Source: Candidatus Dormiibacterota bacterium (GTDB lineage: Bacteria > Chloroflexota > Dormibacteria > Aeolococcales > Aeolococcaceae). Taken from it: DNA of 58,702 nt. The stretch lies in the NCBI GenBank assembly GCA_036276135.1, contig DATBEL010000002.1:1-58702 (forward strand), read 5' to 3'. The notes below the pieces were generated by a model that made no database searches, was not told the DNA's origin, and saw only the letters and a list, made by a program, of their open reading frames with translations. Of this stretch, positions 1 through 58,702 are shown one piece after another. A program made the position numbers and the translations under genes. Position 1 is the first letter of the stretch. Every line of letters begins with the position of its first letter.

Positions 1-285
1 ACCAACAATCCGTACCCGAGCGGCGTCGGCATATTGGGGGCAGGCGAGGACGCGCCTTCATTCCTCCCCACACCTGTTATCAGCGAGGACGAGGAGTTCC
101 GCCGGGATGCACACCTCCATCTGGCCAAGCAGCACGATCGATCGCGGAGTGCGCCGGCCAGGAGTTGGATGGATGAGCCCGGAGCGATGGAAGGAGCCGG
201 CCTCGTCGATGCCCCCGAGCTACCGAGCAGCGACCCTGCCGCTGAGACGGTTGACGACCGCGATGCGCCGAGCCGAGGAGGCTAG
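1..285 (+). CDS. 5'-truncated hypothetical protein (C-terminal part only)
   Basis: Frame 1 is open from base 1 (TNNPYPSGVGILGAGED...) to TAG at 283-285; acidic low-complexity tail; no family recognised. Confidence 0.45.
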   Translation, partial: TNNPYPSGVGILGAGEDAPSFLPTPVISEDEEFRRDAHLHLAKQHDRSRSAPARSWMDEPGAMEGAGLVDAPELPSSDPAAETVDDRDAPSRGG

Positions 286-340
286 CCGAGCGAAGGGCAC
301 CCGGCGCCGTCGGCAGCTGGTTCGCGAAAGGGTGTGAGGC

Positions 341-715
341 TCACCGAGGCTTCGTCGACGTCGCCCCTGCCACCGAGAACGCATCGCGCAGCAGCCGATC
401 CAGTTGACCGCCGTCTACAGTCTCGCCCTGGGCGAGGTTGATCGAACGGGACTTCTTCGAATCCAGGCCGCTGTTGAACAGGTGATCGGGATCGGCCAGC
501 GCTGCACCATCGAAGAGGTTGTACTTTGTGTGCTTCGCGAAGTTCGACATGGCGCAGATGAGGCGACCATTGGCGAGGAAGACGGGAACATCCCACTTCC
601 ACCCCTCTTCCGCGGCAGGGGCCACGCGGTGGACAGCTTCTCGGAAGCGAGTCAGATTGGTTCGCTGCCACTCGGGGAGCGCGGCGATGAACGCGTCAGT
701 CTGTTCGGCGGACAC
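341..715 (-). CDS. DUF1801 (YdhG-like) family protein
   Basis: Typical pattern FIAALPEWQR...R..VH..AP.AEE..KW.VPVF..NG...KYNLF.GA.L.DP..LF. Confidence 0.85.
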   Translation of the reverse strand: MSAEQTDAFIAALPEWQRTNLTRFREAVHRVAPAAEEGWKWDVPVFLANGRLICAMSNFAKHTKYNLFDGAALADPDHLFNSGLDSKKSRSINLAQGETVDGGQLDRLLRDAFSVAGATSTKPR

Positions 716-772
716 AGTGATGATTCTGCCTCGCGGTACACCTGGTGTGTCGACGACGCGTCGGGGACGGCT

Positions 773-1075
773 TCAGAGCTTGCCCCAGATGAGGCCTGTC
801 TGCCGCGCAAGGCGCTCAACGGCGATGTGATCCACACCTTTGAGAGTTGCCACCCACCGCCGCCACCATTGGGATGCCAGCATGCACCACGCCATCGCGG
901 CCACACCCACCATGAGGCTGACGAGCAGCGCGCTCGACTTCGGCAGCTGCGCGATACCCAGCGACAGACTCATGAAGACCACAACGAGAGGCGGGATGAC
1001 CTCCGCGATCATCCCCACGCCGACGGTCTGCCATGTGGCCAGCGGCGCGCGGACCTGGCGGTTTGTTTGCGTCAT
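773..1075 (-). CDS. Small hypothetical membrane protein (~2 TM)
   Basis: ATG at 1075 inside ORF 773..1522; two hydrophobic stretches (VGVGMIAEVIPPLVVVFMSLSLGI; ALLVSLMVGVAAMAWCML). Confidence 0.6.
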   Translation of the reverse strand: MTQTNRQVRAPLATWQTVGVGMIAEVIPPLVVVFMSLSLGIAQLPKSSALLVSLMVGVAAMAWCMLASQWWRRWVATLKGVDHIAVERLARQTGLIWGKL

Positions 1076-1334
1076 TGGTTTCCCGAGGTGGCGCGAATGC
1101 CGGGTCTCACTGTCGCGGACTGTAGCGAACGGCGAGCCCTCGTGACCATTCTGCGCGCGACCAATCCCTGGTGGGTGAGCCGTCGCAGCATCGTCAAGGT
1201 CGTAAGCACGACCCGTGCGCAACCTTTGTGTGAGCACTGCACGCGCCCTTGATGCAATACCGCGGCAATCACGCATGTGCGACTTTCTGACAGCGCGCAC
1301 TGCACGACGCCCGGTGGTTTGAGACGCTGGACGC

Positions 1335-3122
1335 TCAGTTGTCGCCGACGACCTGTAGGCCCGTGAAGATCTCCACCGGCACGCCCTCGCCCTCGGCTTC
1401 GAGGTGATCGAGGAAGTGCGGAATGGTCCCCGTCGCCGTGAAACCGCCGAGCACCGCACCATCCTCGCCGAGGCCGGTCTGGCGGTAGGCGAAGATCTCC
1501 TGGAGCTGCACGTGTTCGCCATCGGTCCCCAGCACCTCGGTGATGCTCACGATCTTGCGTGTGCCGTCGCGCATGCGCGACTGCTGGACGATGATGTTGA
1601 CCGCGGAGCCGATCTGCTCGCGAATCGCTCGCGACGGGAGCTCAGCGCCGGCCATGAGCACCAGGGTCTCGAGCCTGCCGATGCATTCCCTGGCGTTGTT
1701 GGCGTGCAGGGTTGTCAGTGAGCCGTCGTGGCCGGTGTTCATCGCCTGGAGCATGTCCAGGGCCTCGCCACCGCGGCACTCGCCGATGACGATGCGGTCG
1801 GGGCGCATGCGCAGGGAGTTGATCACCAGCTCGCGGATGGTCACGCGGCCGCGTCCCTCGATGTTGGCCGGTCGCGTCTCGAGCGTCACCACGTGCTCCT
1901 GGCGCAGCTGGAGCTCGGCAGCGTCCTCGATGGTGACGATGCGCTCCTCCTCGGGGATGAAGCTCGAGAGCAGGTTGAGCGTGGTCGTCTTGCCCGACCC
2001 TGTGCCACCGCTGACGATGACGTTGAGGCGTCCGCGGACGCAGGCGCGAAGGAAGCGCACCATGTCCTCGGTGATCGTCCCGAAGTTCACCAGGTCCTCG
2101 ACCGTGAATGCCTCCTTGGCGAACTTACGGATGGTGAGCGTCGGCCCGCGCAATGCAAGTGGGGGGATGATCACGTTGACGCGCGAGCCGTCCTTGAGCC
2201 GGGCGTCCACCATCGGCGACGACTCGTCGACGCGCCGGCCGATGCTGCTGACGATGCGATCGATCACCTGCATCAGCTGATCGTTGGTCTCGAACGTCAC
2301 CGGGCTGAGGCTCAGCTTGCCCTGCTGCTCGACGTAGATCTGGTTGTGCTTGTTGATCATGATCTCGGTGATCTCGGGGTCATGGAGCAGCCCTTCGAGG
2401 GGCCCGAGCCCGAGCGCGTCGTCGATCACGGTCTCGACCACGCGCAGCTTGTCCTGGCGGGTCATCGAGAGGTTCTGTTCAGCCACGAGCTCGTTGACCA
2501 GCTCGCCGATGCGCTGGCGCACCTGCTCCGGTGGGGCGGTGGCGGCGTTGCCGGCGAGCTCCTCGACGAGGCGCTGGTGCACCTTGGTGCGCAGCTGTCC
2601 GTAGAGGTTGCTTCCGCCCGGCTTGGACAGGGGGCCGCGGGAGAGCGCTGTGCGATTGAGCAGCGACGACTGCCGGGCCGGCGCCTCGGCGCCGGTGCCC
2701 GAACCAGCCCCGGTGCGCATCATCAGCGGAGGTGCCGGACGGGGCGCCGAGGGTGACGGCGTGCCATTGGCCCCCTGGGAGGCCTGGTCAGCCGTGCTGC
2801 TCGATGGCGATGAAGCGCTCCCGAGGATCGCCGGCCGCGGCTGGGTCACCGAGGGGGCGGACCCCGGCCCATTCGACGGGGCCGCCGCGCTGGCCGCCGG
2901 CTGCGCAGGCGGTGCATGCCGAACCTGCCAGCCGGTGAGTGTCGACACGTCGGGAACGGCCGCCGGGACGTCGAGCGTTTGGAAGACGGGTGGCTCGGGC
3001 CGGCTGGGGGAGGTCGCGGCCGGCGCGGGCTCGGTGGCCGGGGTGGCCGCCTTGGCGTCATCGTCCGAGGGAGGTGTCTGCCCTTCCTCTGCCTTGCGTT
3101 GCACCCTGTCGAGTAGCGACAT
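1335..3122 (-). CDS. cpaF: Tad pilus assembly ATPase CpaF/TadA with long Pro/Ala-rich N-terminal extension
   Basis: Walker A GGTGSGKTT, Asp box TIEDAAEL, LRMRPDRIVIGECRG, His box MNTGHDGSLTTLHAN. Confidence 0.95.
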   Translation of the reverse strand: MSLLDRVQRKAEEGQTPPSDDDAKAATPATEPAPAATSPSRPEPPVFQTLDVPAAVPDVSTLTGWQVRHAPPAQPAASAAAPSNGPGSAPSVTQPRPAILGSASSPSSSTADQASQGANGTPSPSAPRPAPPLMMRTGAGSGTGAEAPARQSSLLNRTALSRGPLSKPGGSNLYGQLRTKVHQRLVEELAGNAATAPPEQVRQRIGELVNELVAEQNLSMTRQDKLRVVETVIDDALGLGPLEGLLHDPEITEIMINKHNQIYVEQQGKLSLSPVTFETNDQLMQVIDRIVSSIGRRVDESSPMVDARLKDGSRVNVIIPPLALRGPTLTIRKFAKEAFTVEDLVNFGTITEDMVRFLRACVRGRLNVIVSGGTGSGKTTTLNLLSSFIPEEERIVTIEDAAELQLRQEHVVTLETRPANIEGRGRVTIRELVINSLRMRPDRIVIGECRGGEALDMLQAMNTGHDGSLTTLHANNARECIGRLETLVLMAGAELPSRAIREQIGSAVNIIVQQSRMRDGTRKIVSITEVLGTDGEHVQLQEIFAYRQTGLGEDGAVLGGFTATGTIPHFLDHLEAEGEGVPVEIFTGLQVVGDN

Positions 3123-3349
3123 CCAGCGCGTCTCCTTAAACGAATTAACCCCCTCACACAGGCTAGGTCGCGCCGCTCGCAGGCCCGCGCGGACCTTGCA
3201 ACGATCCTGTCAAGCCGAAGCGCATACCCAGCATCGGAGGGGTCGTCGGCAACAGCCTGACCGCGAGGCCCCACGGATCGCAGACACCCCGGTTACGAAT
3301 CGTTACCGGCGCATCAGATCGCCGCACGGCTGCGGTATTCGTGGAGGCC

Positions 3350-4288
3350 ATGACGGCCCACCTCTCCATCGCCGACCCCGACGGCTGGGATGCGCTCGCC
3401 GCCTCCGCCGCGGCGGTGCGCGCCGGCGATGACGAGCCGGCGACACCGCCACGGACATGGCGTCGCCTGGTCATCTCGAGCGTGTACACGGCGGTCCTGG
3501 CCGGCGTCGTCATCGTGGCCCTGCACGCGGTGGGCAGCGCCACCCCCGTCCGCGCCGACGGCGGGGCCGATTCCGCTCTCTTCAGCTACACCAACCAGGA
3601 CCGCGCCAGCAACGGCGTCCGCGCGCTGAGCTGGAACGGCACCCTCAGCACCATCGGCGAGGGCGGGCGCTACGGCGGCTGCGGTTTCACCGTCTACGGC
3701 AGGGCCGTCGACATGATCAACCGCGACTACTTCGCGCACCAGATCCTCAACTGCGGCCAGCTGGTGTTCTCGATCATGCAGGCATACGGGGTGCCCTATC
3801 GATCCGCCGGCGAGAACATCGGCTGGAATGGCGCGGGCGCGGCGTCGATCAACTCCGCGTTCATGAACAGCCCCGAACACCGCAGCAACATCCTCAACGG
3901 CAACTACACCTCTCTCGGAGTCGGCTCCGACAACTCGGGCTCCCGCGCGTTCATGGGCTACACCAATGTCTGGATGTTCGCCGAGGAGTTCGCGCAGCTG
4001 GGCTCGTCGGCGCCGCCGCCCCCTCCCCCACCGCCGCAGAGGCAGAGCCCGCCGCGCAACGCGCCGGCGCCCGCCACGCAGCATCTGCCACCCGCGGTCG
4101 CCGCCGCCCGTCCAAAGGCAGCACCCGTTCCGACGGCAATCCCCGTGCCCACGGCAACACCGGTTCCCACCCCAACGCCCACGCCGGAGCCATCCCCGTC
4201 ACTGACGTTGCCACCGGCGCCAGACACCAACGGCGGGCTTCTCTTCGACTCCGTCGAGTCAGTGCTGGAGAACTACCTCATCAGCTGA
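3350..4288 (+). CDS. Membrane-anchored/secreted CAP (SCP) domain protein with Pro-rich linker
   Basis: GGAGG SD before ATG 3350; N-terminal hydrophobic segment; AGENIGW and FMNSPEHRSNILNGNYTSLGVG CAP motifs. Confidence 0.9.
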   Translation: MTAHLSIADPDGWDALAASAAAVRAGDDEPATPPRTWRRLVISSVYTAVLAGVVIVALHAVGSATPVRADGGADSALFSYTNQDRASNGVRALSWNGTLSTIGEGGRYGGCGFTVYGRAVDMINRDYFAHQILNCGQLVFSIMQAYGVPYRSAGENIGWNGAGAASINSAFMNSPEHRSNILNGNYTSLGVGSDNSGSRAFMGYTNVWMFAEEFAQLGSSAPPPPPPPPQRQSPPRNAPAPATQHLPPAVAAARPKAAPVPTAIPVPTATPVPTPTPTPEPSPSLTLPPAPDTNGGLLFDSVESVLENYLIS

Positions 4289-4358
4289 CCCGCCTCCACC
4301 CACGCGGCCGGTGCACGCCGCCGCCAGTTGTCCCAACCACAGAGCCGAGGACCCTCAG

Positions 4359-5183
4359 ATGACAACCCTGACCGCCCCAGTGCCAGCTCCCCCAGCAACG
4401 TCGGTGGTCGTCGCCACCAACCTGCGCAAGACCTACAGCGTCAGCCGGCCGCCGCGCGACGTCCTCCGCGGCGTCTCGCTCGAGGTTCAGCGTGGCGAGT
4501 TCGTCGCCCTGATGGGACCGAGCGGGTGCGGCAAGAGCACCCTCCTGCACGTCCTCGGCGGCATCGAGCCACCCGACAGCGGCGTCGTCATGGTCGACGG
4601 GATCTCGTTGTACACGCTGGACGATGCCGCTCTATCGGCATTCCGGCGCGACCGCATCGGCTTTGTCTTCCAATTCTTCAACCTTCTCCCCAACCTCACC
4701 GCCGCCGAGAACGTGGCCCTGCCCTTGCGCCTGCGCAACGAGGGCTCGCGCCGCCATCGCGAAGGTCGGGTCAGCCGCAGCGCCATCACCGTTCGCGTCT
4801 CCGCGCTGATGACCCAGCTCAACCTGCACGGGCTGCAGGGCCACGGGCCCGAGGAGATCTCCGGCGGCGAGCAGCAGCGTGTGGCCATCGCCCGAGCCCT
4901 GGCGGCCGCGCCAGCCCTTCTCCTCGCCGATGAGCCGACCGGGAACCTCGATTGGACCAGTGGCCACGAGGTGATGGCGCTGCTCGCCCAGCTCTGCCGC
5001 AGCGAGCAGCAGACCACCATCCTGGTGACGCATGACGCGCGCGTCGCCTCCCACGCGGACCGGGTCCTGCTGATGCGCGACGGCGAGGTCGTCGACGAGG
5101 TGCGGCTCGACCATGGCCACGGCGCCGACGAGCGATCCGCGGTCGCCACGCTCGTCGCCCGGCTGGACAAGGTCGACCTGTGA
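4359..5183 (+). CDS. ABC transporter ATP-binding protein, LolD/MacB-FtsE type
   Basis: GPSGCGKS, IGFVFQFFNL, SGGEQQRVAIARAL, LLADEPTGNLD, ILVTHD. Confidence 0.95.
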   Translation: MTTLTAPVPAPPATSVVVATNLRKTYSVSRPPRDVLRGVSLEVQRGEFVALMGPSGCGKSTLLHVLGGIEPPDSGVVMVDGISLYTLDDAALSAFRRDRIGFVFQFFNLLPNLTAAENVALPLRLRNEGSRRHREGRVSRSAITVRVSALMTQLNLHGLQGHGPEEISGGEQQRVAIARALAAAPALLLADEPTGNLDWTSGHEVMALLAQLCRSEQQTTILVTHDARVASHADRVLLMRDGEVVDEVRLDHGHGADERSAVATLVARLDKVDL

Positions 5184-7672
5184 GCCTGACCTGGGCGCTC
5201 GCCGCGCGCGCCATCCGGGGGCGCCCGCTGCGCTCGCTCCTCAACTGGCTCGCGGTGGCGCTCGGCATTGCGGTGATCCTCGGCGTCGCCGTCACCGTCA
5301 GCGGGCTTGACGCCGAGTCGCGCTCGGCGGCGCAGGCGTCGGCTGGGTCATCGAGCCTCGACGTGCGCGTCACAGCCGGCACCGGTCTCACCGCTGACGC
5401 CGCCGCCGCGCTGCGCAGGCTGCCCGGCGTCGCCGACGCGGTGCCGCTGTACCACAAGCGCGTCATCGCCCGGGTCACCACCTACGACGTCAGCGGCACC
5501 ACCGTGGACGTGGCGGCGTTGCGCGGCGGCAGCGTCGCGTTGCGGCCGCTGTCGCTGACGGCAGGACGCATGCCCGCCGCGCGCAGTCACGCGGAGATCG
5601 TCCTCGACCAGGACTTGGCGTCGACGCTTGCGGCGGCCTCGCACACCAAGCCGCTGGCGCTCGGCGACTCCGTCCAGCTCACCACCAACACCGGGCCCGA
5701 CAGCTTCACCATCGTCGGCTTCGCCGCCAACGGGGGCACCGCAGGGTTCACGCGCAGCGGTGTCTACATCACCGAGACGTCGATGCTCGAGCAGTTCCCC
5801 CTCGGCCTGCGCACCGCGTTGGTCGCGATGCATCTCGACAACGGTGCCGACCCGAGCCGGGTCGCCGCCGAGGCGCAGGCCACGATCGGCACGCCGATCA
5901 CCGCCGTCGACCCAGCCGCCGCCGTCGGCTCGCCGCTCGGCGAGGTGCAGCCGCTGCTGGTGCTCGTCACCGTGCTCAGCATCGTGGTCGGCGCCGGTGC
6001 CACCGCCAACAGCGTCGCGCTGGCCGCCAGCGAGCGACGCCGTGAGATCGGCCTGCTGCGCGCCGCCGGCGCCTCATCGCTGCAGGTGTTCCGCGTGTTC
6101 ATGCTCGAGGTCGGCATCGTCACGGCAGCGGCGATCCCCGTCGGCGTGCTCGCCGGGATCGGCCTGGCTGCACTGCTCGAAGCGCGGCTGACGCCCTCCG
6201 ACCTGCCCGTGCCCAGCCTGAGTGTCGGCGTGACCCAGCTCATTCTCGCCGCGCTCGCCGGCTCGCTGGCCGCGCTGGTCGGCGGCGCCATCCCCGCGCT
6301 CGGCACCGGCAGGAGCTCGATCCTCGCGGCGCTTCGGCCCCACCCCGGCGCGGAGCGCGAACGCATCGCGCTCTTCCCGATCAGCCTCTGCCCGGCTGCG
6401 CTGATCGTCGGCGCCGCCCTCTTCATCACAGGCAACAGCACGGCCGCCGCCTTCGGCACCGTCATGGTCATCGCCGGGGTGCTGTGCGCGCTGCCCGTGC
6501 TGGCTCCGTGGACAGCGCGGCTGGTCGGCGCCATCGCGTCGCTGTTCACGCCCAAGGCGTCGGCTGCCACGCGCAACCTGGTGCGGCGACGCAACCGCAC
6601 CGCGCTGACCCTGAGTGGCCTGACCATCAGTGTCGCCTGCTCGGTCGCGGTCAGCGCGCTCGCCGCCGGCGCTGTCTCCGGTGGCAACGCCTGGGTGTCG
6701 CAGCTGTTCAACGGCGACATGGTGGTGCGCGGCCCGGTGGCGCAGACCGACGCGGTGGCGGCCACCTTCGCACAGGCCACCGGCGTGCGCGCTGTGCTGC
6801 CGCTTCGCTTCATGTCCGTCGCCAGTGGCAGCTCGGTGCTCGCCGTGACCACGGTCGACACCTCCTACTACCAGGGTGGCGGCGCCGCCCTCGACGTGAC
6901 ATCGCCGGCGCGCGCCGACGCGCTCCGCGCCATCAGCAACGGGCCGGCATTGCTGGCCCCTGCCGGGTTTGCGTCGGCCCACGGCTGGCTGCTGGGCTCG
7001 TCAGTGCCGCTGGTCACCACCAACGGGATCGTCAAGTTCCTCATCGCCGGCATCGTCGACCACTCGTTCCCGTCGGGCAACGGCGACGAGTCCCTGATCA
7101 TGGACCGCACCCAGGCGCTCTCCTATTTCGGCGACAGCGCGTCGGGGTTCGATGACCTCGACATCGTCACCAATGGCAACACCAGCTCGGTGACCAGCAA
7201 CGCCGCGCAGCTCGGCCTCAGCGCGGTCACCGTCGATGACGTGCGCGCCAGCGCCGCCCGCTCGCTCAACCATGCCCTCGCGCTGCTCCTCGCGGTGGCC
7301 CTGGTGGCGCTGGTCATGTCGATGATCGCGGTGGTCAACACGCTGACCGTCAACATCCGCCAGGGTTCGCGGGAATTGAGCATGATGCGGGCTGTGGGAC
7401 TCGATCGTTCCGGGGCACGACGCCTGGTTCTCACCGAGGCCGCGGTCCTGGCCGCCAGCGGTGCGGTCCTCGGCGTCCTGACCGGGTGCGCGGTCGTCCT
7501 CGGAATGCTGCGTGCGGTGGCCTCGCCGGGCTTCACGCCGGACTTCGTCTTCCCGCTCACCGCTGCGGTCGCGGTGGTGGTCGCGGTGGTGGTCGGCAGC
7601 ATCATCGCCACGGTCGTCCCGGCGATGCGGACCGCGCGCAGCAGCATCGTGTCGGCGATACGCCAGGACTGA
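5180..7672 (+). CDS. FtsX/MacB-type ABC permease (duplicated, two periplasmic cores)
   Basis: GTGA overlap with ATPase; two FtsX motifs (ERRREIGLLRAAGAS; RELSMMRAVGLDR); multiple TM segments. Confidence 0.9.
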   Translation: MSLTWALAARAIRGRPLRSLLNWLAVALGIAVILGVAVTVSGLDAESRSAAQASAGSSSLDVRVTAGTGLTADAAAALRRLPGVADAVPLYHKRVIARVTTYDVSGTTVDVAALRGGSVALRPLSLTAGRMPAARSHAEIVLDQDLASTLAAASHTKPLALGDSVQLTTNTGPDSFTIVGFAANGGTAGFTRSGVYITETSMLEQFPLGLRTALVAMHLDNGADPSRVAAEAQATIGTPITAVDPAAAVGSPLGEVQPLLVLVTVLSIVVGAGATANSVALAASERRREIGLLRAAGASSLQVFRVFMLEVGIVTAAAIPVGVLAGIGLAALLEARLTPSDLPVPSLSVGVTQLILAALAGSLAALVGGAIPALGTGRSSILAALRPHPGAERERIALFPISLCPAALIVGAALFITGNSTAAAFGTVMVIAGVLCALPVLAPWTARLVGAIASLFTPKASAATRNLVRRRNRTALTLSGLTISVACSVAVSALAAGAVSGGNAWVSQLFNGDMVVRGPVAQTDAVAATFAQATGVRAVLPLRFMSVASGSSVLAVTTVDTSYYQGGGAALDVTSPARADALRAISNGPALLAPAGFASAHGWLLGSSVPLVTTNGIVKFLIAGIVDHSFPSGNGDESLIMDRTQALSYFGDSASGFDDLDIVTNGNTSSVTSNAAQLGLSAVTVDDVRASAARSLNHALALLLAVALVALVMSMIAVVNTLTVNIRQGSRELSMMRAVGLDRSGARRLVLTEAAVLAASGAVLGVLTGCAVVLGMLRAVASPGFTPDFVFPLTAAVAVVVAVVVGSIIATVVPAMRTARSSIVSAIRQD

Positions 7673-7677
7673 CGCGG

Positions 7678-8334
7678 TTGCGCGCCGCCGGCGGAATCGG
7701 GCTTGCGCTGGTCGCGATCCTCGCCGGCTGCGGCACGTCCACATCGCCGGCGGCCCTCCATGCGGCACCGTCGACGTACCTCCTCAGCCTCGACCAGCTG
7801 GTGGCCCCGGACTTCACAGTCGACCAGCCCGTCCGCCCGCTGTCGATCACCGACGTGGCGGCGGGTGACACCGTGAAGGCGGCTCAGCTCGCCGGCGCGG
7901 GCTTCACCGGCGGCGCCACCGTGGACTTCTTCCGCGAGACCGCCAACCTCGCCGTGGTCAACGGACCGGTGCAGATCGGCGACACCGTCGAGGAGTTCGG
8001 CAGCACCGCGGGCGCCGCGACCCTGTTCGGCAAGGACATCGCCCGGCTCGACAACGTCGCCGGTGCGGGCGCTGTCTCCGCCGGCAGCCTCGGCGACGCC
8101 GCCCACGCCACCACCCGTGCGCTGGTCGAGCCGGCCAGCGGCGTGCGCGTCGTCGAGATCACGGTCGAGTGGCGCGTCGGCAACGTGCTCGACATCCTCG
8201 TGGTGCGCGGTCGCGACGGCGGCACGCGACCCGATGACGCCCTGGTTCTCGCGCACAACCAGACCGCCAGCGAGCTCGGTCTGGCCACCCCGACCCCGCT
8301 GCCCACCGCGCGGCCCTCGCCAGCGCCCTCCTGA
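7678..8334 (+). CDS. Hypothetical lipoprotein
   Basis: Lipobox LAGC after hydrophobic GIGLALVAI; follows permease stop directly; start codon (TTG 7678 or CTG 7669) uncertain. Confidence 0.7.
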   Translation: MRAAGGIGLALVAILAGCGTSTSPAALHAAPSTYLLSLDQLVAPDFTVDQPVRPLSITDVAAGDTVKAAQLAGAGFTGGATVDFFRETANLAVVNGPVQIGDTVEEFGSTAGAATLFGKDIARLDNVAGAGAVSAGSLGDAAHATTRALVEPASGVRVVEITVEWRVGNVLDILVVRGRDGGTRPDDALVLAHNQTASELGLATPTPLPTARPSPAPS

Positions 8335-8381
8335 CCGGGCCGGGGCGGGCCCGGCAGGTGCGTCGGGCATACTCCGGCCCG

Positions 8382-9317
8382 ATGGCGGTGATCGAAGCCC
8401 GCGACCTGGTCAAGCGCTACGGGAATCTCGTCGCCGTCGATGGGGTCAGCTTCGACGTGGAGAGCGGAGAGGTCTTCGGCATGCTCGGCCCCAACGGTGC
8501 CGGCAAGACGACCACCATGGAGATGCTCGAGGGCCTGCGCAGCCCCGACGGCGGAAGCGCCACCGTGCTGGGGTCGGACGTGGTGCGCGACGCTCGCGCG
8601 ATCAAGGCACGGATCGGGGTGCAGCTCCAGGCCACCGCCCTGCCGCCGCTGACCAAGGTGCGCGAGGCGATCGATCTCTTCGCCGCCCTCTTCCCCACCG
8701 CGCGCCCCACCGATGACGTGCTCAGGCAGTTCGACCTCGAGGAGAAGGCCGGCACCTATGCAACGGACCTGTCGGGTGGCCAGATGCAGCGGTTGTCGAT
8801 CGCGCTTGCGCTCGTCAACAACCCCGAGCTGGTCTTCCTCGACGAGCCGACCACCGGGCTGGACCCTCAGGCGCGTCTCAACATCTGGGACGTCATCGAG
8901 GGTGTGCGGCAGCGGGGCACGACCGTCGTGCTCACCACGCACAACATGGAGGAGGCCGAGCGCCTCTGCGCACGTGTCGCGGTCATCGACCACGGCAGGA
9001 TCGTGGCGCTCGACACCCCGGCGCGGCTGATCGCCGCGCACGCGCCCGGCACGACGATCGAGTTCGACGCGCCCCACGGCGTGGACGTGGACGCGCTGGC
9101 GAAGCTCCCCGATGTCGACAGGGTGGCCGTCGACGGCCGTGTGTCGGTGACCACGCGCGCGCCGGAACGGGTGCTGCGCGAGCTCCTCGACCCCGCCGCC
9201 CACTGGCTGAACCGGGCCGAGGGCGAGGAGGAGTCCGCGATCCGCGACCTGCGGGTGCGCCAGGGCACGCTCGAGGACGTGTTCATCGCGTTGACCGGGC
9301 GGAGCCTGCGCACATGA
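8382..9317 (+). CDS. ABC-2 type exporter ATP-binding protein
   Basis: GPNGAGKTT, LSGGQMQR, FLDEPTTGLDP, LTTHNMEEAERLC. Confidence 0.95.
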   Translation: MAVIEARDLVKRYGNLVAVDGVSFDVESGEVFGMLGPNGAGKTTTMEMLEGLRSPDGGSATVLGSDVVRDARAIKARIGVQLQATALPPLTKVREAIDLFAALFPTARPTDDVLRQFDLEEKAGTYATDLSGGQMQRLSIALALVNNPELVFLDEPTTGLDPQARLNIWDVIEGVRQRGTTVVLTTHNMEEAERLCARVAVIDHGRIVALDTPARLIAAHAPGTTIEFDAPHGVDVDALAKLPDVDRVAVDGRVSVTTRAPERVLRELLDPAAHWLNRAEGEEESAIRDLRVRQGTLEDVFIALTGRSLRT

Positions 9318-10399
9318 AAGCGTTTCGCGCGCTGACCCGCAACACGGTTCGCTCCTCGCTGCGCAACCGCGTCGCCCTCTTCTTCACGCTCGGGCTGGCG
9401 TTCCTGTTCATGGTCATCTTCGGCGAGCTGTTTGGCGGCAACAACTTCAGCATCGGCTACGCCGTCGTCGACAACGACCACAGCGCGGCCTCGCAGCGGT
9501 TCGTCGCGGCATTGAGCGGGGTGTCGCACGTGTCCGTCACCAGCGAGTCCAACGGCGCGGCCCTCGACGACCTGCGCAACAACCACGTCGACGTCGTGCT
9601 GGTCATTCCCCTGGGTTTCGGCGCCGCTCTCGACAATCCCGGGTCCGCGACGGTGGTGATCCATCCCATCCAGGCCAGCCAGACGTCGGCGAGCGCGTCG
9701 GTCGGCGACCAGGTCGTCGCCCAGGTGCTCAACGCTGTCGAGTCCAGGGGCGCGCCGACCGGCGTGGTGCTCGGCGCGCCAACCACCTCGGCGGTCAACA
9801 ACATCACCGCGATCGACTATTTCCTGCCCGCGATGCTCGCCTACATCATCCTCCAGAGCGGCATCAACTACGTGGCCATCGGGCTCGCCGACCTGCGTGC
9901 GCGCAAGGTGCTCCGCCGCCTTCGGGCAACGCCGCTGCGTCCCGCTCAGATCCTCGGCGCGCAGATCGTCGGTGGCGCGCTGACCGTGGTCCTCCAGATG
10001 GTGGTGCTCATCGTGGTCGGAGTCACCCTGTTCCAGGCCAAGACCTACGGAAGCTGGCTGGTCGCCGCCGTGCCCATGATCCTCGGCACCGCCGCGTTCG
10101 TCGGGATCGGTTTCCTGCTCACCAGCGCGGCTCGCACCAGTGAATCCGCCCGCGGGCTGTCGTCGTTCGTGGCCTTCCCGATGATGTTCCTCTCCGGCAT
10201 CTTCTTTCCGATCACCACCCTGCCCGGCTGGTTGCAGACCACCGTCCACGTGCTCCCGTTGACATGGCTGACCGACGCGCTCCACCGGGTCATGAACGAC
10301 GGTGTCGGTCTGTCCGCCATCGGGCTCGACTGCCTGGTGCTCGCCGGCTGGGCCGTGCTGACCTTCGCCGTCGCCACCTGGCGCTTCCGCTGGGACTGA
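9314..10399 (+). CDS. ABC-2 type exporter permease
   Basis: ATGA overlap; LRRLRATPLRP motif; FPMMFLSGIFFP; LPLTWLTDAL. Confidence 0.92.
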   Translation: MKAFRALTRNTVRSSLRNRVALFFTLGLAFLFMVIFGELFGGNNFSIGYAVVDNDHSAASQRFVAALSGVSHVSVTSESNGAALDDLRNNHVDVVLVIPLGFGAALDNPGSATVVIHPIQASQTSASASVGDQVVAQVLNAVESRGAPTGVVLGAPTTSAVNNITAIDYFLPAMLAYIILQSGINYVAIGLADLRARKVLRRLRATPLRPAQILGAQIVGGALTVVLQMVVLIVVGVTLFQAKTYGSWLVAAVPMILGTAAFVGIGFLLTSAARTSESARGLSSFVAFPMMFLSGIFFPITTLPGWLQTTVHVLPLTWLTDALHRVMNDGVGLSAIGLDCLVLAGWAVLTFAVATWRFRWD

Positions 10400-10406
10400 G
10401 CCGGCG

Positions 10407-11531
10407 TCAGCCTGCGGCCGGCTCCACCGCGCGGCCGCAGCCCGCACAGAACTTCGCCCCGGCGGCCAGTGGCGCGCCGCAGCCGGCGCAGACGTGGGGC
10501 TCGGCGGCGGGCAGCGCCGCGCCGCAGTTGGTGCAGAACTTCGCCCCGGCGGCGTTCGCTGTGTTGCAGGCCGGACAGGTCACCACCGCGGCGGCCCCGT
10601 TGCCCGAGGGCGACGGTTGGTAGCCGCCGCCACCACCCGCGAAGCCGGGTGCCGACGGAGGCGCCGGACCCACCGCGGGCATCTGCGTCGCCTGGCCGCC
10701 GAGGCCGAGCCCGGCTCCGATGAAGGCGCCGGCAACGCCCTGGCCACCCTTGGCCATGCCCTGGCCGGCGCCGAGTTGCAGCTCACCGGCGGCGTACTGC
10801 TGGAACGACCCCGCCAGCCGCGAATAGGCGGTGTCCCGCGCCAGGGTCTTGAGCTGCGCCTCGTCCTCGTCGCCGAGGCTGATGGTGAAGTTGCCCATGC
10901 GGGCAATCGAGAGACCGTAGGCGGCGAGCTGCTGGGCTGAGGCGGCGATCACCTCGGCCTCGACCTCGGGCACATACGCGGCCAGCCCGAGGATGGGCCA
11001 GCCCTTGCTGACGACGTGCTGGGTGACGTCGGTGCGCAGCACCTTGATCAGCTGCTGCGCCACCCAGTCGGTGATGGCGTCGTTGTCGGTGACGTCGACC
11101 GTCCCGGTCAGGTTGGTCAGCAGGGTCGACGGGTCGGTGACCTTCAGCGAGTACTCGCCGTACACACCCAGCGACACGACCAACCCGGTGACGGGGTCCT
11201 GGACGTTGTCGATCCGGCCGCCGAACTTGAGGTCGGTGTACTCGCGGCTGCCGACGAAGTAGATCTCGACGCGGTACAGGTTGCCACCGCTGAGGTGGTC
11301 GGCAAAGAAGCCGAGAAACGGGATCTCGGTGGCGTCAAGCGCGTGGCGACCGGGTGGAAGCGTGCCCTTGACCTCACCCTGGTACATGAAGACCGCCACC
11401 TCATCCGGAGCGACGATCGCGTTGCTGTAGCGGCGGATGCTCAGGTCCGGCCACTTGAAGACGATCTGCCCCTTGCGAGCGTCGGGGACGGCGATGTTCT
11501 CGCGGGGCGAAGGGAAGAAGTCCGGCATCAC
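10407..11531 (-). CDS. SPFH (YdjI-like band-7) domain protein with C-terminal double zinc ribbon
   Basis: N-terminal IVFKWP...IV.PDE.AVFMYQG.V.G.L.PG.H pattern; C-terminal CPAC..AKFCTNCG and CAGCG..AKFCAGCG. Confidence 0.85.
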   Translation of the reverse strand: MMPDFFPSPRENIAVPDARKGQIVFKWPDLSIRRYSNAIVAPDEVAVFMYQGEVKGTLPPGRHALDATEIPFLGFFADHLSGGNLYRVEIYFVGSREYTDLKFGGRIDNVQDPVTGLVVSLGVYGEYSLKVTDPSTLLTNLTGTVDVTDNDAITDWVAQQLIKVLRTDVTQHVVSKGWPILGLAAYVPEVEAEVIAASAQQLAAYGLSIARMGNFTISLGDEDEAQLKTLARDTAYSRLAGSFQQYAAGELQLGAGQGMAKGGQGVAGAFIGAGLGLGGQATQMPAVGPAPPSAPGFAGGGGGYQPSPSGNGAAAVVTCPACNTANAAGAKFCTNCGAALPAAEPHVCAGCGAPLAAGAKFCAGCGRAVEPAAG

Positions 11532-11782
11532 AGGCCTCTGGGTGGGGCGATTGGTCTGCGCTCATTATCGGCTCCCCGCCGGGGCACCAAACGCTGCGGC
11601 CCGCAGGGGCGACTCTTCACAGCTTCGTAGCCCGCCGGTGTCGAGGGGGCGCCACGACGTGGCTGAGAATGGGCAGTCATCGCCACAGCGGGCTTTTCCG
11701 ACTCATCTACAGAGGCCACCGTGTTCGCAATGACAGCTGGAGAAGCCACCGCACTGCCTCGTGACTGCGCCGTCACGGGACC

Positions 11783-13309
11783 ATGGCAGCCGGGCTCTTC
11801 TTCATCAGGCAGATTGCAAGAGATGTGCCGCAAGGGTGGGAATCACCAGTGATCGCAATGAACGACGCGGTCGACGTCCTCCGCCACGGCTGGCAGGATG
11901 CGGCCGGTATCTTTGCGCCCGACAGCCCGGAGATCGCCGAGCTGCTCCAGGCGCGCCTCGAGATGGCCGTGGCCAACCGCTCGCTCGATGAGAACCACCT
12001 CCTCGGCGCCATCGATGACGTCGAGTCGATGGCGGCCAGCACGGGCAGCCCGTCAGGCCAGGCACTCGCCCGCCGACTGCGCCGGACCGTCTACGAGTAC
12101 CTCCTCGCTCTCGATGCGGCGCCGCCTCCGGTCCTCGCCGCGCCGGCGCCCACCCCGGCTCTTGCCGTCCAGCCGCACGAGCCCGAGGCCAAGGCCGAGC
12201 CCGAGCCCGAGACCGAGCCAGAAGAGGTCTCCGCCCTCGGGCATCGCGCCCCACCGATGGAGTCGACGGCCGCGCCGTCCACGCCCGCCACCGCGGAGGC
12301 CGAGCCGATCGACGTCGCGCCCTTGGACACCCCCACCGACGACGGCGTCGAGGCAGCGCAGACCGACCTCGAGCCTGCGCCGGCCGTACAGCCCGAAGCG
12401 GCCACGCCGGCTGCAGAGCCCGAAGCGGCCACACTGGCGGCGTCTTCTCCCCAGCCGGCTGCTCCGCCGGCGGCAGCAGAGGCCACGTCCGACGGGCACC
12501 CTGACGGCTTCGTCGCCCCCAGGGCTGGGTTCCACGTGATCGAGGACACCCACCCCACCCACGCTCCCCGCGAGGCGGCCGAGTCACCGCTGCAGATGCC
12601 GGCCTTCGCCCAACCCGAGGTCGCCGCCGCGCCCCCGGCGGGCCCCGAGCATGCCGAGGGCGAGCTGGCCACGTACCAGTGGACCCGGCCGGGTCCCCCG
12701 GGCCCCGCCGCCGCGCCCGCATCCAACGGGCACGCCGCTCCCCCGTCCACTCAGCCGGCACCGGCTGCCGACGGCCCTGCCGCCTACGACGTCGACCCCG
12801 ACAACGGCTGGCACGTGCGCAGAGGCGAGACCCCGGCCCCGCCCACCATCGACGAGGATCCCTTCGAGAACAACCCCCGGCTTGCCGACCTGCGCCGGCG
12901 CATCGATGAGCGCCTCCGTCGCAAGAAGTGCGACGACGCGGCCGCTCTGCTGCAGGAGCTCGCCCAGGAGATCGGCGGACGCGTCGTGGCGGAGCTGGCC
13001 ATGAATGCGGGTGACCGCTGTCAGAGCCTTGGCAAGTCCAATGCCGCGCTGAACTGTTATCTCGCCGGGTCGCGCGCCGATCCCGTCTACGAGCTGCCCC
13101 TGAGCCGGCTCGCCGACATCTGCATCGATGACCAGGACACCGAGCTCGCGGTGTCGTACCTCGAACGCATCGCGCGCCTCTACCGGTTCCGCGGTGACGA
13201 CAAGGCGGCGTTGCGTGTCTACCGGCGCATCGCCACCATCGCGCCGTACCGCGAGGATGTGCTCGCGTTGCTGCTCAACGTGCACAACACGGGGCGATTC
13301 GAGTCCTGA
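11783..13309 (+). CDS. Hypothetical protein: N-terminal helical domain, long Pro/Ala/Glu linker, C-terminal TPR-like repeats
   Basis: C-terminal helical repeats (AALNCYLAGSRADP; AVSYLERIARLY; AALRVYRRIATIAP). Confidence 0.75.
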   Translation: MAAGLFFIRQIARDVPQGWESPVIAMNDAVDVLRHGWQDAAGIFAPDSPEIAELLQARLEMAVANRSLDENHLLGAIDDVESMAASTGSPSGQALARRLRRTVYEYLLALDAAPPPVLAAPAPTPALAVQPHEPEAKAEPEPETEPEEVSALGHRAPPMESTAAPSTPATAEAEPIDVAPLDTPTDDGVEAAQTDLEPAPAVQPEAATPAAEPEAATLAASSPQPAAPPAAAEATSDGHPDGFVAPRAGFHVIEDTHPTHAPREAAESPLQMPAFAQPEVAAAPPAGPEHAEGELATYQWTRPGPPGPAAAPASNGHAAPPSTQPAPAADGPAAYDVDPDNGWHVRRGETPAPPTIDEDPFENNPRLADLRRRIDERLRRKKCDDAAALLQELAQEIGGRVVAELAMNAGDRCQSLGKSNAALNCYLAGSRADPVYELPLSRLADICIDDQDTELAVSYLERIARLYRFRGDDKAALRVYRRIATIAPYREDVLALLLNVHNTGRFES

Positions 13310-13495
13310 TCCTCCGGTCTCTTCATGACGAGGCGTCAGAACCGGATCGGAGTGTCGATGAGTTTGTTACCGGATGGCGACACTTGGCCGCCAATCCTCA
13401 GCGAAACTCCTTGAAGGACCTGGAACTCGTCCTGCGTCGCACCGACGCTCGATGCACCACCACAGACAACGACATCAAAAGCAAGGGGAACTGAC

Positions 13496-14323
13496 GTGGC
13501 CATTCAGCCGAACAAACCGCAGAACCGGGTGTTTCTGCTTGTGGGCATCGTGCTCGCGGCGGCCGCCGCGCTTGCTGTTCTCTTCGCGGTCAGCCGCAGC
13601 AGCAGCAACACACCGACGACCAATGTTGTCGTTGCCAAGACGACGATCGCCGCAGGGACGTCGATCAGCTCCGACATGGTCACCACCACCGCGCTCGCGC
13701 AGGGAAGCTTCCCCGCCGACGTGTACACCGACCCGTCCGCCGTGGTCGGCAAGACTGCGCCGGTGACGCTGAGCCAGAACACCCCGCTGTACACGTCGCT
13801 GTTCGTCTCGGCGAACCCCGGCGTGCCGGGCCAGCCCGTGCTCGCGCACCTGGACATCACCAAGGGATACGTGGCGCTTGCCATTCCTGCCAGCAGCGGT
13901 GTCAGCGGCGGCGGCGCCAATGCCGAGCTCGCCTCGGTCGGCTTCTACATCCAGCCAGAGGATCACATCGACATCCTCATCGACCCGGGAACCCCGACTC
14001 AGCCGGGCGTGCGCTATTCCTTCCAGGATGTCCGCGTGCTCCGCGTGGGTGCCTCGGGCAGCACGGGCAGTGCCGTGACCTCGTACATCATCGAGCTGCC
14101 ACGCAGCCAGGCGGAGATCATGACCGCGCTGACCACCCCCGGACGCTCCGGCGGGCCGGTCGTGCTCAAGTACGTGCTGCGTCCACAGAGCGAATGGGGC
14201 AAGCGTGACGGCGCCAACGGCTTCGACAAGCCACTCTACGAGGCCAGCACCGCCGCGCCGCTCACCACCGCCGCCGACAGTGGCGTGACCGCAGCCTCGC
14301 TCAACGCGCTGTTCGCCCACTGA
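13496..14323 (+). CDS. cpaB: Flp pilus assembly protein CpaB/RcpC (SAF domain)
   Basis: N-terminal TM; VVVAKTTIAAGTSI SAF motif; GYVALAIP; FYIQPEDHIDIL; FQDVRVLRVG; precedes tadB/tadC. Confidence 0.88.
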   Translation: MAIQPNKPQNRVFLLVGIVLAAAAALAVLFAVSRSSSNTPTTNVVVAKTTIAAGTSISSDMVTTTALAQGSFPADVYTDPSAVVGKTAPVTLSQNTPLYTSLFVSANPGVPGQPVLAHLDITKGYVALAIPASSGVSGGGANAELASVGFYIQPEDHIDILIDPGTPTQPGVRYSFQDVRVLRVGASGSTGSAVTSYIIELPRSQAEIMTALTTPGRSGGPVVLKYVLRPQSEWGKRDGANGFDKPLYEASTAAPLTTAADSGVTAASLNALFAH

Positions 14324-14367
14324 GTCGACGCACCGGTGAACCGCCGCCCATTTGACGTGGAGAACGG

Positions 14368-15351
14368 GTGATGACCTTCAGCCTTCCCGCGGTCGCCGCC
14401 GCGCTGCTCGCCGCGGGCACGATCTTCAGCCTGACGCTGTGGGCATCGGGCCGGCGTCTCACCGAGGCCGACCGCGTCTCGGCGCGACTGAGCCAGTACG
14501 GGCGCCCCACCGAGCTTGCGCCGACGCGGGTCCGCACCGGCAACCCGCTTCGAGACATGATCGAGGCGTTCGCCGCCATGCTCAACCCGGTGCTGGCACG
14601 CTCGTCCCACACCGGCAAGCTCGCCGACGACCTGCAGAAGGCCGACCTCAAGCTGAAGTCGTCGGAGTGGGTGCTCGCCGTGGTGGCATCCGGCGTCGTG
14701 CTGGGCGGGTTCCTCGCCCTGCGGTTCGCCAACCCGGTCGTCTTCTTCATCGGCCCGCTCGGCGCCTGGGCGTTGAGCGCTGTGTACCTCCGCTTCCGCC
14801 AGGGCCGGCGCACGCGTGCGTTCAACAACCAGCTCGGCGACACCATCACCCTGCTCAGCAATGCGCTCAAGGCCGGCTACTCGTTCGCGCAGGCACTGGC
14901 GTCGGTGGCCAAGAACGGCACGCCCCCCATCTCCGAGGAGTTCGGCCGGGCCGTGCGCGAGATCGCGCTCGGCATCACCGTCGATGACGCCCTCAACCAC
15001 ATGGTGAACCGCAACAAGTCCGAGGACTTCGACCTGCTGGTCACCGCCGTGCAGATCCAGCGCGTGGTCGGTGGCAACCTTGCCGAGATCCTCGACACCA
15101 TCGCCTACACGATCCGCGAACGCGTCCGCATCCAGGGCGAGATCCGCACCATCACCGCGCAGGCGCGCATCTCGGGGTGGATCATCACCCTGCTGCCGTT
15201 CGGGCTCGCCGGCGTGCTCGCGGTCATCTCGCCGTCGTACTTCGGCCCGATGCTTTCGGACAACCTCGGCCATGTCATGCTCGGCATCGGGGTCTTCTCG
15301 ATCATCATCGGCGCCGCCGCGATCCAGAAGATCGTGAAGATCGAGGTCTGA
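14368..15351 (+). CDS. tadB: Tad inner-membrane platform protein TadB (T2SS-F family)
   Basis: FNNQLGDTITLLSNALKAGYSF; AVQIQRVVGGNLAEILD; RERVRIQGEIRTITAQAR. Confidence 0.93.
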   Translation: MMTFSLPAVAAALLAAGTIFSLTLWASGRRLTEADRVSARLSQYGRPTELAPTRVRTGNPLRDMIEAFAAMLNPVLARSSHTGKLADDLQKADLKLKSSEWVLAVVASGVVLGGFLALRFANPVVFFIGPLGAWALSAVYLRFRQGRRTRAFNNQLGDTITLLSNALKAGYSFAQALASVAKNGTPPISEEFGRAVREIALGITVDDALNHMVNRNKSEDFDLLVTAVQIQRVVGGNLAEILDTIAYTIRERVRIQGEIRTITAQARISGWIITLLPFGLAGVLAVISPSYFGPMLSDNLGHVMLGIGVFSIIIGAAAIQKIVKIEV

Positions 15352-15355
15352 CGCC

Positions 15356-16285
15356 ATGCTTGCTGCAGCCGCCGCCCTGGCCGCCTTCATCGGTGTCAGC
15401 TTCATCATCTTCGGCCTGACCAGCCGCTCCACCGCGACGCAGGCGGATCTTCTCGAGGCTCGCCTCGCCCAGTTCACCGAGACCGGACACCACATAACCA
15501 GCCTGTCCGAGGCCGAGCTCAGTCTCCCCTTCGCCGACCGCGTCATCAAGCCCGTTTTCGACAAGTTGGGCAGGATCATGTCGCGACGCATGCAGGGCGG
15601 CCAGCTCCAGGCCGTCCAGGAGCGGCTCAACCTGGCCGGCCGTCCCGGCGGCCTCACCGCCGGTGGTTTCGTCGCGCTGCAGCTCATGTCGACCGTCGTC
15701 GGGGCCGCGCTCGGTGTCGGCGTGGCCCTGCTGCTCAACCTGACGGCGCCGCTGCTCTACCTGGCGCCAGTCGCCCTCTGCGTGGTCGGGTACCTCGCGC
15801 CGGCCTCGACGATCTCGCGACGCATCCGCAAGCGCCAGAAGGAGATCCTGCTGGCGCTGCCGAGCGCGCTCGACCTGCTGACCATCAGCGTGGAGGCCGG
15901 CCTCGCGTTCGACGCGGCGCTCACGCGGGTCACGGACAAATACCAGAACGCGCTGGCCTCCGAGTTCACCCAGGTTCTCAACGAGGTGCGCCTCGGACGT
16001 CCCCGGCTCGAGGCGCTCGACGAGATGGGCCGGCGCAACAAGGTCGAGGAGCTCAACAACTTCCTCCAGGCGATCATCCAGTCGGAGCAGCTCGGCGTCG
16101 GCATCGCCAACGTCCTGCGCATCCAGTCCGAGGAGATCCGTCGCAGGCGCCGTCAGCGCGCCGAGGAGGCGGGCCAGAAGGCACCGATCAAGATGCTCAT
16201 CCCGATGATCGGGTGCATCTTCCCCACCCTGTTCATCGTGCTGCTCGGCCCCGCCGTCATCCAGGTCGGCAAGCAGTTCCACTGA
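15356..16285 (+). CDS. tadC: Tad inner-membrane platform protein TadC (T2SS-F family)
   Basis: LPSALDLLTISVEAGLAFDAAL; IQSEQLGVGIANVLRIQSEEIR; AEEAGQKAPIKMLIPM. Confidence 0.93.
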   Translation: MLAAAAALAAFIGVSFIIFGLTSRSTATQADLLEARLAQFTETGHHITSLSEAELSLPFADRVIKPVFDKLGRIMSRRMQGGQLQAVQERLNLAGRPGGLTAGGFVALQLMSTVVGAALGVGVALLLNLTAPLLYLAPVALCVVGYLAPASTISRRIRKRQKEILLALPSALDLLTISVEAGLAFDAALTRVTDKYQNALASEFTQVLNEVRLGRPRLEALDEMGRRNKVEELNNFLQAIIQSEQLGVGIANVLRIQSEEIRRRRRQRAEEAGQKAPIKMLIPMIGCIFPTLFIVLLGPAVIQVGKQFH

Positions 16286-16291
16286 CCGGCG

Positions 16292-17179
16292 TCAGCCGGG
16301 CAGTGGTGAAGGCCCCCCTCCCAGCTGGATGAGCACGCCGTCGATCAGGCGCCGCCGGCGCGCCCGCCAGCGTTCGCGCAGCACGGAGTTGCCCGCCACC
16401 GCCGCGGGTACCGACTCCTCGTCGTCGAGCCGCGCTCGCAGCTGCGTCACCTCCTTGCGCAGAACCTCGATGCGGAGGCTCGCGATCATCTCCAGCGCCA
16501 CCTCGACGCGCAGGTCATCGTCCGACAGCACCCACATCTGGAGGGCGTCGGCCACGCTGTCGAGCCCGTCGCCGCTGCCGGCAAGCGGTCGCGCGTAGCC
16601 GAGCAGCTCCTCGACCAAGGGATCGACCCGCTCCTCGAGCCGCCGCTCGAAGGTGGCAAGGACCGCGTCGTGGGCCGCCTGGTAGGCGAGAACGGACGCG
16701 AGCTGCGGGGCATGGTGGGCCAGCCGGACGCGCTCGAGCTGGGTGAGCTCGATGTACCCGAGCCGCTCCGCCGCGATCGAGACCAGCCAGGGGCCCCCAT
16801 CGGAGCGGAAGAAGCAGAGGTTGTCGGGAAGGGCTGGACGCCGCCAGGCAAACAGCCGGTCGGCCGCGCTGAGCAGCACTGCGCTCGACTCCTTGCCGAG
16901 CTGGAAGCGGAGGAGCGACCCGCCCGGACCGCGCAGCGGCGCGCCCGCGAGGTGGGGATGCAGCGACTCCACGACCTGGCGGCCGCTCTCCGACATGTCC
17001 CCGGCGCCGACGGTGAGCATGCCGGTGGCGCCCTCGGCGAGGGCGGCCTCGACCAGGTTGCGGTACTCACGCCCGACCGGCTCGTCGATCAGCTCGTACG
17101 TGCGTCGCGCGGTGACGTCGGTGGCGGTCCGCGAGAAGGGCCGGCCTGGCATTGGGGTTCCCGGGTTCACTGGCTGCAT
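16292..17179 (-). CDS. Hypothetical two-domain protein
   Basis: Good GC3 bias; N-terminal LFAW..P.LPDNLCFFRSDG.PWL.S.A.E motif recalled from uncharacterised proteins; start uncertain (17179 or 17152). Confidence 0.7.
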   Translation of the reverse strand: MQPVNPGTPMPGRPFSRTATDVTARRTYELIDEPVGREYRNLVEAALAEGATGMLTVGAGDMSESGRQVVESLHPHLAGAPLRGPGGSLLRFQLGKESSAVLLSAADRLFAWRRPALPDNLCFFRSDGGPWLVSIAAERLGYIELTQLERVRLAHHAPQLASVLAYQAAHDAVLATFERRLEERVDPLVEELLGYARPLAGSGDGLDSVADALQMWVLSDDDLRVEVALEMIASLRIEVLRKEVTQLRARLDDEESVPAAVAGNSVLRERWRARRRRLIDGVLIQLGGGPSPLPG

Positions 17180-17277
17180 GCTACTGCTGTGCAGCGTCGC
17201 ACATCGGGCCGATCCTGCCTTGGCAGAGCTGTGACAAGCGCGCGCGGGGCGCGGACGCGTGGTAGCTTTCGGCCACG

Positions 17278-17865
17278 ATGATCGCAGCACAGGCCAGCAC
17301 CACCCTGCAGCAGTTCAGCGCCGACGCAGTCCTGGTGGTGCTGATCATCGTCAACGCCATCCTCGGCTGGCGCACCGGCACGCTGCGCCGCGTTGTCGCG
17401 TTCGCCGGGGTGTACGCAGGCGTCATGGCCGCCTACTACACCGGCAACTACTTTGCGTCGCTGGTGCACAAGGGCGACATCTTCGCCAACGCGTGGTCGT
17501 TCGTGGCCGTCACGGCGGTGGTGACGATCGTCTTCGAGATCATCGGCGGCGTCTTCTCCGAGCGGCTCTCCATGCTGGCCACGTTCACCTTTGACCGGAT
17601 CGCCGGCGCGCTCTTCGGCGCGCTGGTGGGATTCTTCCAGGTGAGCGTGCTCTTCCTGGTCGCGCTCGCTGTCGGCGCCGCGCCGTCCTCCGCGGCCAAC
17701 ACCATCCCCTTCGCCCGCGACGCCCCGGCCAACGCGATTCGCAACGCGCCGCTGTCTGGCCAGGCGATTCGCGCCCAGCCGGCGCTCCACACCATCTTCG
17801 GGCCTGTGTTCTCTCAGGACCTCACCACCCACCTCGAGGAGAGCACCCAGCTGACCACTCCCTGA
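17278..17865 (+). CDS. cvpA: CvpA family membrane protein
   Basis: D..L..L....A.LGWR.G..R; FDRIAGALFG motif. Confidence 0.82.
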   Translation: MIAAQASTTLQQFSADAVLVVLIIVNAILGWRTGTLRRVVAFAGVYAGVMAAYYTGNYFASLVHKGDIFANAWSFVAVTAVVTIVFEIIGGVFSERLSMLATFTFDRIAGALFGALVGFFQVSVLFLVALAVGAAPSSAANTIPFARDAPANAIRNAPLSGQAIRAQPALHTIFGPVFSQDLTTHLEESTQLTTP

Positions 17866-17879
17866 CCTGCGCGGTGCGG

Positions 17880-18266
17880 TCAGACGGCCACCGGGTTGTC
17901 CGAGACGAAGAACGATCTCACCACCGACCCGAGGCCGACCAGGTTGAACGGCTTGGTGATGAGGTGGTTGGCGCCGGCCAGCCGTGCCCGTTCGACGTCC
18001 TCGTCGCCCGACAGGGCGCTGAACATGAGCACGGGGATGTCCGCGGTGCCGGGGTTGGCACGGATCAGCCGGCAGGCCTCGATGCCGTCCATGCCCGGCA
18101 TCATGATGTCGAGGATGACCAGGTCGGGCCGCTGCTTGGCGACCTCGGCGAGCCCGTCCTCGCCGTTCGACGCCATGGCCACGTCGTATCCCTCGATGCC
18201 GAGGTACATGGCGACGATGTGGAGCAGACGGGGGTCATCATCGACAACCAGGACGCGTGGGCTCAT
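17880..18266 (-). CDS. Single-domain response regulator (receiver only)
   Basis: VLVVDDD, PDLVILDIMMPGMDG, FSA, ITKPF; no output domain. Confidence 0.95.
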   Translation of the reverse strand: MSPRVLVVDDDPRLLHIVAMYLGIEGYDVAMASNGEDGLAEVAKQRPDLVILDIMMPGMDGIEACRLIRANPGTADIPVLMFSALSGDEDVERARLAGANHLITKPFNLVGLGSVVRSFFVSDNPVAV

Positions 18267-18375
18267 CTGAGCGAGGCTCCTCCTGCAGCGGTGGGCCTGG
18301 TGGACCTCCCTGCGGCCGAGTATACGGGCGCTGAGTGTGGCGTCGGGAGCGTCCTGCGGGAGGCCTGTCTGGCTG

Positions 18376-19089
18376 TCACCAGACGAAGGGGATCAGGCGG
18401 CGGGTGTGCCGCGCGTATTCGGTGTACTCCGGGTACGCCTCGGTCAGCAGCCGTTCCTCGAACCGCGAGCGCAGCAGCTGGATGGCGACGAAGGGAGGCA
18501 GGATGACCACCACCAGCGCGCCCGGGTTGACCATCGCGAACGCCACCGCGGCCGCGATCTCGGCCGCGTAGAGCGGGTGCCTGACCAGCCGGTACGGGCC
18601 GCCGGTCACCAGCCGGCGCACCTCGGGGATGATGCTCAGGCTGCGACGCAGGTAGAGCAGGCCGTAGACGGCGAGGCTGAATGCGATCACTGAGACGGTC
18701 GTGGAGAGGCCGCCCACCCATGAGGGCGGCTGGTACAGCTGTGCCCCCTGCGGGAGGACGCCGACCACCAGGAGCATCACCGTGCCGGCGAGGCCCGCGA
18801 CGCGCGGCAGGATCCTGCCGTCACGCGCCCACGCCGCCGGCCTGCCGATGTAGATGAACACGGGGATCGCGCAGAACAGCAGGTACAGCGCCGCCGGCAA
18901 CGGGCTGCTGAGCACAGAGGTCGCGGTGACCGGGTTGGGGAGGGCGCGCACGTCACTCGCCAGGCGCATGAGCTGTGCATAACCGAGCAGCGCGAAGAAC
19001 GTTGCCGGGACGACACGACCGAACACGATGAGCCGGATAGAGTCGGTCGACATGACGCGCAGGCGCGGTGCAGCGGCTTCGATGGTCAT
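18376..19089 (-). CDS. Isoprenylcysteine carboxyl methyltransferase (ICMT/PEMT)-family membrane protein
   Basis: LVTGGPYRLVRHPLYAAE; EERLL..AYPEY.EYARHTRRLIP. Confidence 0.88.
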   Translation of the reverse strand: MTIEAAAPRLRVMSTDSIRLIVFGRVVPATFFALLGYAQLMRLASDVRALPNPVTATSVLSSPLPAALYLLFCAIPVFIYIGRPAAWARDGRILPRVAGLAGTVMLLVVGVLPQGAQLYQPPSWVGGLSTTVSVIAFSLAVYGLLYLRRSLSIIPEVRRLVTGGPYRLVRHPLYAAEIAAAVAFAMVNPGALVVVILPPFVAIQLLRSRFEERLLTEAYPEYTEYARHTRRLIPFVW

Positions 19090-19276
19090 CACGGAGAGTC
19101 TAGGCCACCAATGGGAAATCGCGTGTCCCGAATGTACGAGGGTTTGTTACGATCCTTTCGCAGAGTATCCATCCTGGTGGCACATCCTGGGGTCATAGTT
19201 TGGCTTGGTGCCGGGCACAAACCCGGGGCCCGAGTCAATTCGCACACAATCCCAGGAAAAGGAGGTGAACACCGGA

Positions 19277-19468
19277 ATGCTTAGCAATCTCTATCTCCGT
19301 CTCCGCGAGCTCATGGTTCGCAATCAGGAAGATGAGGAAGGCCAGGGTATGGTCGAGTACGCGCTCATCCTCGTCCTCATCGCTGTCGTCGTCATCGTCA
19401 TCCTCACCGTCGTTGGCAAGCAGGTCAACAACGTCTTCTCGAACATCAGCAGCGGCCTCGGTACTTAA
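19277..19468 (+). CDS. flp: Flp/Fap type IVb major pilin
   Basis: AAAGGAGGTGA SD; prepilin motif EEGQG|MVEYALIL followed by hydrophobic helix. Confidence 0.95.
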   Translation: MLSNLYLRLRELMVRNQEDEEGQGMVEYALILVLIAVVVIVILTVVGKQVNNVFSNISSGLGT

Positions 19469-19495
19469 AGACCGTCGCTCACGCGAGAACTGAAC

Positions 19496-19531
19496 AAGGG
19501 GAGCCGCATCGTGCGGCTCCCCTTTCTGTTT
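19496..19531 (+). terminator. Intrinsic terminator after flp
   Basis: Perfect 13-bp stem AAGGGGAGCCGCA-TCG-TGCGGCTCCCCTT followed by TCTGTTT. Confidence 0.85.
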
Positions 19532-19605
19532 GCCCCAGTATCAGTCGTGTGAATTGCTGTTGACGGAGGTGTCGCAGGCGGCCAGTTGCCACCTACCATG
19601 ATCCG

Positions 19606-21234
19606 ATGGACGAGGAACAGGCCGGCCGCACGATCCGCGTGGTGGTCGCGGCTCCCTTCAAGGAGATCGTGGGGATCCACGAGAAGGTCTCCGAATACGC
19701 GGACGAGCTCGACGTCTGCGGCGTGGTGTCGAGTGCCGGTGTGGTCGCCGAGCAGACCCGGGTCCTCCAGCCCGAGGTGCTGGTGCTGAGCGAGAACCTC
19801 GGCATCGACCCTGCCGAGGCCGCCGCCACCCTGGCGCAGACAGCTCCAAGCACGAGGCTGGTCGTGCTGGTCAGCAGCCGTGACACCCTCCCGCCCGGCG
19901 CGGCCGCCGCCGTGCTCCGCCTCGACGCCTCGGCCCGCGAGCTTCGCGCCGCCGTGATGCTGGCGGCGGGCAGGCTGCGAAACCAAACCGCCCCGCCGGC
20001 GCACTCGCGAGCGTGGAGCAGCGGCTCGGAACCGTCGCGCTGGCTCTGGGAAGACGCCGACGCGACCGCGCGGCCCGAACCCTCGACCGAGCCGGCTGAG
20101 CCCGTCGATCTGACCGCTGGTTCGGCGCCGGCGCCACCCGCCAAGGAGGCGTCCGCTTGGCCGCCGCCGTGGCTGCAGGCCCCCGCGCAGCCGGAGGACG
20201 CTGGGCAGGCGGACGTCCGCGCCGATGCCGCGACCGCAGATCCAGATTCACCTTCATCTGCCGCGGTGGCGGACACCGACCCGATGGCCGGCACGGCCGC
20301 GGAGGCTCCCGCCCCGGTGGCCCCGGCGCCCGACGCGCCGGTGGACGCTCCCGCCGCCGTGGAGGCGCCCGAACCCGAGGAGGAGGCGCTGATCGAGCAG
20401 CCGCGCAAGCGGGTGCGCCGTCCCGGGCGGACCAAGGCGGACACGGTGCTGGTGTTCAGCGGCAAGGGTGGCGTGGGCAAGTCGGTGATCGCCACCAACC
20501 TCGCCGTGGCCCTCTCGGCGCGTGGGGTCAAGGTCGCCCTCATCGATCTCAACCTGCAGTACGGCGATGTCGGGGTCCTCCTCCACGCCGAGAGCCACCC
20601 CACCTCGATCGAGTCGCTGGCCCAGCAGGGCGAGCAGGTCGATCGCGAGTACCTCGACGAGGTCATGGCCACCGGCCCTGAGGACGTGCGCATCCTCCTG
20701 GCGCCGGCCAGCCCCGAGTTTGCCGACCTGGTCACCGCTGCCAGCCTGCGCGCCATCCTTCGCGAGCTGTCGCGCGGCTACGACTACGTCATCGTGGATT
20801 CCCCGGCGCACATCGAGGAGCGTGTCCTCGAGGTCATGGAGGTGGCCGACCAGATCCTCGTGGTCAGCTCCTTCAACATCACCTCTGTCAAGGACACCAA
20901 GGTGACGCTGAAGTTGCTCCAGTCCCTGGGGATCGAGCGTGATCGCATCGCCGTGGTGCTCAACCAGGTCCACCCCAAGGTGGGCTTTCCCCGGGAGGAG
21001 ATCGAGAAGTCGTTGCGGCGCGAGGTGCTCGCCCACCTCCCCTACGATGTCCGCATCGACGAGAGCATCGACAACGGCAGGCCGGCGGTCATCGGCGAGC
21101 CGCGCTCGGAGTTCAGCAAGCAACTCAGGGTCGTCGTCGATTTCCTGACCCCCGAGGAGGGGGCCGCCGTCGACGCCGTCGGCGCTGACCAGGTCCGCGA
21201 CCGGGCCTCGAAGCGCCGGCTCTTCGGGCGCTGA
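19606..21234 (+). CDS. cpaE: CpaE/TadZ-like MinD/ParA ATPase #1 with degenerate receiver-like domain and long linker
   Basis: FSGKGGVGKS, VALIDLNLQYGD, YDYVIVDSP, LAHLPYD; N-terminal receiver fold lacks DD, phospho-Asp and KP. Confidence 0.85.
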   Translation: MDEEQAGRTIRVVVAAPFKEIVGIHEKVSEYADELDVCGVVSSAGVVAEQTRVLQPEVLVLSENLGIDPAEAAATLAQTAPSTRLVVLVSSRDTLPPGAAAAVLRLDASARELRAAVMLAAGRLRNQTAPPAHSRAWSSGSEPSRWLWEDADATARPEPSTEPAEPVDLTAGSAPAPPAKEASAWPPPWLQAPAQPEDAGQADVRADAATADPDSPSSAAVADTDPMAGTAAEAPAPVAPAPDAPVDAPAAVEAPEPEEEALIEQPRKRVRRPGRTKADTVLVFSGKGGVGKSVIATNLAVALSARGVKVALIDLNLQYGDVGVLLHAESHPTSIESLAQQGEQVDREYLDEVMATGPEDVRILLAPASPEFADLVTAASLRAILRELSRGYDYVIVDSPAHIEERVLEVMEVADQILVVSSFNITSVKDTKVTLKLLQSLGIERDRIAVVLNQVHPKVGFPREEIEKSLRREVLAHLPYDVRIDESIDNGRPAVIGEPRSEFSKQLRVVVDFLTPEEGAAVDAVGADQVRDRASKRRLFGR

Positions 21235-21391
21235 GCGCCGCGGCTCGCCGAATACGTTTCGGCTCGATGAACGCTGCGAACGCGTCAATTAGTCGCAGTC
21301 ATGCAACGGCGCGTCTGACACGCTTTGACGAGCCGCCGACGAGCGGTGAATCCGGCCCGGAACGGCCCTGGACCGCCTCTACCCTGCGGCG

Positions 21392-22717
21392 GTGCGGAAA
21401 ATTCTCATCGCCGTGGTCGCCGGCTGCCTGTGCCTCATCGCGGCCCCGGTCAGCGCCGCCCCGGCCACCTCAGCCCCGCCGCCCGTCGCCAAAGCGACCG
21501 ACCCGCTGGCCGCCGCGCTCCAGCTCCAGCTCCAGCAGCAGGCCGCGCTCAACGCCACCGTCGGCTCGCTGGCCAGCGAGCTCCAGGCGGCCCAGGACTC
21601 GCAGACCACGCTCCGCACCCTGATCGCGGCCAACCAGGCGGCGATCTCCCAAACCCTGACGCAGCTGACCACGGCCGAGCAGCACTACAGCGACGCCAGC
21701 ACGCGCGAGGCAACCGAGAAGGCTGCCGCGGCGGCGGCGCGACTGCAGGTCCGCTCCGACAAGGCTCTGCTCGCACAGTACGCGCGCCTCGGCTACGAGA
21801 CGCAGGGCGACCTCCTCTCGTTCCTTCTGTCGAGCAGCTCGATGTCCGACCTCTTCAGCCGGGCCGTCGACCTCTCCCGGCTGACGCACCGCGGCGCCGA
21901 CCTCGTCGACCAGATCAACAGCGACGTCGCCGAGGCGGATGTTGCCGAGGCCAAGGCGGCCGCTGACGCCACCGCAGCGGCGCAGGCGGCGGCCCAGCTG
22001 CTGCAGCAGCAGCAGACCCTCCAGCAACAGACGCAGCATGCCCAGGACCTGGTCGACCAGTTGGGCGCCCAGGCATCGGCGACGCGTGCGGAGATCAGCG
22101 CCGCCAACAGCCAGAGCCTGGCCGTGGCCCAGCAGATCGCGCAGACCCGCCTGGCCGAGCTCGACCAGACGATCGCGGAGGCCATGCAGGCCGCGTGGCA
22201 GGAGGCGACGTACTACCTGCAGCAGCACCTGGGAACACTCCCTGCCTCGATCACCGCCGTGCCGACGGTCCCGATCAACCCGGACGGCAAGCAGCTGGTC
22301 TGGCCGGTCAACGGCACGGCCATCAACCAGCCGTTCGGCCCCTCGCCGTACCCGTTCGAACCGCCGTTCGACGGTTTCCCGCACTTCCACACCGGCCTCG
22401 ACCTGGCCGGGCCGCTCGGCACCCCGATCGTGAGCGCCGCTGCCGGCGTCGTCGTCGCCGCCGACGTCAGCACCGTCGGCTACGGCAACCACATCATCAT
22501 CGCCCACGCCGGTGGCCTGCTCACCCTGTACGGCCACCTCGAGACCATGCTCGTCAAACCCGGTGACGTGGTGAAGGCCGGGCAGCTCATCGCGCTGCTC
22601 GGTTCGACCGGCAACTCCACAGGCCCGCACTGCCATTTCGAGGTCAGGCTCAACGGCGTGCCGGTGAATCCCGTCCTCTTCCTGCCGCCCCTTCCCGCAG
22701 GCGCGACCGGCCCGTAA
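21392..22717 (+). CDS. Secreted M23 family peptidase with long coiled coil
   Basis: Signal peptide; Ala/Gln coiled coil; HTGLD, YGNHIII, YGHL, GSTGNSTGPHCHFEVR. Confidence 0.92.
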   Translation: MRKILIAVVAGCLCLIAAPVSAAPATSAPPPVAKATDPLAAALQLQLQQQAALNATVGSLASELQAAQDSQTTLRTLIAANQAAISQTLTQLTTAEQHYSDASTREATEKAAAAAARLQVRSDKALLAQYARLGYETQGDLLSFLLSSSSMSDLFSRAVDLSRLTHRGADLVDQINSDVAEADVAEAKAAADATAAAQAAAQLLQQQQTLQQQTQHAQDLVDQLGAQASATRAEISAANSQSLAVAQQIAQTRLAELDQTIAEAMQAAWQEATYYLQQHLGTLPASITAVPTVPINPDGKQLVWPVNGTAINQPFGPSPYPFEPPFDGFPHFHTGLDLAGPLGTPIVSAAAGVVVAADVSTVGYGNHIIIAHAGGLLTLYGHLETMLVKPGDVVKAGQLIALLGSTGNSTGPHCHFEVRLNGVPVNPVLFLPPLPAGATGP

Positions 22718-22774
22718 CAGCGGCGTGGGGGAATTGCCGGGCGGTGGCAGCGATGATGGCCCGGAGGTGAACTC

Positions 22775-24049
22775 GTGATCCGCGTCCTGATCGCCGACGA
22801 GAGCCGGGTGGTGAACGACAACATCGCCCGCCGGCTCGCGCTCGAGGACGACCTGGTCGTCTGCGGCACCGCCGCCGACGGCGAGTCCGCTGTCCAGGAG
22901 GCGCTCTGGCTGCGTCCCGACATCGCCGTGGTGGACGCCGGCCTGCCCGGCATGGACGGTGGCCAGACCACCGAGATGCTCGCCCAGTGCCTGCCCGGGA
23001 CCGGCGTGATCATGATGTCGATGGAGGCTGAGAATGACGCCTACCGGCTGGCCATGCTCGCCGGGGCGCGCGAGTTCCTGCAGAAGCCGTTCCGCGGCGA
23101 CGACCTGGTGGCGGCGGTGCGCCGCGTCCACGCCTTCGGACAGCGCCGTGCGGTTGCCGCCGAAGCGGCGGTCCTCGCCGCCACTCCCGCCACCGCTCCT
23201 CCGCCAGAGCCGGCCCCCATCGCGTCCCCGACCGTGACCGGCCTGGTGACGGCGGTGATCGCGGGCAAGGGCGGAGTCGGCAAGACGGTGGTGGCCATCA
23301 ACCTGGCAACCGCTCTGCGAGGTGGCAAGTCACGGCGCGTGGTGGTCGTCGACCTGTCCCTCCAGTTCGGCGACATCGGCGCCGCGCTCGCGCTGCGCGC
23401 CGACCGCACCATCGGCGACCTGCTCGCTGACGATCAGCTCGCCGACCATGAGCTGGTGCGCGACACCCTCATCGCCGGGCCCGGGGGCATCAGCGTGCTG
23501 CTGGCGCCGCTCACACCGGAGGTGGCCGACTACATCACGCCGGCGCACCTGAGCACATTGGTCGACACGCTACGCGCTGACTTCGACCACATCGTCATCG
23601 ACACGCCCTCGTACCTCACCGACACCACGCTGAACGCGGTCAGCGTCGCCGACCACGTCGTCCTGGTCACCGACCTGAGTCTCACCGGCGTCAAGAACAC
23701 ACGCCTGGTGCGCGGCGTGCTCGACACCCTCAACGTGGTCCCAACGCGCGTGCTCGTGGTCGCCAACCACCGCGAGTCGGCGGGCGAGCTGGACAGCCGC
23801 GGCGCGGAGACCTTCCTTGGCACCGCCATCGCCGCCAGCATCCCCTTCGACCCCAACGTGGTGGCCACGTCAGTGAACACCGGAGTCCCCTTCGTGATCA
23901 AGGAGCCCAAATCGAAGGCGAGCGCCGGCGTGCGCGCCATCGCCGATGCCATCGATGCGGTGCCCGCCACGGACGCCACCGGCGCGCCGTCGGCGCAGGT
24001 GGCGCGGCCGAAGAAGGCGTCGCGCCGCAAGCTCAGCTTCGGTCGCTGA
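22775..24049 (+). CDS. cpaE: CpaE/TadZ-like ATPase #2 with receiver domain
   Basis: VLIADE, PDIAVVDAGLPGMDG, EFLQKPF; IAGKGGVGKT; VDLSLQFGD. Confidence 0.88.
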   Translation: MIRVLIADESRVVNDNIARRLALEDDLVVCGTAADGESAVQEALWLRPDIAVVDAGLPGMDGGQTTEMLAQCLPGTGVIMMSMEAENDAYRLAMLAGAREFLQKPFRGDDLVAAVRRVHAFGQRRAVAAEAAVLAATPATAPPPEPAPIASPTVTGLVTAVIAGKGGVGKTVVAINLATALRGGKSRRVVVVDLSLQFGDIGAALALRADRTIGDLLADDQLADHELVRDTLIAGPGGISVLLAPLTPEVADYITPAHLSTLVDTLRADFDHIVIDTPSYLTDTTLNAVSVADHVVLVTDLSLTGVKNTRLVRGVLDTLNVVPTRVLVVANHRESAGELDSRGAETFLGTAIAASIPFDPNVVATSVNTGVPFVIKEPKSKASAGVRAIADAIDAVPATDATGAPSAQVARPKKASRRKLSFGR

Positions 24050-24060
24050 ACGGCCGTCGT

Positions 24061-25293
24061 CTAGCGGCCGAACAGCCCCTTGCGCTTCTTGCGGTCGACG
24101 GGTTCAGGTGCCACCGCTGCTGCGTGCTCGGGAAGGATGCGGGCGACCAGCTCGCGGATTGCCTTGCTCACCTCGGCCTCGGGATGCGCGATCACGAACG
24201 GTGTGCCGCTGGTGATCGCGTCGCCGACGATCCTGGGGTCGTGGGGGATCTGCACCGCCACAGGCACGCGCAGGCTCTGCTCGATCGACTCGCGGTTGAA
24301 GTCGGCGTAGCCGTCGACGCGGTTGACCACCAGCAGGGTGTTCTCGGCGTCGACCGACAGTGACTCGAGAACCTTGAGCGTCAGCTTGGCGTCCTTGATC
24401 GCCGGGATGGTCAGCGCCGTCACCACCAGCACCCGTTGAGCCATCTCGACGACCTCGAGGTTGAACTCGGTGAGGTGGGTCGAGCAGTCGACCACGACAT
24501 AGTCGAAGGCACGGCGCAGCTCGGCCATCAGCAGGCGCACATGCTCGGCGGTGACCAGATCGGCGAGCTCGGGGCTGATCGGCGCCAGCAGCACCTTGAC
24601 GCCGCCGGGGCCGTTGGCGAGCACGTCGGCAACGCTGTCCGAGTCGACCCCGCCGGAGCCGTCCACAAGCTCGGTGATGCTGCGGCTGTGGTCGAGGTTG
24701 AGCATCACGCCGATGTCGCCAAACTGCAGGTCGAGGTCGACGAGCGCGACGCGGCCGCCGCTCTGTTCGGCGATCGCCACCGCGAGGTTGGTGGCGATCA
24801 GCGTCTTGCCGACACCGCCCTTGCCCGAGAAGACGAGGAACACCTCGGCGGGGGCGCTGCTGCGCGGGGCAGTCGGCGCCTCCGGCTGCTGGGGCATCGA
24901 CTGCGCGATGAACGTCCCCTTCTTCAGCTCGAGCTGGTACACGCGCCTGATCGCCGCCACCAGCTCGTCGTGGCTGAAGGGCTTGATGAGGAACTCACGA
25001 GCGCCGGCCTGCATGGCCCGCCGCAGGTAGTCGCGTTCGCCCTGCACGGACATGATGATCACCGGCGACGTCGGCAGCTCCGACGCCAGTGTCTCGGTGA
25101 GCTGGATGCCGTCCATCAGCGGCATGTTCACGTCGGTGAGCACGATGTCGGGATGCAGGCGATGGGCGGCCTCGAGACCCTCGCGGCCGTCGGCGGCGGT
25201 TCCGACGACCTCGATGTCGTCCTCGAAGCTGAGGAGCTTCTGGAGGTTGTCGCGCGTGCTGGAGATGTCGTCGACGATGAGCAGGCTGATCAC
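24061..25293 (-). CDS. cpaE: CpaE/TadZ-like ATPase #3 with canonical receiver domain
   Basis: LLIVDD, PDIVLTDVNMPLMDG, EFLIKPF; FSGKGGVGKT; VDLDLQFGD. Confidence 0.9.
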   Translation of the reverse strand: MISLLIVDDISSTRDNLQKLLSFEDDIEVVGTAADGREGLEAAHRLHPDIVLTDVNMPLMDGIQLTETLASELPTSPVIIMSVQGERDYLRRAMQAGAREFLIKPFSHDELVAAIRRVYQLELKKGTFIAQSMPQQPEAPTAPRSSAPAEVFLVFSGKGGVGKTLIATNLAVAIAEQSGGRVALVDLDLQFGDIGVMLNLDHSRSITELVDGSGGVDSDSVADVLANGPGGVKVLLAPISPELADLVTAEHVRLLMAELRRAFDYVVVDCSTHLTEFNLEVVEMAQRVLVVTALTIPAIKDAKLTLKVLESLSVDAENTLLVVNRVDGYADFNRESIEQSLRVPVAVQIPHDPRIVGDAITSGTPFVIAHPEAEVSKAIRELVARILPEHAAAVAPEPVDRKKRKGLFGR

Positions 25294-25316
25294 GGTGGGC
25301 TTCAGTGCGTCCTTGA

Positions 25317-26027
25317 TCAGGCCACGGACATCCGAGACGCGGCGGCCGGGTCGACGGTGACGCCCGGTCCCATGGTGGCGGCGAGCGTGACGTTCTTCAC
25401 GTAGGTCCCCTTGGCGGCGGACGGCTTGGCACGCACGACCGCGTCCATCAGCGCGGCGAAATTGTCGCGCAACTTGGCGTCGTCGAACGACGCCTTGCCG
25501 ATCGCGGTGTGGATGATGCCGGCGCGGTCGACGCGGAACTCGACACGACCGCCCTGCACGTCCCTGACCGCCTTGGCGATGTCGAAGGTCACCGTCCCGG
25601 CCTTCGGGTTGGGCATCAACCCGCGCGGGCCGAGCACCTTGCCGAGACGGCCGACCTGGCCCATGAGGTCCGGCGTGGCCAGGGCCACATCGAAGTCGAT
25701 CTCGCCGGCCTGCACCTTCTTGACGAGGTCGTCGCCGCCGACCAGGTCGGCGCCCGCGTCGAGAGCCTCCTTGGCCTTCTCGCCGGTGGCGAAGACGGCG
25801 ATGCGACGGGTGCGGCCGGTGCCGTGCGGGAGGACCACGCTGCTCCGCACCATCTGGTCGGCGTGGCGCGGGTCGACGCCGAGGCGGATGTGCGCCTCGA
25901 TCGACGCGTCGAACTTGGCTGTCGACGATTTGCGCACCGCGCTGACCGCCTCATCCGGCGGGTATGCCCTGTCGGGCACGATCGCGGCGGCAGCCTCGCG
26001 GTATCTCTTTCCGTAACGGTGTGGCAT
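25317..26027 (-). CDS. rplA: 50S ribosomal protein L1
   Basis: [46 protein letters not shown]. Confidence 0.98.
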
Positions 26028-26041
26028 GACGATGGTCTCCT

Positions 26042-26072
26042 GTGGTGCGTGCGGGCGCCTGCGCCCTCCCAC
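26042..26072 (-). promoter_or_regulatory. Putative L1 autoregulatory RNA site in the rplK-rplA spacer
   Basis: GTGG-GAG-GGCG-CAGG-CGCC-...-CCAC immediately before SD AGGAG; resembles GUGGGAGG...CCAC L1-binding leaders of Bacillota/Actinomycetota. Confidence 0.5.
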
Positions 26073-26082
26073 GAACGGGTTC

Positions 26083-26508
26083 TTAGTTGACGGTGAGCCC
26101 CATCGAACGGGCGGTGCCCTCGATGACCTTCATCGCCTGCTCGATGTCGTATGCGTTGAGGTCCTGCATCTTCAGCTCGGCGATCTCGCGCACCTGGTCG
26201 CGTGAGACGGTGCCCACCTTGTCCCGGTTGGGCACCGCTGAGCCCTTCTCGACCCCGGCCGCCTTCTTGAGCAGGTTGTACGCCGGTGGCGTCTTGGTGA
26301 TGAACGTGAACGTGCGATCCTCGAAGATGGTGATCTCGGCTGGGATCACCGTGTCCCCCATCGAGGCGGTGCGCTCGTTGTACGCCTTGCAGAACTCCAT
26401 GATGTTGATGCCGTGCGGGCCCAGCGCGGTGCCGATCGGCGGCGCCGGTGTGGCCTTGCCGGCCGGGATCTGCAGACGGATGACTGTCTTGACCTTCTTC
26501 TTGCCCAC
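26083..26508 (-). CDS. rplK: 50S ribosomal protein L11
   Basis: [34 protein letters not shown]; FTFITKTPP; GTARSMG. Confidence 0.98.
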
Positions 26509-26517
26509 GCCGAACTC

Positions 26518-27069
26518 CTAACGCAGCCGCTCGACCTGGAGAAGGTCGAGCTCGACGGGCGTCTCACGCCCGAACATGTTGACCAGGACCTTGAGCTTGC
26601 CCTTCTCGGCATTCATCTCGGTGACCTTTCCGTGGAAATCGGTGAACGGACCATCGGTGACGCGCACGTTCTCGCCGATCTCGTATTCGACCGACACCTT
26701 GGTCGGGGCCTCGGCCTTGACCTGCTTCTGGATGCCGCGAACCTCGTGGTCCTGCAGGGGCACGGGCTTGTTGCCGCTGCCGACGAACGAGGTCACGCCG
26801 GGCGTGTTGCGCACCACGTACCACGACTCGTCGGACATGATCATGTTGACCAGGATGTAGCCGGGGAAGATCCGCTTGGCCACCTTGCGGCGCTGCCCGT
26901 CCTTGATCTCCATCACCTCCTCGGTGGGGACGAGGACGTCGAAGATCTTGTCGTGCATGTCCATCGACTCGACGCGCTTGAGGAGGTTGGCCTTGACCTT
27001 CTCCTCGTGTCCCGAGTAGGCGTGGACGACATACCAGCGGACGTCGGTGGTTGTGGCTGTCTCGTTCAT
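26518..27069 (-). CDS. nusG: Transcription termination/antitermination factor NusG
   Basis: WYVVHAYSGHEEKVK; IFPGYILV; VRNTPGVTSFVG; KOW; MFGRETPVEL. Confidence 0.98.
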   Translation of the reverse strand: MNETATTTDVRWYVVHAYSGHEEKVKANLLKRVESMDMHDKIFDVLVPTEEVMEIKDGQRRKVAKRIFPGYILVNMIMSDESWYVVRNTPGVTSFVGSGNKPVPLQDHEVRGIQKQVKAEAPTKVSVEYEIGENVRVTDGPFTDFHGKVTEMNAEKGKLKVLVNMFGRETPVELDLLQVERLR

Positions 27070-27079
27070 GTTGCGGTGC

Positions 27080-27454
27080 TCACGGTGTGATCGGTGCGGG
27101 GGACCCGCCTGCTGACGTTGGTTGTGCGGTGGCGGCCGGCCTGCTGGTCGCGCCGGGCGATACCGTCGACCCCTTCGGGGCCACCTGGCTGCCCGCTGCG
27201 CTGGTGCCGCTGGAGCTGTAGAGCTGCTTGACAACCTGCCCCAACGCGAAGTCGGCTGCGGAGACGATCAGGGCCATGAGGATGACGGTGGTGACCACGA
27301 CGCCGGTCATGCGCGCCAGTTCGTTCCAGGTCGGCCAGACGACCTTGCGCAGCTCGTCGACGACGCTCGCGAAATAGTTGCGGTCCATCCCAGCCGTGGG
27401 TGGTCCCACCGGCGTGCGAGACTTGCTCGGCTGGCCGCGTACCGCTCTGGCCAC
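27080..27454 (-). CDS. secE: Preprotein translocase subunit SecE with C-terminal extension
   Basis: YFASVVDELRKVVWPT motif plus TM, upstream of nusG; start uncertain (GTG 27454 or downstream ATG of MDRNY). Confidence 0.92.
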   Translation of the reverse strand: MARAVRGQPSKSRTPVGPPTAGMDRNYFASVVDELRKVVWPTWNELARMTGVVVTTVILMALIVSAADFALGQVVKQLYSSSGTSAAGSQVAPKGSTVSPGATSRPAATAQPTSAGGSPAPITP

Positions 27455-27510
27455 CTGACTTTCAGTTCCTCCTGGTTGGCGCCGCGTCCCTGCGGCCACC
27501 GGGTGTTCCG

Positions 27511-27587
27511 TGGCAGGGGCGGCAAGATTCGAACTCGCGACCCTCGGTTTTGGAGACCGATGCTCTAACCAACTGAGCTACGCCCCT
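27511..27587 (-). tRNA. trnW: tRNA-Trp(CCA)
   Basis: Reverse complement AGGGGCGTAGCTCAGTTGGTTAGAGCATCGGTCTCCAAAACCGAGGGTCGCGAGTTCGAATCTTGCCGCCCCTGCCA; anticodon CCA; encoded CCA end. Confidence 0.97.
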
Positions 27588-27622
27588 GTGCGCTCGCCGG
27601 ACACCGCCGGCCCTTGGATCCG

Positions 27623-27790
27623 TTACTTGGTCTCGCGGTGCCGGGTATGGGAGCGGCAACGACTGCAGAACTTCTTGAGCTCGAGGCGGTCGGGGTCGTT
27701 CCGCCTGTTCTTGACCGTTGTGTAGTTGCGCTCCTTGCAGTCCGGACACTGCAGGGTGATGATCGCGGAGCCACCCTTCGCCGTTGCCAC
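27623..27790 (-). CDS. rpmG: 50S ribosomal protein L33, Zn-binding (C+) type
   Basis: [45 protein letters not shown]; start GTG 27790 preferred over ATG 27808. Confidence 0.97.
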
Positions 27791-27806
27791 GTGCTTATGC
27801 CTCGAC

Positions 27807-27832
27807 AAAAAAGAAACCTAGCGGCGCTAGGT
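27807..27832 (-). terminator. Terminator-like hairpin in the rpmG leader
   Basis: Minus strand ACCTAGC-GCC-GCTAGGT followed by TTCTTTTTT. Confidence 0.55.
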
Positions 27833-27840
27833 CAAGTCCG

Positions 27841-27849
27841 ATTGTATCA
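27841..27849 (-). promoter_or_regulatory. Putative extended -10 promoter for rpmG operon
   Basis: TG-A-TACAAT on minus strand. Confidence 0.5.
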
Positions 27850-27892
27850 GAGCCCCGGCGGGCACGTCCACGAAGGGCGCCGGCGAGGCGGT

Positions 27893-27901
27893 TGGTACCA
27901 T
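27893..27901 (+). promoter_or_regulatory. Putative extended -10 promoter for tRNA-Thr
   Basis: TG-G-TACCAT ending 13 nt before the mature tRNA 5' end. Confidence 0.5.
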
Positions 27902-27914
27902 TCGCCCGCCGCGG

Positions 27915-27989
27915 GCCCAAGTAGCTCAGAGGTAGAGCAACGCCTTGGTAAGGCGTAGGTCGTGGGTTCGATTCCCACCTTGGGCTCCA
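27915..27989 (+). tRNA. trnT: tRNA-Thr(GGT)
   Basis: GCCCAAG/CTTGGGC acceptor stem; ACGCC-TTGGTAA-GGCGT anticodon arm; GGTTCGATTCC T-arm; CCA end. Confidence 0.97.
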
Positions 27990-28000
27990 CTCCGGAGGCG

Positions 28001-28042
28001 CCAGCCGGCCCGCCCGGCTGGGGCGGCGTTGCCGCCGCCCCA
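28001..28042. terminator. Two GC-rich hairpins between convergent tRNA-Thr and hypothetical genes
   Basis: CCAGCCGG-N5-CCGGCTGG and TGGGGCGGCG-TTGC-CGCCGCCCCA; no U-tract. Confidence 0.45.
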
Positions 28043-28071
28043 CTGGCCGACCTGTCGGGTATCCGGGTCGC

Positions 28072-28488
28072 TCAGCTGCGCAGAAGTGTCTGGAAGAACT
28101 CGCGATATCTCTGCAGCGTCTGGCGCAGATCTTCGGTGGACACGTCTTTGCCCCCTGACCAGGCCACCTCCAGACGCTGACGTTCGTCGGCGAAGGTGCG
28201 TGCAAGCTCGCGGATCACCTCGGCCACGAGAGCGTCGGCCCGCTCGACGGCTTGCCGCGGCTCATCGACAAAGGTTGCCTGGATGCCATTCCAACGCTCG
28301 ATGAACGCGCCACTGTCGCCGAGCAGACCCTCGGCACCGGCCCCCTCCGGCCGACCGGGGCCGTCCCCGGTATCAGTTGCGCCCCCGGTCGCGGACGGTG
28401 TCTCCACGGCCGGTTGCTGCGGCGGGCCTTGCGGAGGAGTGCCCGCCCCGCTTTCGGCGATCTGTTCGGTGGTGATCTGCTCTGTCAT
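28072..28488 (-). CDS. Hypothetical helical protein (soluble paralogue of 28485..29153)
   Basis: RWNGIQATFVDEPRQAVERADALV...STEDLRQTLQRYREFFQTLL. Confidence 0.85.
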   Translation of the reverse strand: MTEQITTEQIAESGAGTPPQGPPQQPAVETPSATGGATDTGDGPGRPEGAGAEGLLGDSGAFIERWNGIQATFVDEPRQAVERADALVAEVIRELARTFADERQRLEVAWSGGKDVSTEDLRQTLQRYREFFQTLLRS

Positions 28489-29153
28489 CGGTCACCTCCG
28501 GGTCCACGCGTGTCGGTGCCGACCGTCTGCGCAGGCGCCGGCGGCGGCGCGGTCGGCCCGGCGGAGTCGCGATCCGCACCCACGGCCTCGGGCTGGCGCG
28601 ACAGAGGCCGACGGGAGTCCGCAGCTCCGGCACCCAGCAGCTCCTCGAAGAGAGCTCGGTACTGGGTCATCGCGTTGCGCAGGTCCTCGGTGTTGGCGCT
28701 GCCCTGCGCGCTCTTCATGTAGACCTCGTGGGCGCCTCGGTAGTTCTCGACCACTGCGGGGTGGTCGACGGAGATGTCGGCGGCCCGCTGGTCGAACTCG
28801 GCGACGGGGTAGCCACGCTCGTTCATCACCCGCGCCACCAGGGTGTCGGCCTGCTGCACGCTCTGAACAGGCGCGTCGACGAAATGCGCCTGGACCTGCT
28901 GCCACTCGCTGAGATATTGCTGGCGTGTGGCTTCGCTGAGAGGCACGATGTTGAGCTCTTTGCGACGATCGACCCGGCCGGCGAGCTCCTTCTCAGCGTC
29001 GCGTTTGCTGCCACTGGTCTGAAGGGTGCGTTCGTACTCGGAACCAAACCTGCCCCGCAACTGGCTCGACCGCCTGCGGCTTGCGAGGGCCACGCCGATC
29101 AGGATCGCGAGGACGACCACGATGACGATCGCGACATACACGATGGTGGACAT
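28485..29153 (-). CDS. Hypothetical helical protein with N-terminal membrane anchor
   Basis: N-terminal TM then RFGSEYER; EWQQVQAHFVDAP...ADTLV...NTEDLRNAMTQYRALFEELL; ATGA overlap with next gene. Confidence 0.88.
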   Translation of the reverse strand: MSTIVYVAIVIVVVLAILIGVALASRRRSSQLRGRFGSEYERTLQTSGSKRDAEKELAGRVDRRKELNIVPLSEATRQQYLSEWQQVQAHFVDAPVQSVQQADTLVARVMNERGYPVAEFDQRAADISVDHPAVVENYRGAHEVYMKSAQGSANTEDLRNAMTQYRALFEELLGAGAADSRRPLSRQPEAVGADRDSAGPTAPPPAPAQTVGTDTRGPGGDR

Positions 29154-29330
29154 GTCGTCTCTCTCCTTTGCTGTTCTTGACTGCGTGAGAATCAGTCTAC
29201 GTGATAGTGCCGCTGTAAAGTGCGGGGGCGACCCCCGTGGGCGCTCGTCGCTGAATGGCCATGCAGGGGTTCGGCGCTGCGGCCGCCGGTGAGGCTGTGA
29301 ACGACACGGACTGCTGCTACCGTTGGCGAC

Positions 29331-29633
29331 ATGTACGACAGCGAGGACCTGGCCGCGGCCGTGCGGCAGGCGGCCGCCGGCCTGAGCGCAGCCGCAGCCG
29401 CCGTCGGGCGGGTCCTGGAGTCGGTTGCCGACGCACTCGCACCCGAGGTGGAGACGCCGGCACCCCCGCGTCCAGCGGCCGCGGCGCGAAAGGCGCCGGT
29501 CAGCAAACGCACGTCAAGCGCCAGGTCATCGCGACCGCGAAAGAAGACGGCCTCCCCGAAGCCGGCGAGGACCCGGAGCGCGCCCGGCAAGCGCGCCGGG
29601 CGCACCACCCGTGGACGCCCCTCCTCCACCTGA
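29331..29633 (+). CDS. Small protein with Ala-rich helix and Lys/Arg-rich tail
   Basis: High GC3 codon pattern; basic low-complexity C-terminus; weak SD. Confidence 0.55.
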   Translation: MYDSEDLAAAVRQAAAGLSAAAAAVGRVLESVADALAPEVETPAPPRPAAAARKAPVSKRTSSARSSRPRKKTASPKPARTRSAPGKRAGRTTRGRPSST

Positions 29634-30012
29634 CGCCGACCTCAGTGCGCTGGCTGCATCTCTGCAGTCGGACGCGCGCGACTCGAGCGTCTTCTTTCGC
29701 GTCCTCTGTGCAACGCTCGAGGAGGCGCTGCCGCAGAACACCACGGTCGAGCGCGAGCACAGCGTTTTCAAGAAGAAGCGGCTGGCTCGCCGGGTCAGCG
29801 TCACCCTGGCGAGCGAGACCTTCGAGGCGCGGATGTCGGATGGTCGCGTCGTGTGCCGCCACATCCATGCGGTGCAGGGTGTCGGTGGCGGCCTTCCCTA
29901 CGCCAGGGAGGTGAGCATGCAGGGGTGGCTGGAGGCGCTCCTCGCCTGCATCGCGCAGGAGGCCACCACCAACTCCGCAGCCGCCGCTGCGCTGCGCTCG
30001 CTGACCACGTGA
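29611..30012 (+). CDS. Hypothetical alpha/beta protein (paralogue A of 30059..30451)
   Basis: DLSALAASLQSDA..VFF.VL...L...LP....EREHS.FKK...; aligns end to end with next ORF; GTG 29611 start inferred from the alignment. Confidence 0.8.
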   Translation: MDAPPPPDADLSALAASLQSDARDSSVFFRVLCATLEEALPQNTTVEREHSVFKKKRLARRVSVTLASETFEARMSDGRVVCRHIHAVQGVGGGLPYAREVSMQGWLEALLACIAQEATTNSAAAAALRSLTT

Positions 30013-30042
30013 GGCGGCCACGGGGCAACGCCGCGGCCACCC

Positions 30043-30048
30043 TATACT
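30043..30048 (+). promoter_or_regulatory. Putative -10 box for the 30059-33092 operon
   Basis: TATACT ending 10 nt before ATG 30059. Confidence 0.45.
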
Positions 30049-30058
30049 CGCAGCGGCC

Positions 30059-30451
30059 ATGACCGACGTCTCGCCGCCAGAACAGGACCTCGACGCTCTC
30101 GCCGCGTCGATGCACGCGGACGCCAGTGACATCGGTGTCTTCTTCCAGGTCCTGGCCGCAAAGCTCAGCGACTCGATGCCGGGCAGCGTTGAATTGGAAC
30201 GCGAGCGGGGGCTGTTCAAGAAGGACCACCCGGTGAGAAAGCTGACCGTCCGCGCCGGCGACGACATCTTCGAGGCCGAGCTGCGCCAGGGCGCGGTGGC
30301 CACCCGGCACGCGCATGCGGTGCGGGGCATCACGTTGCGCTCCGAGGAGCTGGACTTCCAAGCGTGGCTGCGCGCGCTGCTCGGCGCCCTGCAGACCCGC
30401 GCTCGCAGCAGCGCGGACGCCAACGCCGCGCTCCGCTCCCTGGTCACCTGA
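30059..30451 (+). CDS. Hypothetical alpha/beta protein (paralogue B)
   Basis: DLDALAASMHADASDIGVFFQVL...HAVRGITLRSEELDFQAWLRALL...ALRSL. Confidence 0.85.
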   Translation: MTDVSPPEQDLDALAASMHADASDIGVFFQVLAAKLSDSMPGSVELERERGLFKKDHPVRKLTVRAGDDIFEAELRQGAVATRHAHAVRGITLRSEELDFQAWLRALLGALQTRARSSADANAALRSLVT

Positions 30452-30493
30452 CCGTAACGTCCCGCCCGTGAGAGTCCCAGAGGATCAACGCCG

Positions 30494-31327
30494 ATGAGCC
30501 AGCTTCCACCGCCGCCGCCGCCGCAGGCTCCCGCCGAGCTCGAGGGACTGCCCAAGGATGCACTGCGCCGTCTCAGTGAGCTGCAGGGCAAGGACGCCCT
30601 GTTCACCTCCGACCTGTCGGTCAACGAGTTCCTGCTCATCAAGGAGGCTGGCTTTCATCCCCGCGGCCTGGTGGTGGGCAGCAGCATCTACCACATCGGG
30701 CTGACGACCAAGTCGTGGAGCTCGAGCCAGGAGGTGCAGTCCCTCACCCAGGCGATGTACGCCGCCCGCGAGCTGGCCATGACGCGCATGGAGGAGGAGG
30801 CCACCGTTCTCGACGCCGACGGTGTGGTCGGCGTGCGCCTCGACGTGGGCTTCTACGAGTGGGGTCGCGGCACCGCCGAGTTCCTCGCCATCGGCACCGC
30901 GGTTTCGGCAGAGGATGGCGGCAACTGGAAGACACCGGAGGGCAAGCCCTTCACCTCAGACCTCAGCGGCCAGGACTTCTGGACACTCCTGCAGTCCGGC
31001 CACGCCCCCCTCGGGCTGGTGCTCGGCACCTGTGTGTACCACGTCGCCCACCAGGGGATGTTCCAGGCCATGGGCAACATCGGCGCGAACAAGGAGATGG
31101 GCAACTTCACGCAGGCGCTGTACGAAGCGCGCGAGCTGGCCATGGAGCGCATGCAGGACGAGGCGCTCAAGCTGAAGGCCGAGGGCATCGTGGGTGTCCA
31201 GATCCAGGAGAAGTCCCACGTGTGGGGCAGCCACACCATCGAGTTCTTCGCCATGGGCACGGCGGTGCGCAAGCTTCCCGACCGCACCATCGAGACGCCG
31301 AAGCTGGTTCTCTCGCTGGATCGCTGA
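30494..31327 (+). CDS. Tandem YbjQ/UPF0145 (putative heavy-metal-binding) domain protein 1
   Basis: Two repeats of FTSDLS...G..P.GLV.G...YH...ARELAM.RM..EA....A.G[VI]VGV...EF.A.GTAV. Confidence 0.88.
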   Translation: MSQLPPPPPPQAPAELEGLPKDALRRLSELQGKDALFTSDLSVNEFLLIKEAGFHPRGLVVGSSIYHIGLTTKSWSSSQEVQSLTQAMYAARELAMTRMEEEATVLDADGVVGVRLDVGFYEWGRGTAEFLAIGTAVSAEDGGNWKTPEGKPFTSDLSGQDFWTLLQSGHAPLGLVLGTCVYHVAHQGMFQAMGNIGANKEMGNFTQALYEARELAMERMQDEALKLKAEGIVGVQIQEKSHVWGSHTIEFFAMGTAVRKLPDRTIETPKLVLSLDR

Positions 31328-32262
31328 TGGCCGATCCGAGCGCAGCTGCGCAGCGGCAACTGGAGAGCATCGCTGCGCTCGAGCGTGGCGAACTTCCCCT
31401 GGCGGCTCGCGACCGCATCGACCAGCTGCGCGGACCGGATGCGCCCTGGACGAGCGACCTGTCGGTCGCCGAGCTGGCCGCGGTGCGCCACGCGGGCTTC
31501 GAGCCAGTGGGGATGGTGATGGGATCGAGCGTGTTCCGCATCGCCGCACAGTGGGGATACAGCACCGTCTTCGGCGTCGGTGCGACCGGCGGCGCCATCC
31601 AGACCTACGCATGCCCGCACGGGTATGGCTACTACCGCGCCGGCCCTGACCACCGGTACGGCTACAACTGGGAACACACCGCGTACGAGCAGGGCGTCGT
31701 TGACGCCAGGGACCTGGCGCTGGCCCGGATCACCCAGGAAGCGCGCGACCTCGACGCGCACGGGGTGGTCGGCGTGCGCCTGGTGCGCCGGCATCTCGAG
31801 GGCGTGGGCAATGCGCTGGAGTTCACCGTCATCGGCACCGCCATCAGGCGCGCCGGCGGACCTCACCTCGACCGTCCCTTCATGTCACACCTCGACGGTG
31901 TGGCGTTCAGCAAGTTGATCCATGGCGGCTATGTGCCTGTCTGGTTGGTGATCGGCATCGGCGCGGTGGAGATCGACCCGGGTTGCGGCACTGAATGGCT
32001 GCTGCGCTCATGGAGCAACGTGCGCATCGACCAGGTGAGCGACGGCATCGAGGCAGCCCGGTTGCTGGGGATCAGCCGCCTCGAGGCCGAGATCGCCGCC
32101 GCGGATGCCGACGGCGCGGTGGGTGTTGACGTCGATTTCGCCACCCATGAGGTCAGCAACGGAGGCATCCTCGTCGAGCTGGTCTCCGTCGGCACCGCGG
32201 TGTGCCGCTACGCCAGGGATCCCCTCGACGAGGTCCCGCTGCCGATCATGAGGTTGCGTTGA
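31327..32262 (+). CDS. Tandem YbjQ/UPF0145 domain protein 2
   Basis: TGATG coupling; WTSDLSV...GFEPVGMVMGSSV...ARDLALARI..EAR.LDAHGVVGVRL...EFTVIGTA; second repeat FMSHLDG...ADGAVGV...ELVSVGTAV. Confidence 0.85.
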   Translation: MADPSAAAQRQLESIAALERGELPLAARDRIDQLRGPDAPWTSDLSVAELAAVRHAGFEPVGMVMGSSVFRIAAQWGYSTVFGVGATGGAIQTYACPHGYGYYRAGPDHRYGYNWEHTAYEQGVVDARDLALARITQEARDLDAHGVVGVRLVRRHLEGVGNALEFTVIGTAIRRAGGPHLDRPFMSHLDGVAFSKLIHGGYVPVWLVIGIGAVEIDPGCGTEWLLRSWSNVRIDQVSDGIEAARLLGISRLEAEIAAADADGAVGVDVDFATHEVSNGGILVELVSVGTAVCRYARDPLDEVPLPIMRLR

Positions 32263-33092
32263 TGACGGTGGCTGCGCATCCGCGGGCTGACGCTGCGCTC
32301 CACTGCCTGGCGACGGGCGGAGGCGAGCGCCACCAGGGGCGGCGTTTCAGCAGCGACCTCTCCGTCGACGAGGCGGTGCTGCTCAAGGAGATCGGCTACG
32401 AACCGCTCGGGCTGGTGGTGGGCAGCGGGGTGTATCACATCGGCTACCAGGTGCAGAGCTGGGGCAGCAACCAGGAGATGGCCGGCCTCACCGAGGTGAT
32501 GTACGCAGCGCGCACCGACGCCGTGCGCCGGATGGAGCGGCACGCGCACAGCATCGGCGGGCAGGGGGTCGTCGGCATGAAGCTCGACGTCCGCCTCGAC
32601 CGCGGCCGAGAGAATCTTGCTGAGTTCGTTGCCATCGGCACCGCCGTTGCCAACCCGACCGTGCGCTCCACCCGGCTGTGGTTGAGCGACCTGTCCGGAC
32701 AGGACCTGTACCTGCTCATCCGCGCCGGGTACGAGCCGATCGGGCTCGCTTTCGGCGCCTGCGTCTACCACATCGCTCACCAGGGCCTGTCGACGTGGCT
32801 CGGCCAGGCCACGCAGAACGTCGAGCTCGGTAACTACACCTCGGCCCTGTACGAGGCGCGCGAGCTGGCGATGACGCGCATGCAGGACGAGACGCGCGGC
32901 ACCGGAGCGCAGGGCATCGTGGCGATGCGCATCGAGCAGGCGTCGCACATCTGGGGCAGCCACATCATCGAGTTTCTCGCCATCGGCACCACCGTCGCGG
33001 TGGCGCAGTCGGGCCATCAAACGCTCGACCCCACAATGGTGCTGCCCCTCAACGATGCGGACATAGCCCTGACCGACGGCCCCACGCACTAG
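32262..33092 (+). CDS. Tandem YbjQ/UPF0145 domain protein 3
   Basis: TGATG coupling; FSSDLSVDE...GYEPLGLVVGSGVYH; WLSDLSGQD...ARELAMTRMQDE..AQGIVAMR...IEFLAIGTTV. Confidence 0.87.
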   Translation: MTVAAHPRADAALHCLATGGGERHQGRRFSSDLSVDEAVLLKEIGYEPLGLVVGSGVYHIGYQVQSWGSNQEMAGLTEVMYAARTDAVRRMERHAHSIGGQGVVGMKLDVRLDRGRENLAEFVAIGTAVANPTVRSTRLWLSDLSGQDLYLLIRAGYEPIGLAFGACVYHIAHQGLSTWLGQATQNVELGNYTSALYEARELAMTRMQDETRGTGAQGIVAMRIEQASHIWGSHIIEFLAIGTTVAVAQSGHQTLDPTMVLPLNDADIALTDGPTH

Positions 33093-33104
33093 ACCCAGCG
33101 GAGG

Positions 33105-34130
33105 TCAGGCGGGCTGGCCGATCCAGTTCTCCTCCTGGAGCATCGTCGTGACCTCGTCGAGTGACATGTCGTCACTCGGCAGGATGATCTCGCTGGCGGA
33201 CAGGTCCTCGTGGGCAAGCTGAGCCCCTGTGGATCTGACGAAGCCGCTCACCTCGGCAAGGGCAGTGTGGAAGGCGGCGTCGTCACCCGACCGCACCGCG
33301 TCGATGAGACGATGGTCGAAGGCATCGAGCTGCTGGCGAGCCGATTCGGGAAGCCGGTACTGCTCTGCGCCGTGGATGCGCACGACGATGCCGCCGGCGG
33401 CCAGGGCGGGGGCGGTTGGCGGTGCGCTGAGGCCGAGCTGTGACTTCATCGCCGCGAGCTTGGCCTGGACGTTGCTGTCGACAACGGTGGCGGTGATCTT
33501 GTCGTCGAGCGCGTTGCCGCCACCGCCGAGCAGTGGTGCGTCGAGCACGCCGCTGTCGAGCAGCGAGTCGACCGCGTCGGCGTGCGCCTGCGAGCGCGCG
33601 ATCTTGTCCTGGGCGCGCTGCATCATCATCGCCGCGTCCGACGTGTGCTCGCCGATGCCGGCCAGCGTGTCACCGGCCGAGCTCGTCGCCTTCGACGCCT
33701 CGTACGAGGCCTTGAGCGTCTCCCGCTGGTTGGCAAAGGCCTGCACCCGTGCCTGGTATCGCTGAATGCCGGCCTGCAGCTTGGTGACCTGGGCTGAGAT
33801 CGACTGGATCTGCGGGTCGAGCTGCTGACGCTGCTGGCCGAGCACCTCCGCCTGGGTCAGCGCCTGGGTGGCCAGGTCCTCCTTGCCGGACTGCATTGCC
33901 TGCTGCGCCGCCCCGTTGAGCTGGGCAACGCGCTTGTCCATCTCGGCGGCCTGGTTCTCCAGCCGCTTCTGCCCGGTGGTCGCCTCGACAAGCGCCGTGC
34001 GCAGCTTCTGCTGCTGTTCGAGCAACTGCTGGTAGGAGAGGTCGATCGCCTGCGAAGGATCCTCGAGCCGGTCGAGAGCGGCATTGCTCTTCTGCTGGAA
34101 GATGTTGCTGAAGCGTCGGAACACGCTCAT
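33105..34130 (-). CDS. pspA: PspA/IM30 (ESCRT-III-like) protein fused to a C-terminal PspAA-like domain
   Basis: N-terminal FRRFSNIF..KSNAALDRLEDP; long coiled coil; EDLATQAL; C-terminal IVVRIHGAEQYRL...LD.FD..L..AV.SGD..AF...SEIILPSDD. Confidence 0.88.
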   Translation of the reverse strand: MSVFRRFSNIFQQKSNAALDRLEDPSQAIDLSYQQLLEQQQKLRTALVEATTGQKRLENQAAEMDKRVAQLNGAAQQAMQSGKEDLATQALTQAEVLGQQRQQLDPQIQSISAQVTKLQAGIQRYQARVQAFANQRETLKASYEASKATSSAGDTLAGIGEHTSDAAMMMQRAQDKIARSQAHADAVDSLLDSGVLDAPLLGGGGNALDDKITATVVDSNVQAKLAAMKSQLGLSAPPTAPALAAGGIVVRIHGAEQYRLPESARQQLDAFDHRLIDAVRSGDDAAFHTALAEVSGFVRSTGAQLAHEDLSASEIILPSDDMSLDEVTTMLQEENWIGQPA

Positions 34131-34232
34131 CGAGTGCCTCCTTGCCGTCGGACCCTGCGGTGCACGGGTCGCGCCCGATTCTAGACGCCCCCGGTGAGCG
34201 AGCCGCTGGGGCGTGAGCGCTGCGCCGCAGGA

Positions 34233-34646
34233 CTACCCCGCCGTCAGCCCCTCTCCAGAGAGCTGGATGCCGATGTCGACCTGGTACCGCTCGAGGAACC
34301 CGCCGATCACGTCGCGTGTCCCCGACATCTCATCGGCCAGCAGCTCGAGCGCGGCGCGGCCGCTCTGGGTGATGTCGTAGCGGCGTCGCCTCGGTCCCTC
34401 CGCGGACCTCTCCCAGGACGAGACGACCAGCCCCTCCTCCTCCATGTTGTTGAGGGCGCGGTAGACAGTCCCCATGTCCCGCGGTTTGGCAGAGATCGGC
34501 GCCAGCTTCTCGCGCAGCTCGTACCCGTAGGCCGGCTCCTCGACGAGGAGAAGAAGCAGGCAGGGGCGCAGGAACTTCTTCGGCCGCGGGTGGCCGTGAA
34601 TGCTCTCGGCGCCGCCGGGGGACGATCCGTTGTGATGAGCCACCAC
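34233..34646 (-). CDS. PadR family transcriptional regulator (PhaQ-like subgroup)
   Basis: FLRPCLLLLL.EEPAYGYEL; GTVYRAL..ME.EGLV.S.W....GP.RR.Y.IT..G. Confidence 0.9.
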   Translation of the reverse strand: MVAHHNGSSPGGAESIHGHPRPKKFLRPCLLLLLVEEPAYGYELREKLAPISAKPRDMGTVYRALNNMEEEGLVVSSWERSAEGPRRRRYDITQSGRAALELLADEMSGTRDVIGGFLERYQVDIGIQLSGEGLTAG

Positions 34647-34727
34647 TGCCTCCTGGTCCGCGCTCCAGTCTAGCGGCGGGTACTCGGCGGCAAGGGTGGC
34701 TCGGGGAGACGCGTTGGGCTTCCGCGA

Positions 34728-35870
34728 TCAGCAGATCCGTGGCAGGGGATCGCCGATCAGCATGTCGACGACGCGGGTGCCGCCGAAGCCCGTGCGGATG
34801 AACACCATGCCGTCGGGCTCCGGCCTGACCTCGCCGATGATGGCCGCCTCGTGGCCCTCGGAACGCGAGCGCATCAGGTCCAGGGCGCGATCGGCATCTC
34901 CCGCTGCCATCAGCGCCACAAGCTTGCCCTCGTTGGCGATGTAGAGCGGGTCGATGCCGAGGATCTCGGCGACGCCGCGCACCTCGTCGTGCACCGGCAG
35001 CGCGTCCTCATCGATGGCGATGGCGACCCCGGCCTGCTGAGCGATCTCGTTGAGCACCGTGGCGACCCCGCCGCGGGTCGCGTCACGCATGAAGTGGACG
35101 TCGATCCCCGCGTCGAGAAGCGCCGCAACAAGGCCGTGCAGGGGCATCGTGTCGCTCCGCAATTGGTCGGCTTCGAGGTCGACGTCGCCGCGTGCGAGCA
35201 TGACGGTGGCGCCGTGGTCGCCCATGGCGCCACTGAGCAGCACGGCGTCGCCCGGCGCAATGCGAGCGATGCCCAGCCTCTCCGGCTCTCTGACAAGGCC
35301 GATGCCGGTGGTGGTGATGAACAGCTGGTCGGCCTTGCCCCGCGGCACCACCTTGGTGTCGCCGGTGACCACGCTGACCCCCGCCGCATCCGCCGCGCGA
35401 CGCATCGACTCCACCACCCTGCGAAGGACGCCGATCTCCAGCCCCTCCTCCAGGATGAATGCGGCCGAGACGGCCAGGGGTGTGGCGCCGCCGACGGCGA
35501 GGTCGTTGACGGTGCCATTGATGGCGAGCTCGCCGATGTCGCCGCCGGCAAAGAACAACGGGCTGACCACGAACGAGTCGGTGGTCATGGCGATGCGTGC
35601 GTCGGTCAGCCCGGGGATGCTGAACACCGCCTGGTCACCGAGCTCGGCCAGGACGGGATTGTCGAGGATGCTCGCGAAGACGGCACCGGTCAGCGTGTGA
35701 CTCGCCTTGCCGCCGGCGCCGTGGCTCATGGTGATCGCTGTCTCGCGCAGCAATGGCTTGCGCTTGCGTATCTCCGCGATCCGCTCCAGCACACGCTGTT
35801 CGGGGTCGGCGATGCGCGCCGCCGCCGCCCTGACAGCTGCGCCGCTGCCGGGGGCGGGCTCGTCCGTCAT
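34728..35870 (-). CDS. hypE: Hydrogenase maturation protein HypE
   Basis: MSHGAGG; TTDSFVVSPLFFAGGDIGELAINGTVNDLA; RDATRGG; C-terminal PLPRIC. Confidence 0.97.
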   Translation of the reverse strand: MTDEPAPGSGAAVRAAAARIADPEQRVLERIAEIRKRKPLLRETAITMSHGAGGKASHTLTGAVFASILDNPVLAELGDQAVFSIPGLTDARIAMTTDSFVVSPLFFAGGDIGELAINGTVNDLAVGGATPLAVSAAFILEEGLEIGVLRRVVESMRRAADAAGVSVVTGDTKVVPRGKADQLFITTTGIGLVREPERLGIARIAPGDAVLLSGAMGDHGATVMLARGDVDLEADQLRSDTMPLHGLVAALLDAGIDVHFMRDATRGGVATVLNEIAQQAGVAIAIDEDALPVHDEVRGVAEILGIDPLYIANEGKLVALMAAGDADRALDLMRSRSEGHEAAIIGEVRPEPDGMVFIRTGFGGTRVVDMLIGDPLPRIC

Positions 35871-37039
35871 CCGGCCCGAACAGCGATCGGGGTGATGGCT
35901 GGTTCGGCTTCCCCGTTGGCGAGTACGCGCTCCCTGTCCCGCGCGCGCGAATAGCGTCCGAAGTTGTAGTACGCAGCGCAGGCGCCTTCGGAGGACACCA
36001 TGCACGTTCCGATCGGGGTCTCGGGAGTGCACGCTGTGCCGAAAACCTTGCACTCCCAAGGCTTCAGCACCCCTTTGAGCACCTCACCGCACTGGCACGA
36101 CTTGGGGTCGGCGACGCGGATCCCCGGGACGGTGAACACGCGCTCGGCATCGAAGCCGGCGAAGTCGTCGTTGAGCTCGAGCGCGCTCTGGCTGATGAAG
36201 CCGAGCCCGCGCCATTCGAAGTGCGGGCGCACCTTGAACACCTTGGCCAGCACCTCCAGCGCCTTGGGGTTGCCGTCCTCGTGCACAACCCGCGTGTACT
36301 GGTTCTCCACCTCACAGCGGCCCTCGAGAACCTGCCTGATGACCATGTGGACACCCTGGAGGATGTCGAGCGGTTCGAATCCCACCACCACCACCGGCTT
36401 GGCGTAGGTGCGCGTGACGAACTCGTACGGGCGCACCCCGACAACGGTGGACACGTGGCCGGGGCCGAGGAACCCGTCCAGGCGCAGGTCCGGTGAGTCG
36501 AGGATGGCCTTCATCGGCGGGATGATGGTGACGTGGTTGCAGAACACAAAGAAGTTCCGGACACCCTCGGCCTTGGCGCGCAACAGGGTCAGCGCCGTCG
36601 ACGGGGCCGTGGTTTCGAAGCCGATGGCGTAGAACACCACCTGCTTGTCGGGGTTCTCGCGGGCGATCTTCAGCGAGTCGAGCGGGGAGTACACCATGCG
36701 CACGTCGGCGCCCGCTGCCTTGGCGTCGAGCAGGCTGCCGTCGCTGCCGGGAACGCGCATCAGGTCGCCGAAGCACGTGAAGATGACGTCGTTGTCCTTT
36801 GCCAGGGCGATGCCGTCATCGAGGCGGCCCATCGGGATGACGCACACCGGGCAGCCGGGGCCGTGCACCAGCTCGACGTTGCCGGGCAGCAGGTCCTCGA
36901 TCCCGTACTTGAAGATGGTGTGGGTGTGGCCGCCGCACACCTCCATGATCTTCCAGTGCCGGTCGCCCGCCTCGGCCGTGATCCGCGCTGCCAGCGAGCG
37001 CGCCAGGTCGGCGTCGCGGAACTCGTCGGCGAACTTCAT
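35867..37039 (-). CDS. hypD: Hydrogenase maturation protein HypD
   Basis: MEVCGGHTH; GPGCPVC; GFETTAP; PGHVS; C-terminal C.CG..C..FG..CTP..P.GTCMVSSEGAC. Confidence 0.98.
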   Translation of the reverse strand: MKFADEFRDADLARSLAARITAEAGDRHWKIMEVCGGHTHTIFKYGIEDLLPGNVELVHGPGCPVCVIPMGRLDDGIALAKDNDVIFTCFGDLMRVPGSDGSLLDAKAAGADVRMVYSPLDSLKIARENPDKQVVFYAIGFETTAPSTALTLLRAKAEGVRNFFVFCNHVTIIPPMKAILDSPDLRLDGFLGPGHVSTVVGVRPYEFVTRTYAKPVVVVGFEPLDILQGVHMVIRQVLEGRCEVENQYTRVVHEDGNPKALEVLAKVFKVRPHFEWRGLGFISQSALELNDDFAGFDAERVFTVPGIRVADPKSCQCGEVLKGVLKPWECKVFGTACTPETPIGTCMVSSEGACAAYYNFGRYSRARDRERVLANGEAEPAITPIAVRAG

Positions 37040-37359
37040 ATCTCGGTCACCTGCTTGCGGTAGCCGGGGCCGACCAGCTCCAGCTCCATCGCCTCGGACT
37101 GGCGGATCTGCTGCAGCTCGTCGGTATACGCCGGGCCCATCTCCTCGAGGATGCGCAGCGTTTCGTTGGCCTCAGCTTCGCTGATGGCGCTGAGGGCGAA
37201 GCCGACGTGCACGAGCACGTAGTCACCGGGCTCGGCCGCATCCTCGCCGACGAGCAGGGAGGTGTTGACCTGGCGCCGAACGCCGCCCAACTCCACCTTG
37301 CCGTAGGTGCGGTCGGCGTCGACGTATTCCACCAACTTCGCGGGAATGGCTAGGCACAT
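37036..37359 (-). CDS. hypC: Hydrogenase maturation protein HypC
   Basis: MCLAIP N-terminus; PGDYVLVHVGFA. Confidence 0.96.
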   Translation of the reverse strand: MCLAIPAKLVEYVDADRTYGKVELGGVRRQVNTSLLVGEDAAEPGDYVLVHVGFALSAISEAEANETLRILEEMGPAYTDELQQIRQSEAMELELVGPGYRKQVTEI

Positions 37360-38027
37360 GCTGCGGGGACCTCCGTGAGATGTCGCTGCACCAGCTCGAA
37401 GAGGAGGTGGTACAGCGTTGTCTGCACCTCCTGGATGCGGTGGACGCTGGTCGAGGGCACGACGAAGAGATGGTCGACGGTGGCCTCGGCGCGCATGCGG
37501 CCGCCATCGTGTCCGGCAATGCCGACCGTCAGGATGCCGAGCCGCCTCCCCTCGCGCACCGCGCGAACCAGGTTCTCCGAGTTGCCGCTGGTCGAGATGG
37601 CCAGGAGCACGTCACCGGGGCGGCCCAGGGCGAGCAGCTGCCTGACGAACACGTCATCGAAGCTGACGTCATTGCCGATGGCGGTGACCACGGCGACGTC
37701 GGCGGTGAGGCACAGAGCGGCGATCGGCGGGCGCGCGCCGGATGGATGGAGCAGCTCAGCCACCATGTCAGCGGCTGAGGTGGCGCTGCCTCCATTGCCG
37801 CATGCGAGCACGCGGCCTCCTGTCGCCACCGTGCTGGAGATGGCTCGCGCGCACGTGGCGATCTCCTCGGCGGACGCCTCGAAGAGCCGGCGGCGCAGGC
37901 TGTTGCTCTCCGCTGACTTCTGCAGCGGCGCGCGAGCGAGCTCGGCAACCACGGACGCGTCGACCGACGGTTGCTCGGTCAGCATCGGGTACAGCAGCTG
38001 GGAGAACGGGTCGTTGCCCTGGGTCAT
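37350..38027 (-). CDS. GmhA-like SIS domain protein 1 (hydrogenase-cluster associated)
   Basis: CGNGGS; AIGND..FD.VF.RQ; ISTSGNS; HRIQEVQ. Confidence 0.85.
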   Translation of the reverse strand: MTQGNDPFSQLLYPMLTEQPSVDASVVAELARAPLQKSAESNSLRRRLFEASAEEIATCARAISSTVATGGRVLACGNGGSATSAADMVAELLHPSGARPPIAALCLTADVAVVTAIGNDVSFDDVFVRQLLALGRPGDVLLAISTSGNSENLVRAVREGRRLGILTVGIAGHDGGRMRAEATVDHLFVVPSTSVHRIQEVQTTLYHLLFELVQRHLTEVPAACA

Positions 38028-38251
38028 GGCGCCACCCGCAGGGTGCCATGCTGCAGGGCCACGCCGCCATGCACGAGCAGGTGATCTCCGGCGCCAACAC
38101 CGTCGAGCAGGTCGATGGACACCTCACAGGCAACGCCGTCGCAGGCAGCCTGCGCGGTGCCGCCGTCAGCGCTGACGGCGGTGACGACGACCTCGAGCAG
38201 TTGGTCGGAGCAGGTGATGCAGACCTCGTCCTGGCAAACGTTGTCGCTCAT
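38024..38251 (-). CDS. Second, non-canonical HypC/HupF-family protein
   Basis: N-terminal CQDEVCITCSD; GDHLLVHGGVAL; ATGA coupling with both neighbours. Confidence 0.8.
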   Translation of the reverse strand: MSDNVCQDEVCITCSDQLLEVVVTAVSADGGTAQAACDGVACEVSIDLLDGVGAGDHLLVHGGVALQHGTLRVAP

Positions 38252-38877
38252 CGGCGCGCCGCAATGCCGCGGTGGTTGAGGACGATATGGGTCAGCTCCC
38301 AGAGCATGTGGTAGGTGGCGAGGTGCAGCTCCTGCGCGACCAGGGGATCGTCGCCGTCGACGTGGAACGTGTGGGCGGCGGGTGAGCCAGTCGCCGCCTC
38401 GCCGGTGCTGAGCGCGATCGTCAGCATCCCGGCCTCTCGCGCCGTCCGCAGGCCCCGCAGACACGCTCCGTCATGTGGCGAGCTGAGGAATGCCAGGGCG
38501 ATGTCGATCGGCCGGCCCAGGATGGTCAATTGGTGGGCGTAGACGCCGAGCGGGTCCACGCCGCCGAGGATGCCCGTCACGGTGCTGATGTCGTTGGTCA
38601 GCGACAGGGCGGGCAGCGCCCGGCAACCGGGCAACACCGGGTGGACGTACTCAACTGAGTTGTGCTGCGCGTCTGTGGCGCCAGGCCCCGAGCCGAACAC
38701 CATCAGGGTGGCTCCGGCGAAGAAGCGGTCAGCCATCGATGCAGCGCATTCGGCGAGGTCACGGGCCACGGCGGCGAAATAGTCGTCCCCAGCCGCACAC
38801 CGCGTGGCAACGCCGTCGCGCAGGTGGGCGAGGTCGACATCAGTCGCCGGGCCGGCGCTCTTCATCACTGCCATCAT
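38248..38877 (-). CDS. GmhA-like SIS domain protein 2
   Basis: TDAQHNSVEYVHP; RALPALSLTND; VAQELHLATYHMLWEL; ATG 38877 overlaps hypF stop. Confidence 0.82.
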   Translation of the reverse strand: MMAVMKSAGPATDVDLAHLRDGVATRCAAGDDYFAAVARDLAECAASMADRFFAGATLMVFGSGPGATDAQHNSVEYVHPVLPGCRALPALSLTNDISTVTGILGGVDPLGVYAHQLTILGRPIDIALAFLSSPHDGACLRGLRTAREAGMLTIALSTGEAATGSPAAHTFHVDGDDPLVAQELHLATYHMLWELTHIVLNHRGIAARR

Positions 38878-41201
38878 GACCACCTGTCCGAGTCGGTGGC
38901 GGCGCGGCAGACGGCGACGAATGCCTGACCAAGGCTGACTCCTCCGTCGTTGGCGGGCACGGCACGGTTGGCGTACACGGACAGTGACCGCTCGCGCAGC
39001 AGCGCTGAGGTGCGCGCCAACAGCAGGGCATTCTGGAAGACGCCTCCGCTGAGCGCGACCCGCGTGAGGCCGGTGGTGTCCGCCAGGTCTGCGCACGCCG
39101 CCGCCACTGCCGCCGCCAGGCTCTCGTGGAACACGGCGGCCAGCTCGGCTGCGCCCCTGCCGCATCGGCGCTGCTCGACAATCGCCGCGACCAGTGAGGG
39201 CGTGTCCAGCATCAACGGGGTTCCGCCACGGCCCACGGGGATGGCCGCCACGGAGCCGGCGGCCACGGTTCGCGCCAGCGTCTCGAGTCGCATCGCGGCC
39301 GCCGCTTCGAAGCTGGAGGTGTGAGCCACTCCCAGCAAGCTGGCGACGGCGTCGAAGAGGCGCCCCGCGCTGGTGCTGATGGGCGCTGCCGGTGTGCCCC
39401 CCGTGCCGGCCAGGCGGCCGACGAGGCGCCAGCGACGCTCGTCGGGAGCGTCTTCCCCGCCGGGGAACCACGCCGGCACCTCGTCGCCGTCAAGCCCGGC
39501 GGCGCGCAGGTACGCGATTGCCATGCGCCAGCCCTGGCGCGCACAGCGATCGCCGCCGGGCTGCACCACCGGCGCGAGGTGGCCGGCCCGGTGGAAGCCG
39601 ATCTCGTCGCAGAGCAGGAACTCGCCGCCCCAGACGGTCCCGTCCTCGCCGAAGCCGGTGCCGTCGAACGCCACACCGATGACCCGGCCGCGCAGGCCGT
39701 GCTCCGCCATGACGCTGGCGATGTGGGCGTGGTGGTGCTGGACGCGCGCCGGATTGGCTCCGCCCTCCCACCAGCGCTCGGCAATGCGGGTCGAGGCGTA
39801 ATCGGGGTGCAGATCGGCGGCCACCACCTCCGGGGAGGCGCGGAAGAGGCGCAGGTAGGTGGCCAGCGCCTCGTCCTGGTGGCGCAGGCTCTGCGGGTCG
39901 TCGAGGTCGCCGATGTGCGGGCCGATGAACGCACGTCCGTCGCGGACGATGCAGAACGTGTTCTTCAGGTGCGCGCCCAGCGCCAGCACCGGCGGGAGCG
40001 CGCGCTCCGTCCCCACCTCGAGCGGCAGCGGGCAGTACCCGCGTGCCCTCCGCACCATGTGCTCCTCACCGTCGATGACCCGCACCACGGAGTCGTCGTA
40101 GCGCGCGTAGATGTCGCGGTCGTGGAGCAGGAAGGCGTCGGCGATGCCGCCCAGCCTGCCCAGCGCCTCGTGGTTGTCCTTGGCGATCGGCTCGTCGCTG
40201 ACGTTGCCGCTGGTCATCACCAGCGGCGCGCCCACCAGGTCGAGGAGCAGGTGGTGCAGCGGAGTGCTCGGCAGCATCACGCCGATCTCGTCGAGTCCGG
40301 GTGCCACGGCGTCGGCGATGTCGTCTGACACCGAGCAGCGGCGCAGCAGCACGATCGGTCGCGCGCTGCTCGACAGTGCCGCCGCCTCGGCGTCGTCGAC
40401 GACGGCGATCCGCCGCACCGCGTCGATGTCGGCGGCCATCACGGCGAACGGCTTGTCCGGGCGGTGCTTGCGACGACGCAAGCGGCGCACGGCGGCGTCA
40501 TCACCGGCGCGCACCGCCAGCTGGAAGCCGCCCAGGCCCTTGACCGCGACGATGGACCCGCGCCGGAGCGCGGCGGCGGCGGCGATGATGCCGTCTCCGT
40601 CGTGCTCAACACCGGCCGCGTCGGTCAGCCAGGCGCGCGGCCCGCAGTCCGAACAGGCGTTGGGTTGGGCGTGGAAGCGGCGGTTGGCGGGATCGGCGTA
40701 CTCGCGGGCGCACGCCGCACACATCTCGAAGTGGCGCATCGTGGTGAGGGCGCGGTCGTACGGGACGTCCTCGATGATGGTGAAGCGCGGCCCGCAGTTC
40801 GTGCAGTTGATGAACGCGTAGCGGTGGCGCCGGTCGGACCCATCGAACAGCTCGTGGACGCAGTCCGAGCAGGTGGCGGCGTCGGCCGCGATCGGCTGGT
40901 ACACGCCGTCGATCGCGTGGCTCGCAGCGATGACGAACCCGCGCTCGTCATGCGGGGCAAGCGCGGCCACGCTGACCCGCTCGATGTGGGCGAGCGGTGG
41001 AGCGAGGGCAACAAGGTCGGCGGCGAACTTGTCGAGCCGCGCGCTCGCCCCCTCCACCTCGATGATCACGGCCCCGGAGGTGTTGCGCACCGAGCCGGCG
41101 AGCTCGTGTCTGTGCGCCAGCGACCATACGAACGGGCGAAAGCCAACGCCCTGCACGACGCCGCGCACGGTGTACTCGCGCCGCTCACCCGTTGCAATCA
41201 C
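38874..41201 (-). CDS. hypF: Carbamoyltransferase HypF
   Basis: Acylphosphatase VRGVVQGVGFRP; CxxC fingers; KGLGGF; HHHAH; ANDGGVSLGQ. Confidence 0.98.
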   Translation of the reverse strand: MIATGERREYTVRGVVQGVGFRPFVWSLAHRHELAGSVRNTSGAVIIEVEGASARLDKFAADLVALAPPLAHIERVSVAALAPHDERGFVIAASHAIDGVYQPIAADAATCSDCVHELFDGSDRRHRYAFINCTNCGPRFTIIEDVPYDRALTTMRHFEMCAACAREYADPANRRFHAQPNACSDCGPRAWLTDAAGVEHDGDGIIAAAAALRRGSIVAVKGLGGFQLAVRAGDDAAVRRLRRRKHRPDKPFAVMAADIDAVRRIAVVDDAEAAALSSSARPIVLLRRCSVSDDIADAVAPGLDEIGVMLPSTPLHHLLLDLVGAPLVMTSGNVSDEPIAKDNHEALGRLGGIADAFLLHDRDIYARYDDSVVRVIDGEEHMVRRARGYCPLPLEVGTERALPPVLALGAHLKNTFCIVRDGRAFIGPHIGDLDDPQSLRHQDEALATYLRLFRASPEVVAADLHPDYASTRIAERWWEGGANPARVQHHHAHIASVMAEHGLRGRVIGVAFDGTGFGEDGTVWGGEFLLCDEIGFHRAGHLAPVVQPGGDRCARQGWRMAIAYLRAAGLDGDEVPAWFPGGEDAPDERRWRLVGRLAGTGGTPAAPISTSAGRLFDAVASLLGVAHTSSFEAAAAMRLETLARTVAAGSVAAIPVGRGGTPLMLDTPSLVAAIVEQRRCGRGAAELAAVFHESLAAAVAAACADLADTTGLTRVALSGGVFQNALLLARTSALLRERSLSVYANRAVPANDGGVSLGQAFVAVCRAATDSDRWS

Positions 41202-41233
41202 GCTCGCCAGTTCCTGCCCTCCAGCCGCGCCGG

Positions 41234-41332
41234 CTACATGGATCGGATGCGCATGTACCGCTTCAGGTCCTTGCCGCTGAGCGCCGCTGCCCCCACCACG
41301 GCCAATGCCACCACCACGAGAACCTTCTTCAT
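41234..41332 (-). CDS. 32-aa small membrane-anchored protein MKKVLVVVALAVVGAAALSGKDLKRYMRIRSM
   Basis: Not in ORF track (below length cutoff); AGGAGGTGA SD; hydrophobic helix plus D..RY.RIR.M tail recalled from group 1h clusters. Confidence 0.8.
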   Translation of the reverse strand: MKKVLVVVALAVVGAAALSGKDLKRYMRIRSM

Positions 41333-41359
41333 GCCGTCACCTCCTGACTGCCGTCTGTT

Positions 41360-41698
41360 TCACAACCATGCCGGGTGCACCGGCTGATCGCCTGTTGGGT
41401 GGGAATGCTCATGTGCCGCTTCGACAATCTCGATATCGCCGCGCCGCAGCACCTCCAAGGTGTCGCCGCCGATCTCCACCTCGTCGACGAGAAGCTGAGA
41501 GCCGCCAACTTTGCGGACGTCGAGCGTCGCGCCCGCTGCGAGGGTGCCGTCGGCCACCAGCTCGAAGCTGAACGCCAGCGACTCCGCGCTCACCGCCTGC
41601 TGCTCACCGGCGGAGACGGCGACGCGCCGAATGGGCCGGTCGGCGGCGATCTGCAGCGCCGTATCGAGGATGGCCTGGGCGAGACCCATCTCATGCAT
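41360..41698 (-). CDS. hypA: HypA-like nickel chaperone lacking the Zn-finger cysteines
   Basis: MHEMGLA N-terminus; ESLAFSFELV..GT...GA.L; no Cys in protein; His-rich tail. Confidence 0.8.
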   Translation of the reverse strand: MHEMGLAQAILDTALQIAADRPIRRVAVSAGEQQAVSAESLAFSFELVADGTLAAGATLDVRKVGGSQLLVDEVEIGGDTLEVLRRGDIEIVEAAHEHSHPTGDQPVHPAWL

Positions 41699-42245
41699 GG
41701 CGGTTCACATCGAGCGTGGCCGCATGTAGCGGCGCATGGAGCGACTCGCGCACGACTCGCTCGACAGATGCCACCGCCTCCGGCACGGCGGCGGCGACCG
41801 CGGGGCTCAGCTCCATCTGGCCGATGTTCTCCGGGCCGAAGGTCTCCGGCTCGCAGCCGACCACGAGGACGCGGCCCATGGTCCCACCCATGGTCCGAAC
41901 CAGGTGGAACACCGCGGCCGGCGTCATCAGGTGGCCCTGGAAAGCCCCCTGGCCGTGGTCGGCGTCGGCACCGACATCGGGAAGGTTGGCGTCGGGATCA
42001 GCCTCGATGACATAGACGGTGCCGGGCACGTCGCCGCGCCGGGTGGCGTCGATGAGCACCACCGTCGGATAGCCCTCGAGGATCTCGTAGGCGAGGTCGT
42101 AGCCGCGGATGCCGTAGTCGCCGACCTTGACGTCCTCGCCGGCCGGCGAGCCGCGGCGGAGCAGCTCCTGCGCGACCGCGACGCCGAAACCGTCGTCGCC
42201 GAGGAAGATGTTGCCGATGCCGGCGACCAGCACGCGTGCCGTCAT
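41691..42245 (-). CDS. Hydrogenase maturation endopeptidase (HupD/HyaD family)
   Basis: LVAGIGNIFLGDDGFG; DYGIRGYDL; VVLIDA; GH; VVGCEP. Confidence 0.93.
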   Translation of the reverse strand: MTARVLVAGIGNIFLGDDGFGVAVAQELLRRGSPAGEDVKVGDYGIRGYDLAYEILEGYPTVVLIDATRRGDVPGTVYVIEADPDANLPDVGADADHGQGAFQGHLMTPAAVFHLVRTMGGTMGRVLVVGCEPETFGPENIGQMELSPAVAAAVPEAVASVERVVRESLHAPLHAATLDVNRHA

Positions 42246-42574
42246 GTCTCCTCTCCCGCGGCGATCGGCTCGGCATCGTTCAGGGTGAAGAAGAAGCGAT
42301 GACCGGGCTGGCGGAGCAGGCCGAGGTCCGCGCCGGGGTCATCGTCGATGGTCACCGCCAGGTAGACGACGTCCTCGTAGTCCTGCTCGATGGACTCGAT
42401 GGTGGCGATGCGACCGCGCAGCACGATGTCGAGTGCGTCGGCGTTGCCCTTCGGCGCCAGGCGCACCTGGTCGCCGATGCGGAGCACCCCGCTGTGCCAT
42501 CGCACCGACTCGCGAGCCGGCCGGGCGGCGAATGGGTCATCGCCGAGAACGGCCCAGGTGTTGTGTTCGGTCAT
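42242..42574 (-). CDS. Conserved hypothetical protein of group 1h clusters
   Basis: GD.VRL.P...ADALD..L.GR.ATIE.IEQDYED..YLAVT.DDDPG.D...GHRFFF. Confidence 0.8.
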   Translation of the reverse strand: MTEHNTWAVLGDDPFAARPARESVRWHSGVLRIGDQVRLAPKGNADALDIVLRGRIATIESIEQDYEDVVYLAVTIDDDPGADLGLLRQPGHRFFFTLNDAEPIAAGEET

Positions 42575-43635
42575 CGCTGTCCCCCGATCCGCGGTGCCGG
42601 GGACCGCAACGTGCCGTGCATGCGCATGAAGTCGTCCTGGGTGAGCGACTCGGTACGGTCGAGGACGGCGCGCGCCCTCTCGTCGGCGCCCCGCATCTCA
42701 GCCTTCTCGTCATCGGTGAGGGTGAGGATGCGCAACGAGAGAATCTCGTCGATCTCGGTCGAGTCGAACAGCTCGCCCGCGGACTCCGGTGCCACCTGGG
42801 GGTGATCCTCCAGGATGATCGGCGAGGCCAGCACGGTGTCGTCGGAGCCGGGCGCGCCCACCAGGATCGGCCACAGGCCGGTGTTGACGCACGCCTCCGC
42901 GAGGTTGACAGCGTCCGCCGGCGGGTCGGCGAGCGACAGCCAGCCGCCGTTGGTGGCGCCGAGAACGACATGAGTCGACAGCAGCGCGTGGCGCAGCGCC
43001 GAGTCGCGGCTGGCCACGTCTGCCGCACTGACCGGGGTCACGTTGGTGACCGACACGCGGACGCGGGCGATATCGGGGCTGACACGCTGAGCGGAGACCT
43101 CCACCGTCACCAGCAGCCGCTTGTGCGAGCGCAGCAGCGCGCCGGCGACGGGCCCATCGTTGCCACGCAGCCACTCCACCTCCTCGCCCGCGGCGACGCT
43201 GAGCGTCAGCCGCCGGGTTTCCTGGAGCAGCGCCGCGAGCGTGCACACGCCTGCCTCCAGGGTGCGCTCCGCCGCCTCCTCCCAGGTGCGATGGACGCGG
43301 CCGTCGATCTCGAACGCATCGACGTGATCGAGCCTGGATGTGCCGTCGGCAGGAGGCTCTGCGCAGGGAGCGTCGAGTCTTGCCGCGGTGCGCGTGACCA
43401 CGTGAAGGAAGCGCACGGTCACCTCCACGCGGGCGTCGTCGCCGCCACGCAGCAGACACTCCGTGGTGGCGACCCATGGCTCAGCGCCGCCGACGGCGTC
43501 ACTGTATTCACGCGGGTAGACGCCCCCGAACGTCCAGCGCACCTGGTTCTTCACCGAGGTGGGGCGGTACGGATAGAGGATGTAGCCCTCGTACAGGGTC
43601 GCGGCCACGATGCGGTCGACATGCTCGCGGTTCAC
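42571..43635 (-). CDS. Conserved hypothetical protein of group 1h clusters
   Basis: ATLYEGYILYPYR.TS.KNQ.RW.FG; SPIILEDHP.VAPES.G.LFD.TEIDEIL.LR; GTG 43635 overlaps DUF6084 stop. Confidence 0.82.
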   Translation of the reverse strand: MNREHVDRIVAATLYEGYILYPYRPTSVKNQVRWTFGGVYPREYSDAVGGAEPWVATTECLLRGGDDARVEVTVRFLHVVTRTAARLDAPCAEPPADGTSRLDHVDAFEIDGRVHRTWEEAAERTLEAGVCTLAALLQETRRLTLSVAAGEEVEWLRGNDGPVAGALLRSHKRLLVTVEVSAQRVSPDIARVRVSVTNVTPVSAADVASRDSALRHALLSTHVVLGATNGGWLSLADPPADAVNLAEACVNTGLWPILVGAPGSDDTVLASPIILEDHPQVAPESAGELFDSTEIDEILSLRILTLTDDEKAEMRGADERARAVLDRTESLTQDDFMRMHGTLRSPAPRIGGQR

Positions 43636-44279
43636 GACACCGCCTCGGTGCCGGCGTTCTCGAGGAGCTCGTCCACGATGGTCTCCCACGTTGGCACGGC
43701 TCGGCGTGCCTTGTACCGGTAGAGCCGCTCGAAGACGTCGCGGCGCAGGCACAACCAGGCGCCGTCGGGGTAGTGGCGATCGATGAGGTCGCGCCACACC
43801 GCAACCGGCAGGCGGAAGCGTGCCTCCTTGGTCCAGGCGATGCGTTCGGTCATCAGCGCCTCCTGTGCGTCGCGGTAGAACACGGTGCCGCTGAACTGGA
43901 AGGTGAGCGGCACCTCGCCGTCCTCGAGCGCAAAGAAGTACTTGGTTGGTGCAAGGCTGAGGTCGAAGGTGGCGGGCACGGCGAGCTTTGCCGCCGTCCG
44001 TCCCTCGAAGCCGGGGACCACCGTGGCGGCGTGCGTCCAGAGCATCGTCTTCAGCGAGGTGCCCCATCGTTGCGGCGTGCCGAACAGGTCGAGGAGCGCC
44101 TCCTGCTCGCTCGCCACGTAGGGGCGGCGCACCGCCTCGATCATGATCTGGCAGGCGAGCGCGACGGTGTCGATCTCGCGGCCATCCGCCTCTTCGATGC
44201 GCAGCCCGAACTCGAGAAGCGGGGTCAGGGAGGCGTCGACCGCGGCGACGGACTCGACGGCGAAGTTCAGGTCAGGCAC
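43632..44279 (-). CDS. DUF6084-like hydrogenase-cluster protein
   Basis: L.CQIMIE..RR.Y...EQ..L.DLFG...RW..SL....W; KYF.AL.DGEVPL.F.FSGTVFY. Confidence 0.8.
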   Translation of the reverse strand: MPDLNFAVESVAAVDASLTPLLEFGLRIEEADGREIDTVALACQIMIEAVRRPYVASEQEALLDLFGTPQRWGTSLKTMLWTHAATVVPGFEGRTAAKLAVPATFDLSLAPTKYFFALEDGEVPLTFQFSGTVFYRDAQEALMTERIAWTKEARFRLPVAVWRDLIDRHYPDGAWLCLRRDVFERLYRYKARRAVPTWETIVDELLENAGTEAVS

Positions 44280-44916
44280 GGACCAGCCCACTTGCCGGCT
44301 TGGCACGCGCGGAGGTGCGCAGCTCGGTGAAGAATTCGCCGACGCGCTCCCACACCTCGGTGCCTCCCGACAACCCTCGCCAGTACACGCGCAGCAGGCC
44401 CACGAGCTCGTAGCAGCGATCGATGGGTGCGATGAAGTAATCGCGCCGCTCGCCGACGCGGTTGACGAGCAGGGCTTCCACCTCGGGCACCAACGTCGAC
44501 AGTGTCGCGTTGGCGTCGAGCAGCTCGGCCCAGCCCTCCAGGGTCAACAGCGATTCGGTGGCTCCCGCCGGGCTCGGGTAGTACGCGTGCAGCTCTGCTG
44601 CCGGCGCGCTGGTGAGCAGGAAGGCCATGTTGACGGGGATCGCCAGGGAATCCCACATCGAATCGGTCATGGTGAAGTCGGTGAGGTACCAGAGGCGGCG
44701 CGGCACCCTGCGGAACCGCTTCTGTGCCTCAACGGGGAAGAGCAGAGCGCATGGCGTGCAGCTGCAGAGCAGCTGACGGTCGATGGGCTCGAGCAGGTGC
44801 TCGTGGTGCGGGTGCGGCGCGATGCCCTCGGCGCAGAGCTCGCAGCGTTCGGCCGGCTCACGCTCCTTCACGAACCGCCGCAGAATCTCCAGCGACGGCT
44901 CAGCCTCGAGGCCCAT
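44272..44916 (-). CDS. DUF5947-like hydrogenase-cluster protein
   Basis: ERCELC...H.HL....RQL.C.C.PCALLF; IPVNMAF; YPSPAGATES; PIDRCYELVG. Confidence 0.85.
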   Translation of the reverse strand: MGLEAEPSLEILRRFVKEREPAERCELCAEGIAPHPHHEHLLEPIDRQLLCSCTPCALLFPVEAQKRFRRVPRRLWYLTDFTMTDSMWDSLAIPVNMAFLLTSAPAAELHAYYPSPAGATESLLTLEGWAELLDANATLSTLVPEVEALLVNRVGERRDYFIAPIDRCYELVGLLRVYWRGLSGGTEVWERVGEFFTELRTSARAKPASGLVRA

Positions 44917-44922
44917 CGCCTT

Positions 44923-45516
44923 TCACCGCGACCCGGCGGCCGCGCCCGCGCGCGGAGATGCCATCTGCAGCGGAACCAGGCACTCGATGGCCGGCGGGCC
45001 CGGAGGTGGCGGGCTCATCCCTTCGACCTCGATCCCCGCGATCTCCGGCGCGGCCTCGTAGAGGGCCTTCTCCACGGCCGCCTTCATGGTCAGCTCTGAT
45101 GACGGGCACCCTTCGCAGCTGCCCGTCAGCCGCAGGCGTACCACGTCGTCCTCGATGCCGAGCAACTCGACGTCGCCCTTGTGGCCGTGCATGATCGGCC
45201 GTACGGACTCGAGAGCCTGCTCGACGCGATCGGCAAGCGAGATCGGGTGCAGGTCGTGGACGAGCAGCACGCTGCGCACCAGCTCGTCCGCGGCGTAGCC
45301 GGCGAACAGCGCGGCGCCGCCGTCCGGCTGGTCTGCGATGGCGTCGAGCATGCGACGCAGGGCGTCGCCGTGCAGCTCGAGGACCGCGCCGATCAGCTCT
45401 TCGACGCGTGACCGCGCGGCCGCATCGGGGAGCTCCCCCAGCTCCCCGACCAGCTCATCGATGCGCGCCATCAGCCCCGCGAACTCTCCATCAGAGCCGC
45501 GGGGCGGCGGGCTCAC
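44923..45516 (-). CDS. NifU/NfuA-like Fe-S carrier protein
   Basis: ALESVRP....H.GDVELLGI..VVRLRL.GSCEGCPSS..TMK.AVE. Confidence 0.9.
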   Translation of the reverse strand: MSPPPRGSDGEFAGLMARIDELVGELGELPDAAARSRVEELIGAVLELHGDALRRMLDAIADQPDGGAALFAGYAADELVRSVLLVHDLHPISLADRVEQALESVRPIMHGHKGDVELLGIEDDVVRLRLTGSCEGCPSSELTMKAAVEKALYEAAPEIAGIEVEGMSPPPPGPPAIECLVPLQMASPRAGAAAGSR

Positions 45517-45527
45517 TGCTGTGGCTG

Positions 45528-47309
45528 TCAGTGGGTGCCACCAAAGGTTGGCGAGTGCTTGCGCTCCAACACCTTGCCGTCACCGAGGTACATGTGCACC
45601 CCGCACGGCAGGCAGGGATCGAAGCTGCGCACCGCGCGCATGATGTCGATGCCCTTGAAGTTGTCGGGGCCGTTCTCCTCGAAGATCGGGGTGTTCTGGA
45701 CGCTGTCTTCGTACGGGCCGGGCGTGCCGAACTTGTCGCGTGGACTGGCGTTCCAGGGAGTCGGCGGGTAGGGGTGGTAGTTGGCGATCTTGCCTTCCCT
45801 GATCACCACGTGGTGCGACAGCACCCCGCGAACCGCCTCGTGGAAGCCGCAACCGATGGCCTCGTCGGGCACCTCGAACGGCGTGAACGTGTCCGTCCGT
45901 CCGGCGTGAAGCTCCTCGAACGCCTTCTCGATGAAATGAAGCGCCGCAGCGGCGGAATATGCCTGGAAGTAGGTGCGGGCGCGGTCGCGCTCGATGGCGT
46001 TGCTCCACTTCGGCACATGCCATTCAAACTCGACCTCCGGCTTGCCCGAGGTCTTGGGAAGGTAGATCTTGGTGCTGTGGCCGGTCGCCTTGACGTAGCC
46101 GATGTCGACGAGGCCGGCCAGGGAGGTGGCCAGCAGGCGGGCGAACGCCCCGCCGCCGGTGTCCATGGCCAGGTGCTCGCCATTGTGGAGCCAGCGCGGG
46201 CACATCACCCAGCTGTACTTGTCGTCGAAGTCGCGCTTCTGCGGGCGCGGCAGGGTGGTCTGGTTCCACGGGTGGCGCTTGTCGACCGGGTTGCCCAGCG
46301 GATCCTTGCTGACGAAGGTCTCTGAATTCTCCCAGTCGTCGTAGTACGAATGGCCGAGCTGGATGCGGATGTTGAGGTTGATGTCGACCAGGTCGTTGGT
46401 GACCAGCTTGCCGTCGACGACGCACCCGGGGGTGACGAACATCGCCTTGCCCCACTCGCCCATGCGCCGGTAGGTGTAGTCGCACGCCGCCGGGTCGTTG
46501 AACGATCCCCAGCACACCGTGTCCATGCGCCGCCTGCCGACCTCCTCGTAGCCGGGCAGCGCCTCGTAGAAGAAGTCGAAGATGTCGTCGTGCAGCGGCA
46601 CGACCTTTTTCATGAACTCCACGTACCGCATCAGGCGCACGAGGTAATCGGTGAAGAGCTGCACGGTCGGCACCGTGCCGACACCGCCCGGGTACAGCGT
46701 CGAGGGATGGACGTGCCGCCCCTCCATCAGGCAGAACATCTCTCGCGTGTAGCGGCTGACGTGCAGCGTCTCGCGGTAGAACTCCCCGGTGAACGGGTTG
46801 AGCGCACGCATGATGTCGGCGATGGTCCTGAAGCCGTGGTCGCCGGCATGCGGGGCCGGGGTGTTCTCCGCCTTGGCGAGGACGCTCGGGTTGGTCTCCT
46901 TCACCATCTGCTCGCAGAAGTCGACCATCAGCAGGTTGTCCTGGAAGATGTTGTGGTCGAACATGTACTCGGCGGCCTCGCCGAGGTTGACGATCCACTC
47001 CGCAATCGCGGGTGGCTTGATGCCGAAGGCCATGTTCTGTGCGTAGGTCGCGCAGGTGGCGTGGTTGTCGCCGCAGATGCCGCAGATGCGGCTGGTGATG
47101 AAATGCGCGTCCCGCGGATCCTTGCCCTTCATGAAGATGCTGTAGCCGCGGAAGATCGACGAGGTGCTGCGGCAGTCGGCGACGACGCGGTTGGCGAAGT
47201 CGATCTTGGTGAAGATGCCGAGGCTGCCCACGATGCGGGTGATCGGGTCCCAGGAAACCTCCGTCAGCGTTCCCGCTTTCGGCGCCCTTTTCTCCATCAG
47301 TGTCGCCAT
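45528..47309 (-). CDS. hhyL: Group 1h [NiFe]-hydrogenase large subunit
   Basis: L1 TSRICGICGDNH and L2 SFDPCLPCGVH; SWDPITRIVGSLG N-terminus. Confidence 0.97.
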   Translation of the reverse strand: MATLMEKRAPKAGTLTEVSWDPITRIVGSLGIFTKIDFANRVVADCRSTSSIFRGYSIFMKGKDPRDAHFITSRICGICGDNHATCATYAQNMAFGIKPPAIAEWIVNLGEAAEYMFDHNIFQDNLLMVDFCEQMVKETNPSVLAKAENTPAPHAGDHGFRTIADIMRALNPFTGEFYRETLHVSRYTREMFCLMEGRHVHPSTLYPGGVGTVPTVQLFTDYLVRLMRYVEFMKKVVPLHDDIFDFFYEALPGYEEVGRRRMDTVCWGSFNDPAACDYTYRRMGEWGKAMFVTPGCVVDGKLVTNDLVDINLNIRIQLGHSYYDDWENSETFVSKDPLGNPVDKRHPWNQTTLPRPQKRDFDDKYSWVMCPRWLHNGEHLAMDTGGGAFARLLATSLAGLVDIGYVKATGHSTKIYLPKTSGKPEVEFEWHVPKWSNAIERDRARTYFQAYSAAAALHFIEKAFEELHAGRTDTFTPFEVPDEAIGCGFHEAVRGVLSHHVVIREGKIANYHPYPPTPWNASPRDKFGTPGPYEDSVQNTPIFEENGPDNFKGIDIMRAVRSFDPCLPCGVHMYLGDGKVLERKHSPTFGGTH

Positions 47310-47349
47310 GGAATCACTCTCCTTACCCGTTGCTGTCGTGAACTGCCGC

Positions 47350-48420
47350 TCAGTGCTGCCGCGGCGTATACCCGGTGGTGAGCTCAGGACGGTTGTGGCG
47401 CCACTTCGGCTCCTTGTTCACCGTCCTGTTGGTGATGCCGCGCAGCCCACGAATCGTCCTGCCATAGGCGCCGACGACTGTGCTCGAGAGCTTGCCCCCC
47501 GGTGGCTCGTCCATGAACGGCATGAACTTGTCCGGGAACCCCGGCATCGTGCAGCCGATGCAGATGCCCCCGACGTTCGGGCAGCCACCGATGCCGGCCA
47601 TCCAGCCGCGCTTGGGCACGTTGCAGTTGACGACCGGGCCCCAGCAACCGAGCTTGACCAGGCAGAGTGGCGAGCCGTAGACCTTGGCGAACTCGCCCTG
47701 CTCGTAATGGGAACCGCGGTCACAGCCGTCGTGGACGGTGGCGCCGAACAACCAGGTGGGGCGCAGCTGATCGTCGAGCGGGATCACCGGGGCCAGTCCG
47801 GCAACCTGGTAGAGGAGGTACAGCACCACCTCCATGAAGTTGTCGGGCTGCACCGGACAACCGGGGACGTTGATGATCGGCAGGCCGCCGGCCGACTTGA
47901 AGTCCCAGCCCAGGTAGTCGGCCAGGCCCATCGCTCCCGTTGGGTTGCCCTGCATCGCGTGGATGCCGCCGTAGGTCGCGCACGTCCCGGCGGCGATGAC
48001 CGCCACCGCCTTGGGGGCGAGCCGGTCGATCCACGCGTTGGTGGTGATCGGCTGACCGGTTGCCGGGTCGGTGCCGACCGCCGCCCAGTAGCCGCCATTG
48101 TTGGCGTTGAGCTTCTCGTTGGGGATGGAGCCCTCGACGACCAGCACGAACGGGTCGAGGTCACCACGCGCGGCCGCGAACCACGGTTTGAGGAAGTTGT
48201 CGCCGTTGTCGTAGGCGAGGACCGGGTTGTAGAGGTGGACGGTGGGCAGACCCGGGATGGCGCCGAGCAGCACGTCCTCGATGCTCGGCTGGGTGGCGGC
48301 GGTGATCGACACGGAGTCGCCGTCGCAGCCCAGTCCGGCGGTTATCCACACGATGTGGACATCCTTCACCGGTGGCGCCTTCTGCGTCTTCCGCCCGTAC
48401 GGCACTGCCTCGGTCACCAT
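47350..48420 (-). CDS. hhyS: Group 1h [NiFe]-hydrogenase small subunit (no Tat signal)
   Basis: GLGCDGDSVS (CxxD proximal); GTCATYGG; PGCP; HDGCDR; CLVKLGCWGP; GGCPNVGGICIGC. Confidence 0.97.
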   Translation of the reverse strand: MVTEAVPYGRKTQKAPPVKDVHIVWITAGLGCDGDSVSITAATQPSIEDVLLGAIPGLPTVHLYNPVLAYDNGDNFLKPWFAAARGDLDPFVLVVEGSIPNEKLNANNGGYWAAVGTDPATGQPITTNAWIDRLAPKAVAVIAAGTCATYGGIHAMQGNPTGAMGLADYLGWDFKSAGGLPIINVPGCPVQPDNFMEVVLYLLYQVAGLAPVIPLDDQLRPTWLFGATVHDGCDRGSHYEQGEFAKVYGSPLCLVKLGCWGPVVNCNVPKRGWMAGIGGCPNVGGICIGCTMPGFPDKFMPFMDEPPGGKLSSTVVGAYGRTIRGLRGITNRTVNKEPKWRHNRPELTTGYTPRQH

Positions 48421-48554
48421 CGACACACCTCCCGATCCGGCGCCGGCGAACGCGTTCCAACTGAGACGTCGGGACGCGCCAGACCGCGCACCGTAGGCAG
48501 GCGATTCCTGACAGTCAATATGTGCGCTGGGTACCTAGCCGGGCAGGGGAGAAT

Positions 48555-49184
48555 ATGGCCATGACATCTGACACGCTGTGGGAGCCCTGGGAGCTCAGGG
48601 TCGAGCACCTGATCGCCTGCAACTGCGATTGGGGATGCCCGTGCATCTATGAGTCGCGCCCGACACCCGGGTACTGCGAGGGGGTCGTCGCCTGGCGGGT
48701 GCGCGAGGGGTCGATCAACGCGGTCGATCTCAGTGGAGTCACCTGGGCCACCGTGATCAAGTGGCCGGGCGCCATCCATGAAGGTGGGGGGCGGGCCGTC
48801 GTGTTCATCGACGAGGATCTGTCGCCGCTGCAGCTACCTCTCGTCGAGGCACTTGCGAGCGGACGGGCAGGCGGTCCGCTGGCGGTCTTCATGGGCACCT
48901 GCGATGCCGGCATCGAGACACGCACCGGCAAGGTGGGCTGGAACTTCGACGGCAAGAACAGCTCGTTCAGCGTCGAGGGAGCCGTGACGCTCGACCTCGA
49001 GGCGATCCGCAACCCGGTCAGCGGCGACGAGCACTTTGTCAGCATCGATCTGCTCACGGGCCTGATGAACCAGCGCGAAGACGTCTACTCATCCGCGCAG
49101 CTGACGGCCAGCACCGACGGCATCGCCTTCGAGTACTCCGGCCGCCACGCCGCCACCTCGGTGGCGCGATGGACCGGCCCCTGA
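48555..49184 (+). CDS. DUF1326 family protein
   Basis: IACNCDWGCPC...P..G.CEG; WPGAIHEGGG; start 48555 or 48561. Confidence 0.85.
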   Translation: MAMTSDTLWEPWELRVEHLIACNCDWGCPCIYESRPTPGYCEGVVAWRVREGSINAVDLSGVTWATVIKWPGAIHEGGGRAVVFIDEDLSPLQLPLVEALASGRAGGPLAVFMGTCDAGIETRTGKVGWNFDGKNSSFSVEGAVTLDLEAIRNPVSGDEHFVSIDLLTGLMNQREDVYSSAQLTASTDGIAFEYSGRHAATSVARWTGP

Positions 49185-49345
49185 GATCAGCCCGCGGCGA
49201 GGCCGGGCGTGGCCATGGCCGGCCGGTTACAGCGTCATCTCGAGCGGCGCAGCCGTGTGCAGGTGCTCATTCGTAACCCTCGCCGTATTCAAATGCAGAC
49301 ACTCCACTCAGCGAAGTTGACTGACGTGAATTGGGAGGCCCCGAC

Positions 49346-49879
49346 ATGATCCCCATCCGTCTCGCGGGCAACCGAACCGGCCGCCTGCTGCTGGGCGCGA
49401 CCGCCGTGGCCGCCCTTGTGACCGCGTGCGGCGGCGCCTCGGGCTCCACCGCCTCTTCGGGCGGTGGCGGGGCCGCCGGCGGCCCGGCGACGATCAGCAT
49501 GACCCAGGCCAGTTCCGGCACGGTGCTGACCGGACCCAGCGGCAAGACCGTCTACATCCTTGTCGACTCGTCGGGAAAGCCCGTCGCGTGCACCAGCGGA
49601 TGTCTCGCAGTGTGGCCACCCGTCACCACCTCAGGCACACCGCAAGCCGGCTCTGGTGTGACCGCCTCGCTGTCGACCGCGGCCGCCTCGGACGGCTCGA
49701 CCCAGGCCGCTGCCAACGGTGACCCGCTCTACTACTACTCCGGCGATTCCAGCGCGGGCCAGGTCAACGGCCAGGGCGTGATGTCGTTCGGTGGAACCTG
49801 GTATGCCCTCCAGGCGAACGGCCAGAAGGTCAACGGCAGCTCCGGCGGTGGGTCTCCCACGAACCCCGGTGGCTACTGA
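49346..49879 (+). CDS. COG4315 secreted-repeat (Lipoprotein_15) lipoprotein
   Basis: Lipobox LVTAC; G.VLTGPSGKTVY; CTSGCL.VWPP; NGDPLYYY.GD...GQVNGQG...FGGTWY. Confidence 0.88.
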   Translation: MIPIRLAGNRTGRLLLGATAVAALVTACGGASGSTASSGGGGAAGGPATISMTQASSGTVLTGPSGKTVYILVDSSGKPVACTSGCLAVWPPVTTSGTPQAGSGVTASLSTAAASDGSTQAAANGDPLYYYSGDSSAGQVNGQGVMSFGGTWYALQANGQKVNGSSGGGSPTNPGGY

Positions 49880-49941
49880 TCGGGCCCCGGCTCTAGCCGT
49901 GACCTGAGGACCTCGCCGTCGCAGGCGACACACTGACCGGC

Positions 49942-50538
49942 GTGGACATCCAGGTTCTCATCCCCCTGAAGGCGCTGGCAACCAGCAAGCAACGACTCAG
50001 CCCCGCGGTGTCCGCGCCCTCGCGCCGGCGTTTGATGCTGCACATGCTGGGCTGCACCGCCGAGGCGGCGCGGGGCTCGGGCGTGGGACCCGTGGCGCTG
50101 GCGACGTCCGACCCGCAGGCGCATGAGCTGGCCGCCACCCTGGGCGTCGACGTCGTCTCTGACGGAGCCCTTGCCTGGAACGACGGGCTGCTCCACGCCC
50201 TGCGTTCCATCCAACCGCTTCCGGCCGCGGTGCTGTACCTGTCAGGCGATCTCCCGCTCGTCACCGCGGCAGACATCGTCGGCTTCGTTGGCGCGGCGCC
50301 GGCCCCCGGCGTCGCCATCGCCCGCGCGCGCGACGGTGGCACCAACGCGCTGCTGGTGCGCCCCGCCCTGGCGCTGGTGCCCATGTTCGGACAGCAGCCC
50401 AGCGCCACCGCTCACATGCACCAGGCCGCCGACCGCGGCATCGCGGCGCGGGTTCTCGACATTCCCGGGCTGGCGCTCGACGTCGACACCATCGACGACC
50501 TTCGCGCCGTACGGCTGGTGCGCGGGCGGCCTAGGTGA
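49942..50538 (+). CDS. cofC: 2-phospho-L-lactate/phosphoenolpyruvate guanylyltransferase (F420 biosynthesis)
   Basis: LIPLK.L..SKQRLS; GDLP; DGGTNAL; LDVDTIDDL. Confidence 0.9.
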   Translation: MDIQVLIPLKALATSKQRLSPAVSAPSRRRLMLHMLGCTAEAARGSGVGPVALATSDPQAHELAATLGVDVVSDGALAWNDGLLHALRSIQPLPAAVLYLSGDLPLVTAADIVGFVGAAPAPGVAIARARDGGTNALLVRPALALVPMFGQQPSATAHMHQAADRGIAARVLDIPGLALDVDTIDDLRAVRLVRGRPR

Positions 50539-51262
50539 AGAGGTCGCGCGACCTCTCCCGGATGAGCAGGCTCGCCGGCCCGTCGCCGGTCACGCCGTAG
50601 CCGCGGATCACTGCGGCAGGAACTCGCTCGAGCTTGCCGAGCACGAGGTCGGCGGCGGACGCGACCTCGTCGGCGACGGCGACGACTGTGGTCGACAGCT
50701 GGTACCCGTTGGGGTCGACCATGCCGGCGAGGTCGCGCAGCGGTTCAATGCCGCTCGACCCGATGGCGGTGCCGACGATGCCCTCACGCAGTGGTCGCCC
50801 CATGGTGTCGCCGATGATGACCGCGAGGCGCGCGCCGCTCAGCTCCTCCAGGCGACGGCGCAGCTCGCGCGCAGATGCATCTGGGTCGCGTGGCAGCAGC
50901 ACGACAGAGTCGGGTCGCGGAGCATTGGAGCGGTCGACGCCGGCGCTTGCACAGATGAACCCGTGGTGCGTCTCGGTGATGATCAGCGGGCCGCGATGAC
51001 GGACGACACGTCGACTCTCGCGCAGGATCACCTCGACGATGCGCGGGTCCGTGTCCGACCCGGCGAGCTCAACGGCCTGTGCGGAGGGCTGCACTTCGCC
51101 GAGGTCGACGACCTGGCCCTCGGCCTTGCTGACCGCCTTCTGCGTGACCACCACGACATCACGGTCGACCAGGGTCAGCGCTGTCGCGTGGATCATCCGG
51201 GCCAGGTCGTCACCGGGGAGGATCTCGGTCTCGACATGGATCGGGATGATCTCGATGGTCAC
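50531..51262 (-). CDS. cofE: Coenzyme F420-0:gamma-glutamyl ligase (stand-alone, no nitroreductase domain)
   Basis: GDDL; VVVVTQKAVSKAEG; THHGFICASAGVDRSN; LLP.DPDASA; IGDTMGRPLR.G; AVADE.ASAADL. Confidence 0.92.
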   Translation of the reverse strand: MTIEIIPIHVETEILPGDDLARMIHATALTLVDRDVVVVTQKAVSKAEGQVVDLGEVQPSAQAVELAGSDTDPRIVEVILRESRRVVRHRGPLIITETHHGFICASAGVDRSNAPRPDSVVLLPRDPDASARELRRRLEELSGARLAVIIGDTMGRPLREGIVGTAIGSSGIEPLRDLAGMVDPNGYQLSTTVVAVADEVASAADLVLGKLERVPAAVIRGYGVTGDGPASLLIRERSRDLFT

Positions 51263-51288
51263 GACAGCACTCTCGTCGGGCAGCGCGG

Positions 51289-52359
51289 CTAGCCGGCCGA
51301 CTGGTCGAGCGCCGCGGGGCCTGCTCGCCATGGCAGAGCAGGTCGTTCTTCAACGACCACGCGCTCCTTGCTGGCATTGAGAGCCACGATGACGGCGATG
51401 AACAGGGCGGTGCCGAGCACCTGCAGCGGGAACACCTGCTGGCGGAAACCGTATGGCGCCGGCAGGGCCAGCAGGAGGGTCACGGTCAGCGGTTGCGCGG
51501 TCTCCGCGAGCGTCGCCAGTGAAGCGGGCGTGCTGCGCAACGCGCGGTAGTAGAGAAGGATGGCGCCGATGCCGGGAAGCACGGCAAGCCCGACAAGGTT
51601 CGGAACGTCGGACGCTCGGTAGGCGCCGAACGCCTCGGTCCCGTTGGTCACCAGCAGGATGATCAGCAGCACGGGGAGCGCCACGGTGAAGCGCACTGCC
51701 GCGGTGGTCACGAACGAGACATCGCGCAGCGCGTACCGTCCGAGGACCGTCCCGCTGGCCCAGAGCAGCGCGGCGCCGAGAGCGCAGACGGCGGCGACGA
51801 GCCGGCCACGCTGCAGGTCCGAAAAGGGCTGCAGGGGGGCGGCGGCGAAAACCACCAGGTACACGGCTGCGATGCCCAACGCTGCCAGCGGCCAGAAGTA
51901 GGCTCGGCGTCTCTCCTTGAGCACCAGCCAGGCCAGCGCCACGGCGATCAGCGGCTGCACCTGCTGCAGCAGGTAGGTCTCGCTCACCGCCCCCGACTGC
52001 AGCGCGATGGTGATCGACTGTGTGAACAGCACGGTGGCCACCGCCTGAGGCCCCACGCCGATCACCAGCAGCGCGAGGGTGGTCGGCAGCGAACGGCCGC
52101 GCAGGTCTCGCCAGATGCGCTGCGAAAACGGTACAAACGCGAGGGTGATCAGAAGGTCCTCGGCAAAGACGATCTCGCTGCTGCTCAGCCCGCGGCGCAC
52201 CAGCCCGGTGCGGAAGAACACGTCGGACGCCCACAGCATCGCTCCCATGGCGACCAGCAGCAGCGACACGCGATCGAGCCACGCTCGACCGGTCACTCCC
52301 GTGCGAGCGCGCGTCGCCTCGTCAGGATCGCGCGTCGCGGTCTTGGAGCTCACCGCCAA
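51289..52359 (-). CDS. EamA/DMT family transporter
   Basis: ~10 TM; GAMLWAS; LLQQVQPL..LA..VLKER; LWASGTVLGR; start TTG 52359 or GTG 52353. Confidence 0.9.
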   Translation of the reverse strand: MAVSSKTATRDPDEATRARTGVTGRAWLDRVSLLLVAMGAMLWASDVFFRTGLVRRGLSSSEIVFAEDLLITLAFVPFSQRIWRDLRGRSLPTTLALLVIGVGPQAVATVLFTQSITIALQSGAVSETYLLQQVQPLIAVALAWLVLKERRRAYFWPLAALGIAAVYLVVFAAAPLQPFSDLQRGRLVAAVCALGAALLWASGTVLGRYALRDVSFVTTAAVRFTVALPVLLIILLVTNGTEAFGAYRASDVPNLVGLAVLPGIGAILLYYRALRSTPASLATLAETAQPLTVTLLLALPAPYGFRQQVFPLQVLGTALFIAVIVALNASKERVVVEERPALPWRAGPAALDQSAG

Positions 52360-52403
52360 GCAGCCTAGCCGGTGGGCCGGTCCGATCGACCGTCAGCTCA
52401 GCT

Positions 52404-52516
52404 CACCGGGTTGTGCTGGGCGTGGGCAGCGGCGAAGCCCTCAACGAGGTGGCGCTGGGGAGATCCTGCCCCGCCTGCGCGGCATGGGCGGCACGCCGGA
52501 GACACCGCCGGGCTGA
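52404..52516 (+). pseudogene. Collapsed remnant of an F420-dependent G6P-dehydrogenase (Fgd)-like LLM oxidoreductase gene
   Basis: 52404-52460 encodes HRVVLGVGSGEALNEVALG (cf. Fgd RVFLGVGTGEALNE); 52460-52516, in a different frame, encodes EILPRLRGMGG...stop, resembling the LLM/Fgd C-terminus. Confidence 0.7.
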
Positions 52517-52518
52517 AG

Positions 52519-54861
52519 TCAGGCGGCGCAGAGGACCTCGGTGGCGTAGTAGTGCATCTCGCGTGCCATGGCGCGGACGATCGGGCTCTCGCGCCCGGGG
52601 ATGTCCATGGCGCGGATGGCGGCGATGGCTGCGACGAAGTCGTCCACGCCCGGCCGTGCGGCGGCGATGGCCGCGGCCACAGGGGCCACGTCGTCAGCAC
52701 CCAGCCACTTCACCGCGATCTGGTTGAGCCCGTCGCGCAATCCGTCGATGTCGATGTCCAGCCGCGGCGCCACAAAGTCGGGTTGGGCCTCCGTCGCATC
52801 GGCAACGGTGTCAGCCTCGGCAGGCTCGGCGACCTCGTCGGCCGGCGGCGTCGGGATGTTGAACCACACCGGGTCAGACCGCGGCGTCGAGTCAACCGAT
52901 GCGGATTCGTCCGGCTCCGCTGTCGCGACGGACAGCTCGGGTTCGGCGGCTGCGATCGGCTCGAGGGCGGGCGCGTCAACCTCGTCCATAACAGTCGTGC
53001 CGGCGTTCACCTCGCCATCCGCAATGGCTGGCGCCTCGCTCGGTGCGGCGTCCTCGGGCTTGGGCGCGGCGATGCGCATCCACTCTGGCTGGGACTGCAT
53101 CTCCGAGAAGATCGCGGCGACTTCGTCTGAGTTCTCGGTCGCCGTGACGTCTGCTCCCGCAGCTTCAACCACTCTGTCAGCTGCCTCTGGTGCCGCGCTG
53201 AGCACGCGCTCAGCGGCAGCCTCAGTCGCGCCGCTGATGGCGGTGTCCTGCTCGCCCGCCACCGTTGGTGCGGTGTCAACCACGACATCGACGGGGGCAT
53301 CGGCGATTCTCGCCGCATTCCAGATGCTGTTGATCGCTCGCTGTTCGAGGCCGAGCAACACCAGCCTGCCGATGACCGGGATGACCATGAGACGAGCGCT
53401 GCCCAGAGGCGCGCGCCCACGAGCGCTGATGCCAACATGGTGCTGGACCAGGCGGATGCGACAGAGATTCGCCGTCGCCGCCGCCAGGTTGAACGGCAGG
53501 ATGACGATCAGGTAGAGACATGCGAGTCCGCCGATCAGGTAGTACGCCTCCGTGCTGGTCAGCTGCCGCCCCAAGGGCAGCTGGATGGACTGCCGGGTGG
53601 AGGCGAAGAGCACGGCGCCGGCCACTGTGATCAGCAACGCCAGCAGCCATGCCAACACGCTCGACGTGATGCTCCGCGCCTTGCGCGCGGGGAGATCGGG
53701 ATCGAACGCTTCGAGCTCGAGATTGCCGCGCCTCTGCCAGCTCAATGCGTACACGCCGAGAGTGGCCAGCACGCGAACAGCCACCTGCAGCGGTGAACGA
53801 ACAGCGCCGACCGGACCGAAGGTCGAATCCACGCGCGGATGCGCGGGCAGCGGCGTGACGGCTGGGCGCGACGACCACCACGCCGAGGTCTCCGCCCGAG
53901 CGCGGCTCTCGGGGCGTGGTGCGGGCGGGTCGACCGCGCCGGCGGTGGTGCCGTTCTCGCCATCGGGAGCACCGACGTACGCAGAGTCCAGGTCGAACGT
54001 CGGGGTGGCCTCCGCCTCCGTGGTCTCTCCCCCACCCTCGGGCTGGTCGGCGGGAGTGGTCGACTCCACGTCCGGCGCCGCGGCAGGCCCCTCCCCCGCG
54101 GCAGGCGCCTCCGCCTCGCCGTCAGTGACGACGAGCGTTGCCGGATCGCCGAGCAGGGTGCGCAGGACAGCGGACATGCGCGCATCGTCGATGCGATACG
54201 CGGTCAGCTTGCCTTCCCGCGAGTCCATCAGCGCGCGCGCCGCGGTCTCCCCGAGCAGACCGTGCCCCCCGCTCATCCAGACCGCGTCGGTGATCGCTCC
54301 CGCCGCCACCACCGCTGCCGCCTGCGGCTCGGGAAGGTTCAGCACCAGCAGGCAGTCGGGCAGCAACGGCACCATGGCCTCGAGGTCGGCGACGTTGGCC
54401 ATCGCGTCCGACCACAGCACCGGGCCGAGTGGCAGCAGGGGAAAGTGGGCCACGCTGAACGGCGGGCGGGGTGCCCCCGGGTCGGTGGCGGGCTCCGGCA
54501 ACCCCAGCTCGGGAGCATCGCCCGAGTGAGCGGAGCCGTTGGCGTGAGCCGGCTCACGGGGGTCGAGCAGCGCAGTGAGCTCCTCAGCGGTGAGATCGAG
54601 GGTCTCCTCGGTGACCTTGGCGCGTCGCCACGTGGCAACCTCGATGTCGGCCGGGAGCTCGGCCACCAGTGCGGTCAGCGCATCCTCACCGGCCAGGGTG
54701 CGGCCGTCGGCCGTCGTGAAGACCACGTGGCGGGGGTGGCCGAACTTGAAGAAAAGGCTGGCCCGGGCGGCGTCCCACGCGATGTCGAGGGCTCCAGTGC
54801 TCTCGCGGTCGCCGGCAGCCGAGATGGCGCGCAACATCACGGCGTGCGAGGGAGATGCCAT
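52519..54861 (-). CDS. Large multidomain hypothetical membrane protein (two PATAN/DUF4388-like modules, DUF4234-like TM module, helical C-terminal domain)
   Basis: STGALDIAW..ARASLFFKFGHP; G..A.RALM..REGKLTAY; RSPLQV..VLATLGVYALSW..R.N.EL; acidic Pro/Ala linkers. Confidence 0.7.
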   Translation of the reverse strand: MASPSHAVMLRAISAAGDRESTGALDIAWDAARASLFFKFGHPRHVVFTTADGRTLAGEDALTALVAELPADIEVATWRRAKVTEETLDLTAEELTALLDPREPAHANGSAHSGDAPELGLPEPATDPGAPRPPFSVAHFPLLPLGPVLWSDAMANVADLEAMVPLLPDCLLVLNLPEPQAAAVVAAGAITDAVWMSGGHGLLGETAARALMDSREGKLTAYRIDDARMSAVLRTLLGDPATLVVTDGEAEAPAAGEGPAAAPDVESTTPADQPEGGGETTEAEATPTFDLDSAYVGAPDGENGTTAGAVDPPAPRPESRARAETSAWWSSRPAVTPLPAHPRVDSTFGPVGAVRSPLQVAVRVLATLGVYALSWQRRGNLELEAFDPDLPARKARSITSSVLAWLLALLITVAGAVLFASTRQSIQLPLGRQLTSTEAYYLIGGLACLYLIVILPFNLAAATANLCRIRLVQHHVGISARGRAPLGSARLMVIPVIGRLVLLGLEQRAINSIWNAARIADAPVDVVVDTAPTVAGEQDTAISGATEAAAERVLSAAPEAADRVVEAAGADVTATENSDEVAAIFSEMQSQPEWMRIAAPKPEDAAPSEAPAIADGEVNAGTTVMDEVDAPALEPIAAAEPELSVATAEPDESASVDSTPRSDPVWFNIPTPPADEVAEPAEADTVADATEAQPDFVAPRLDIDIDGLRDGLNQIAVKWLGADDVAPVAAAIAAARPGVDDFVAAIAAIRAMDIPGRESPIVRAMAREMHYYATEVLCAA

Positions 54862-54951
54862 GTGCTCGATCCTAACTTGGCATCAGCGAGCGTCATCACG
54901 CCAGCGTCACCGCGAGGTGGCGTGCCGACGACGGTTTGACACAGTTCCCCG

Positions 54952-55869
54952 ATGAATGGAGAAGTGCCGACCGCAGCGAGAGTGGATCGCGCCGGGGTGC
55001 TCCTGACCGCGCTGTCCGCCGCATTCTTCGGCAGCCTCGCGATCTACGGCAAATACGCCGACCGCATGGGCATTCCACTGACCGAGCTGCTGGCGGTGCG
55101 TTTCGCGGGGGCGGCGGTGATCCTCTGGACGCTGGTGCTGATCCGCGGTGAGCGGGTGCGATGGGGCCGCCGCACTGCTGGGCTGGCCGTGATGGGGCTC
55201 CTCTACGTGGGTCAGGCGGCGACGTACTTCACCAGCCTGAAGACGGTGCCCGCCGCCGTGACCAGCATCCTCCTGTACCTGTACCCGGTCGTGGTCATGA
55301 TCCTCGCCGCGGCCCTGCTGGGCGAGCGACTCAACCGGGTGCGCGTCGGGGCGCTGGTGCTGGCAGTCGTCGGGGTGTTCACCGTCGTCAACCCGCTCAG
55401 CGCACACGGCACCATCGACACGCCGGGCCTGCTCTTCGGGCTGGCCACGGCGGCCATCTATGCCACCTACATCCTCGTCGGGCGGGTGTTGCTTGCCGAT
55501 GTGTCGCCGGTGGTGGCGACAGCGGTGATCGCCACCACGGCGGGGGTGGTGCTGGCCGCGTCAGCCACAGCCGGCGGCCAGTGGCGCCCACTCGACGCTG
55601 GGGGCTGGGCTCTCGCTCTCTCCATGGCCGTGGTGGCGACCGCGATCCCCGCCACGATGTTCCTCGCCGGGCTCGCCCGCGTCGGGGCCACTCGGGCCGC
55701 GATCATCAGCACTCTCGAGCCGGCCACCACCGTCGTCCTTGCCGCACTGCTGCTCGGGGAGGACCTCGGCCCGGTCCGCCTTATCGGTGGAGGGATCGTC
55801 CTGGTTGCGGCGGTGATCGTCGCTCGCAATGTGCCGCCCGAGCTCGCCGAAGCGCGGGTTCGCGAGTGA
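54952..55869 (+). CDS. EamA/DMT family transporter
   Basis: ~10 TM; LLYLYPVVV.LA..LLGERL; ISTLEPATT..LA.LLLGE. Confidence 0.93.
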   Translation: MNGEVPTAARVDRAGVLLTALSAAFFGSLAIYGKYADRMGIPLTELLAVRFAGAAVILWTLVLIRGERVRWGRRTAGLAVMGLLYVGQAATYFTSLKTVPAAVTSILLYLYPVVVMILAAALLGERLNRVRVGALVLAVVGVFTVVNPLSAHGTIDTPGLLFGLATAAIYATYILVGRVLLADVSPVVATAVIATTAGVVLAASATAGGQWRPLDAGGWALALSMAVVATAIPATMFLAGLARVGATRAAIISTLEPATTVVLAALLLGEDLGPVRLIGGGIVLVAAVIVARNVPPELAEARVRE

Positions 55870-55889
55870 CCGCGAAGGGATGACGCGCC

Positions 55890-56153
55890 TCAGCGCGACG
55901 CCGGCCTCTCCGGTGCGGCGTCATCGGGGGGCGCCGGGTCGTCGACGCCGTCAGCTTCGCCGGGCCCATCGCGGTCGGCGAGCTCATCAGGATGGATGGC
56001 GGCGTGAACTGCGGCGGCCAGCTCCTCGAACGGGACCGCCAGCTTGTTGACCTCGCCACTCTCCTCCGACACCACCTCCTCAGCAGCGGCCTCGGCGGCA
56101 TCGAGGCGCTCGCGGAGACTGTGATGGTCGTGTTCGGTGTGGTCCTCGCTCAT
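55890..56153 (-). CDS. Small acidic hypothetical protein
   Basis: ATG 56153 overlaps GT stop (ATGA) and sits 7 nt after TACCAT; His/Glu-rich N-terminus. Confidence 0.65.
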   Translation of the reverse strand: MSEDHTEHDHHSLRERLDAAEAAAEEVVSEESGEVNKLAVPFEELAAAVHAAIHPDELADRDGPGEADGVDDPAPPDDAAPERPASR

Positions 56154-57415
56154 GCCCGGCATGGTACGGGGTCGGCGAGCACCTCGCGGTAGACGTCGGC
56201 GGTGGCTCGGGCGGTCGCCTCCCAGCTGTAGCGCTCGGCGGCTCGCTGCAGAGCCGCCGCGCTCAGGCGGGTGCGCAGGACCGGGTCGTCGAGGAGCCTG
56301 CCGATCGCCTGCGCCAGCGCCGCGGCGTCACCCGGCGGAACCAGCAATGCCGTCTCGCCGTCCCGACCGACCACCTCGGGAAGCGCCCCCGCGGTCGTGG
56401 CCACCAGGGGGACGCCGCAGGACATCGCCTGCACCGCCGGGATGGAGAACCCTTCGTAGAGTGACGGCACCACGGCGACCTCCGCCTCGGCGTACTGCTC
56501 GGCCACGGCGGCGTCGTCGATACCTCGCGCGAAGCGGACCGTGCCGTTGAGCCCGAGCTCGCGCATCGTCCGCTCGACAGCGCCGCCGCGTCGGGCTTCG
56601 CCGAGCAGGACGAGCTCGACCGGTCGGCGCACGCGCAGCGCCGCCACCGCGTGCAACAGGGGCACGACCCCCTTGAGCGGGACGTCGGCGCTGGCGATTG
56701 CGAAGATCCGCCCCCGCACCCGGGCCGTGCCCGGCCGCGGCGCGAACACGGTGTCGTCGACAGCCACTGGGATGACGCGAACGCGCGCCGGGTCGACCCG
56801 CATCCTTTCGACGATGTCCCGCCGCGACTGGGTGCTGACGGTGATCACGCGGGGCAGCCGGCGGGCCACGCGGTCCTGCATGTGGTGAAACTGGTACCAG
56901 CGACGCAGCGTCAGCCGGCGTCGCAGACGCACCTCCCGAGCCAGCTCGAGGTCACGGTCGATGACCACGGCATGGTGGACGCTGGCGACCACCGGCACGC
57001 CGGCGTTGTGCAGGCCGAGCACCCCCCAGCCGAGGCACTGGTTGTCGTGCACCACGTCGAACTGCGCACGCCGCGCCAGCAGGAGTCGGCGCGCGCGCAG
57101 GCTGAAGGTCAGTGGCTCGGGGAACGCGGCGGTGCACAGCGTCAGATACTCGAGGACGTCGATCCAGTCGCGGAACTCGCTGAGGCGGGGAACCCGAAAC
57201 GGGTCGTCCTCCCGATACAGGTCGAGGCTGGGGACGCGCACCAGCGGCAGGCCGTCGGTGAGCACGGGATAGGGCTGGCCGGCGAAGACGGTGACCTCGT
57301 GGCCGAGCCGCGTCAGCGCTGCCGACAGGTGACTGACGTATACGCCCTGGCCCCCGGAGTAGGGGTTGCCACGGTAGGCGAGCAGGGCGACGCGGAGAGT
57401 GTTGCGATCGGGCAC
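56150..57415 (-). CDS. Glycosyltransferase family 4 (GT-B)
   Basis: ALLAYRGNPYSGGQGVY; DVVHDNQ; KGV..LL.A; PSLYEGFSIPAVQAMSCG.P.V. Confidence 0.93.
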   Translation of the reverse strand: MPDRNTLRVALLAYRGNPYSGGQGVYVSHLSAALTRLGHEVTVFAGQPYPVLTDGLPLVRVPSLDLYREDDPFRVPRLSEFRDWIDVLEYLTLCTAAFPEPLTFSLRARRLLLARRAQFDVVHDNQCLGWGVLGLHNAGVPVVASVHHAVVIDRDLELAREVRLRRRLTLRRWYQFHHMQDRVARRLPRVITVSTQSRRDIVERMRVDPARVRVIPVAVDDTVFAPRPGTARVRGRIFAIASADVPLKGVVPLLHAVAALRVRRPVELVLLGEARRGGAVERTMRELGLNGTVRFARGIDDAAVAEQYAEAEVAVVPSLYEGFSIPAVQAMSCGVPLVATTAGALPEVVGRDGETALLVPPGDAAALAQAIGRLLDDPVLRTRLSAAALQRAAERYSWEATARATADVYREVLADPVPCRA

Positions 57416-57485
57416 GGCCGGGCGATGCTACTTGGGCGGTACCACGTCGGAGCACGTGTGCGGACGTGCCGCTATGGTCGCTGCC

Positions 57486-58136
57486 ATGCTGGAGATCGGT
57501 GGCGCCGCCCTTGGGGCGCCGGTGATGACCGCGGCCGACCTCGAGGCCGCGCGCGCCGCGCGCGGCTTCATGCCCGATGCGGAAGGGCTGCTCCTCCATT
57601 GCGCCGCCGTCGCCGCGTCCGCGCACGGTCCGATGCTGGAGATCGGCAGCTACTGCGGCAAGTCGGCGATCTACATCGGCACCGCGGCGCGGATGCACGA
57701 CGGGGTGCTCTTCAGCATCGACCATCACCGCGGCTCCGAGGAGAACCAGCCCGGCCAGATGTACTGCGACTCCTCGGTCATCGACCCCCGCACCGGAAGG
57801 GTCGACACCCTGCCTCACCTCCGGCAGGCGCTGGACGAGGTGGGCCTCGAGGGCTGGGTCATTCCCGTGGTCGGGTCCTCGGCGAGCCTCGCCCGCCACT
57901 GGCGCACGCCACTGTCACTGCTCTTCATCGACGGCGGCCACACCGAGGAGGCGGCGCATGCCGATTACACCGGCTTCGCACCGCACCTCGACAGCGGCGG
58001 CCTGCTGGTGATCCACGACGTCTTTCCCAACCCCGCCGACGGCGGCCAGGCACCGCTGCACGTGTACCGCCGCGCTCTCGGTGACGGCTTCCGCGACGTG
58101 GCCGTCGAAGGCAGCCTGCGCGTGCTGCGGCGTTAG
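57486..58136 (+). CDS. Class I SAM-dependent methyltransferase (Methyltransf_24-like)
   Basis: GFMP..EG; LEIGSYCGKS; IDHHRGSEENQPG; LLFIDGGH; L.IHDVF. Confidence 0.92.
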   Translation: MLEIGGAALGAPVMTAADLEAARAARGFMPDAEGLLLHCAAVAASAHGPMLEIGSYCGKSAIYIGTAARMHDGVLFSIDHHRGSEENQPGQMYCDSSVIDPRTGRVDTLPHLRQALDEVGLEGWVIPVVGSSASLARHWRTPLSLLFIDGGHTEEAAHADYTGFAPHLDSGGLLVIHDVFPNPADGGQAPLHVYRRALGDGFRDVAVEGSLRVLRR

Positions 58137-58702
58137 CGGGTGGCGTCGAGCAGGTCGGCGACGACCCCGCCGCTGACCGCGTTCGCGGCGAGCACGACGG
58201 CGGCGGCGGTCCAGCTGGGCTGCTCGTCCGGGGGGAAGATGCAGCCATCGGTGAAGTTGGCGCCCGTCCAGTAGGCGGCGTCGTCTCCGCGGAGGTGCTG
58301 CGCCCACTCGAGCAGGTGTTCTGCCCGCGCGCGGTCGCCGCTGCGCACCAGTGCCAGCGCCAGCTCGCACGTTTCCGCGGCGGTGATCCAGGGCCGGTCA
58401 GACACGCAGCGGACGCCGCGCCCCGCGACGACGAACTCGTCCCATCGCGACTGGATACGCGCGTGAGCGTCAGCGCCCGTGACCACACCGCACAGCACCG
58501 GGTAGTACCAGTCCATCGCCCAGCGACGCTTGTCCTCAAAGCTGTTCGGCAGAGTCCGCAGCGCCGTCGCCAGGCGGTCGCGCGCAATGGCCCACTCCGG
58601 GTGCCGGATGCCGAGGGCATCCGCGAGCCGCGCCGCACAGGCCAGGCTGAGGTGCACGCACGAGGAACCGGTCACCAGGCCGCGGCGCCACGGCCGTCCG
58701 GC
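58133..58702 (-). CDS. 5'-truncated prenyltransferase/(alpha/alpha)6-barrel-like protein
   Basis: Frame open to the window end; LVTGSS, WAMDWYYPVLCG, RCVSD.PW.TAAETCE, YWTG, WTAAAV.LA. Confidence 0.75.
   Translation of the reverse strand, partial: AGRPWRRGLVTGSSCVHLSLACAARLADALGIRHPEWAIARDRLATALRTLPNSFEDKRRWAMDWYYPVLCGVVTGADAHARIQSRWDEFVVAGRGVRCVSDRPWITAAETCELALALVRSGDRARAEHLLEWAQHLRGDDAAYWTGANFTDGCIFPPDEQPSWTAAAVVLAANAVSGGVVADLLDATR

Follow-up and report, generated by a model that had tools for sequence, protein, structure and literature searches.

This locus raises the question of why a Tad pilus gene block should carry three genes for CpaE/TadZ-like proteins, and what each copy might contribute. 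The source was an uncultured soil bacterium of the Dormibacterota, and the window is the whole stretch of DNA analysed, 58,702 nucleotides in length (GCA_036276135.1 DATBEL010000002.1:1-58702). The initial annotation had placed in it three genes that each join a receiver to a MinD/ParA-type ATPase; all three ORFs were present, and they are termed E1, E2 and E3 below. The features of the block and its surroundings were:

1335..3122, minus strand: CpaF1, a CpaF/TadA-type secretion ATPase (Pfam T2SSE, 219 bits)
13496..14323, plus strand: CpaB/RcpC-like protein with a SAF domain (Pfam SAF; syntenic in related loci)
14368..15351, plus strand: TadB platform protein (Pfam T2SSF, 77 bits)
15356..16285, plus strand: TadC platform protein (Pfam T2SSF, 70 bits)
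17880..18266, minus strand: single-domain CheY-like receiver protein (Pfam Response_reg, 102 bits)
19278..19468, plus strand: Flp pilin gene (genome motif scan; leader ...EEGQG / MVEYALILVL...)
19496..19524, plus strand: hairpin with a T-rich tail 3′ of flp (13-bp stem, 9 GC pairs, then TTTCTGTTT)
19606..21234, plus strand: E1, pseudo-receiver, disordered linker and MinD/ParA-type ATPase
21392..22717, plus strand: secreted M23 peptidase, coiled-coil in its N-terminal part (Pfam Peptidase_M23, 114 bits)
22775..24049, plus strand: E2, phosphorylatable-looking receiver and an ATPase whose MinD D40 equivalent is Ser
24061..25293, minus strand: E3, fully canonical receiver and fully canonical MinD-type ATPase
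25317..26072, minus strand: rplA, ribosomal protein L1 (Pfam Ribosomal_L1, 228 bits)

The convergent orientation described for E2 and E3 was borne out (their stop codons lie 11 nt apart). The locus is not compact: cpaB-tadB-tadC lies 3-8 kb and cpaF 17-22 kb from the CpaE-like genes, unrelated genes are interspersed, and E3 is part of an rplK-rplA unit. Unlike in the canonical arrangement of CpaE, cpaF adjoins none of E1, E2 or E3. Co-transcription of E3 with rplK-rplA is probable, since 23 nt separate the rplA stop codon from the start of E3; the rplA-E3 juxtaposition was also found in related loci. The initial annotation had mentioned neither this neighbourhood of E3 nor flp nor the M23 peptidase gene. 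The Flp pilin gene, whose RBS and ATG could be read from the sequence, is directly upstream of E1, and the strong hairpin following it is likely a terminator or attenuator. CpaF1 has a long, disordered N-terminus rich in P, A and S and is 63-66% identical to CpaF of canonical operons, and a sister-lineage orthologue of the CpaB/RcpC-like protein matched Pfam RcpC. The CheY-like protein is encoded in nearly all related loci (75-96% identity) and may have a role in the Tad system. The M23 peptidase gene between E1 and E2, whose PcsB coiled-coil match was weak, occupied this position only in the window's subgroup (loci L002-L010, L041, L064, L065 and L067) and is probably outside the core set. 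Neither the conserved block nor the window encoded a kinase, and inspection of the window showed no flagellar genes.

All three proteins matched Pfam ParA/CbiA/AAA_31, and the deviant Walker A and D.L.LQ[FY]GD motifs previously noted were read in each: GKGGVGKS and DLNLQYGD in E1, GKGGVGKT and DLSLQFGD in E2, and GKGGVGKT and DLDLQFGD in E3. No CpaE-specific model reached its curated cut-off on any of them. TIGR03815 (CpaE_hom_Actino), with its cut-off at 154, scored 67, 44 and 76 bits, and Pfam TadZ_N did not match E1, E2 or E3, each model covering another subfamily; the best NCBIfam match of the three was archaeal MinD, below its cut-off. Nor did the proteins qualify as MinD: their TIGR01968 (MinD) scores of 82-97 bits fell short of the 212.9 cut-off, and they branched apart from the MinD outgroups. 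In the tree, E1 (92), E2 (100), E3 (96) and the CpaE proteins of canonical operons (100) were each monophyletic, and together they were split from both the MinD and the FlhG outgroups at 96. The trees of the individual paralogues showed the same three subclades, E3 evolving slowest and E1 and E2 faster. The three genes are ancient paralogues. E3 orthologues carry the JGI label 'pilus assembly protein CpaE'. Because flp abuts E1, cpaB-tadB-tadC is near and sister lineages have E3-like genes flanked by cpaB and cpaF, all three can be assigned as CpaE/TadZ-like paralogues tied to Tad genes.

An N-terminal receiver-like domain is present in all three, identified by Pfam in E2 and E3 and by a structural model and a profile in E1. 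The canonical receiver ascribed to E3 (DD/D54/S/KPF; Pfam Response_reg, 104 bits) and the DE/D/S/KPF receiver ascribed to E2 (71 bits) were both confirmed, with the acidic pocket, phospho-Asp, Ser and Lys all present in each. DD/D/S/KP was kept in approximately 100% of E3 and canonical-operon CpaE sequences and D/D/S/KP in E2 orthologues, and both E2 and E3 look switchable by phosphorylation. E1 had no Response_reg match; its residues 10-120 were predicted to adopt a (beta-alpha)5 receiver-like fold (pLDDT ~95), and its N-domain profile matched NarL-type receivers (best E 4e-8). The pseudo-receiver described for E1 was upheld (it reads AA-P, has Ser in place of the phospho-Asp and lacks the Lys), and among 56 orthologues the phospho-site was never Asp (His in 30, Ser in 14, Tyr in 10 and Asn in 2). 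The disordered linker was likewise predicted (residues 127-260, ~135 aa), but its length is not conserved among orthologues, which range from 404 to 634 aa. Mean pairwise identity of the receiver was 90.7% for E3, 74.9% for E2 and 43.4% for E1.

Degeneration was graded in the receiver and also, beyond what the initial annotation described, at the ATPase catalytic site: E3 keeps the residues of both domains, E2 keeps the receiver but has an altered catalytic position, and E1 departs in the receiver and, in the window, at that catalytic position too. The position equivalent to MinD D40, assigned via the 4v02/4v03 alignments, was Asp in 68/71 E3 sequences, Ser in 62/62 E2 sequences and Asn in 9/56 E1 sequences, that of the window included. 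The P-loop Lys was replaced by Thr in 34 of the 56 E1 sequences; all ATPase catalytic residues were kept in 15, and E1 therefore cannot be called a dead ATPase throughout. Of the three proteins in the window, E3 alone had the MinD catalytic set complete, with the signature Lys, the P-loop Lys and the two switch-I Asp residues (68/71 orthologues). The E1 model aligned to MinD and 3EA0 with a TM of 0.87-0.90 on the target, and a basic C-terminal tail (...KRKGLFGR) was conserved in each of the groups as well as in CpaE from other Chloroflexota.

Counting of cpaE genes across the clade found full-length E1, E2 and E3 in the same block as cpaB-tadB-tadC at 52 Dormibacterota loci, in the recurrent order cpaF...cpaB-tadB-tadC...CheY-ICMT / flp-E1-(M23)-E2 > < E3-rplA. 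E1 and E2 were intact at nearly all loci with sufficient contig, and flp was detected in 69 of 80 related loci, adjoining E1 wherever E1 was present. Recurrence in dozens of species places the three-copy pattern far beyond chance. The complete chromosomes G002 and G003 hold all three copies with one TadB/TadC pair each; the copies are therefore not for separate, distant tad loci, and all three apparently serve one pilus machine. In the genomes of the L011/L076 lineage E3 alone was kept, with flp and cpaB-tadBC. The window's genome holds two CpaF paralogues, CpaF1 and CpaF2, and a second cpaB-tadB-tadC module with TadE/TadG-like genes on contig C67, which is absent in G002 and G003. In a sister lineage, the operon HK(HisKA_3)-flp-cpaB-CpaE-cpaF-tadB-tadC encodes a single E3-like CpaE, and an orthologue of its kinase (54% identity) is found on contig C94 of the window's genome, a contig that apparently borders the start of the window. 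The receiver of operon CpaE was intact in 20/20 other Chloroflexota genomes sampled, so the E1-type pseudo-receiver is the derived state here; the P-loop Lys and/or catalytic Asp of the same proteins was replaced in 17/20.

We consider it fairly probable that these ancient paralogues of the Chloroflexota-type CpaE/TadZ protein work on a single Tad (Flp) machine, as a proposed phospho-gated core with accessory scaffolds. E3 would be the core copy, because it is nearest by identity to the canonical CpaE of the sister lineage, keeps all catalytic and phospho-residues, evolves slowest, is retained when the others are lost and is probably co-transcribed with rplK-rplA; E1 and E2, downstream of flp, would be the accessory copies. 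ATP-bound homo- or heterodimers are proposed to attach to the membrane or a partner via the basic C-terminal tail and to nucleate or gate CpaF/TadB/TadC assembly. Phosphorylation of the Asp of E3 and E2 would be the on/off switch for this step, the likely kinase being the HisKA_3 type encoded in the sister-lineage operon. E2, with Ser in place of the MinD catalytic Asp, would be expected to bind ATP and dimerise yet hydrolyse poorly, and E1 may be a constitutive scaffold. As the initial annotation had suggested, the copies may act together or against one another in setting the place, the timing or the reversal of pilus assembly. Several observations weigh against this explanation: the curated CpaE models were missed, cpaF is not adjacent, the conserved block lacks a kinase, E3 goes with a ribosomal-protein operon and not with a pilus operon, a second cpaB-tadB-tadC module exists on C67, and E1 retains its catalytic residues in some orthologues.

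The same data could be read as co-option of at least one paralogue from the pilus to MinD-like spatial control of division or wall remodelling, with a merely historical tad linkage; the actinobacterial CpaE homologue Ssd has reportedly been proposed to play such a part. Searches of the window's genome and of the complete chromosomes of three Dormibacterota relatives found no bona fide MinD, the three CpaE-like proteins being the best matches to the MinD model, and a division-related role is possible on this ground. E3 is next to rplA and not to pilus genes and has the catalytic set that most sampled Chloroflexota operon CpaE proteins lack, and a PcsB/EnvC-like M23 peptidase separates E1 from E2 in the window's subgroup. 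The peptidase gene, however, is a recent insertion in that one subgroup; the constant position of flp beside E1, the co-occurrence of the entire block with cpaB-tadB-tadC and cpaF, and the location of the nearest E3 relatives outside the block, between cpaB and cpaF, all argue for the pilus, and no minC/minE context was seen. In mycobacteria, moreover, Rv3660c/Ssd did not prove to be the true homologue of MinD (PMC10482377). Co-option is judged unlikely.

More doubtful still is a reading of E1 and E2 as subfunctionalised and mostly redundant duplicates that have no regulatory logic of their own and whose graded residue loss reflects relaxed constraint on spares. Their faster evolution, their joint loss from one lineage that kept its other tad genes, and the differences in E1 linker and catalytic residues among subgroups would fit such a history, but both proteins are full-length at the 52 loci and share the subclades of E3. 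The Ser of E2 is fixed and its receiver residues are conserved; moreover, the E2 receiver (mean identity 75%) is more conserved than the E2 ATPase domain, which argues for purifying selection on a specific function. Very improbable is the assignment of each paralogue to a different Tad machine or motor, either the window platform and the C67 module or CpaF1 and CpaF2. The genome does hold two modules and two CpaF paralogues, yet copy numbers of CpaE and of machines do not track each other, as G002 and G003 have three CpaE for one TadB/TadC pair and in the sister lineage one CpaE is accompanied by two platform pairs and by two CpaF genes within the operon.

Among known systems, MinD and FlhG (FleN) share the fold (TM 0.8-0.9 on target), and E3 has in common with them the signature Lys, the P-loop Lys and the pair of switch Asp residues; the C-terminal tail, which is short, basic and hydrophobic, may be reminiscent of the MinD membrane-targeting sequence. 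The proteins described here differ in their N-terminal receiver, pilus-gene context, separate clade and MinD scores far under cut-off. Ssd/Rv3660c (TIGR03815) is likewise a MinD-like ATPase that carries an additional N-terminal domain and is encoded in a Tad-like locus, but scores of 44-76 bits against 154 place the three outside that subfamily. For the ATPase domains, the solved structure that matched best in sequence, and one of those that matched best in fold, was PDB 3EA0, a Chlorobium tepidum ParA-family ATPase that has the D-x-S-L-x-F-G-D form of E2; it is an uncharacterised ATPase domain alone.

The TadZ proteins of Aggregatibacter actinomycetemcomitans and Eubacterium rectale (PDB 3FKQ) and CpaE of Caulobacter crescentus share the receiver-like domain, the MinD/ParA-class ATPase with deviant Walker A and the company of Tad/Flp pilus genes. 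The E1 model aligned to 3FKQ over 524 columns, and this was the one alignment among the best 50 matches with the length to cover both domains; in a phmmer search with E1, 3FKQ was absent among the 54 matches at E<=0.001, sequence similarity being too low. Since a non-phosphorylatable receiver is the norm in studied TadZ proteins, E1, with its atypical receiver, and not E3 is the copy resembling them, which revises the earlier framing. TadZ of E. rectale also offers a precedent for the loss of P-loop lysines (PMC10482377). The present system differs in having three copies and not one, intact phospho-acceptor pockets in E2 and E3, no adjoining cpaF, a full MinD catalytic set in E3 and no TadZ_N match.

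CpaE of the canonical Chloroflexota cpaB-cpaE-cpaF-tadB-tadC operons has the same architecture, receiver residues and basic tail as E3, to which it is 35-61% identical, although E3 keeps the P-loop Lys and catalytic Asp that 17/20 of the operon proteins do not. Those operons carry a single CpaE between cpaB and cpaF, with a HisKA_3 kinase added in the sister lineage, whereas here three copies are relocated beside flp and rplA and one is without the phospho-site. A tad operon with two tadZ copies was mentioned for Litorilinea aerophila (Chloroflexota), without analysis, graded degeneration or clade-wide conservation (bioRxiv 10.1101/2025.08.19.671072). The set of three differently degenerated CpaE/TadZ copies is an undescribed form of a known system, and not a new kind of system.

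The initial annotation had claimed three CpaE/TadZ-like open reading frames, E1, E2 and E3, in the window. These were found at the coordinates listed below, and the motifs quoted for them were present in their sequences. The source is a 2.18-Mb metagenome-assembled genome, 86% complete, of which the window is one contig (C2); the host belongs to Candidatus Dormibacterota, in GTDB terms a class within Chloroflexota. All three proteins contained a MinD/ParA-type ATPase domain (Pfam ParA, CbiA, AAA_31). Pfam Response_reg matched E2 (71 bits) and E3 (104 bits), no receiver domain was detected by Pfam in E1, and a search for the Pfam TadZ_N domain found it absent from E1-E3. E3 was 97% identical to a 'Ca. 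Dormibacter sp.' protein and shared 90% identity with a protein of Ca. Amunia macphersoniae; its orthologues are named 'pilus assembly protein CpaE' by JGI and 'response regulator' or 'AAA family ATPase' by NCBI. The presence of three paralogues is a real and robust observation.

The three paralogues and neighbouring features in the window.
1335-3122, minus strand: CpaF-type ATPase (Pfam)
Between CpaF and cpaB: ABC/FtsX transporters, an SPFH protein and a TPR protein (Pfam)
11783-13309, plus strand: TPR protein, upstream of cpaB
13496-14323: cpaB (Pfam)
14368-15351: tadB (Pfam)
15356-16285: tadC (Pfam)
16292-17290, minus strand: 332-aa gene with no Pfam family, between tadC and cvpA
After the 332-aa gene: CvpA gene (Pfam)
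17880-18266, minus strand: CheY-like receiver (Pfam)
After the CheY-like receiver: ICMT-type methyltransferase (Pfam)
19278-19468: Flp pilin gene (motif scan; leader ...EEGQG / MVEYALILVL...)
19496-19524: GC-rich 13-bp hairpin with a T-rich tail, between flp and E1
19606-21234, plus strand: E1, 542 aa
21392-22717, plus strand: secreted M23 peptidase, between E1 and E2
22775-24049, plus strand: E2, 424 aa
24061-25293, minus strand: E3, 410 aa

The span assigned to the three genes does hold them, but it also includes the M23 peptidase gene. The pilin gene precedes E1 and E2, and the opposite strand reads secE-nusG-rplK-rplA-E3. The E3 start lies 23 nt past the rplA stop, and this spacing, together with the gene map, indicates that E3 is most likely transcribed as one unit with rplK-rplA. 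A sigma-70 promoter scan of 17.8-27.6 kb, which is uninformative for this phylum, found none. The stops of E2 and E3 are 11 nt apart. A near-perfect 12-nt inverted repeat with an 11-nt spacer (24038-24072, ttcggtcgctga ... ctagcggccgaa) arises there from the F-G-R-stop with which both genes end on opposite strands, and each of the two convergent transcripts could fold into a hairpin at this repeat. The genes rplK-rplA-rplJ-rplL, which usually cluster, are not together here (24061-27499, minus strand): rplJ is on another contig (C62:20536-20820), and the rplA-E3 adjacency is kept in dozens of Dormibacterota species.

Several neighbours have features of their own. The M23 peptidase has a long coiled-coil N-terminal part with a weak PcsB coiled-coil match and is EnvC/NlpD-like. 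The CpaF-type ATPase (1335-3122, minus strand) carries a P/A/S-rich N-terminal extension of ~250 aa that looks disordered, and the TPR protein (11783-13309, plus strand) a similar PA-rich stretch of ~250 aa; with the E1 linker, long low-complexity regions occur in three proteins of the neighbourhood. The 332-aa protein is kept in most related loci and is missing from part of the window's subgroup.

Conservation was assessed in 80 loci, one genome per species. An E3-like gene in the rplA-linked context was present in 69 loci, and wherever the contig was long enough the gene order was constant: nusG-rplK-rplA-E3, E2 and E1 convergent to it, flp, ICMT-CheY, CvpA and tadC-tadB-cpaB. As in the window, the block of two complete chromosomes (G002 and G003) also took in the TPR gene, the ABC/FtsX genes and the two CpaF genes. 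Full-length E1, E2 and E3 occurred together in 52 loci; a Flp gene was found in 69/80 and adjoined E1 where E1 was present. The M23 gene was confined to the window's own subgroup. Two loci (L011 and L076) had E3 and flp without E1 and E2, and their genomes held no other strong copy. Ten loci of a sister lineage had a canonical operon (kinase-flp-cpaB-CpaE-cpaF-tadB-tadC-DUF192-cpaF2) with a single E3-like CpaE of 58% identity, here called the canonical copy. Most genomes of the window's family have 3-4 CpaE copies, against one in a neighbouring family, and the three-copy state characterises the window's family.

In a tree of the ATPase domains, with four outgroups from PDB alignments, E1 (support 92), E2 (100), E3 (96) and the canonical copy (100) were each monophyletic. 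The same three subclades recurred within each of E1, E2 and E3, a pattern that places the triplication before the radiation of the family. Constraint, measured as mean pairwise identity over 53 genomes, was 90.7% for E3, 74.9% for E2 and 43.4% for E1 in the receiver domain, and 73.3%, 60.9% and 56.6%, respectively, in the ATPase domain. In E3 and E2 constraint is strongest on the phosphorylatable receiver; in E1 it is weakest on the pseudo-receiver.

Receiver residues followed the same grouping. The receivers of E3 and of the canonical copy had DD / D / S / K-P in virtually every sequence; E2 kept D, D, S and K-P, with E or G as the second acidic residue. The phospho-site of E1 was never Asp (His 30, Ser 14, Tyr 10, Asn 2), and the Lys was lost.

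In the ATPase domain, the second Asp of D-L-D-L-Q-F-G-D aligned with the residue that differs between Aquifex MinD structures 4V03 and 4V02, which is MinD Asp40, a residue whose loss prevents hydrolysis and leaves the ATP dimer trapped. This position was Asp in 68/71 E3 and 10/10 canonical copies, Ser in all 62 of the 62 E2, and Asn in 9/56 E1, the window's E1 included. The P-loop Lys was replaced by Thr in 34/56 E1 orthologues. Of the three proteins in the window, only E3 thus retains every catalytic residue. The idea that E1 is a uniformly dead ATPase was rejected, since 15/56 orthologues keep all catalytic residues. TadZ function survives the loss of such lysines: E. rectale TadZ has neither of them and still shows intrinsic ATPase activity (PMC10482377).

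A short basic tail containing one or two hydrophobic residues closes the sequence in all four groups: K/R-rich then G-L/I-F-G-R in E3, RRRFSLGRR or KRRLFGR in E1, RRKLSFGR in E2 and RRFGLRR in the canonical copy. Similar tails occurred in most other Chloroflexota CpaE sampled. We take the CpaE tail to resemble the MinD membrane-targeting sequence, and these proteins may bind the membrane through it.

The pseudo-receiver proposed for E1 was borne out by structure prediction. An AlphaFold2 model from a 144-sequence alignment (mean pLDDT 79) predicted a (beta-alpha)5 receiver-like domain at residues 10-120 (pLDDT ~95, fourth helix weak), disorder at 127-260 and an ATPase domain with pLDDT >90. 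Foldseek ranked archaeal MinD 1HYQ and the Chlorobium ParA-family ATPase 3EA0 at the top; E. rectale TadZ 3FKQ (524-column alignment, E 9.5e-13) was the only one of the top 50 matches long enough for both domains. 3FKQ was not among the phmmer matches of E1 in the PDB at E<=0.001 and was recovered only by the fold search. Consistent with the model, a profile of E1 N-domains matched the NarL, VraR, DesR and Spo0A receivers (best E 4e-8), and 5/20 individual N-domains matched Pfam Response_reg at E<=0.01. The ~150-aa linker, also noted initially, proved not to be a conserved trait and was rejected as a defining feature of E1, as orthologues range widely, from 404 to 634 aa. Two orthologues (L003:10643-11635 and L010:11177-12271) have wholly lost the pseudo-receiver and have a short N-terminus before the ATPase domain.

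The number of Tad machines bears on whether the paralogues serve separate tad loci. E1, E2 and E3 are the only strong CpaE-like genes in the window's genome. A prepilin peptidase is encoded on contig C72 and a second CpaF at the edge of contig C94, which probably adjoins the window start because the second CpaF lies beside the first in complete relatives. A second Tad module (C67:185-7101, minus strand) comprises a TadG-like gene, two TadE-like pseudopilins, cpaB, tadB and tadC, without an ATPase or a CpaE. The complete chromosomes G002 and G003 each have the three CpaE copies in one cluster and only a single TadB/TadC pair; the sister genome G001, with its single CpaE, has two platform pairs. 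CpaE copy number therefore does not track machine number, and the assignment of the paralogues to separate tad loci is rejected for the clade.

The main rival explanation is that the paralogues act in division or the cell wall instead of in the pilus. Dormibacterota have no bona fide MinD: no protein in the window's genome, G001, G002 or G003 reached the MinD cut-off, and the best matches to the MinD model in these genomes were the CpaE-like proteins themselves. The likely place of E3 within a ribosomal-protein operon also favours such a role. Membership of the non-Tad MinD/FlhG families was not found, because E1-E3 scored 82-97 bits against the TIGR01968 MinD cut-off of 212.9, all Dormibacterota copies split from MinD and FlhG with support 96, and canonical tad operons throughout Chloroflexota have homologues at 35-61% identity next to cpaF. 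The best-supported reading is that the three CpaE copies serve one Tad machine.

A candidate for the kinase was found in the sister lineage, where the gene immediately upstream of flp encodes a soluble HisKA_3/HATPase_c kinase in 10/10 loci (L073:7124-8344, plus strand, and nine others), always divergent from a large 529-aa membrane protein. In the window's genome, C94 encodes an orthologue at 54% identity (9212-10462), again beside a divergent gene for this membrane protein. NarL-class receivers are the partners of HisKA_3 kinases, and the E2 and E3 receivers scored best against NarL-class regulators. The orthology and the shared neighbour make the C94 kinase a concrete candidate for phosphotransfer to E2 and E3.

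With one machine served by three copies, E3 would be the core, phospho-gated and hydrolysis-competent CpaE, E2 an accessory phospho-gated paralogue predicted to be hydrolysis-poor, and E1 an accessory, constitutive copy that has a pseudo-receiver and a variable, disordered linker. The analysis establishes paralogy, conservation, residue states and gene context; phosphorylation, the make-up of the dimers, membrane binding and any influence on where, when or in which direction the pilus works are inferred. The earlier proposal that switchable and constitutive localisers may cooperate or compete to position, time or reverse pilus assembly is plausible, though its support is only partial. A broader reading, which we put forward tentatively and consider rather unlikely as a whole, is that the Chloroflexota-type CpaE is a response regulator whose output is Tad assembly, giving post-translational phospho-control of the pilus and not of its transcription, and that Dormibacterota expanded it into a three-part ParA/MinD module on one machine. 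In such a module, E3 would be the hydrolysing phospho-gated core, E2 a phospho-gated hydrolysis-dead partner and E1 a constitutive pseudo-receiver scaffold. Mixed E1/E2/E3 dimers could set when, where or in which direction the pilus works, with extension by one CpaF and retraction by the other.

Phospho-control of this kind could be tested in vitro with few proteins, and the three copies offer a natural experiment on the division of ParA/MinD ATPases into active and pseudo-enzyme partners. The hosts are widespread uncultured soil bacteria with almost no cell biology known; a direct applied consequence is not evident. A literature search found no study of a phosphorylatable CpaE or of CpaE phospho-control, and none of Tad pili in Dormibacterota. 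The tad operon of Litorilinea aerophila (Chloroflexota) is mentioned in passing as having two tadZ copies (bioRxiv 10.1101/2025.08.19.671072).

Twenty CpaE-like loci from other Chloroflexota families nearly all had the order (cpaB)-cpaE-cpaF-tadB-tadC, and every one had one receiver-CpaE with intact DD/D/S/KPF (in L089 the receiver was found just upstream, beyond the extracted frame). In this phylum, then, CpaE usually carries an intact receiver. In 17/20, the P-loop Lys was replaced (Arg, Cys, Val or Ser) and/or Asn or Ser stood at the Asp40-equivalent position. By contrast, the receiver of the TadZ proteins studied so far is atypical and non-phosphorylatable (bioRxiv 10.64898/2026.07.08.737194). 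Tad systems that have been studied have a single TadZ/CpaE, and the signalling known for them targets expression of the pilin or the operon. In the window and the sampled Chloroflexota the positioning ATPase itself carries an intact receiver, and in the sister lineage a histidine kinase is encoded in the same operon, which together point to direct phospho-control of pilus assembly.

Follow-up and report, generated by a model that had tools for sequence, protein, structure and literature searches.

Single-domain YbjQ proteins (UPF0145/DUF74) of about 100-110 aa are the structurally characterized relatives of the proteins described here. The PDB entries 1Y2I, 1VR4, and 2GTC hold five chains apiece, as expected from the statement in an initial sequence-only reading of this DNA that single-domain members are pentameric. 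The same reading described a family without demonstrated function, and the literature that we searched contained none. The nearest studied relative of the cassette reported below is a gene pair of Mycobacterium tuberculosis, Rv1762c/Rv1761c. Rv1762c is a gene of 789 bp that encodes two heavy-metal-binding/DUF74 domains (PMC9846648), and its product was consistently recurrent in nanocompartment preparations obtained by ultracentrifugation, according to the passages of PMC8635971 that name it. An Rv1762c::Tn mutant was moderately sensitive to H2O2 at pH 4.5 in a preprint (10.1101/2020.08.31.276014); the two main-text passages of the published paper naming Rv1762c do not mention this stress phenotype (PMC8635971). 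Overexpressed Rv1761c was located in the membrane fraction of Escherichia coli (PMC2396618). The idea that the locus is an undescribed system held for the multi-paralogue cassette, which is an undescribed variant within a known uncharacterized family, but its simpler relative Rv1762c/Rv1761c already has slight experimental data.

The window analyzed is a stretch of 58,702 nucleotides from a 2.18-Mb metagenome-assembled genome of Dormibacterota (contig DATBEL010000002.1). Its relevant features are the following:

29611..30012, plus strand: U1, one of two copies of the small partner and the first in order, ~133 aa if started at GTG 29611, 43% identical to U2.
30059..30451, plus strand: U2, small partner of 130 aa and predicted distant relative of DUF5073 (U homologues, AF2 model, hhalign).
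30494..31327, plus strand: A, double-YbjQ protein of 277 aa, slow-evolving core (Pfam YbjQ_1 E 1.8e-23, two stretches).
31327..32262, plus strand: B, divergent double-YbjQ protein of 311 aa with a Gly/aromatic insert in the N-terminal domain (Pfam E 1.8e-13, N-terminal domain only).
32262..33092, plus strand: C, double-YbjQ protein of 276 aa, closest paralogue of A (Pfam E 5.9e-20, two stretches).
33105..34130, minus strand: PspA_IM30 + PspAA fusion, associated but outside the core (Pfam E 5.5e-26 and E 5.6e-23).

The start of U1 is uncertain; GTG 29611 was used here, and the longest open reading frame begins at TTG 29425. The proposal of three consecutive genes coupled by TGATG was confirmed by the coordinates and by both junctions, at 31325-31329 (A/B) and 32260-32264 (B/C), where the stop codon and the following ATG share one base. 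The C and pspA genes are convergent, with stop codons 12 nt apart. A consensus scan found no promoter- or terminator-like sites inside the cassette, a result of little weight given the GC content of the genome. The genome has no YbjQ genes besides A, B, and C.

All three proteins scored above the 23-bit cut-off of Pfam YbjQ_1 (PF01906), with 83.5 bits for A, 51.4 bits for B (in one stretch), and 72.2 bits for C. A six-frame scan of the whole genome with this model picked up five of the six YbjQ halves; the sixth, the C-terminal half of B, was recognized by alignment (27-34% identical to the other halves). The six domains align collinearly. The N-terminal domains of A and C are 54% identical, and so are their C-terminal domains (54%), while the two halves of one chain share 28-44%; for this reason the domain duplication is older than the gene triplication. 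Over their whole length A and C are 51% identical (E 7.9e-71). Judged by this E-value and by junctions that recur in most related loci, the relatedness of A, B, and C and their overlaps are far beyond chance.

The AF2 model of A (pLDDT 86, pTM 0.78) has the same order of helices and strands in both halves. Its top Foldseek matches were 1Y2I, 1VR4, and 3QKB, all with a probability of 1.00 and target-normalized TM scores of 0.58-0.70, at only 15-27% identity. The predicted fold and the PF01906 scores thus bore out the YbjQ/UPF0145 pattern with two repeats per gene that had been read from the sequence. The cassette proteins have the HMM family and the predicted fold in common with single-domain YbjQ proteins (1Y2I, 1VR4, 2GTC, 3QKB), but they carry two domains per chain (277-311 aa in A and B, against about 100-110 aa), add an N-terminal helix and, in B, an insert of ~30 residues rich in Cys, His, Gly, and aromatic residues, and are encoded as three diverged paralogues with a partner in one overlapping operon. 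Such tandem-domain proteins form a subfamily of 2293 clusters at E<=1e-3 in a 50% representative library. At the level of fold, one of the two YbjQ domains in the A model also resembles the periplasmic domain of RcsF (2Y1B, 6T1W, 2L8Y; probability 0.98-1.00, target-normalized TM 0.50-0.64) at 18-22% identity. RcsF, however, is secreted and is a disulfide-containing lipoprotein of the outer membrane, and we claim neither homology nor a shared function.

The order U-A-B-C was found in about 60 of the 80 related loci, counting by tblastn labels, since GC3-based ORF calling missed some genes, B among them. The hosts are soil bacteria of the Dormibacterota and of the Acidimicrobiales (Actinomycetota); Solirubrobacteraceae have a shorter form, U-X-A. 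The overlaps are conserved as well. The A to B junction is -1 in 44 of 60 loci; of 57 B to C junctions, 43 are -4 and a further 9 are -1. Between U and the first YbjQ gene, a -4 (ATGA) overlap occurs in 46 of 75 loci. Hence the triplet is not a set of isolated single genes but is conserved and tightly overlapped, as the sequence-only reading had anticipated, and the conserved unit exceeds that triplet, as the small partner U also belongs to it (in about 77 of the 80 loci, the gene immediately before the first YbjQ gene encodes a U homologue).

No conserved flanking genes were found around the cassette in the 80 loci. The commonest neighbours, judged by eye, were enoyl-CoA hydratase, carboxyltransferase, SnoaL-like, CoA-transferase, thiolase, and FtsW/RodA genes; being lineage-specific and mutually unrelated, they were rejected as parts of the cassette. 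Other candidates in the window were also discarded. A link to hydrogenase was suggested by hypE and hypD, which lie downstream, ~1.6 kb from the cassette, but hyp genes are not recurrent in the 80 related loci. A PadR gene (34233-34646) was considered as a regulator; it had no match below E 0.01 in any related locus and is local to the present window, and PadR does not adjoin pspA in the Dormibacterota locus L018, a near relative with a 95% identical A. A minus-strand paralogue pair upstream (28072-29153) likewise had no match below E 0.01 in related loci. Three A-B and B-C fusion proteins of the representative library (P0121, P0204, P0217) were left unused, as frameshift or read-through artefacts seem to underlie their junctions.

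The two copies of the partner, U1 and U2, align over 128 aa (E 3e-35), and two close relatives, L018 and L022, also have the pair. U had no sequence match in Pfam, NCBIfam, or the PDB. The AF2 model of U2 (pLDDT 81) has a helix-helix, five strands, helix-helix layout, for which no solved match was obtained (best Foldseek E 0.07, TM 0.17; 2K3M was absent from the 50 matches listed). Pfam DUF5073 (PF16817) did not match any of 24 U members at E<=1, nor anything in the genome itself at E<=10, and an HMM of U did not match the DUF5073 genes of the genomes G222 or G287 at E<=10. The link between the two families surfaced only in a profile-profile comparison with a diverse partner alignment: hhalign of the U profile against DUF5073-like partners gave a probability of 95.8% (E 7.1e-9, 105 columns), and only 13.8% when a single sequence was used. 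The DUF5073-type partner profile in turn matches 2K3M/Rv1761c at E 7e-39. Genes of both types directly adjoin an A-type double-YbjQ gene, mostly with a start/stop overlap. By these profile comparisons U is a remote homologue of DUF5073 (Rv1761c, PDB 2K3M), too diverged from the Rv1761c family for a Pfam DUF5073 match.

The three YbjQ proteins have evolved at unequal rates. Cross-phylum identity is 65% for A (65-73% over the comparisons), 31% for B, and 34% for C. In the tree, the B clade is monophyletic (support 98/94), the C clade has a support of 100/100, and the double-YbjQ sequences of Mycobacteriales are basal to A+C. This topology places A, B, and C in separate, ancient clades. In each of them, the Dormibacterota sequences are sister to those of L027/L029, so the cassette is inherited as a block. 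The C-terminal domain of A has a Cys-x2-His-x2-His plus His-x4-His set (C180, H183, H186, H242, H247) that is invariant in A orthologues. These five residues are likewise kept in a naturally occurring protein in which U is fused to a double-YbjQ chain and whose gene stands alone (P0126/L101; hhalign probability 96%, E 1.7e-9). The set is lost in the C proteins of Actinomycetota and in X. The Gly/aromatic insert with a CPHG motif that had been noticed in gene 2 is indeed present: C96 and H98 (CPHG) as well as H145 are invariant in 62 B orthologues, C220 is conserved in 98%, and H109 in 94%. Some C-type relatives or variants have two predicted C-terminal transmembrane helices.

Of the 17 Mycobacteriales loci fetched, 12 have an A-type double-YbjQ gene that is immediately followed by a DUF5073-type gene (~127 aa), whose start overlaps the YbjQ stop (-1 or -4) in 10 of these 12. 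The A-type protein has 262 aa and is 47% identical to A (E 4e-77). We take L098/L099 to be the probable counterpart of Rv1762c, based on gene length, the adjacent Rv1761c orthologue, and the description in the literature. The Rv1762c/Rv1761c-type module and the cassette thus have in common an A-type double-YbjQ protein and a DUF5073-type small partner. In contrast to the cassette, the Mycobacteriales pair has one YbjQ gene instead of three, its partner is downstream rather than upstream, only three of the five Cys/His residues of A are kept (C180, H183, H247), and no pspA gene adjoins it. The existence of the Mycobacteriales partner with one A-type gene, of the U-X-A form of Solirubrobacteraceae, and of the single fused gene shows that the minimal unit is A plus a partner, and that B and C are accessory.

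Counting the present locus, 11 of 81 loci (10 of the 80 others) have a pspA gene at most 6 kb from the cassette, in three arrangements (convergent, divergent, and co-directional). The PspA encoded here is the only one of its genome, and the genomes checked have one or two pspA genes each; in G041, G042, G222, and G287 pspA is located away from the cassette. The PspA+PspAA fusion type of the present locus has been described among the ESCRT-III-like PspA stress systems (Popp et al., 2024; PMC11237479). Its adjacency to the cassette is confined to a minority of loci, with no known interaction, and YbjQ or UPF0145 occurs nowhere in the main text of that survey of phage shock proteins.

We propose that U1-U2-A-B-C constitute one operon whose products cooperate, most likely as a hetero-oligomer with a protective role under stress; we give this reading a probability of about 0.45. 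A hetero-oligomeric assembly is plausible. It would be a single high-molecular-weight complex, soluble or membrane-peripheral, with A as the invariant core contributing two YbjQ domains and, through the Cys/His set of its C-terminal domain, probably a metal or redox site. U would be a DUF5073-related adaptor that binds A. The old and faster-evolving paralogues B and C would modify the assembly, B by exposing its conserved CPHG-containing Gly/aromatic loop, and C possibly by being membrane-anchored in some lineages. YbjQ domains may form rings as in the single-domain pentamers, and a two-domain chain would then span two stacked rings. Protection would be exerted under oxidative, acid, or envelope stress, in some lineages jointly with the ESCRT-III-like PspA.

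Several observations point to this joint function or assembly of U, A, B, and C: their order is kept in two phyla while the flanks differ, the start/stop overlaps are conserved and a U+double-YbjQ fusion exists, three ancient clades are inherited as a block, and in Mycobacteriales a DUF5073-type gene, of the family to which U is related, overlaps the A-type gene. The core role of A is suggested by its highest cross-phylum identity and by the invariance of its Cys/His residues in both A and the fusion. The presence of Rv1762c in nanocompartment preparations and the H2O2 sensitivity at pH 4.5 reported in the preprint are consistent with a large particle and a stress role. A link to the membrane is suggested by the adjacency of pspA despite only one or two copies per genome, by the transmembrane helices of C-type proteins, and by the location of Rv1761c in the membrane fraction. 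Against the proposal, six domains cannot tile a five-fold ring in a simple way, so any ring model needs a different stoichiometry; few loci have an adjacent pspA; the Cys/His set is lost in Actinomycetota C proteins and in X and reduced to three residues in Mycobacteriales; the stress phenotype comes from the preprint; and U lacks a match to any solved fold. It is improbable that U and the three paralogues form a self-assembling multi-ring or cage-like particle with a Cys/His metal or redox centre in A, and that this particle serves PspA as a partner or sensor when membranes are repaired under oxidative or acid stress. If true, this would also account for the sedimentation of M. tuberculosis Rv1762c together with nanocompartments.

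The operon could also reflect nothing but tandem duplication and co-regulation, with A, B, and C as independent homo-oligomeric isoforms that each build their own YbjQ ring, perhaps for differing ligands or conditions. The solved single-domain proteins form homo-oligomers, each entry having five copies of one chain, and lineages with just one or two double-YbjQ genes imply that A can work without B and C. We nevertheless consider independent isoforms unlikely, because the ancient clades have been kept together in a fixed order with overlapping junctions in two phyla, and the unequal rates and the loss of Cys/His residues in C and X fit differing subunit roles better. The Cys/His residues that are invariant in A (C180, H183, H186, H242, H247) and in B (C96, H98, H145) could belong to cytoplasmic proteins for metal binding, buffering, or metallochaperone activity with no link to membrane stress, as the Pfam/NCBI name "heavy metal-binding domain" and the hydrogenase maturation genes hypE/hypD about 1.6 kb away in the window would suggest. 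That label is a structural guess, and neither a metal transporter, nor a metal regulator, nor a hyp gene is recurrent beside the cassette in the 80 loci, the hyp genes being specific to this window; a role restricted to metals is distinctly unlikely.

A keeps an extremely high identity between phyla (65-73%) and has polar and His residues that never vary, as is usual for active or ligand-binding sites, and the YbjQ fold is, we assume, grouped with the dodecin-like folds in SCOP. Small-molecule-binding regulators or enzymes with ligand sites at the YbjQ subunit interfaces, and with U as a regulatory subunit, are nonetheless quite improbable, as no conserved metabolic neighbour hints at a substrate and the Foldseek matches of the A model include no ligand-bound YbjQ structure. 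Most improbable of all is a role of the proteins as cargo or accessory parts in an encapsulin nanocompartment. This would account for the consistent presence of Rv1762c in the M. tuberculosis nanocompartment fraction, with Cfp29/DyP particles, in the passages of PMC8635971 concerned, and a Linocin_M18 encapsulin is encoded in both Mycobacteriales genomes and in G041. But in a search that covered family-1 encapsulins, Linocin_M18 (PF04454) was found in none of 10 Dormibacterota genomes, all with double-YbjQ genes, and in only one of four Actinomycetota genomes with the cassette (absent in three), and an independent large particle explains the co-sedimentation in the ultracentrifuge equally well.

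YbjQ/UPF0145 proteins are widespread and their structures were released in 2005-2011, yet the family is still without a demonstrated function. The cassette makes this function testable, as it provides defined co-inherited subunits, a minimal unit of A plus a DUF5073-type partner that also exists as a natural fusion, and a short list of invariant Cys and His residues for mutation. Two functional leads come with it: the adjacency of pspA, and a relative in M. tuberculosis that co-sediments with large particles and is, according to the preprint, mildly sensitive to peroxide and acid when disrupted. If the cassette does encode a new protein particle linked to membrane repair, it would be relevant to the fields of bacterial stress, ESCRT-III, and mycobacteria; if it does not, it is still a well-delimited conserved operon.

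The window DNA is high in GC, its closest protein matches are from Candidatus Dormibacter or Dormibacterota MAGs, and the source assembly comprises 2.18 Mb in 120 contigs (86% complete). The sequence-only reading had described three consecutive genes (A, B, and C) joined by TGATG overlaps, each with two YbjQ repeats. The coordinates (30494–33092) and the DNA itself bear this out: TGATG lies at 31325–31329 (A/B) and 32260–32264 (B/C), so that at both junctions the stop codon and the next ATG have one base in common. In the search with Pfam YbjQ_1 (PF01906) that the same reading had proposed, all three products exceeded the cut-off of 23 bits, and no match was found outside them in the whole window genome. 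The genes discussed here are:

29611–30012 (core), upstream of A: U1, small partner gene, paralogue of U2
30059–30451, upstream of A: U2, small partner gene, paralogue of U1
30494–31327, same strand as B and C: A, YbjQ_1 83.5 bits in two stretches
31327–32262, same strand as A and C: B, YbjQ_1 51.4 bits in one stretch
32262–33092, same strand as A and B: C, YbjQ_1 72.2 bits in two stretches
33105–34130, minus strand: PspA_IM30+PspAA fusion, ending 12 nt from the C stop codon

Cutting A, B, and C at the repeated [FW]-x-S-[DH]-L motif gave six domains that align collinearly, and the Gly/aromatic insert with CPHG noticed earlier in the second gene is located in the N-terminal domain of B. The N-terminal domains of A and C are 54% identical, as are their C-terminal domains, whereas the two halves of the same chain share 28%–44%, which indicates that the domain duplication predates the gene triplication.

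Scanning a single genome for each species gave at least 578 related stretches, and the best 80 of these were labelled by tblastn with the window's proteins. Among these 80, the order U-A-B-C, where U is the partner family of U1 and U2, was present in 60 loci (Dormibacterota, Acidimicrobiales, and MAGs labelled only Actinomycetes), and in three more the middle gene was ambiguously labelled. Fourteen had a U-X-A form with two double-YbjQ genes only, nearly all in Solirubrobacteraceae or Solirubrobacterales; the last three were incomplete at contig ends. The A-B-C triplet occurs in 11 of the 19 MAGs of the window's own genus, and a two-gene form in a sister family. The claim of a three-gene operon stood as regards A-B-C, but the conserved unit is larger and includes U. 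In the best 80 loci, overlaps were conserved at every junction: −1 nt between A and B in 44 of 60, −4 nt between B and C in 43 of 57 (−1 nt in nine more), and −4 nt between U and the first YbjQ gene in 46 of 75. Instead of this usual overlap, the window has a gap of 42 nt between U2 and A. When the ORFs flanking these loci were clustered, no family extended beyond single lineages, and the commonest neighbors are, by eye, genes of metabolism or the cell wall with no relation to one another. This marks the cassette as self-contained and portable.

A maximum-likelihood tree of 55 sequences resolved B (support 98/94) and C (100/100) as clades, with A as a short-branched group beside C, the Solirubrobacteraceae X gene sister to B (98/90), and the Mycobacteriales and fusion sequences basal to A+C. 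In the A, B, and C clades alike, Dormibacterota is sister to a small Actinomycetota group (L027, L029), so the cassette was inherited or transferred as a block. Mean identity between the window protein and the other Actinomycetota orthologues (L030–L097) was 65% for A, 31% for B, and 34% for C. C180, H183, H186, H242, and H247 are invariant or nearly so among A orthologues, and all belong to two motifs of the C-terminal domain, GTCVYHxAH and KSHxWGSH. The Dormibacterota C protein keeps all five, Mycobacteriales proteins keep C180, H183, and H247, and the set is lost in Actinomycetota C proteins and X. In B, C96, H98, and H145 are invariant, with C220 98% and H109 94% conserved. Beyond a co-assembled module, plain metal binding or a ligand-binding regulator or enzyme are rival explanations of the cassette. 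Outside the cassette, the Actinomycetota genomes of L033, L096, L027, and L043 (G041–G044) each encode a canonical single-domain YbjQ that Pfam matches over its full length (E 1e-31 to 1e-35); such a gene is absent from the window's Dormibacterota genome.

The AF2 model of A (30494–31324; 43-sequence alignment; pLDDT 86, pTM 0.78) has an N-terminal helix followed by two repeats with identical helix and strand order. Its best Foldseek matches in the PDB were the YbjQ structures 1Y2I, 1VR4, and 3QKB (probability 1.00, target-normalised TM 0.58–0.70). The next specific matches were to the periplasmic domain of the envelope-stress lipoprotein RcsF (2Y1B, 6T1W, 2L8Y; probability 0.98–1.00, TM 0.50–0.64 to target), a fold-level likeness that probably reflects just a shared small alpha/beta fold. 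The U2 model (pLDDT 81, pTM 0.71) has two helices, a five-strand meander, and two helices, and no significant PDB fold match (best E 0.07, TM 0.17).

U1 and U2 are 43% identical (E 3e-35). Both copies are also present in L018 and L022, two close Dormibacterota relatives, and a single copy is usual at the other loci; the duplication is genus-specific. A 100-aa ORF, possibly a gene (29331–29633, plus strand), is Ala-rich at its N-terminus, ends in a very basic Ser/Arg/Lys/Pro tail, and shares 23 nt with U1 as counted from the probable GTG start of the latter; the U1 frame is also open farther upstream, to a TTG at 29425.

U had no match in Pfam, NCBIfam, or PDB sequences. Pfam DUF5073 (PF16817) had none in the window genome at E ≤ 10, nor did the U HMM match the DUF5073 genes of two Actinomycetota genomes (G222, G287) at E ≤ 10. 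We scanned 401 Actinomycetota genomes, followed by 201 from the order of G222, which we take to be Mycobacteriales, and the two scans together yielded 17 loci of DUF5073 type at E ≤ 0.01. In 12 of them we extracted a small gene directly 3′ of an A-type double-YbjQ gene (44%–51% identical to A). Ten of these 12 small genes overlap the end of the YbjQ gene by 1 or 4 nt; the gaps in L105 (+40 nt) and L109 (+29 nt) are probably due to start-codon choice. The profile of the 12 partners matched PDB 2K3M (Rv1761c of M. tuberculosis) at E 6.8e-39 and, in hhalign, the U profile (probability 95.8%, E 7.1e-9, 105 columns); with a single sequence the probability was only 13.8%. Because U matches, profile to profile, partners that themselves match 2K3M, it is a distant DUF5073 relative below the Pfam family threshold. 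A second, divergent U-like gene (G044:C29:12502–12900), which the U profile matches at E 3e-10, lies on a contig lacking any YbjQ_1 match and is possibly an orphan member of the partner family.

The metagenomic protein P0126 (424 aa) is a natural fusion of U and double-YbjQ. The U profile aligns with its first 130 residues (probability 96.3%, E 1.7e-9), the remainder has all five Cys/His residues of A, and its gene stands alone between unrelated genes. Together, the DUF5073-type pairs, the kinship of U, and this fusion define A plus a U/DUF5073 partner as the minimal unit.

In M. tuberculosis, Rv1762c (789 bp) is described with two putative heavy-metal-binding (DUF74) domains (PMC9846648), and the RD152 region has a DUF5073 gene beside one for a protein with a heavy-metal-binding domain (PMC11449866). 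Rv1761c overexpressed in E. coli went to inclusion bodies and the membrane fraction (PMC2396618), and an Rv1762c::Tn mutant was reported to be moderately susceptible to H2O2 at pH 4.5 (preprint 10.1101/2020.08.31.276014). Rv1762c is consistently present in nanocompartment preparations obtained by ultracentrifugation (PMC8635971); encapsulin cargo is a further rival explanation. A family-1 encapsulin gene was, however, absent from all 10 Dormibacterota genomes searched, each with double-YbjQ genes, and from three of four Actinomycetota cassette genomes, so an independent large particle explains the co-sedimentation better than encapsulation.

The PspA fusion that adjoins the cassette is the sole PspA of the window genome. 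Among the 80 other loci, the best of at least 578, PspA was at most 6 kb from the cassette in 10. It is convergent and downstream in Dormibacterota (L018, L023, L024), divergent and directly upstream of U in L027–L029, and co-directional and directly upstream of U in L043, L050, L051, and L053. With one or two pspA copies per genome, three independent juxtapositions are unlikely to be due to chance, although pspA is absent nearby in most loci. The main text of a published survey of PSP partners does not mention YbjQ (PMC11237479). No transmembrane segment is predicted in U2 or A. Two C-type double-YbjQ representatives (P0155, P0194; L102:920–2275) have C-terminal extensions with two predicted transmembrane helices and would be membrane-anchored variants of the third gene. 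The start of the P0155 gene overlaps the end of a B-like gene (ATGA).

Other neighbors were also recorded. A PadR gene precedes the window's PspA fusion (both within 33105–34646, minus strand); L018, whose A is 95% identical, has the same fusion and lacks PadR, so this pairing is not conserved. Two adjacent, overlapping genes at 28072–29153 (minus strand; 222 and 138 aa, the former with a hydrophobic N-terminus by eye) share a domain of ~90 residues (33% identity, E 4e-13), with no solid Pfam match and no match below E 0.01 in the best 80 of at least 578 related loci. About 1.6 kb downstream of the cassette begin ORFs (34728–37039, minus strand) that by eye look like hypE and hypD, genes of hydrogenase maturation; this adjacency was not seen in those 80 loci.

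The YbjQ family and its M. tuberculosis member are known and uncharacterised. The tandem-domain cassette is apparently undescribed, both in the titles and abstracts of the YbjQ/UPF0145/PF01906 papers listed and in the main text of the PSP survey (PMC11237479). New here are the profile-level link of U to DUF5073 and 2K3M, the stand-alone fusion of U with double-YbjQ, the residue-level Cys/His table, the encapsulin-absence test, and the genus-specific U1/U2 duplication.

One co-assembled U-A-B-C module would best fit these comparisons; a rival is that A, B, and C are independent homo-oligomeric isoforms. That the products co-function or co-assemble is likely. By analogy with the YbjQ crystal entries, which have five chains each, the assembly may be of ring type. 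Six domains do not tile a five-fold ring, and if rings form, a two-domain chain spanning two stacked rings would be more natural. In such a module, A would be the constrained core with a predicted, probable metal or redox site, U its adaptor, and B and C accessory paralogues. A stress or membrane role is more tentative: from genomic association and sparse M. tuberculosis data, we hypothesize stress protection with a connection to PspA. Overall, a co-assembled module with a stress or membrane role is the best explanation of the cassette, at a probability of about 0.45.
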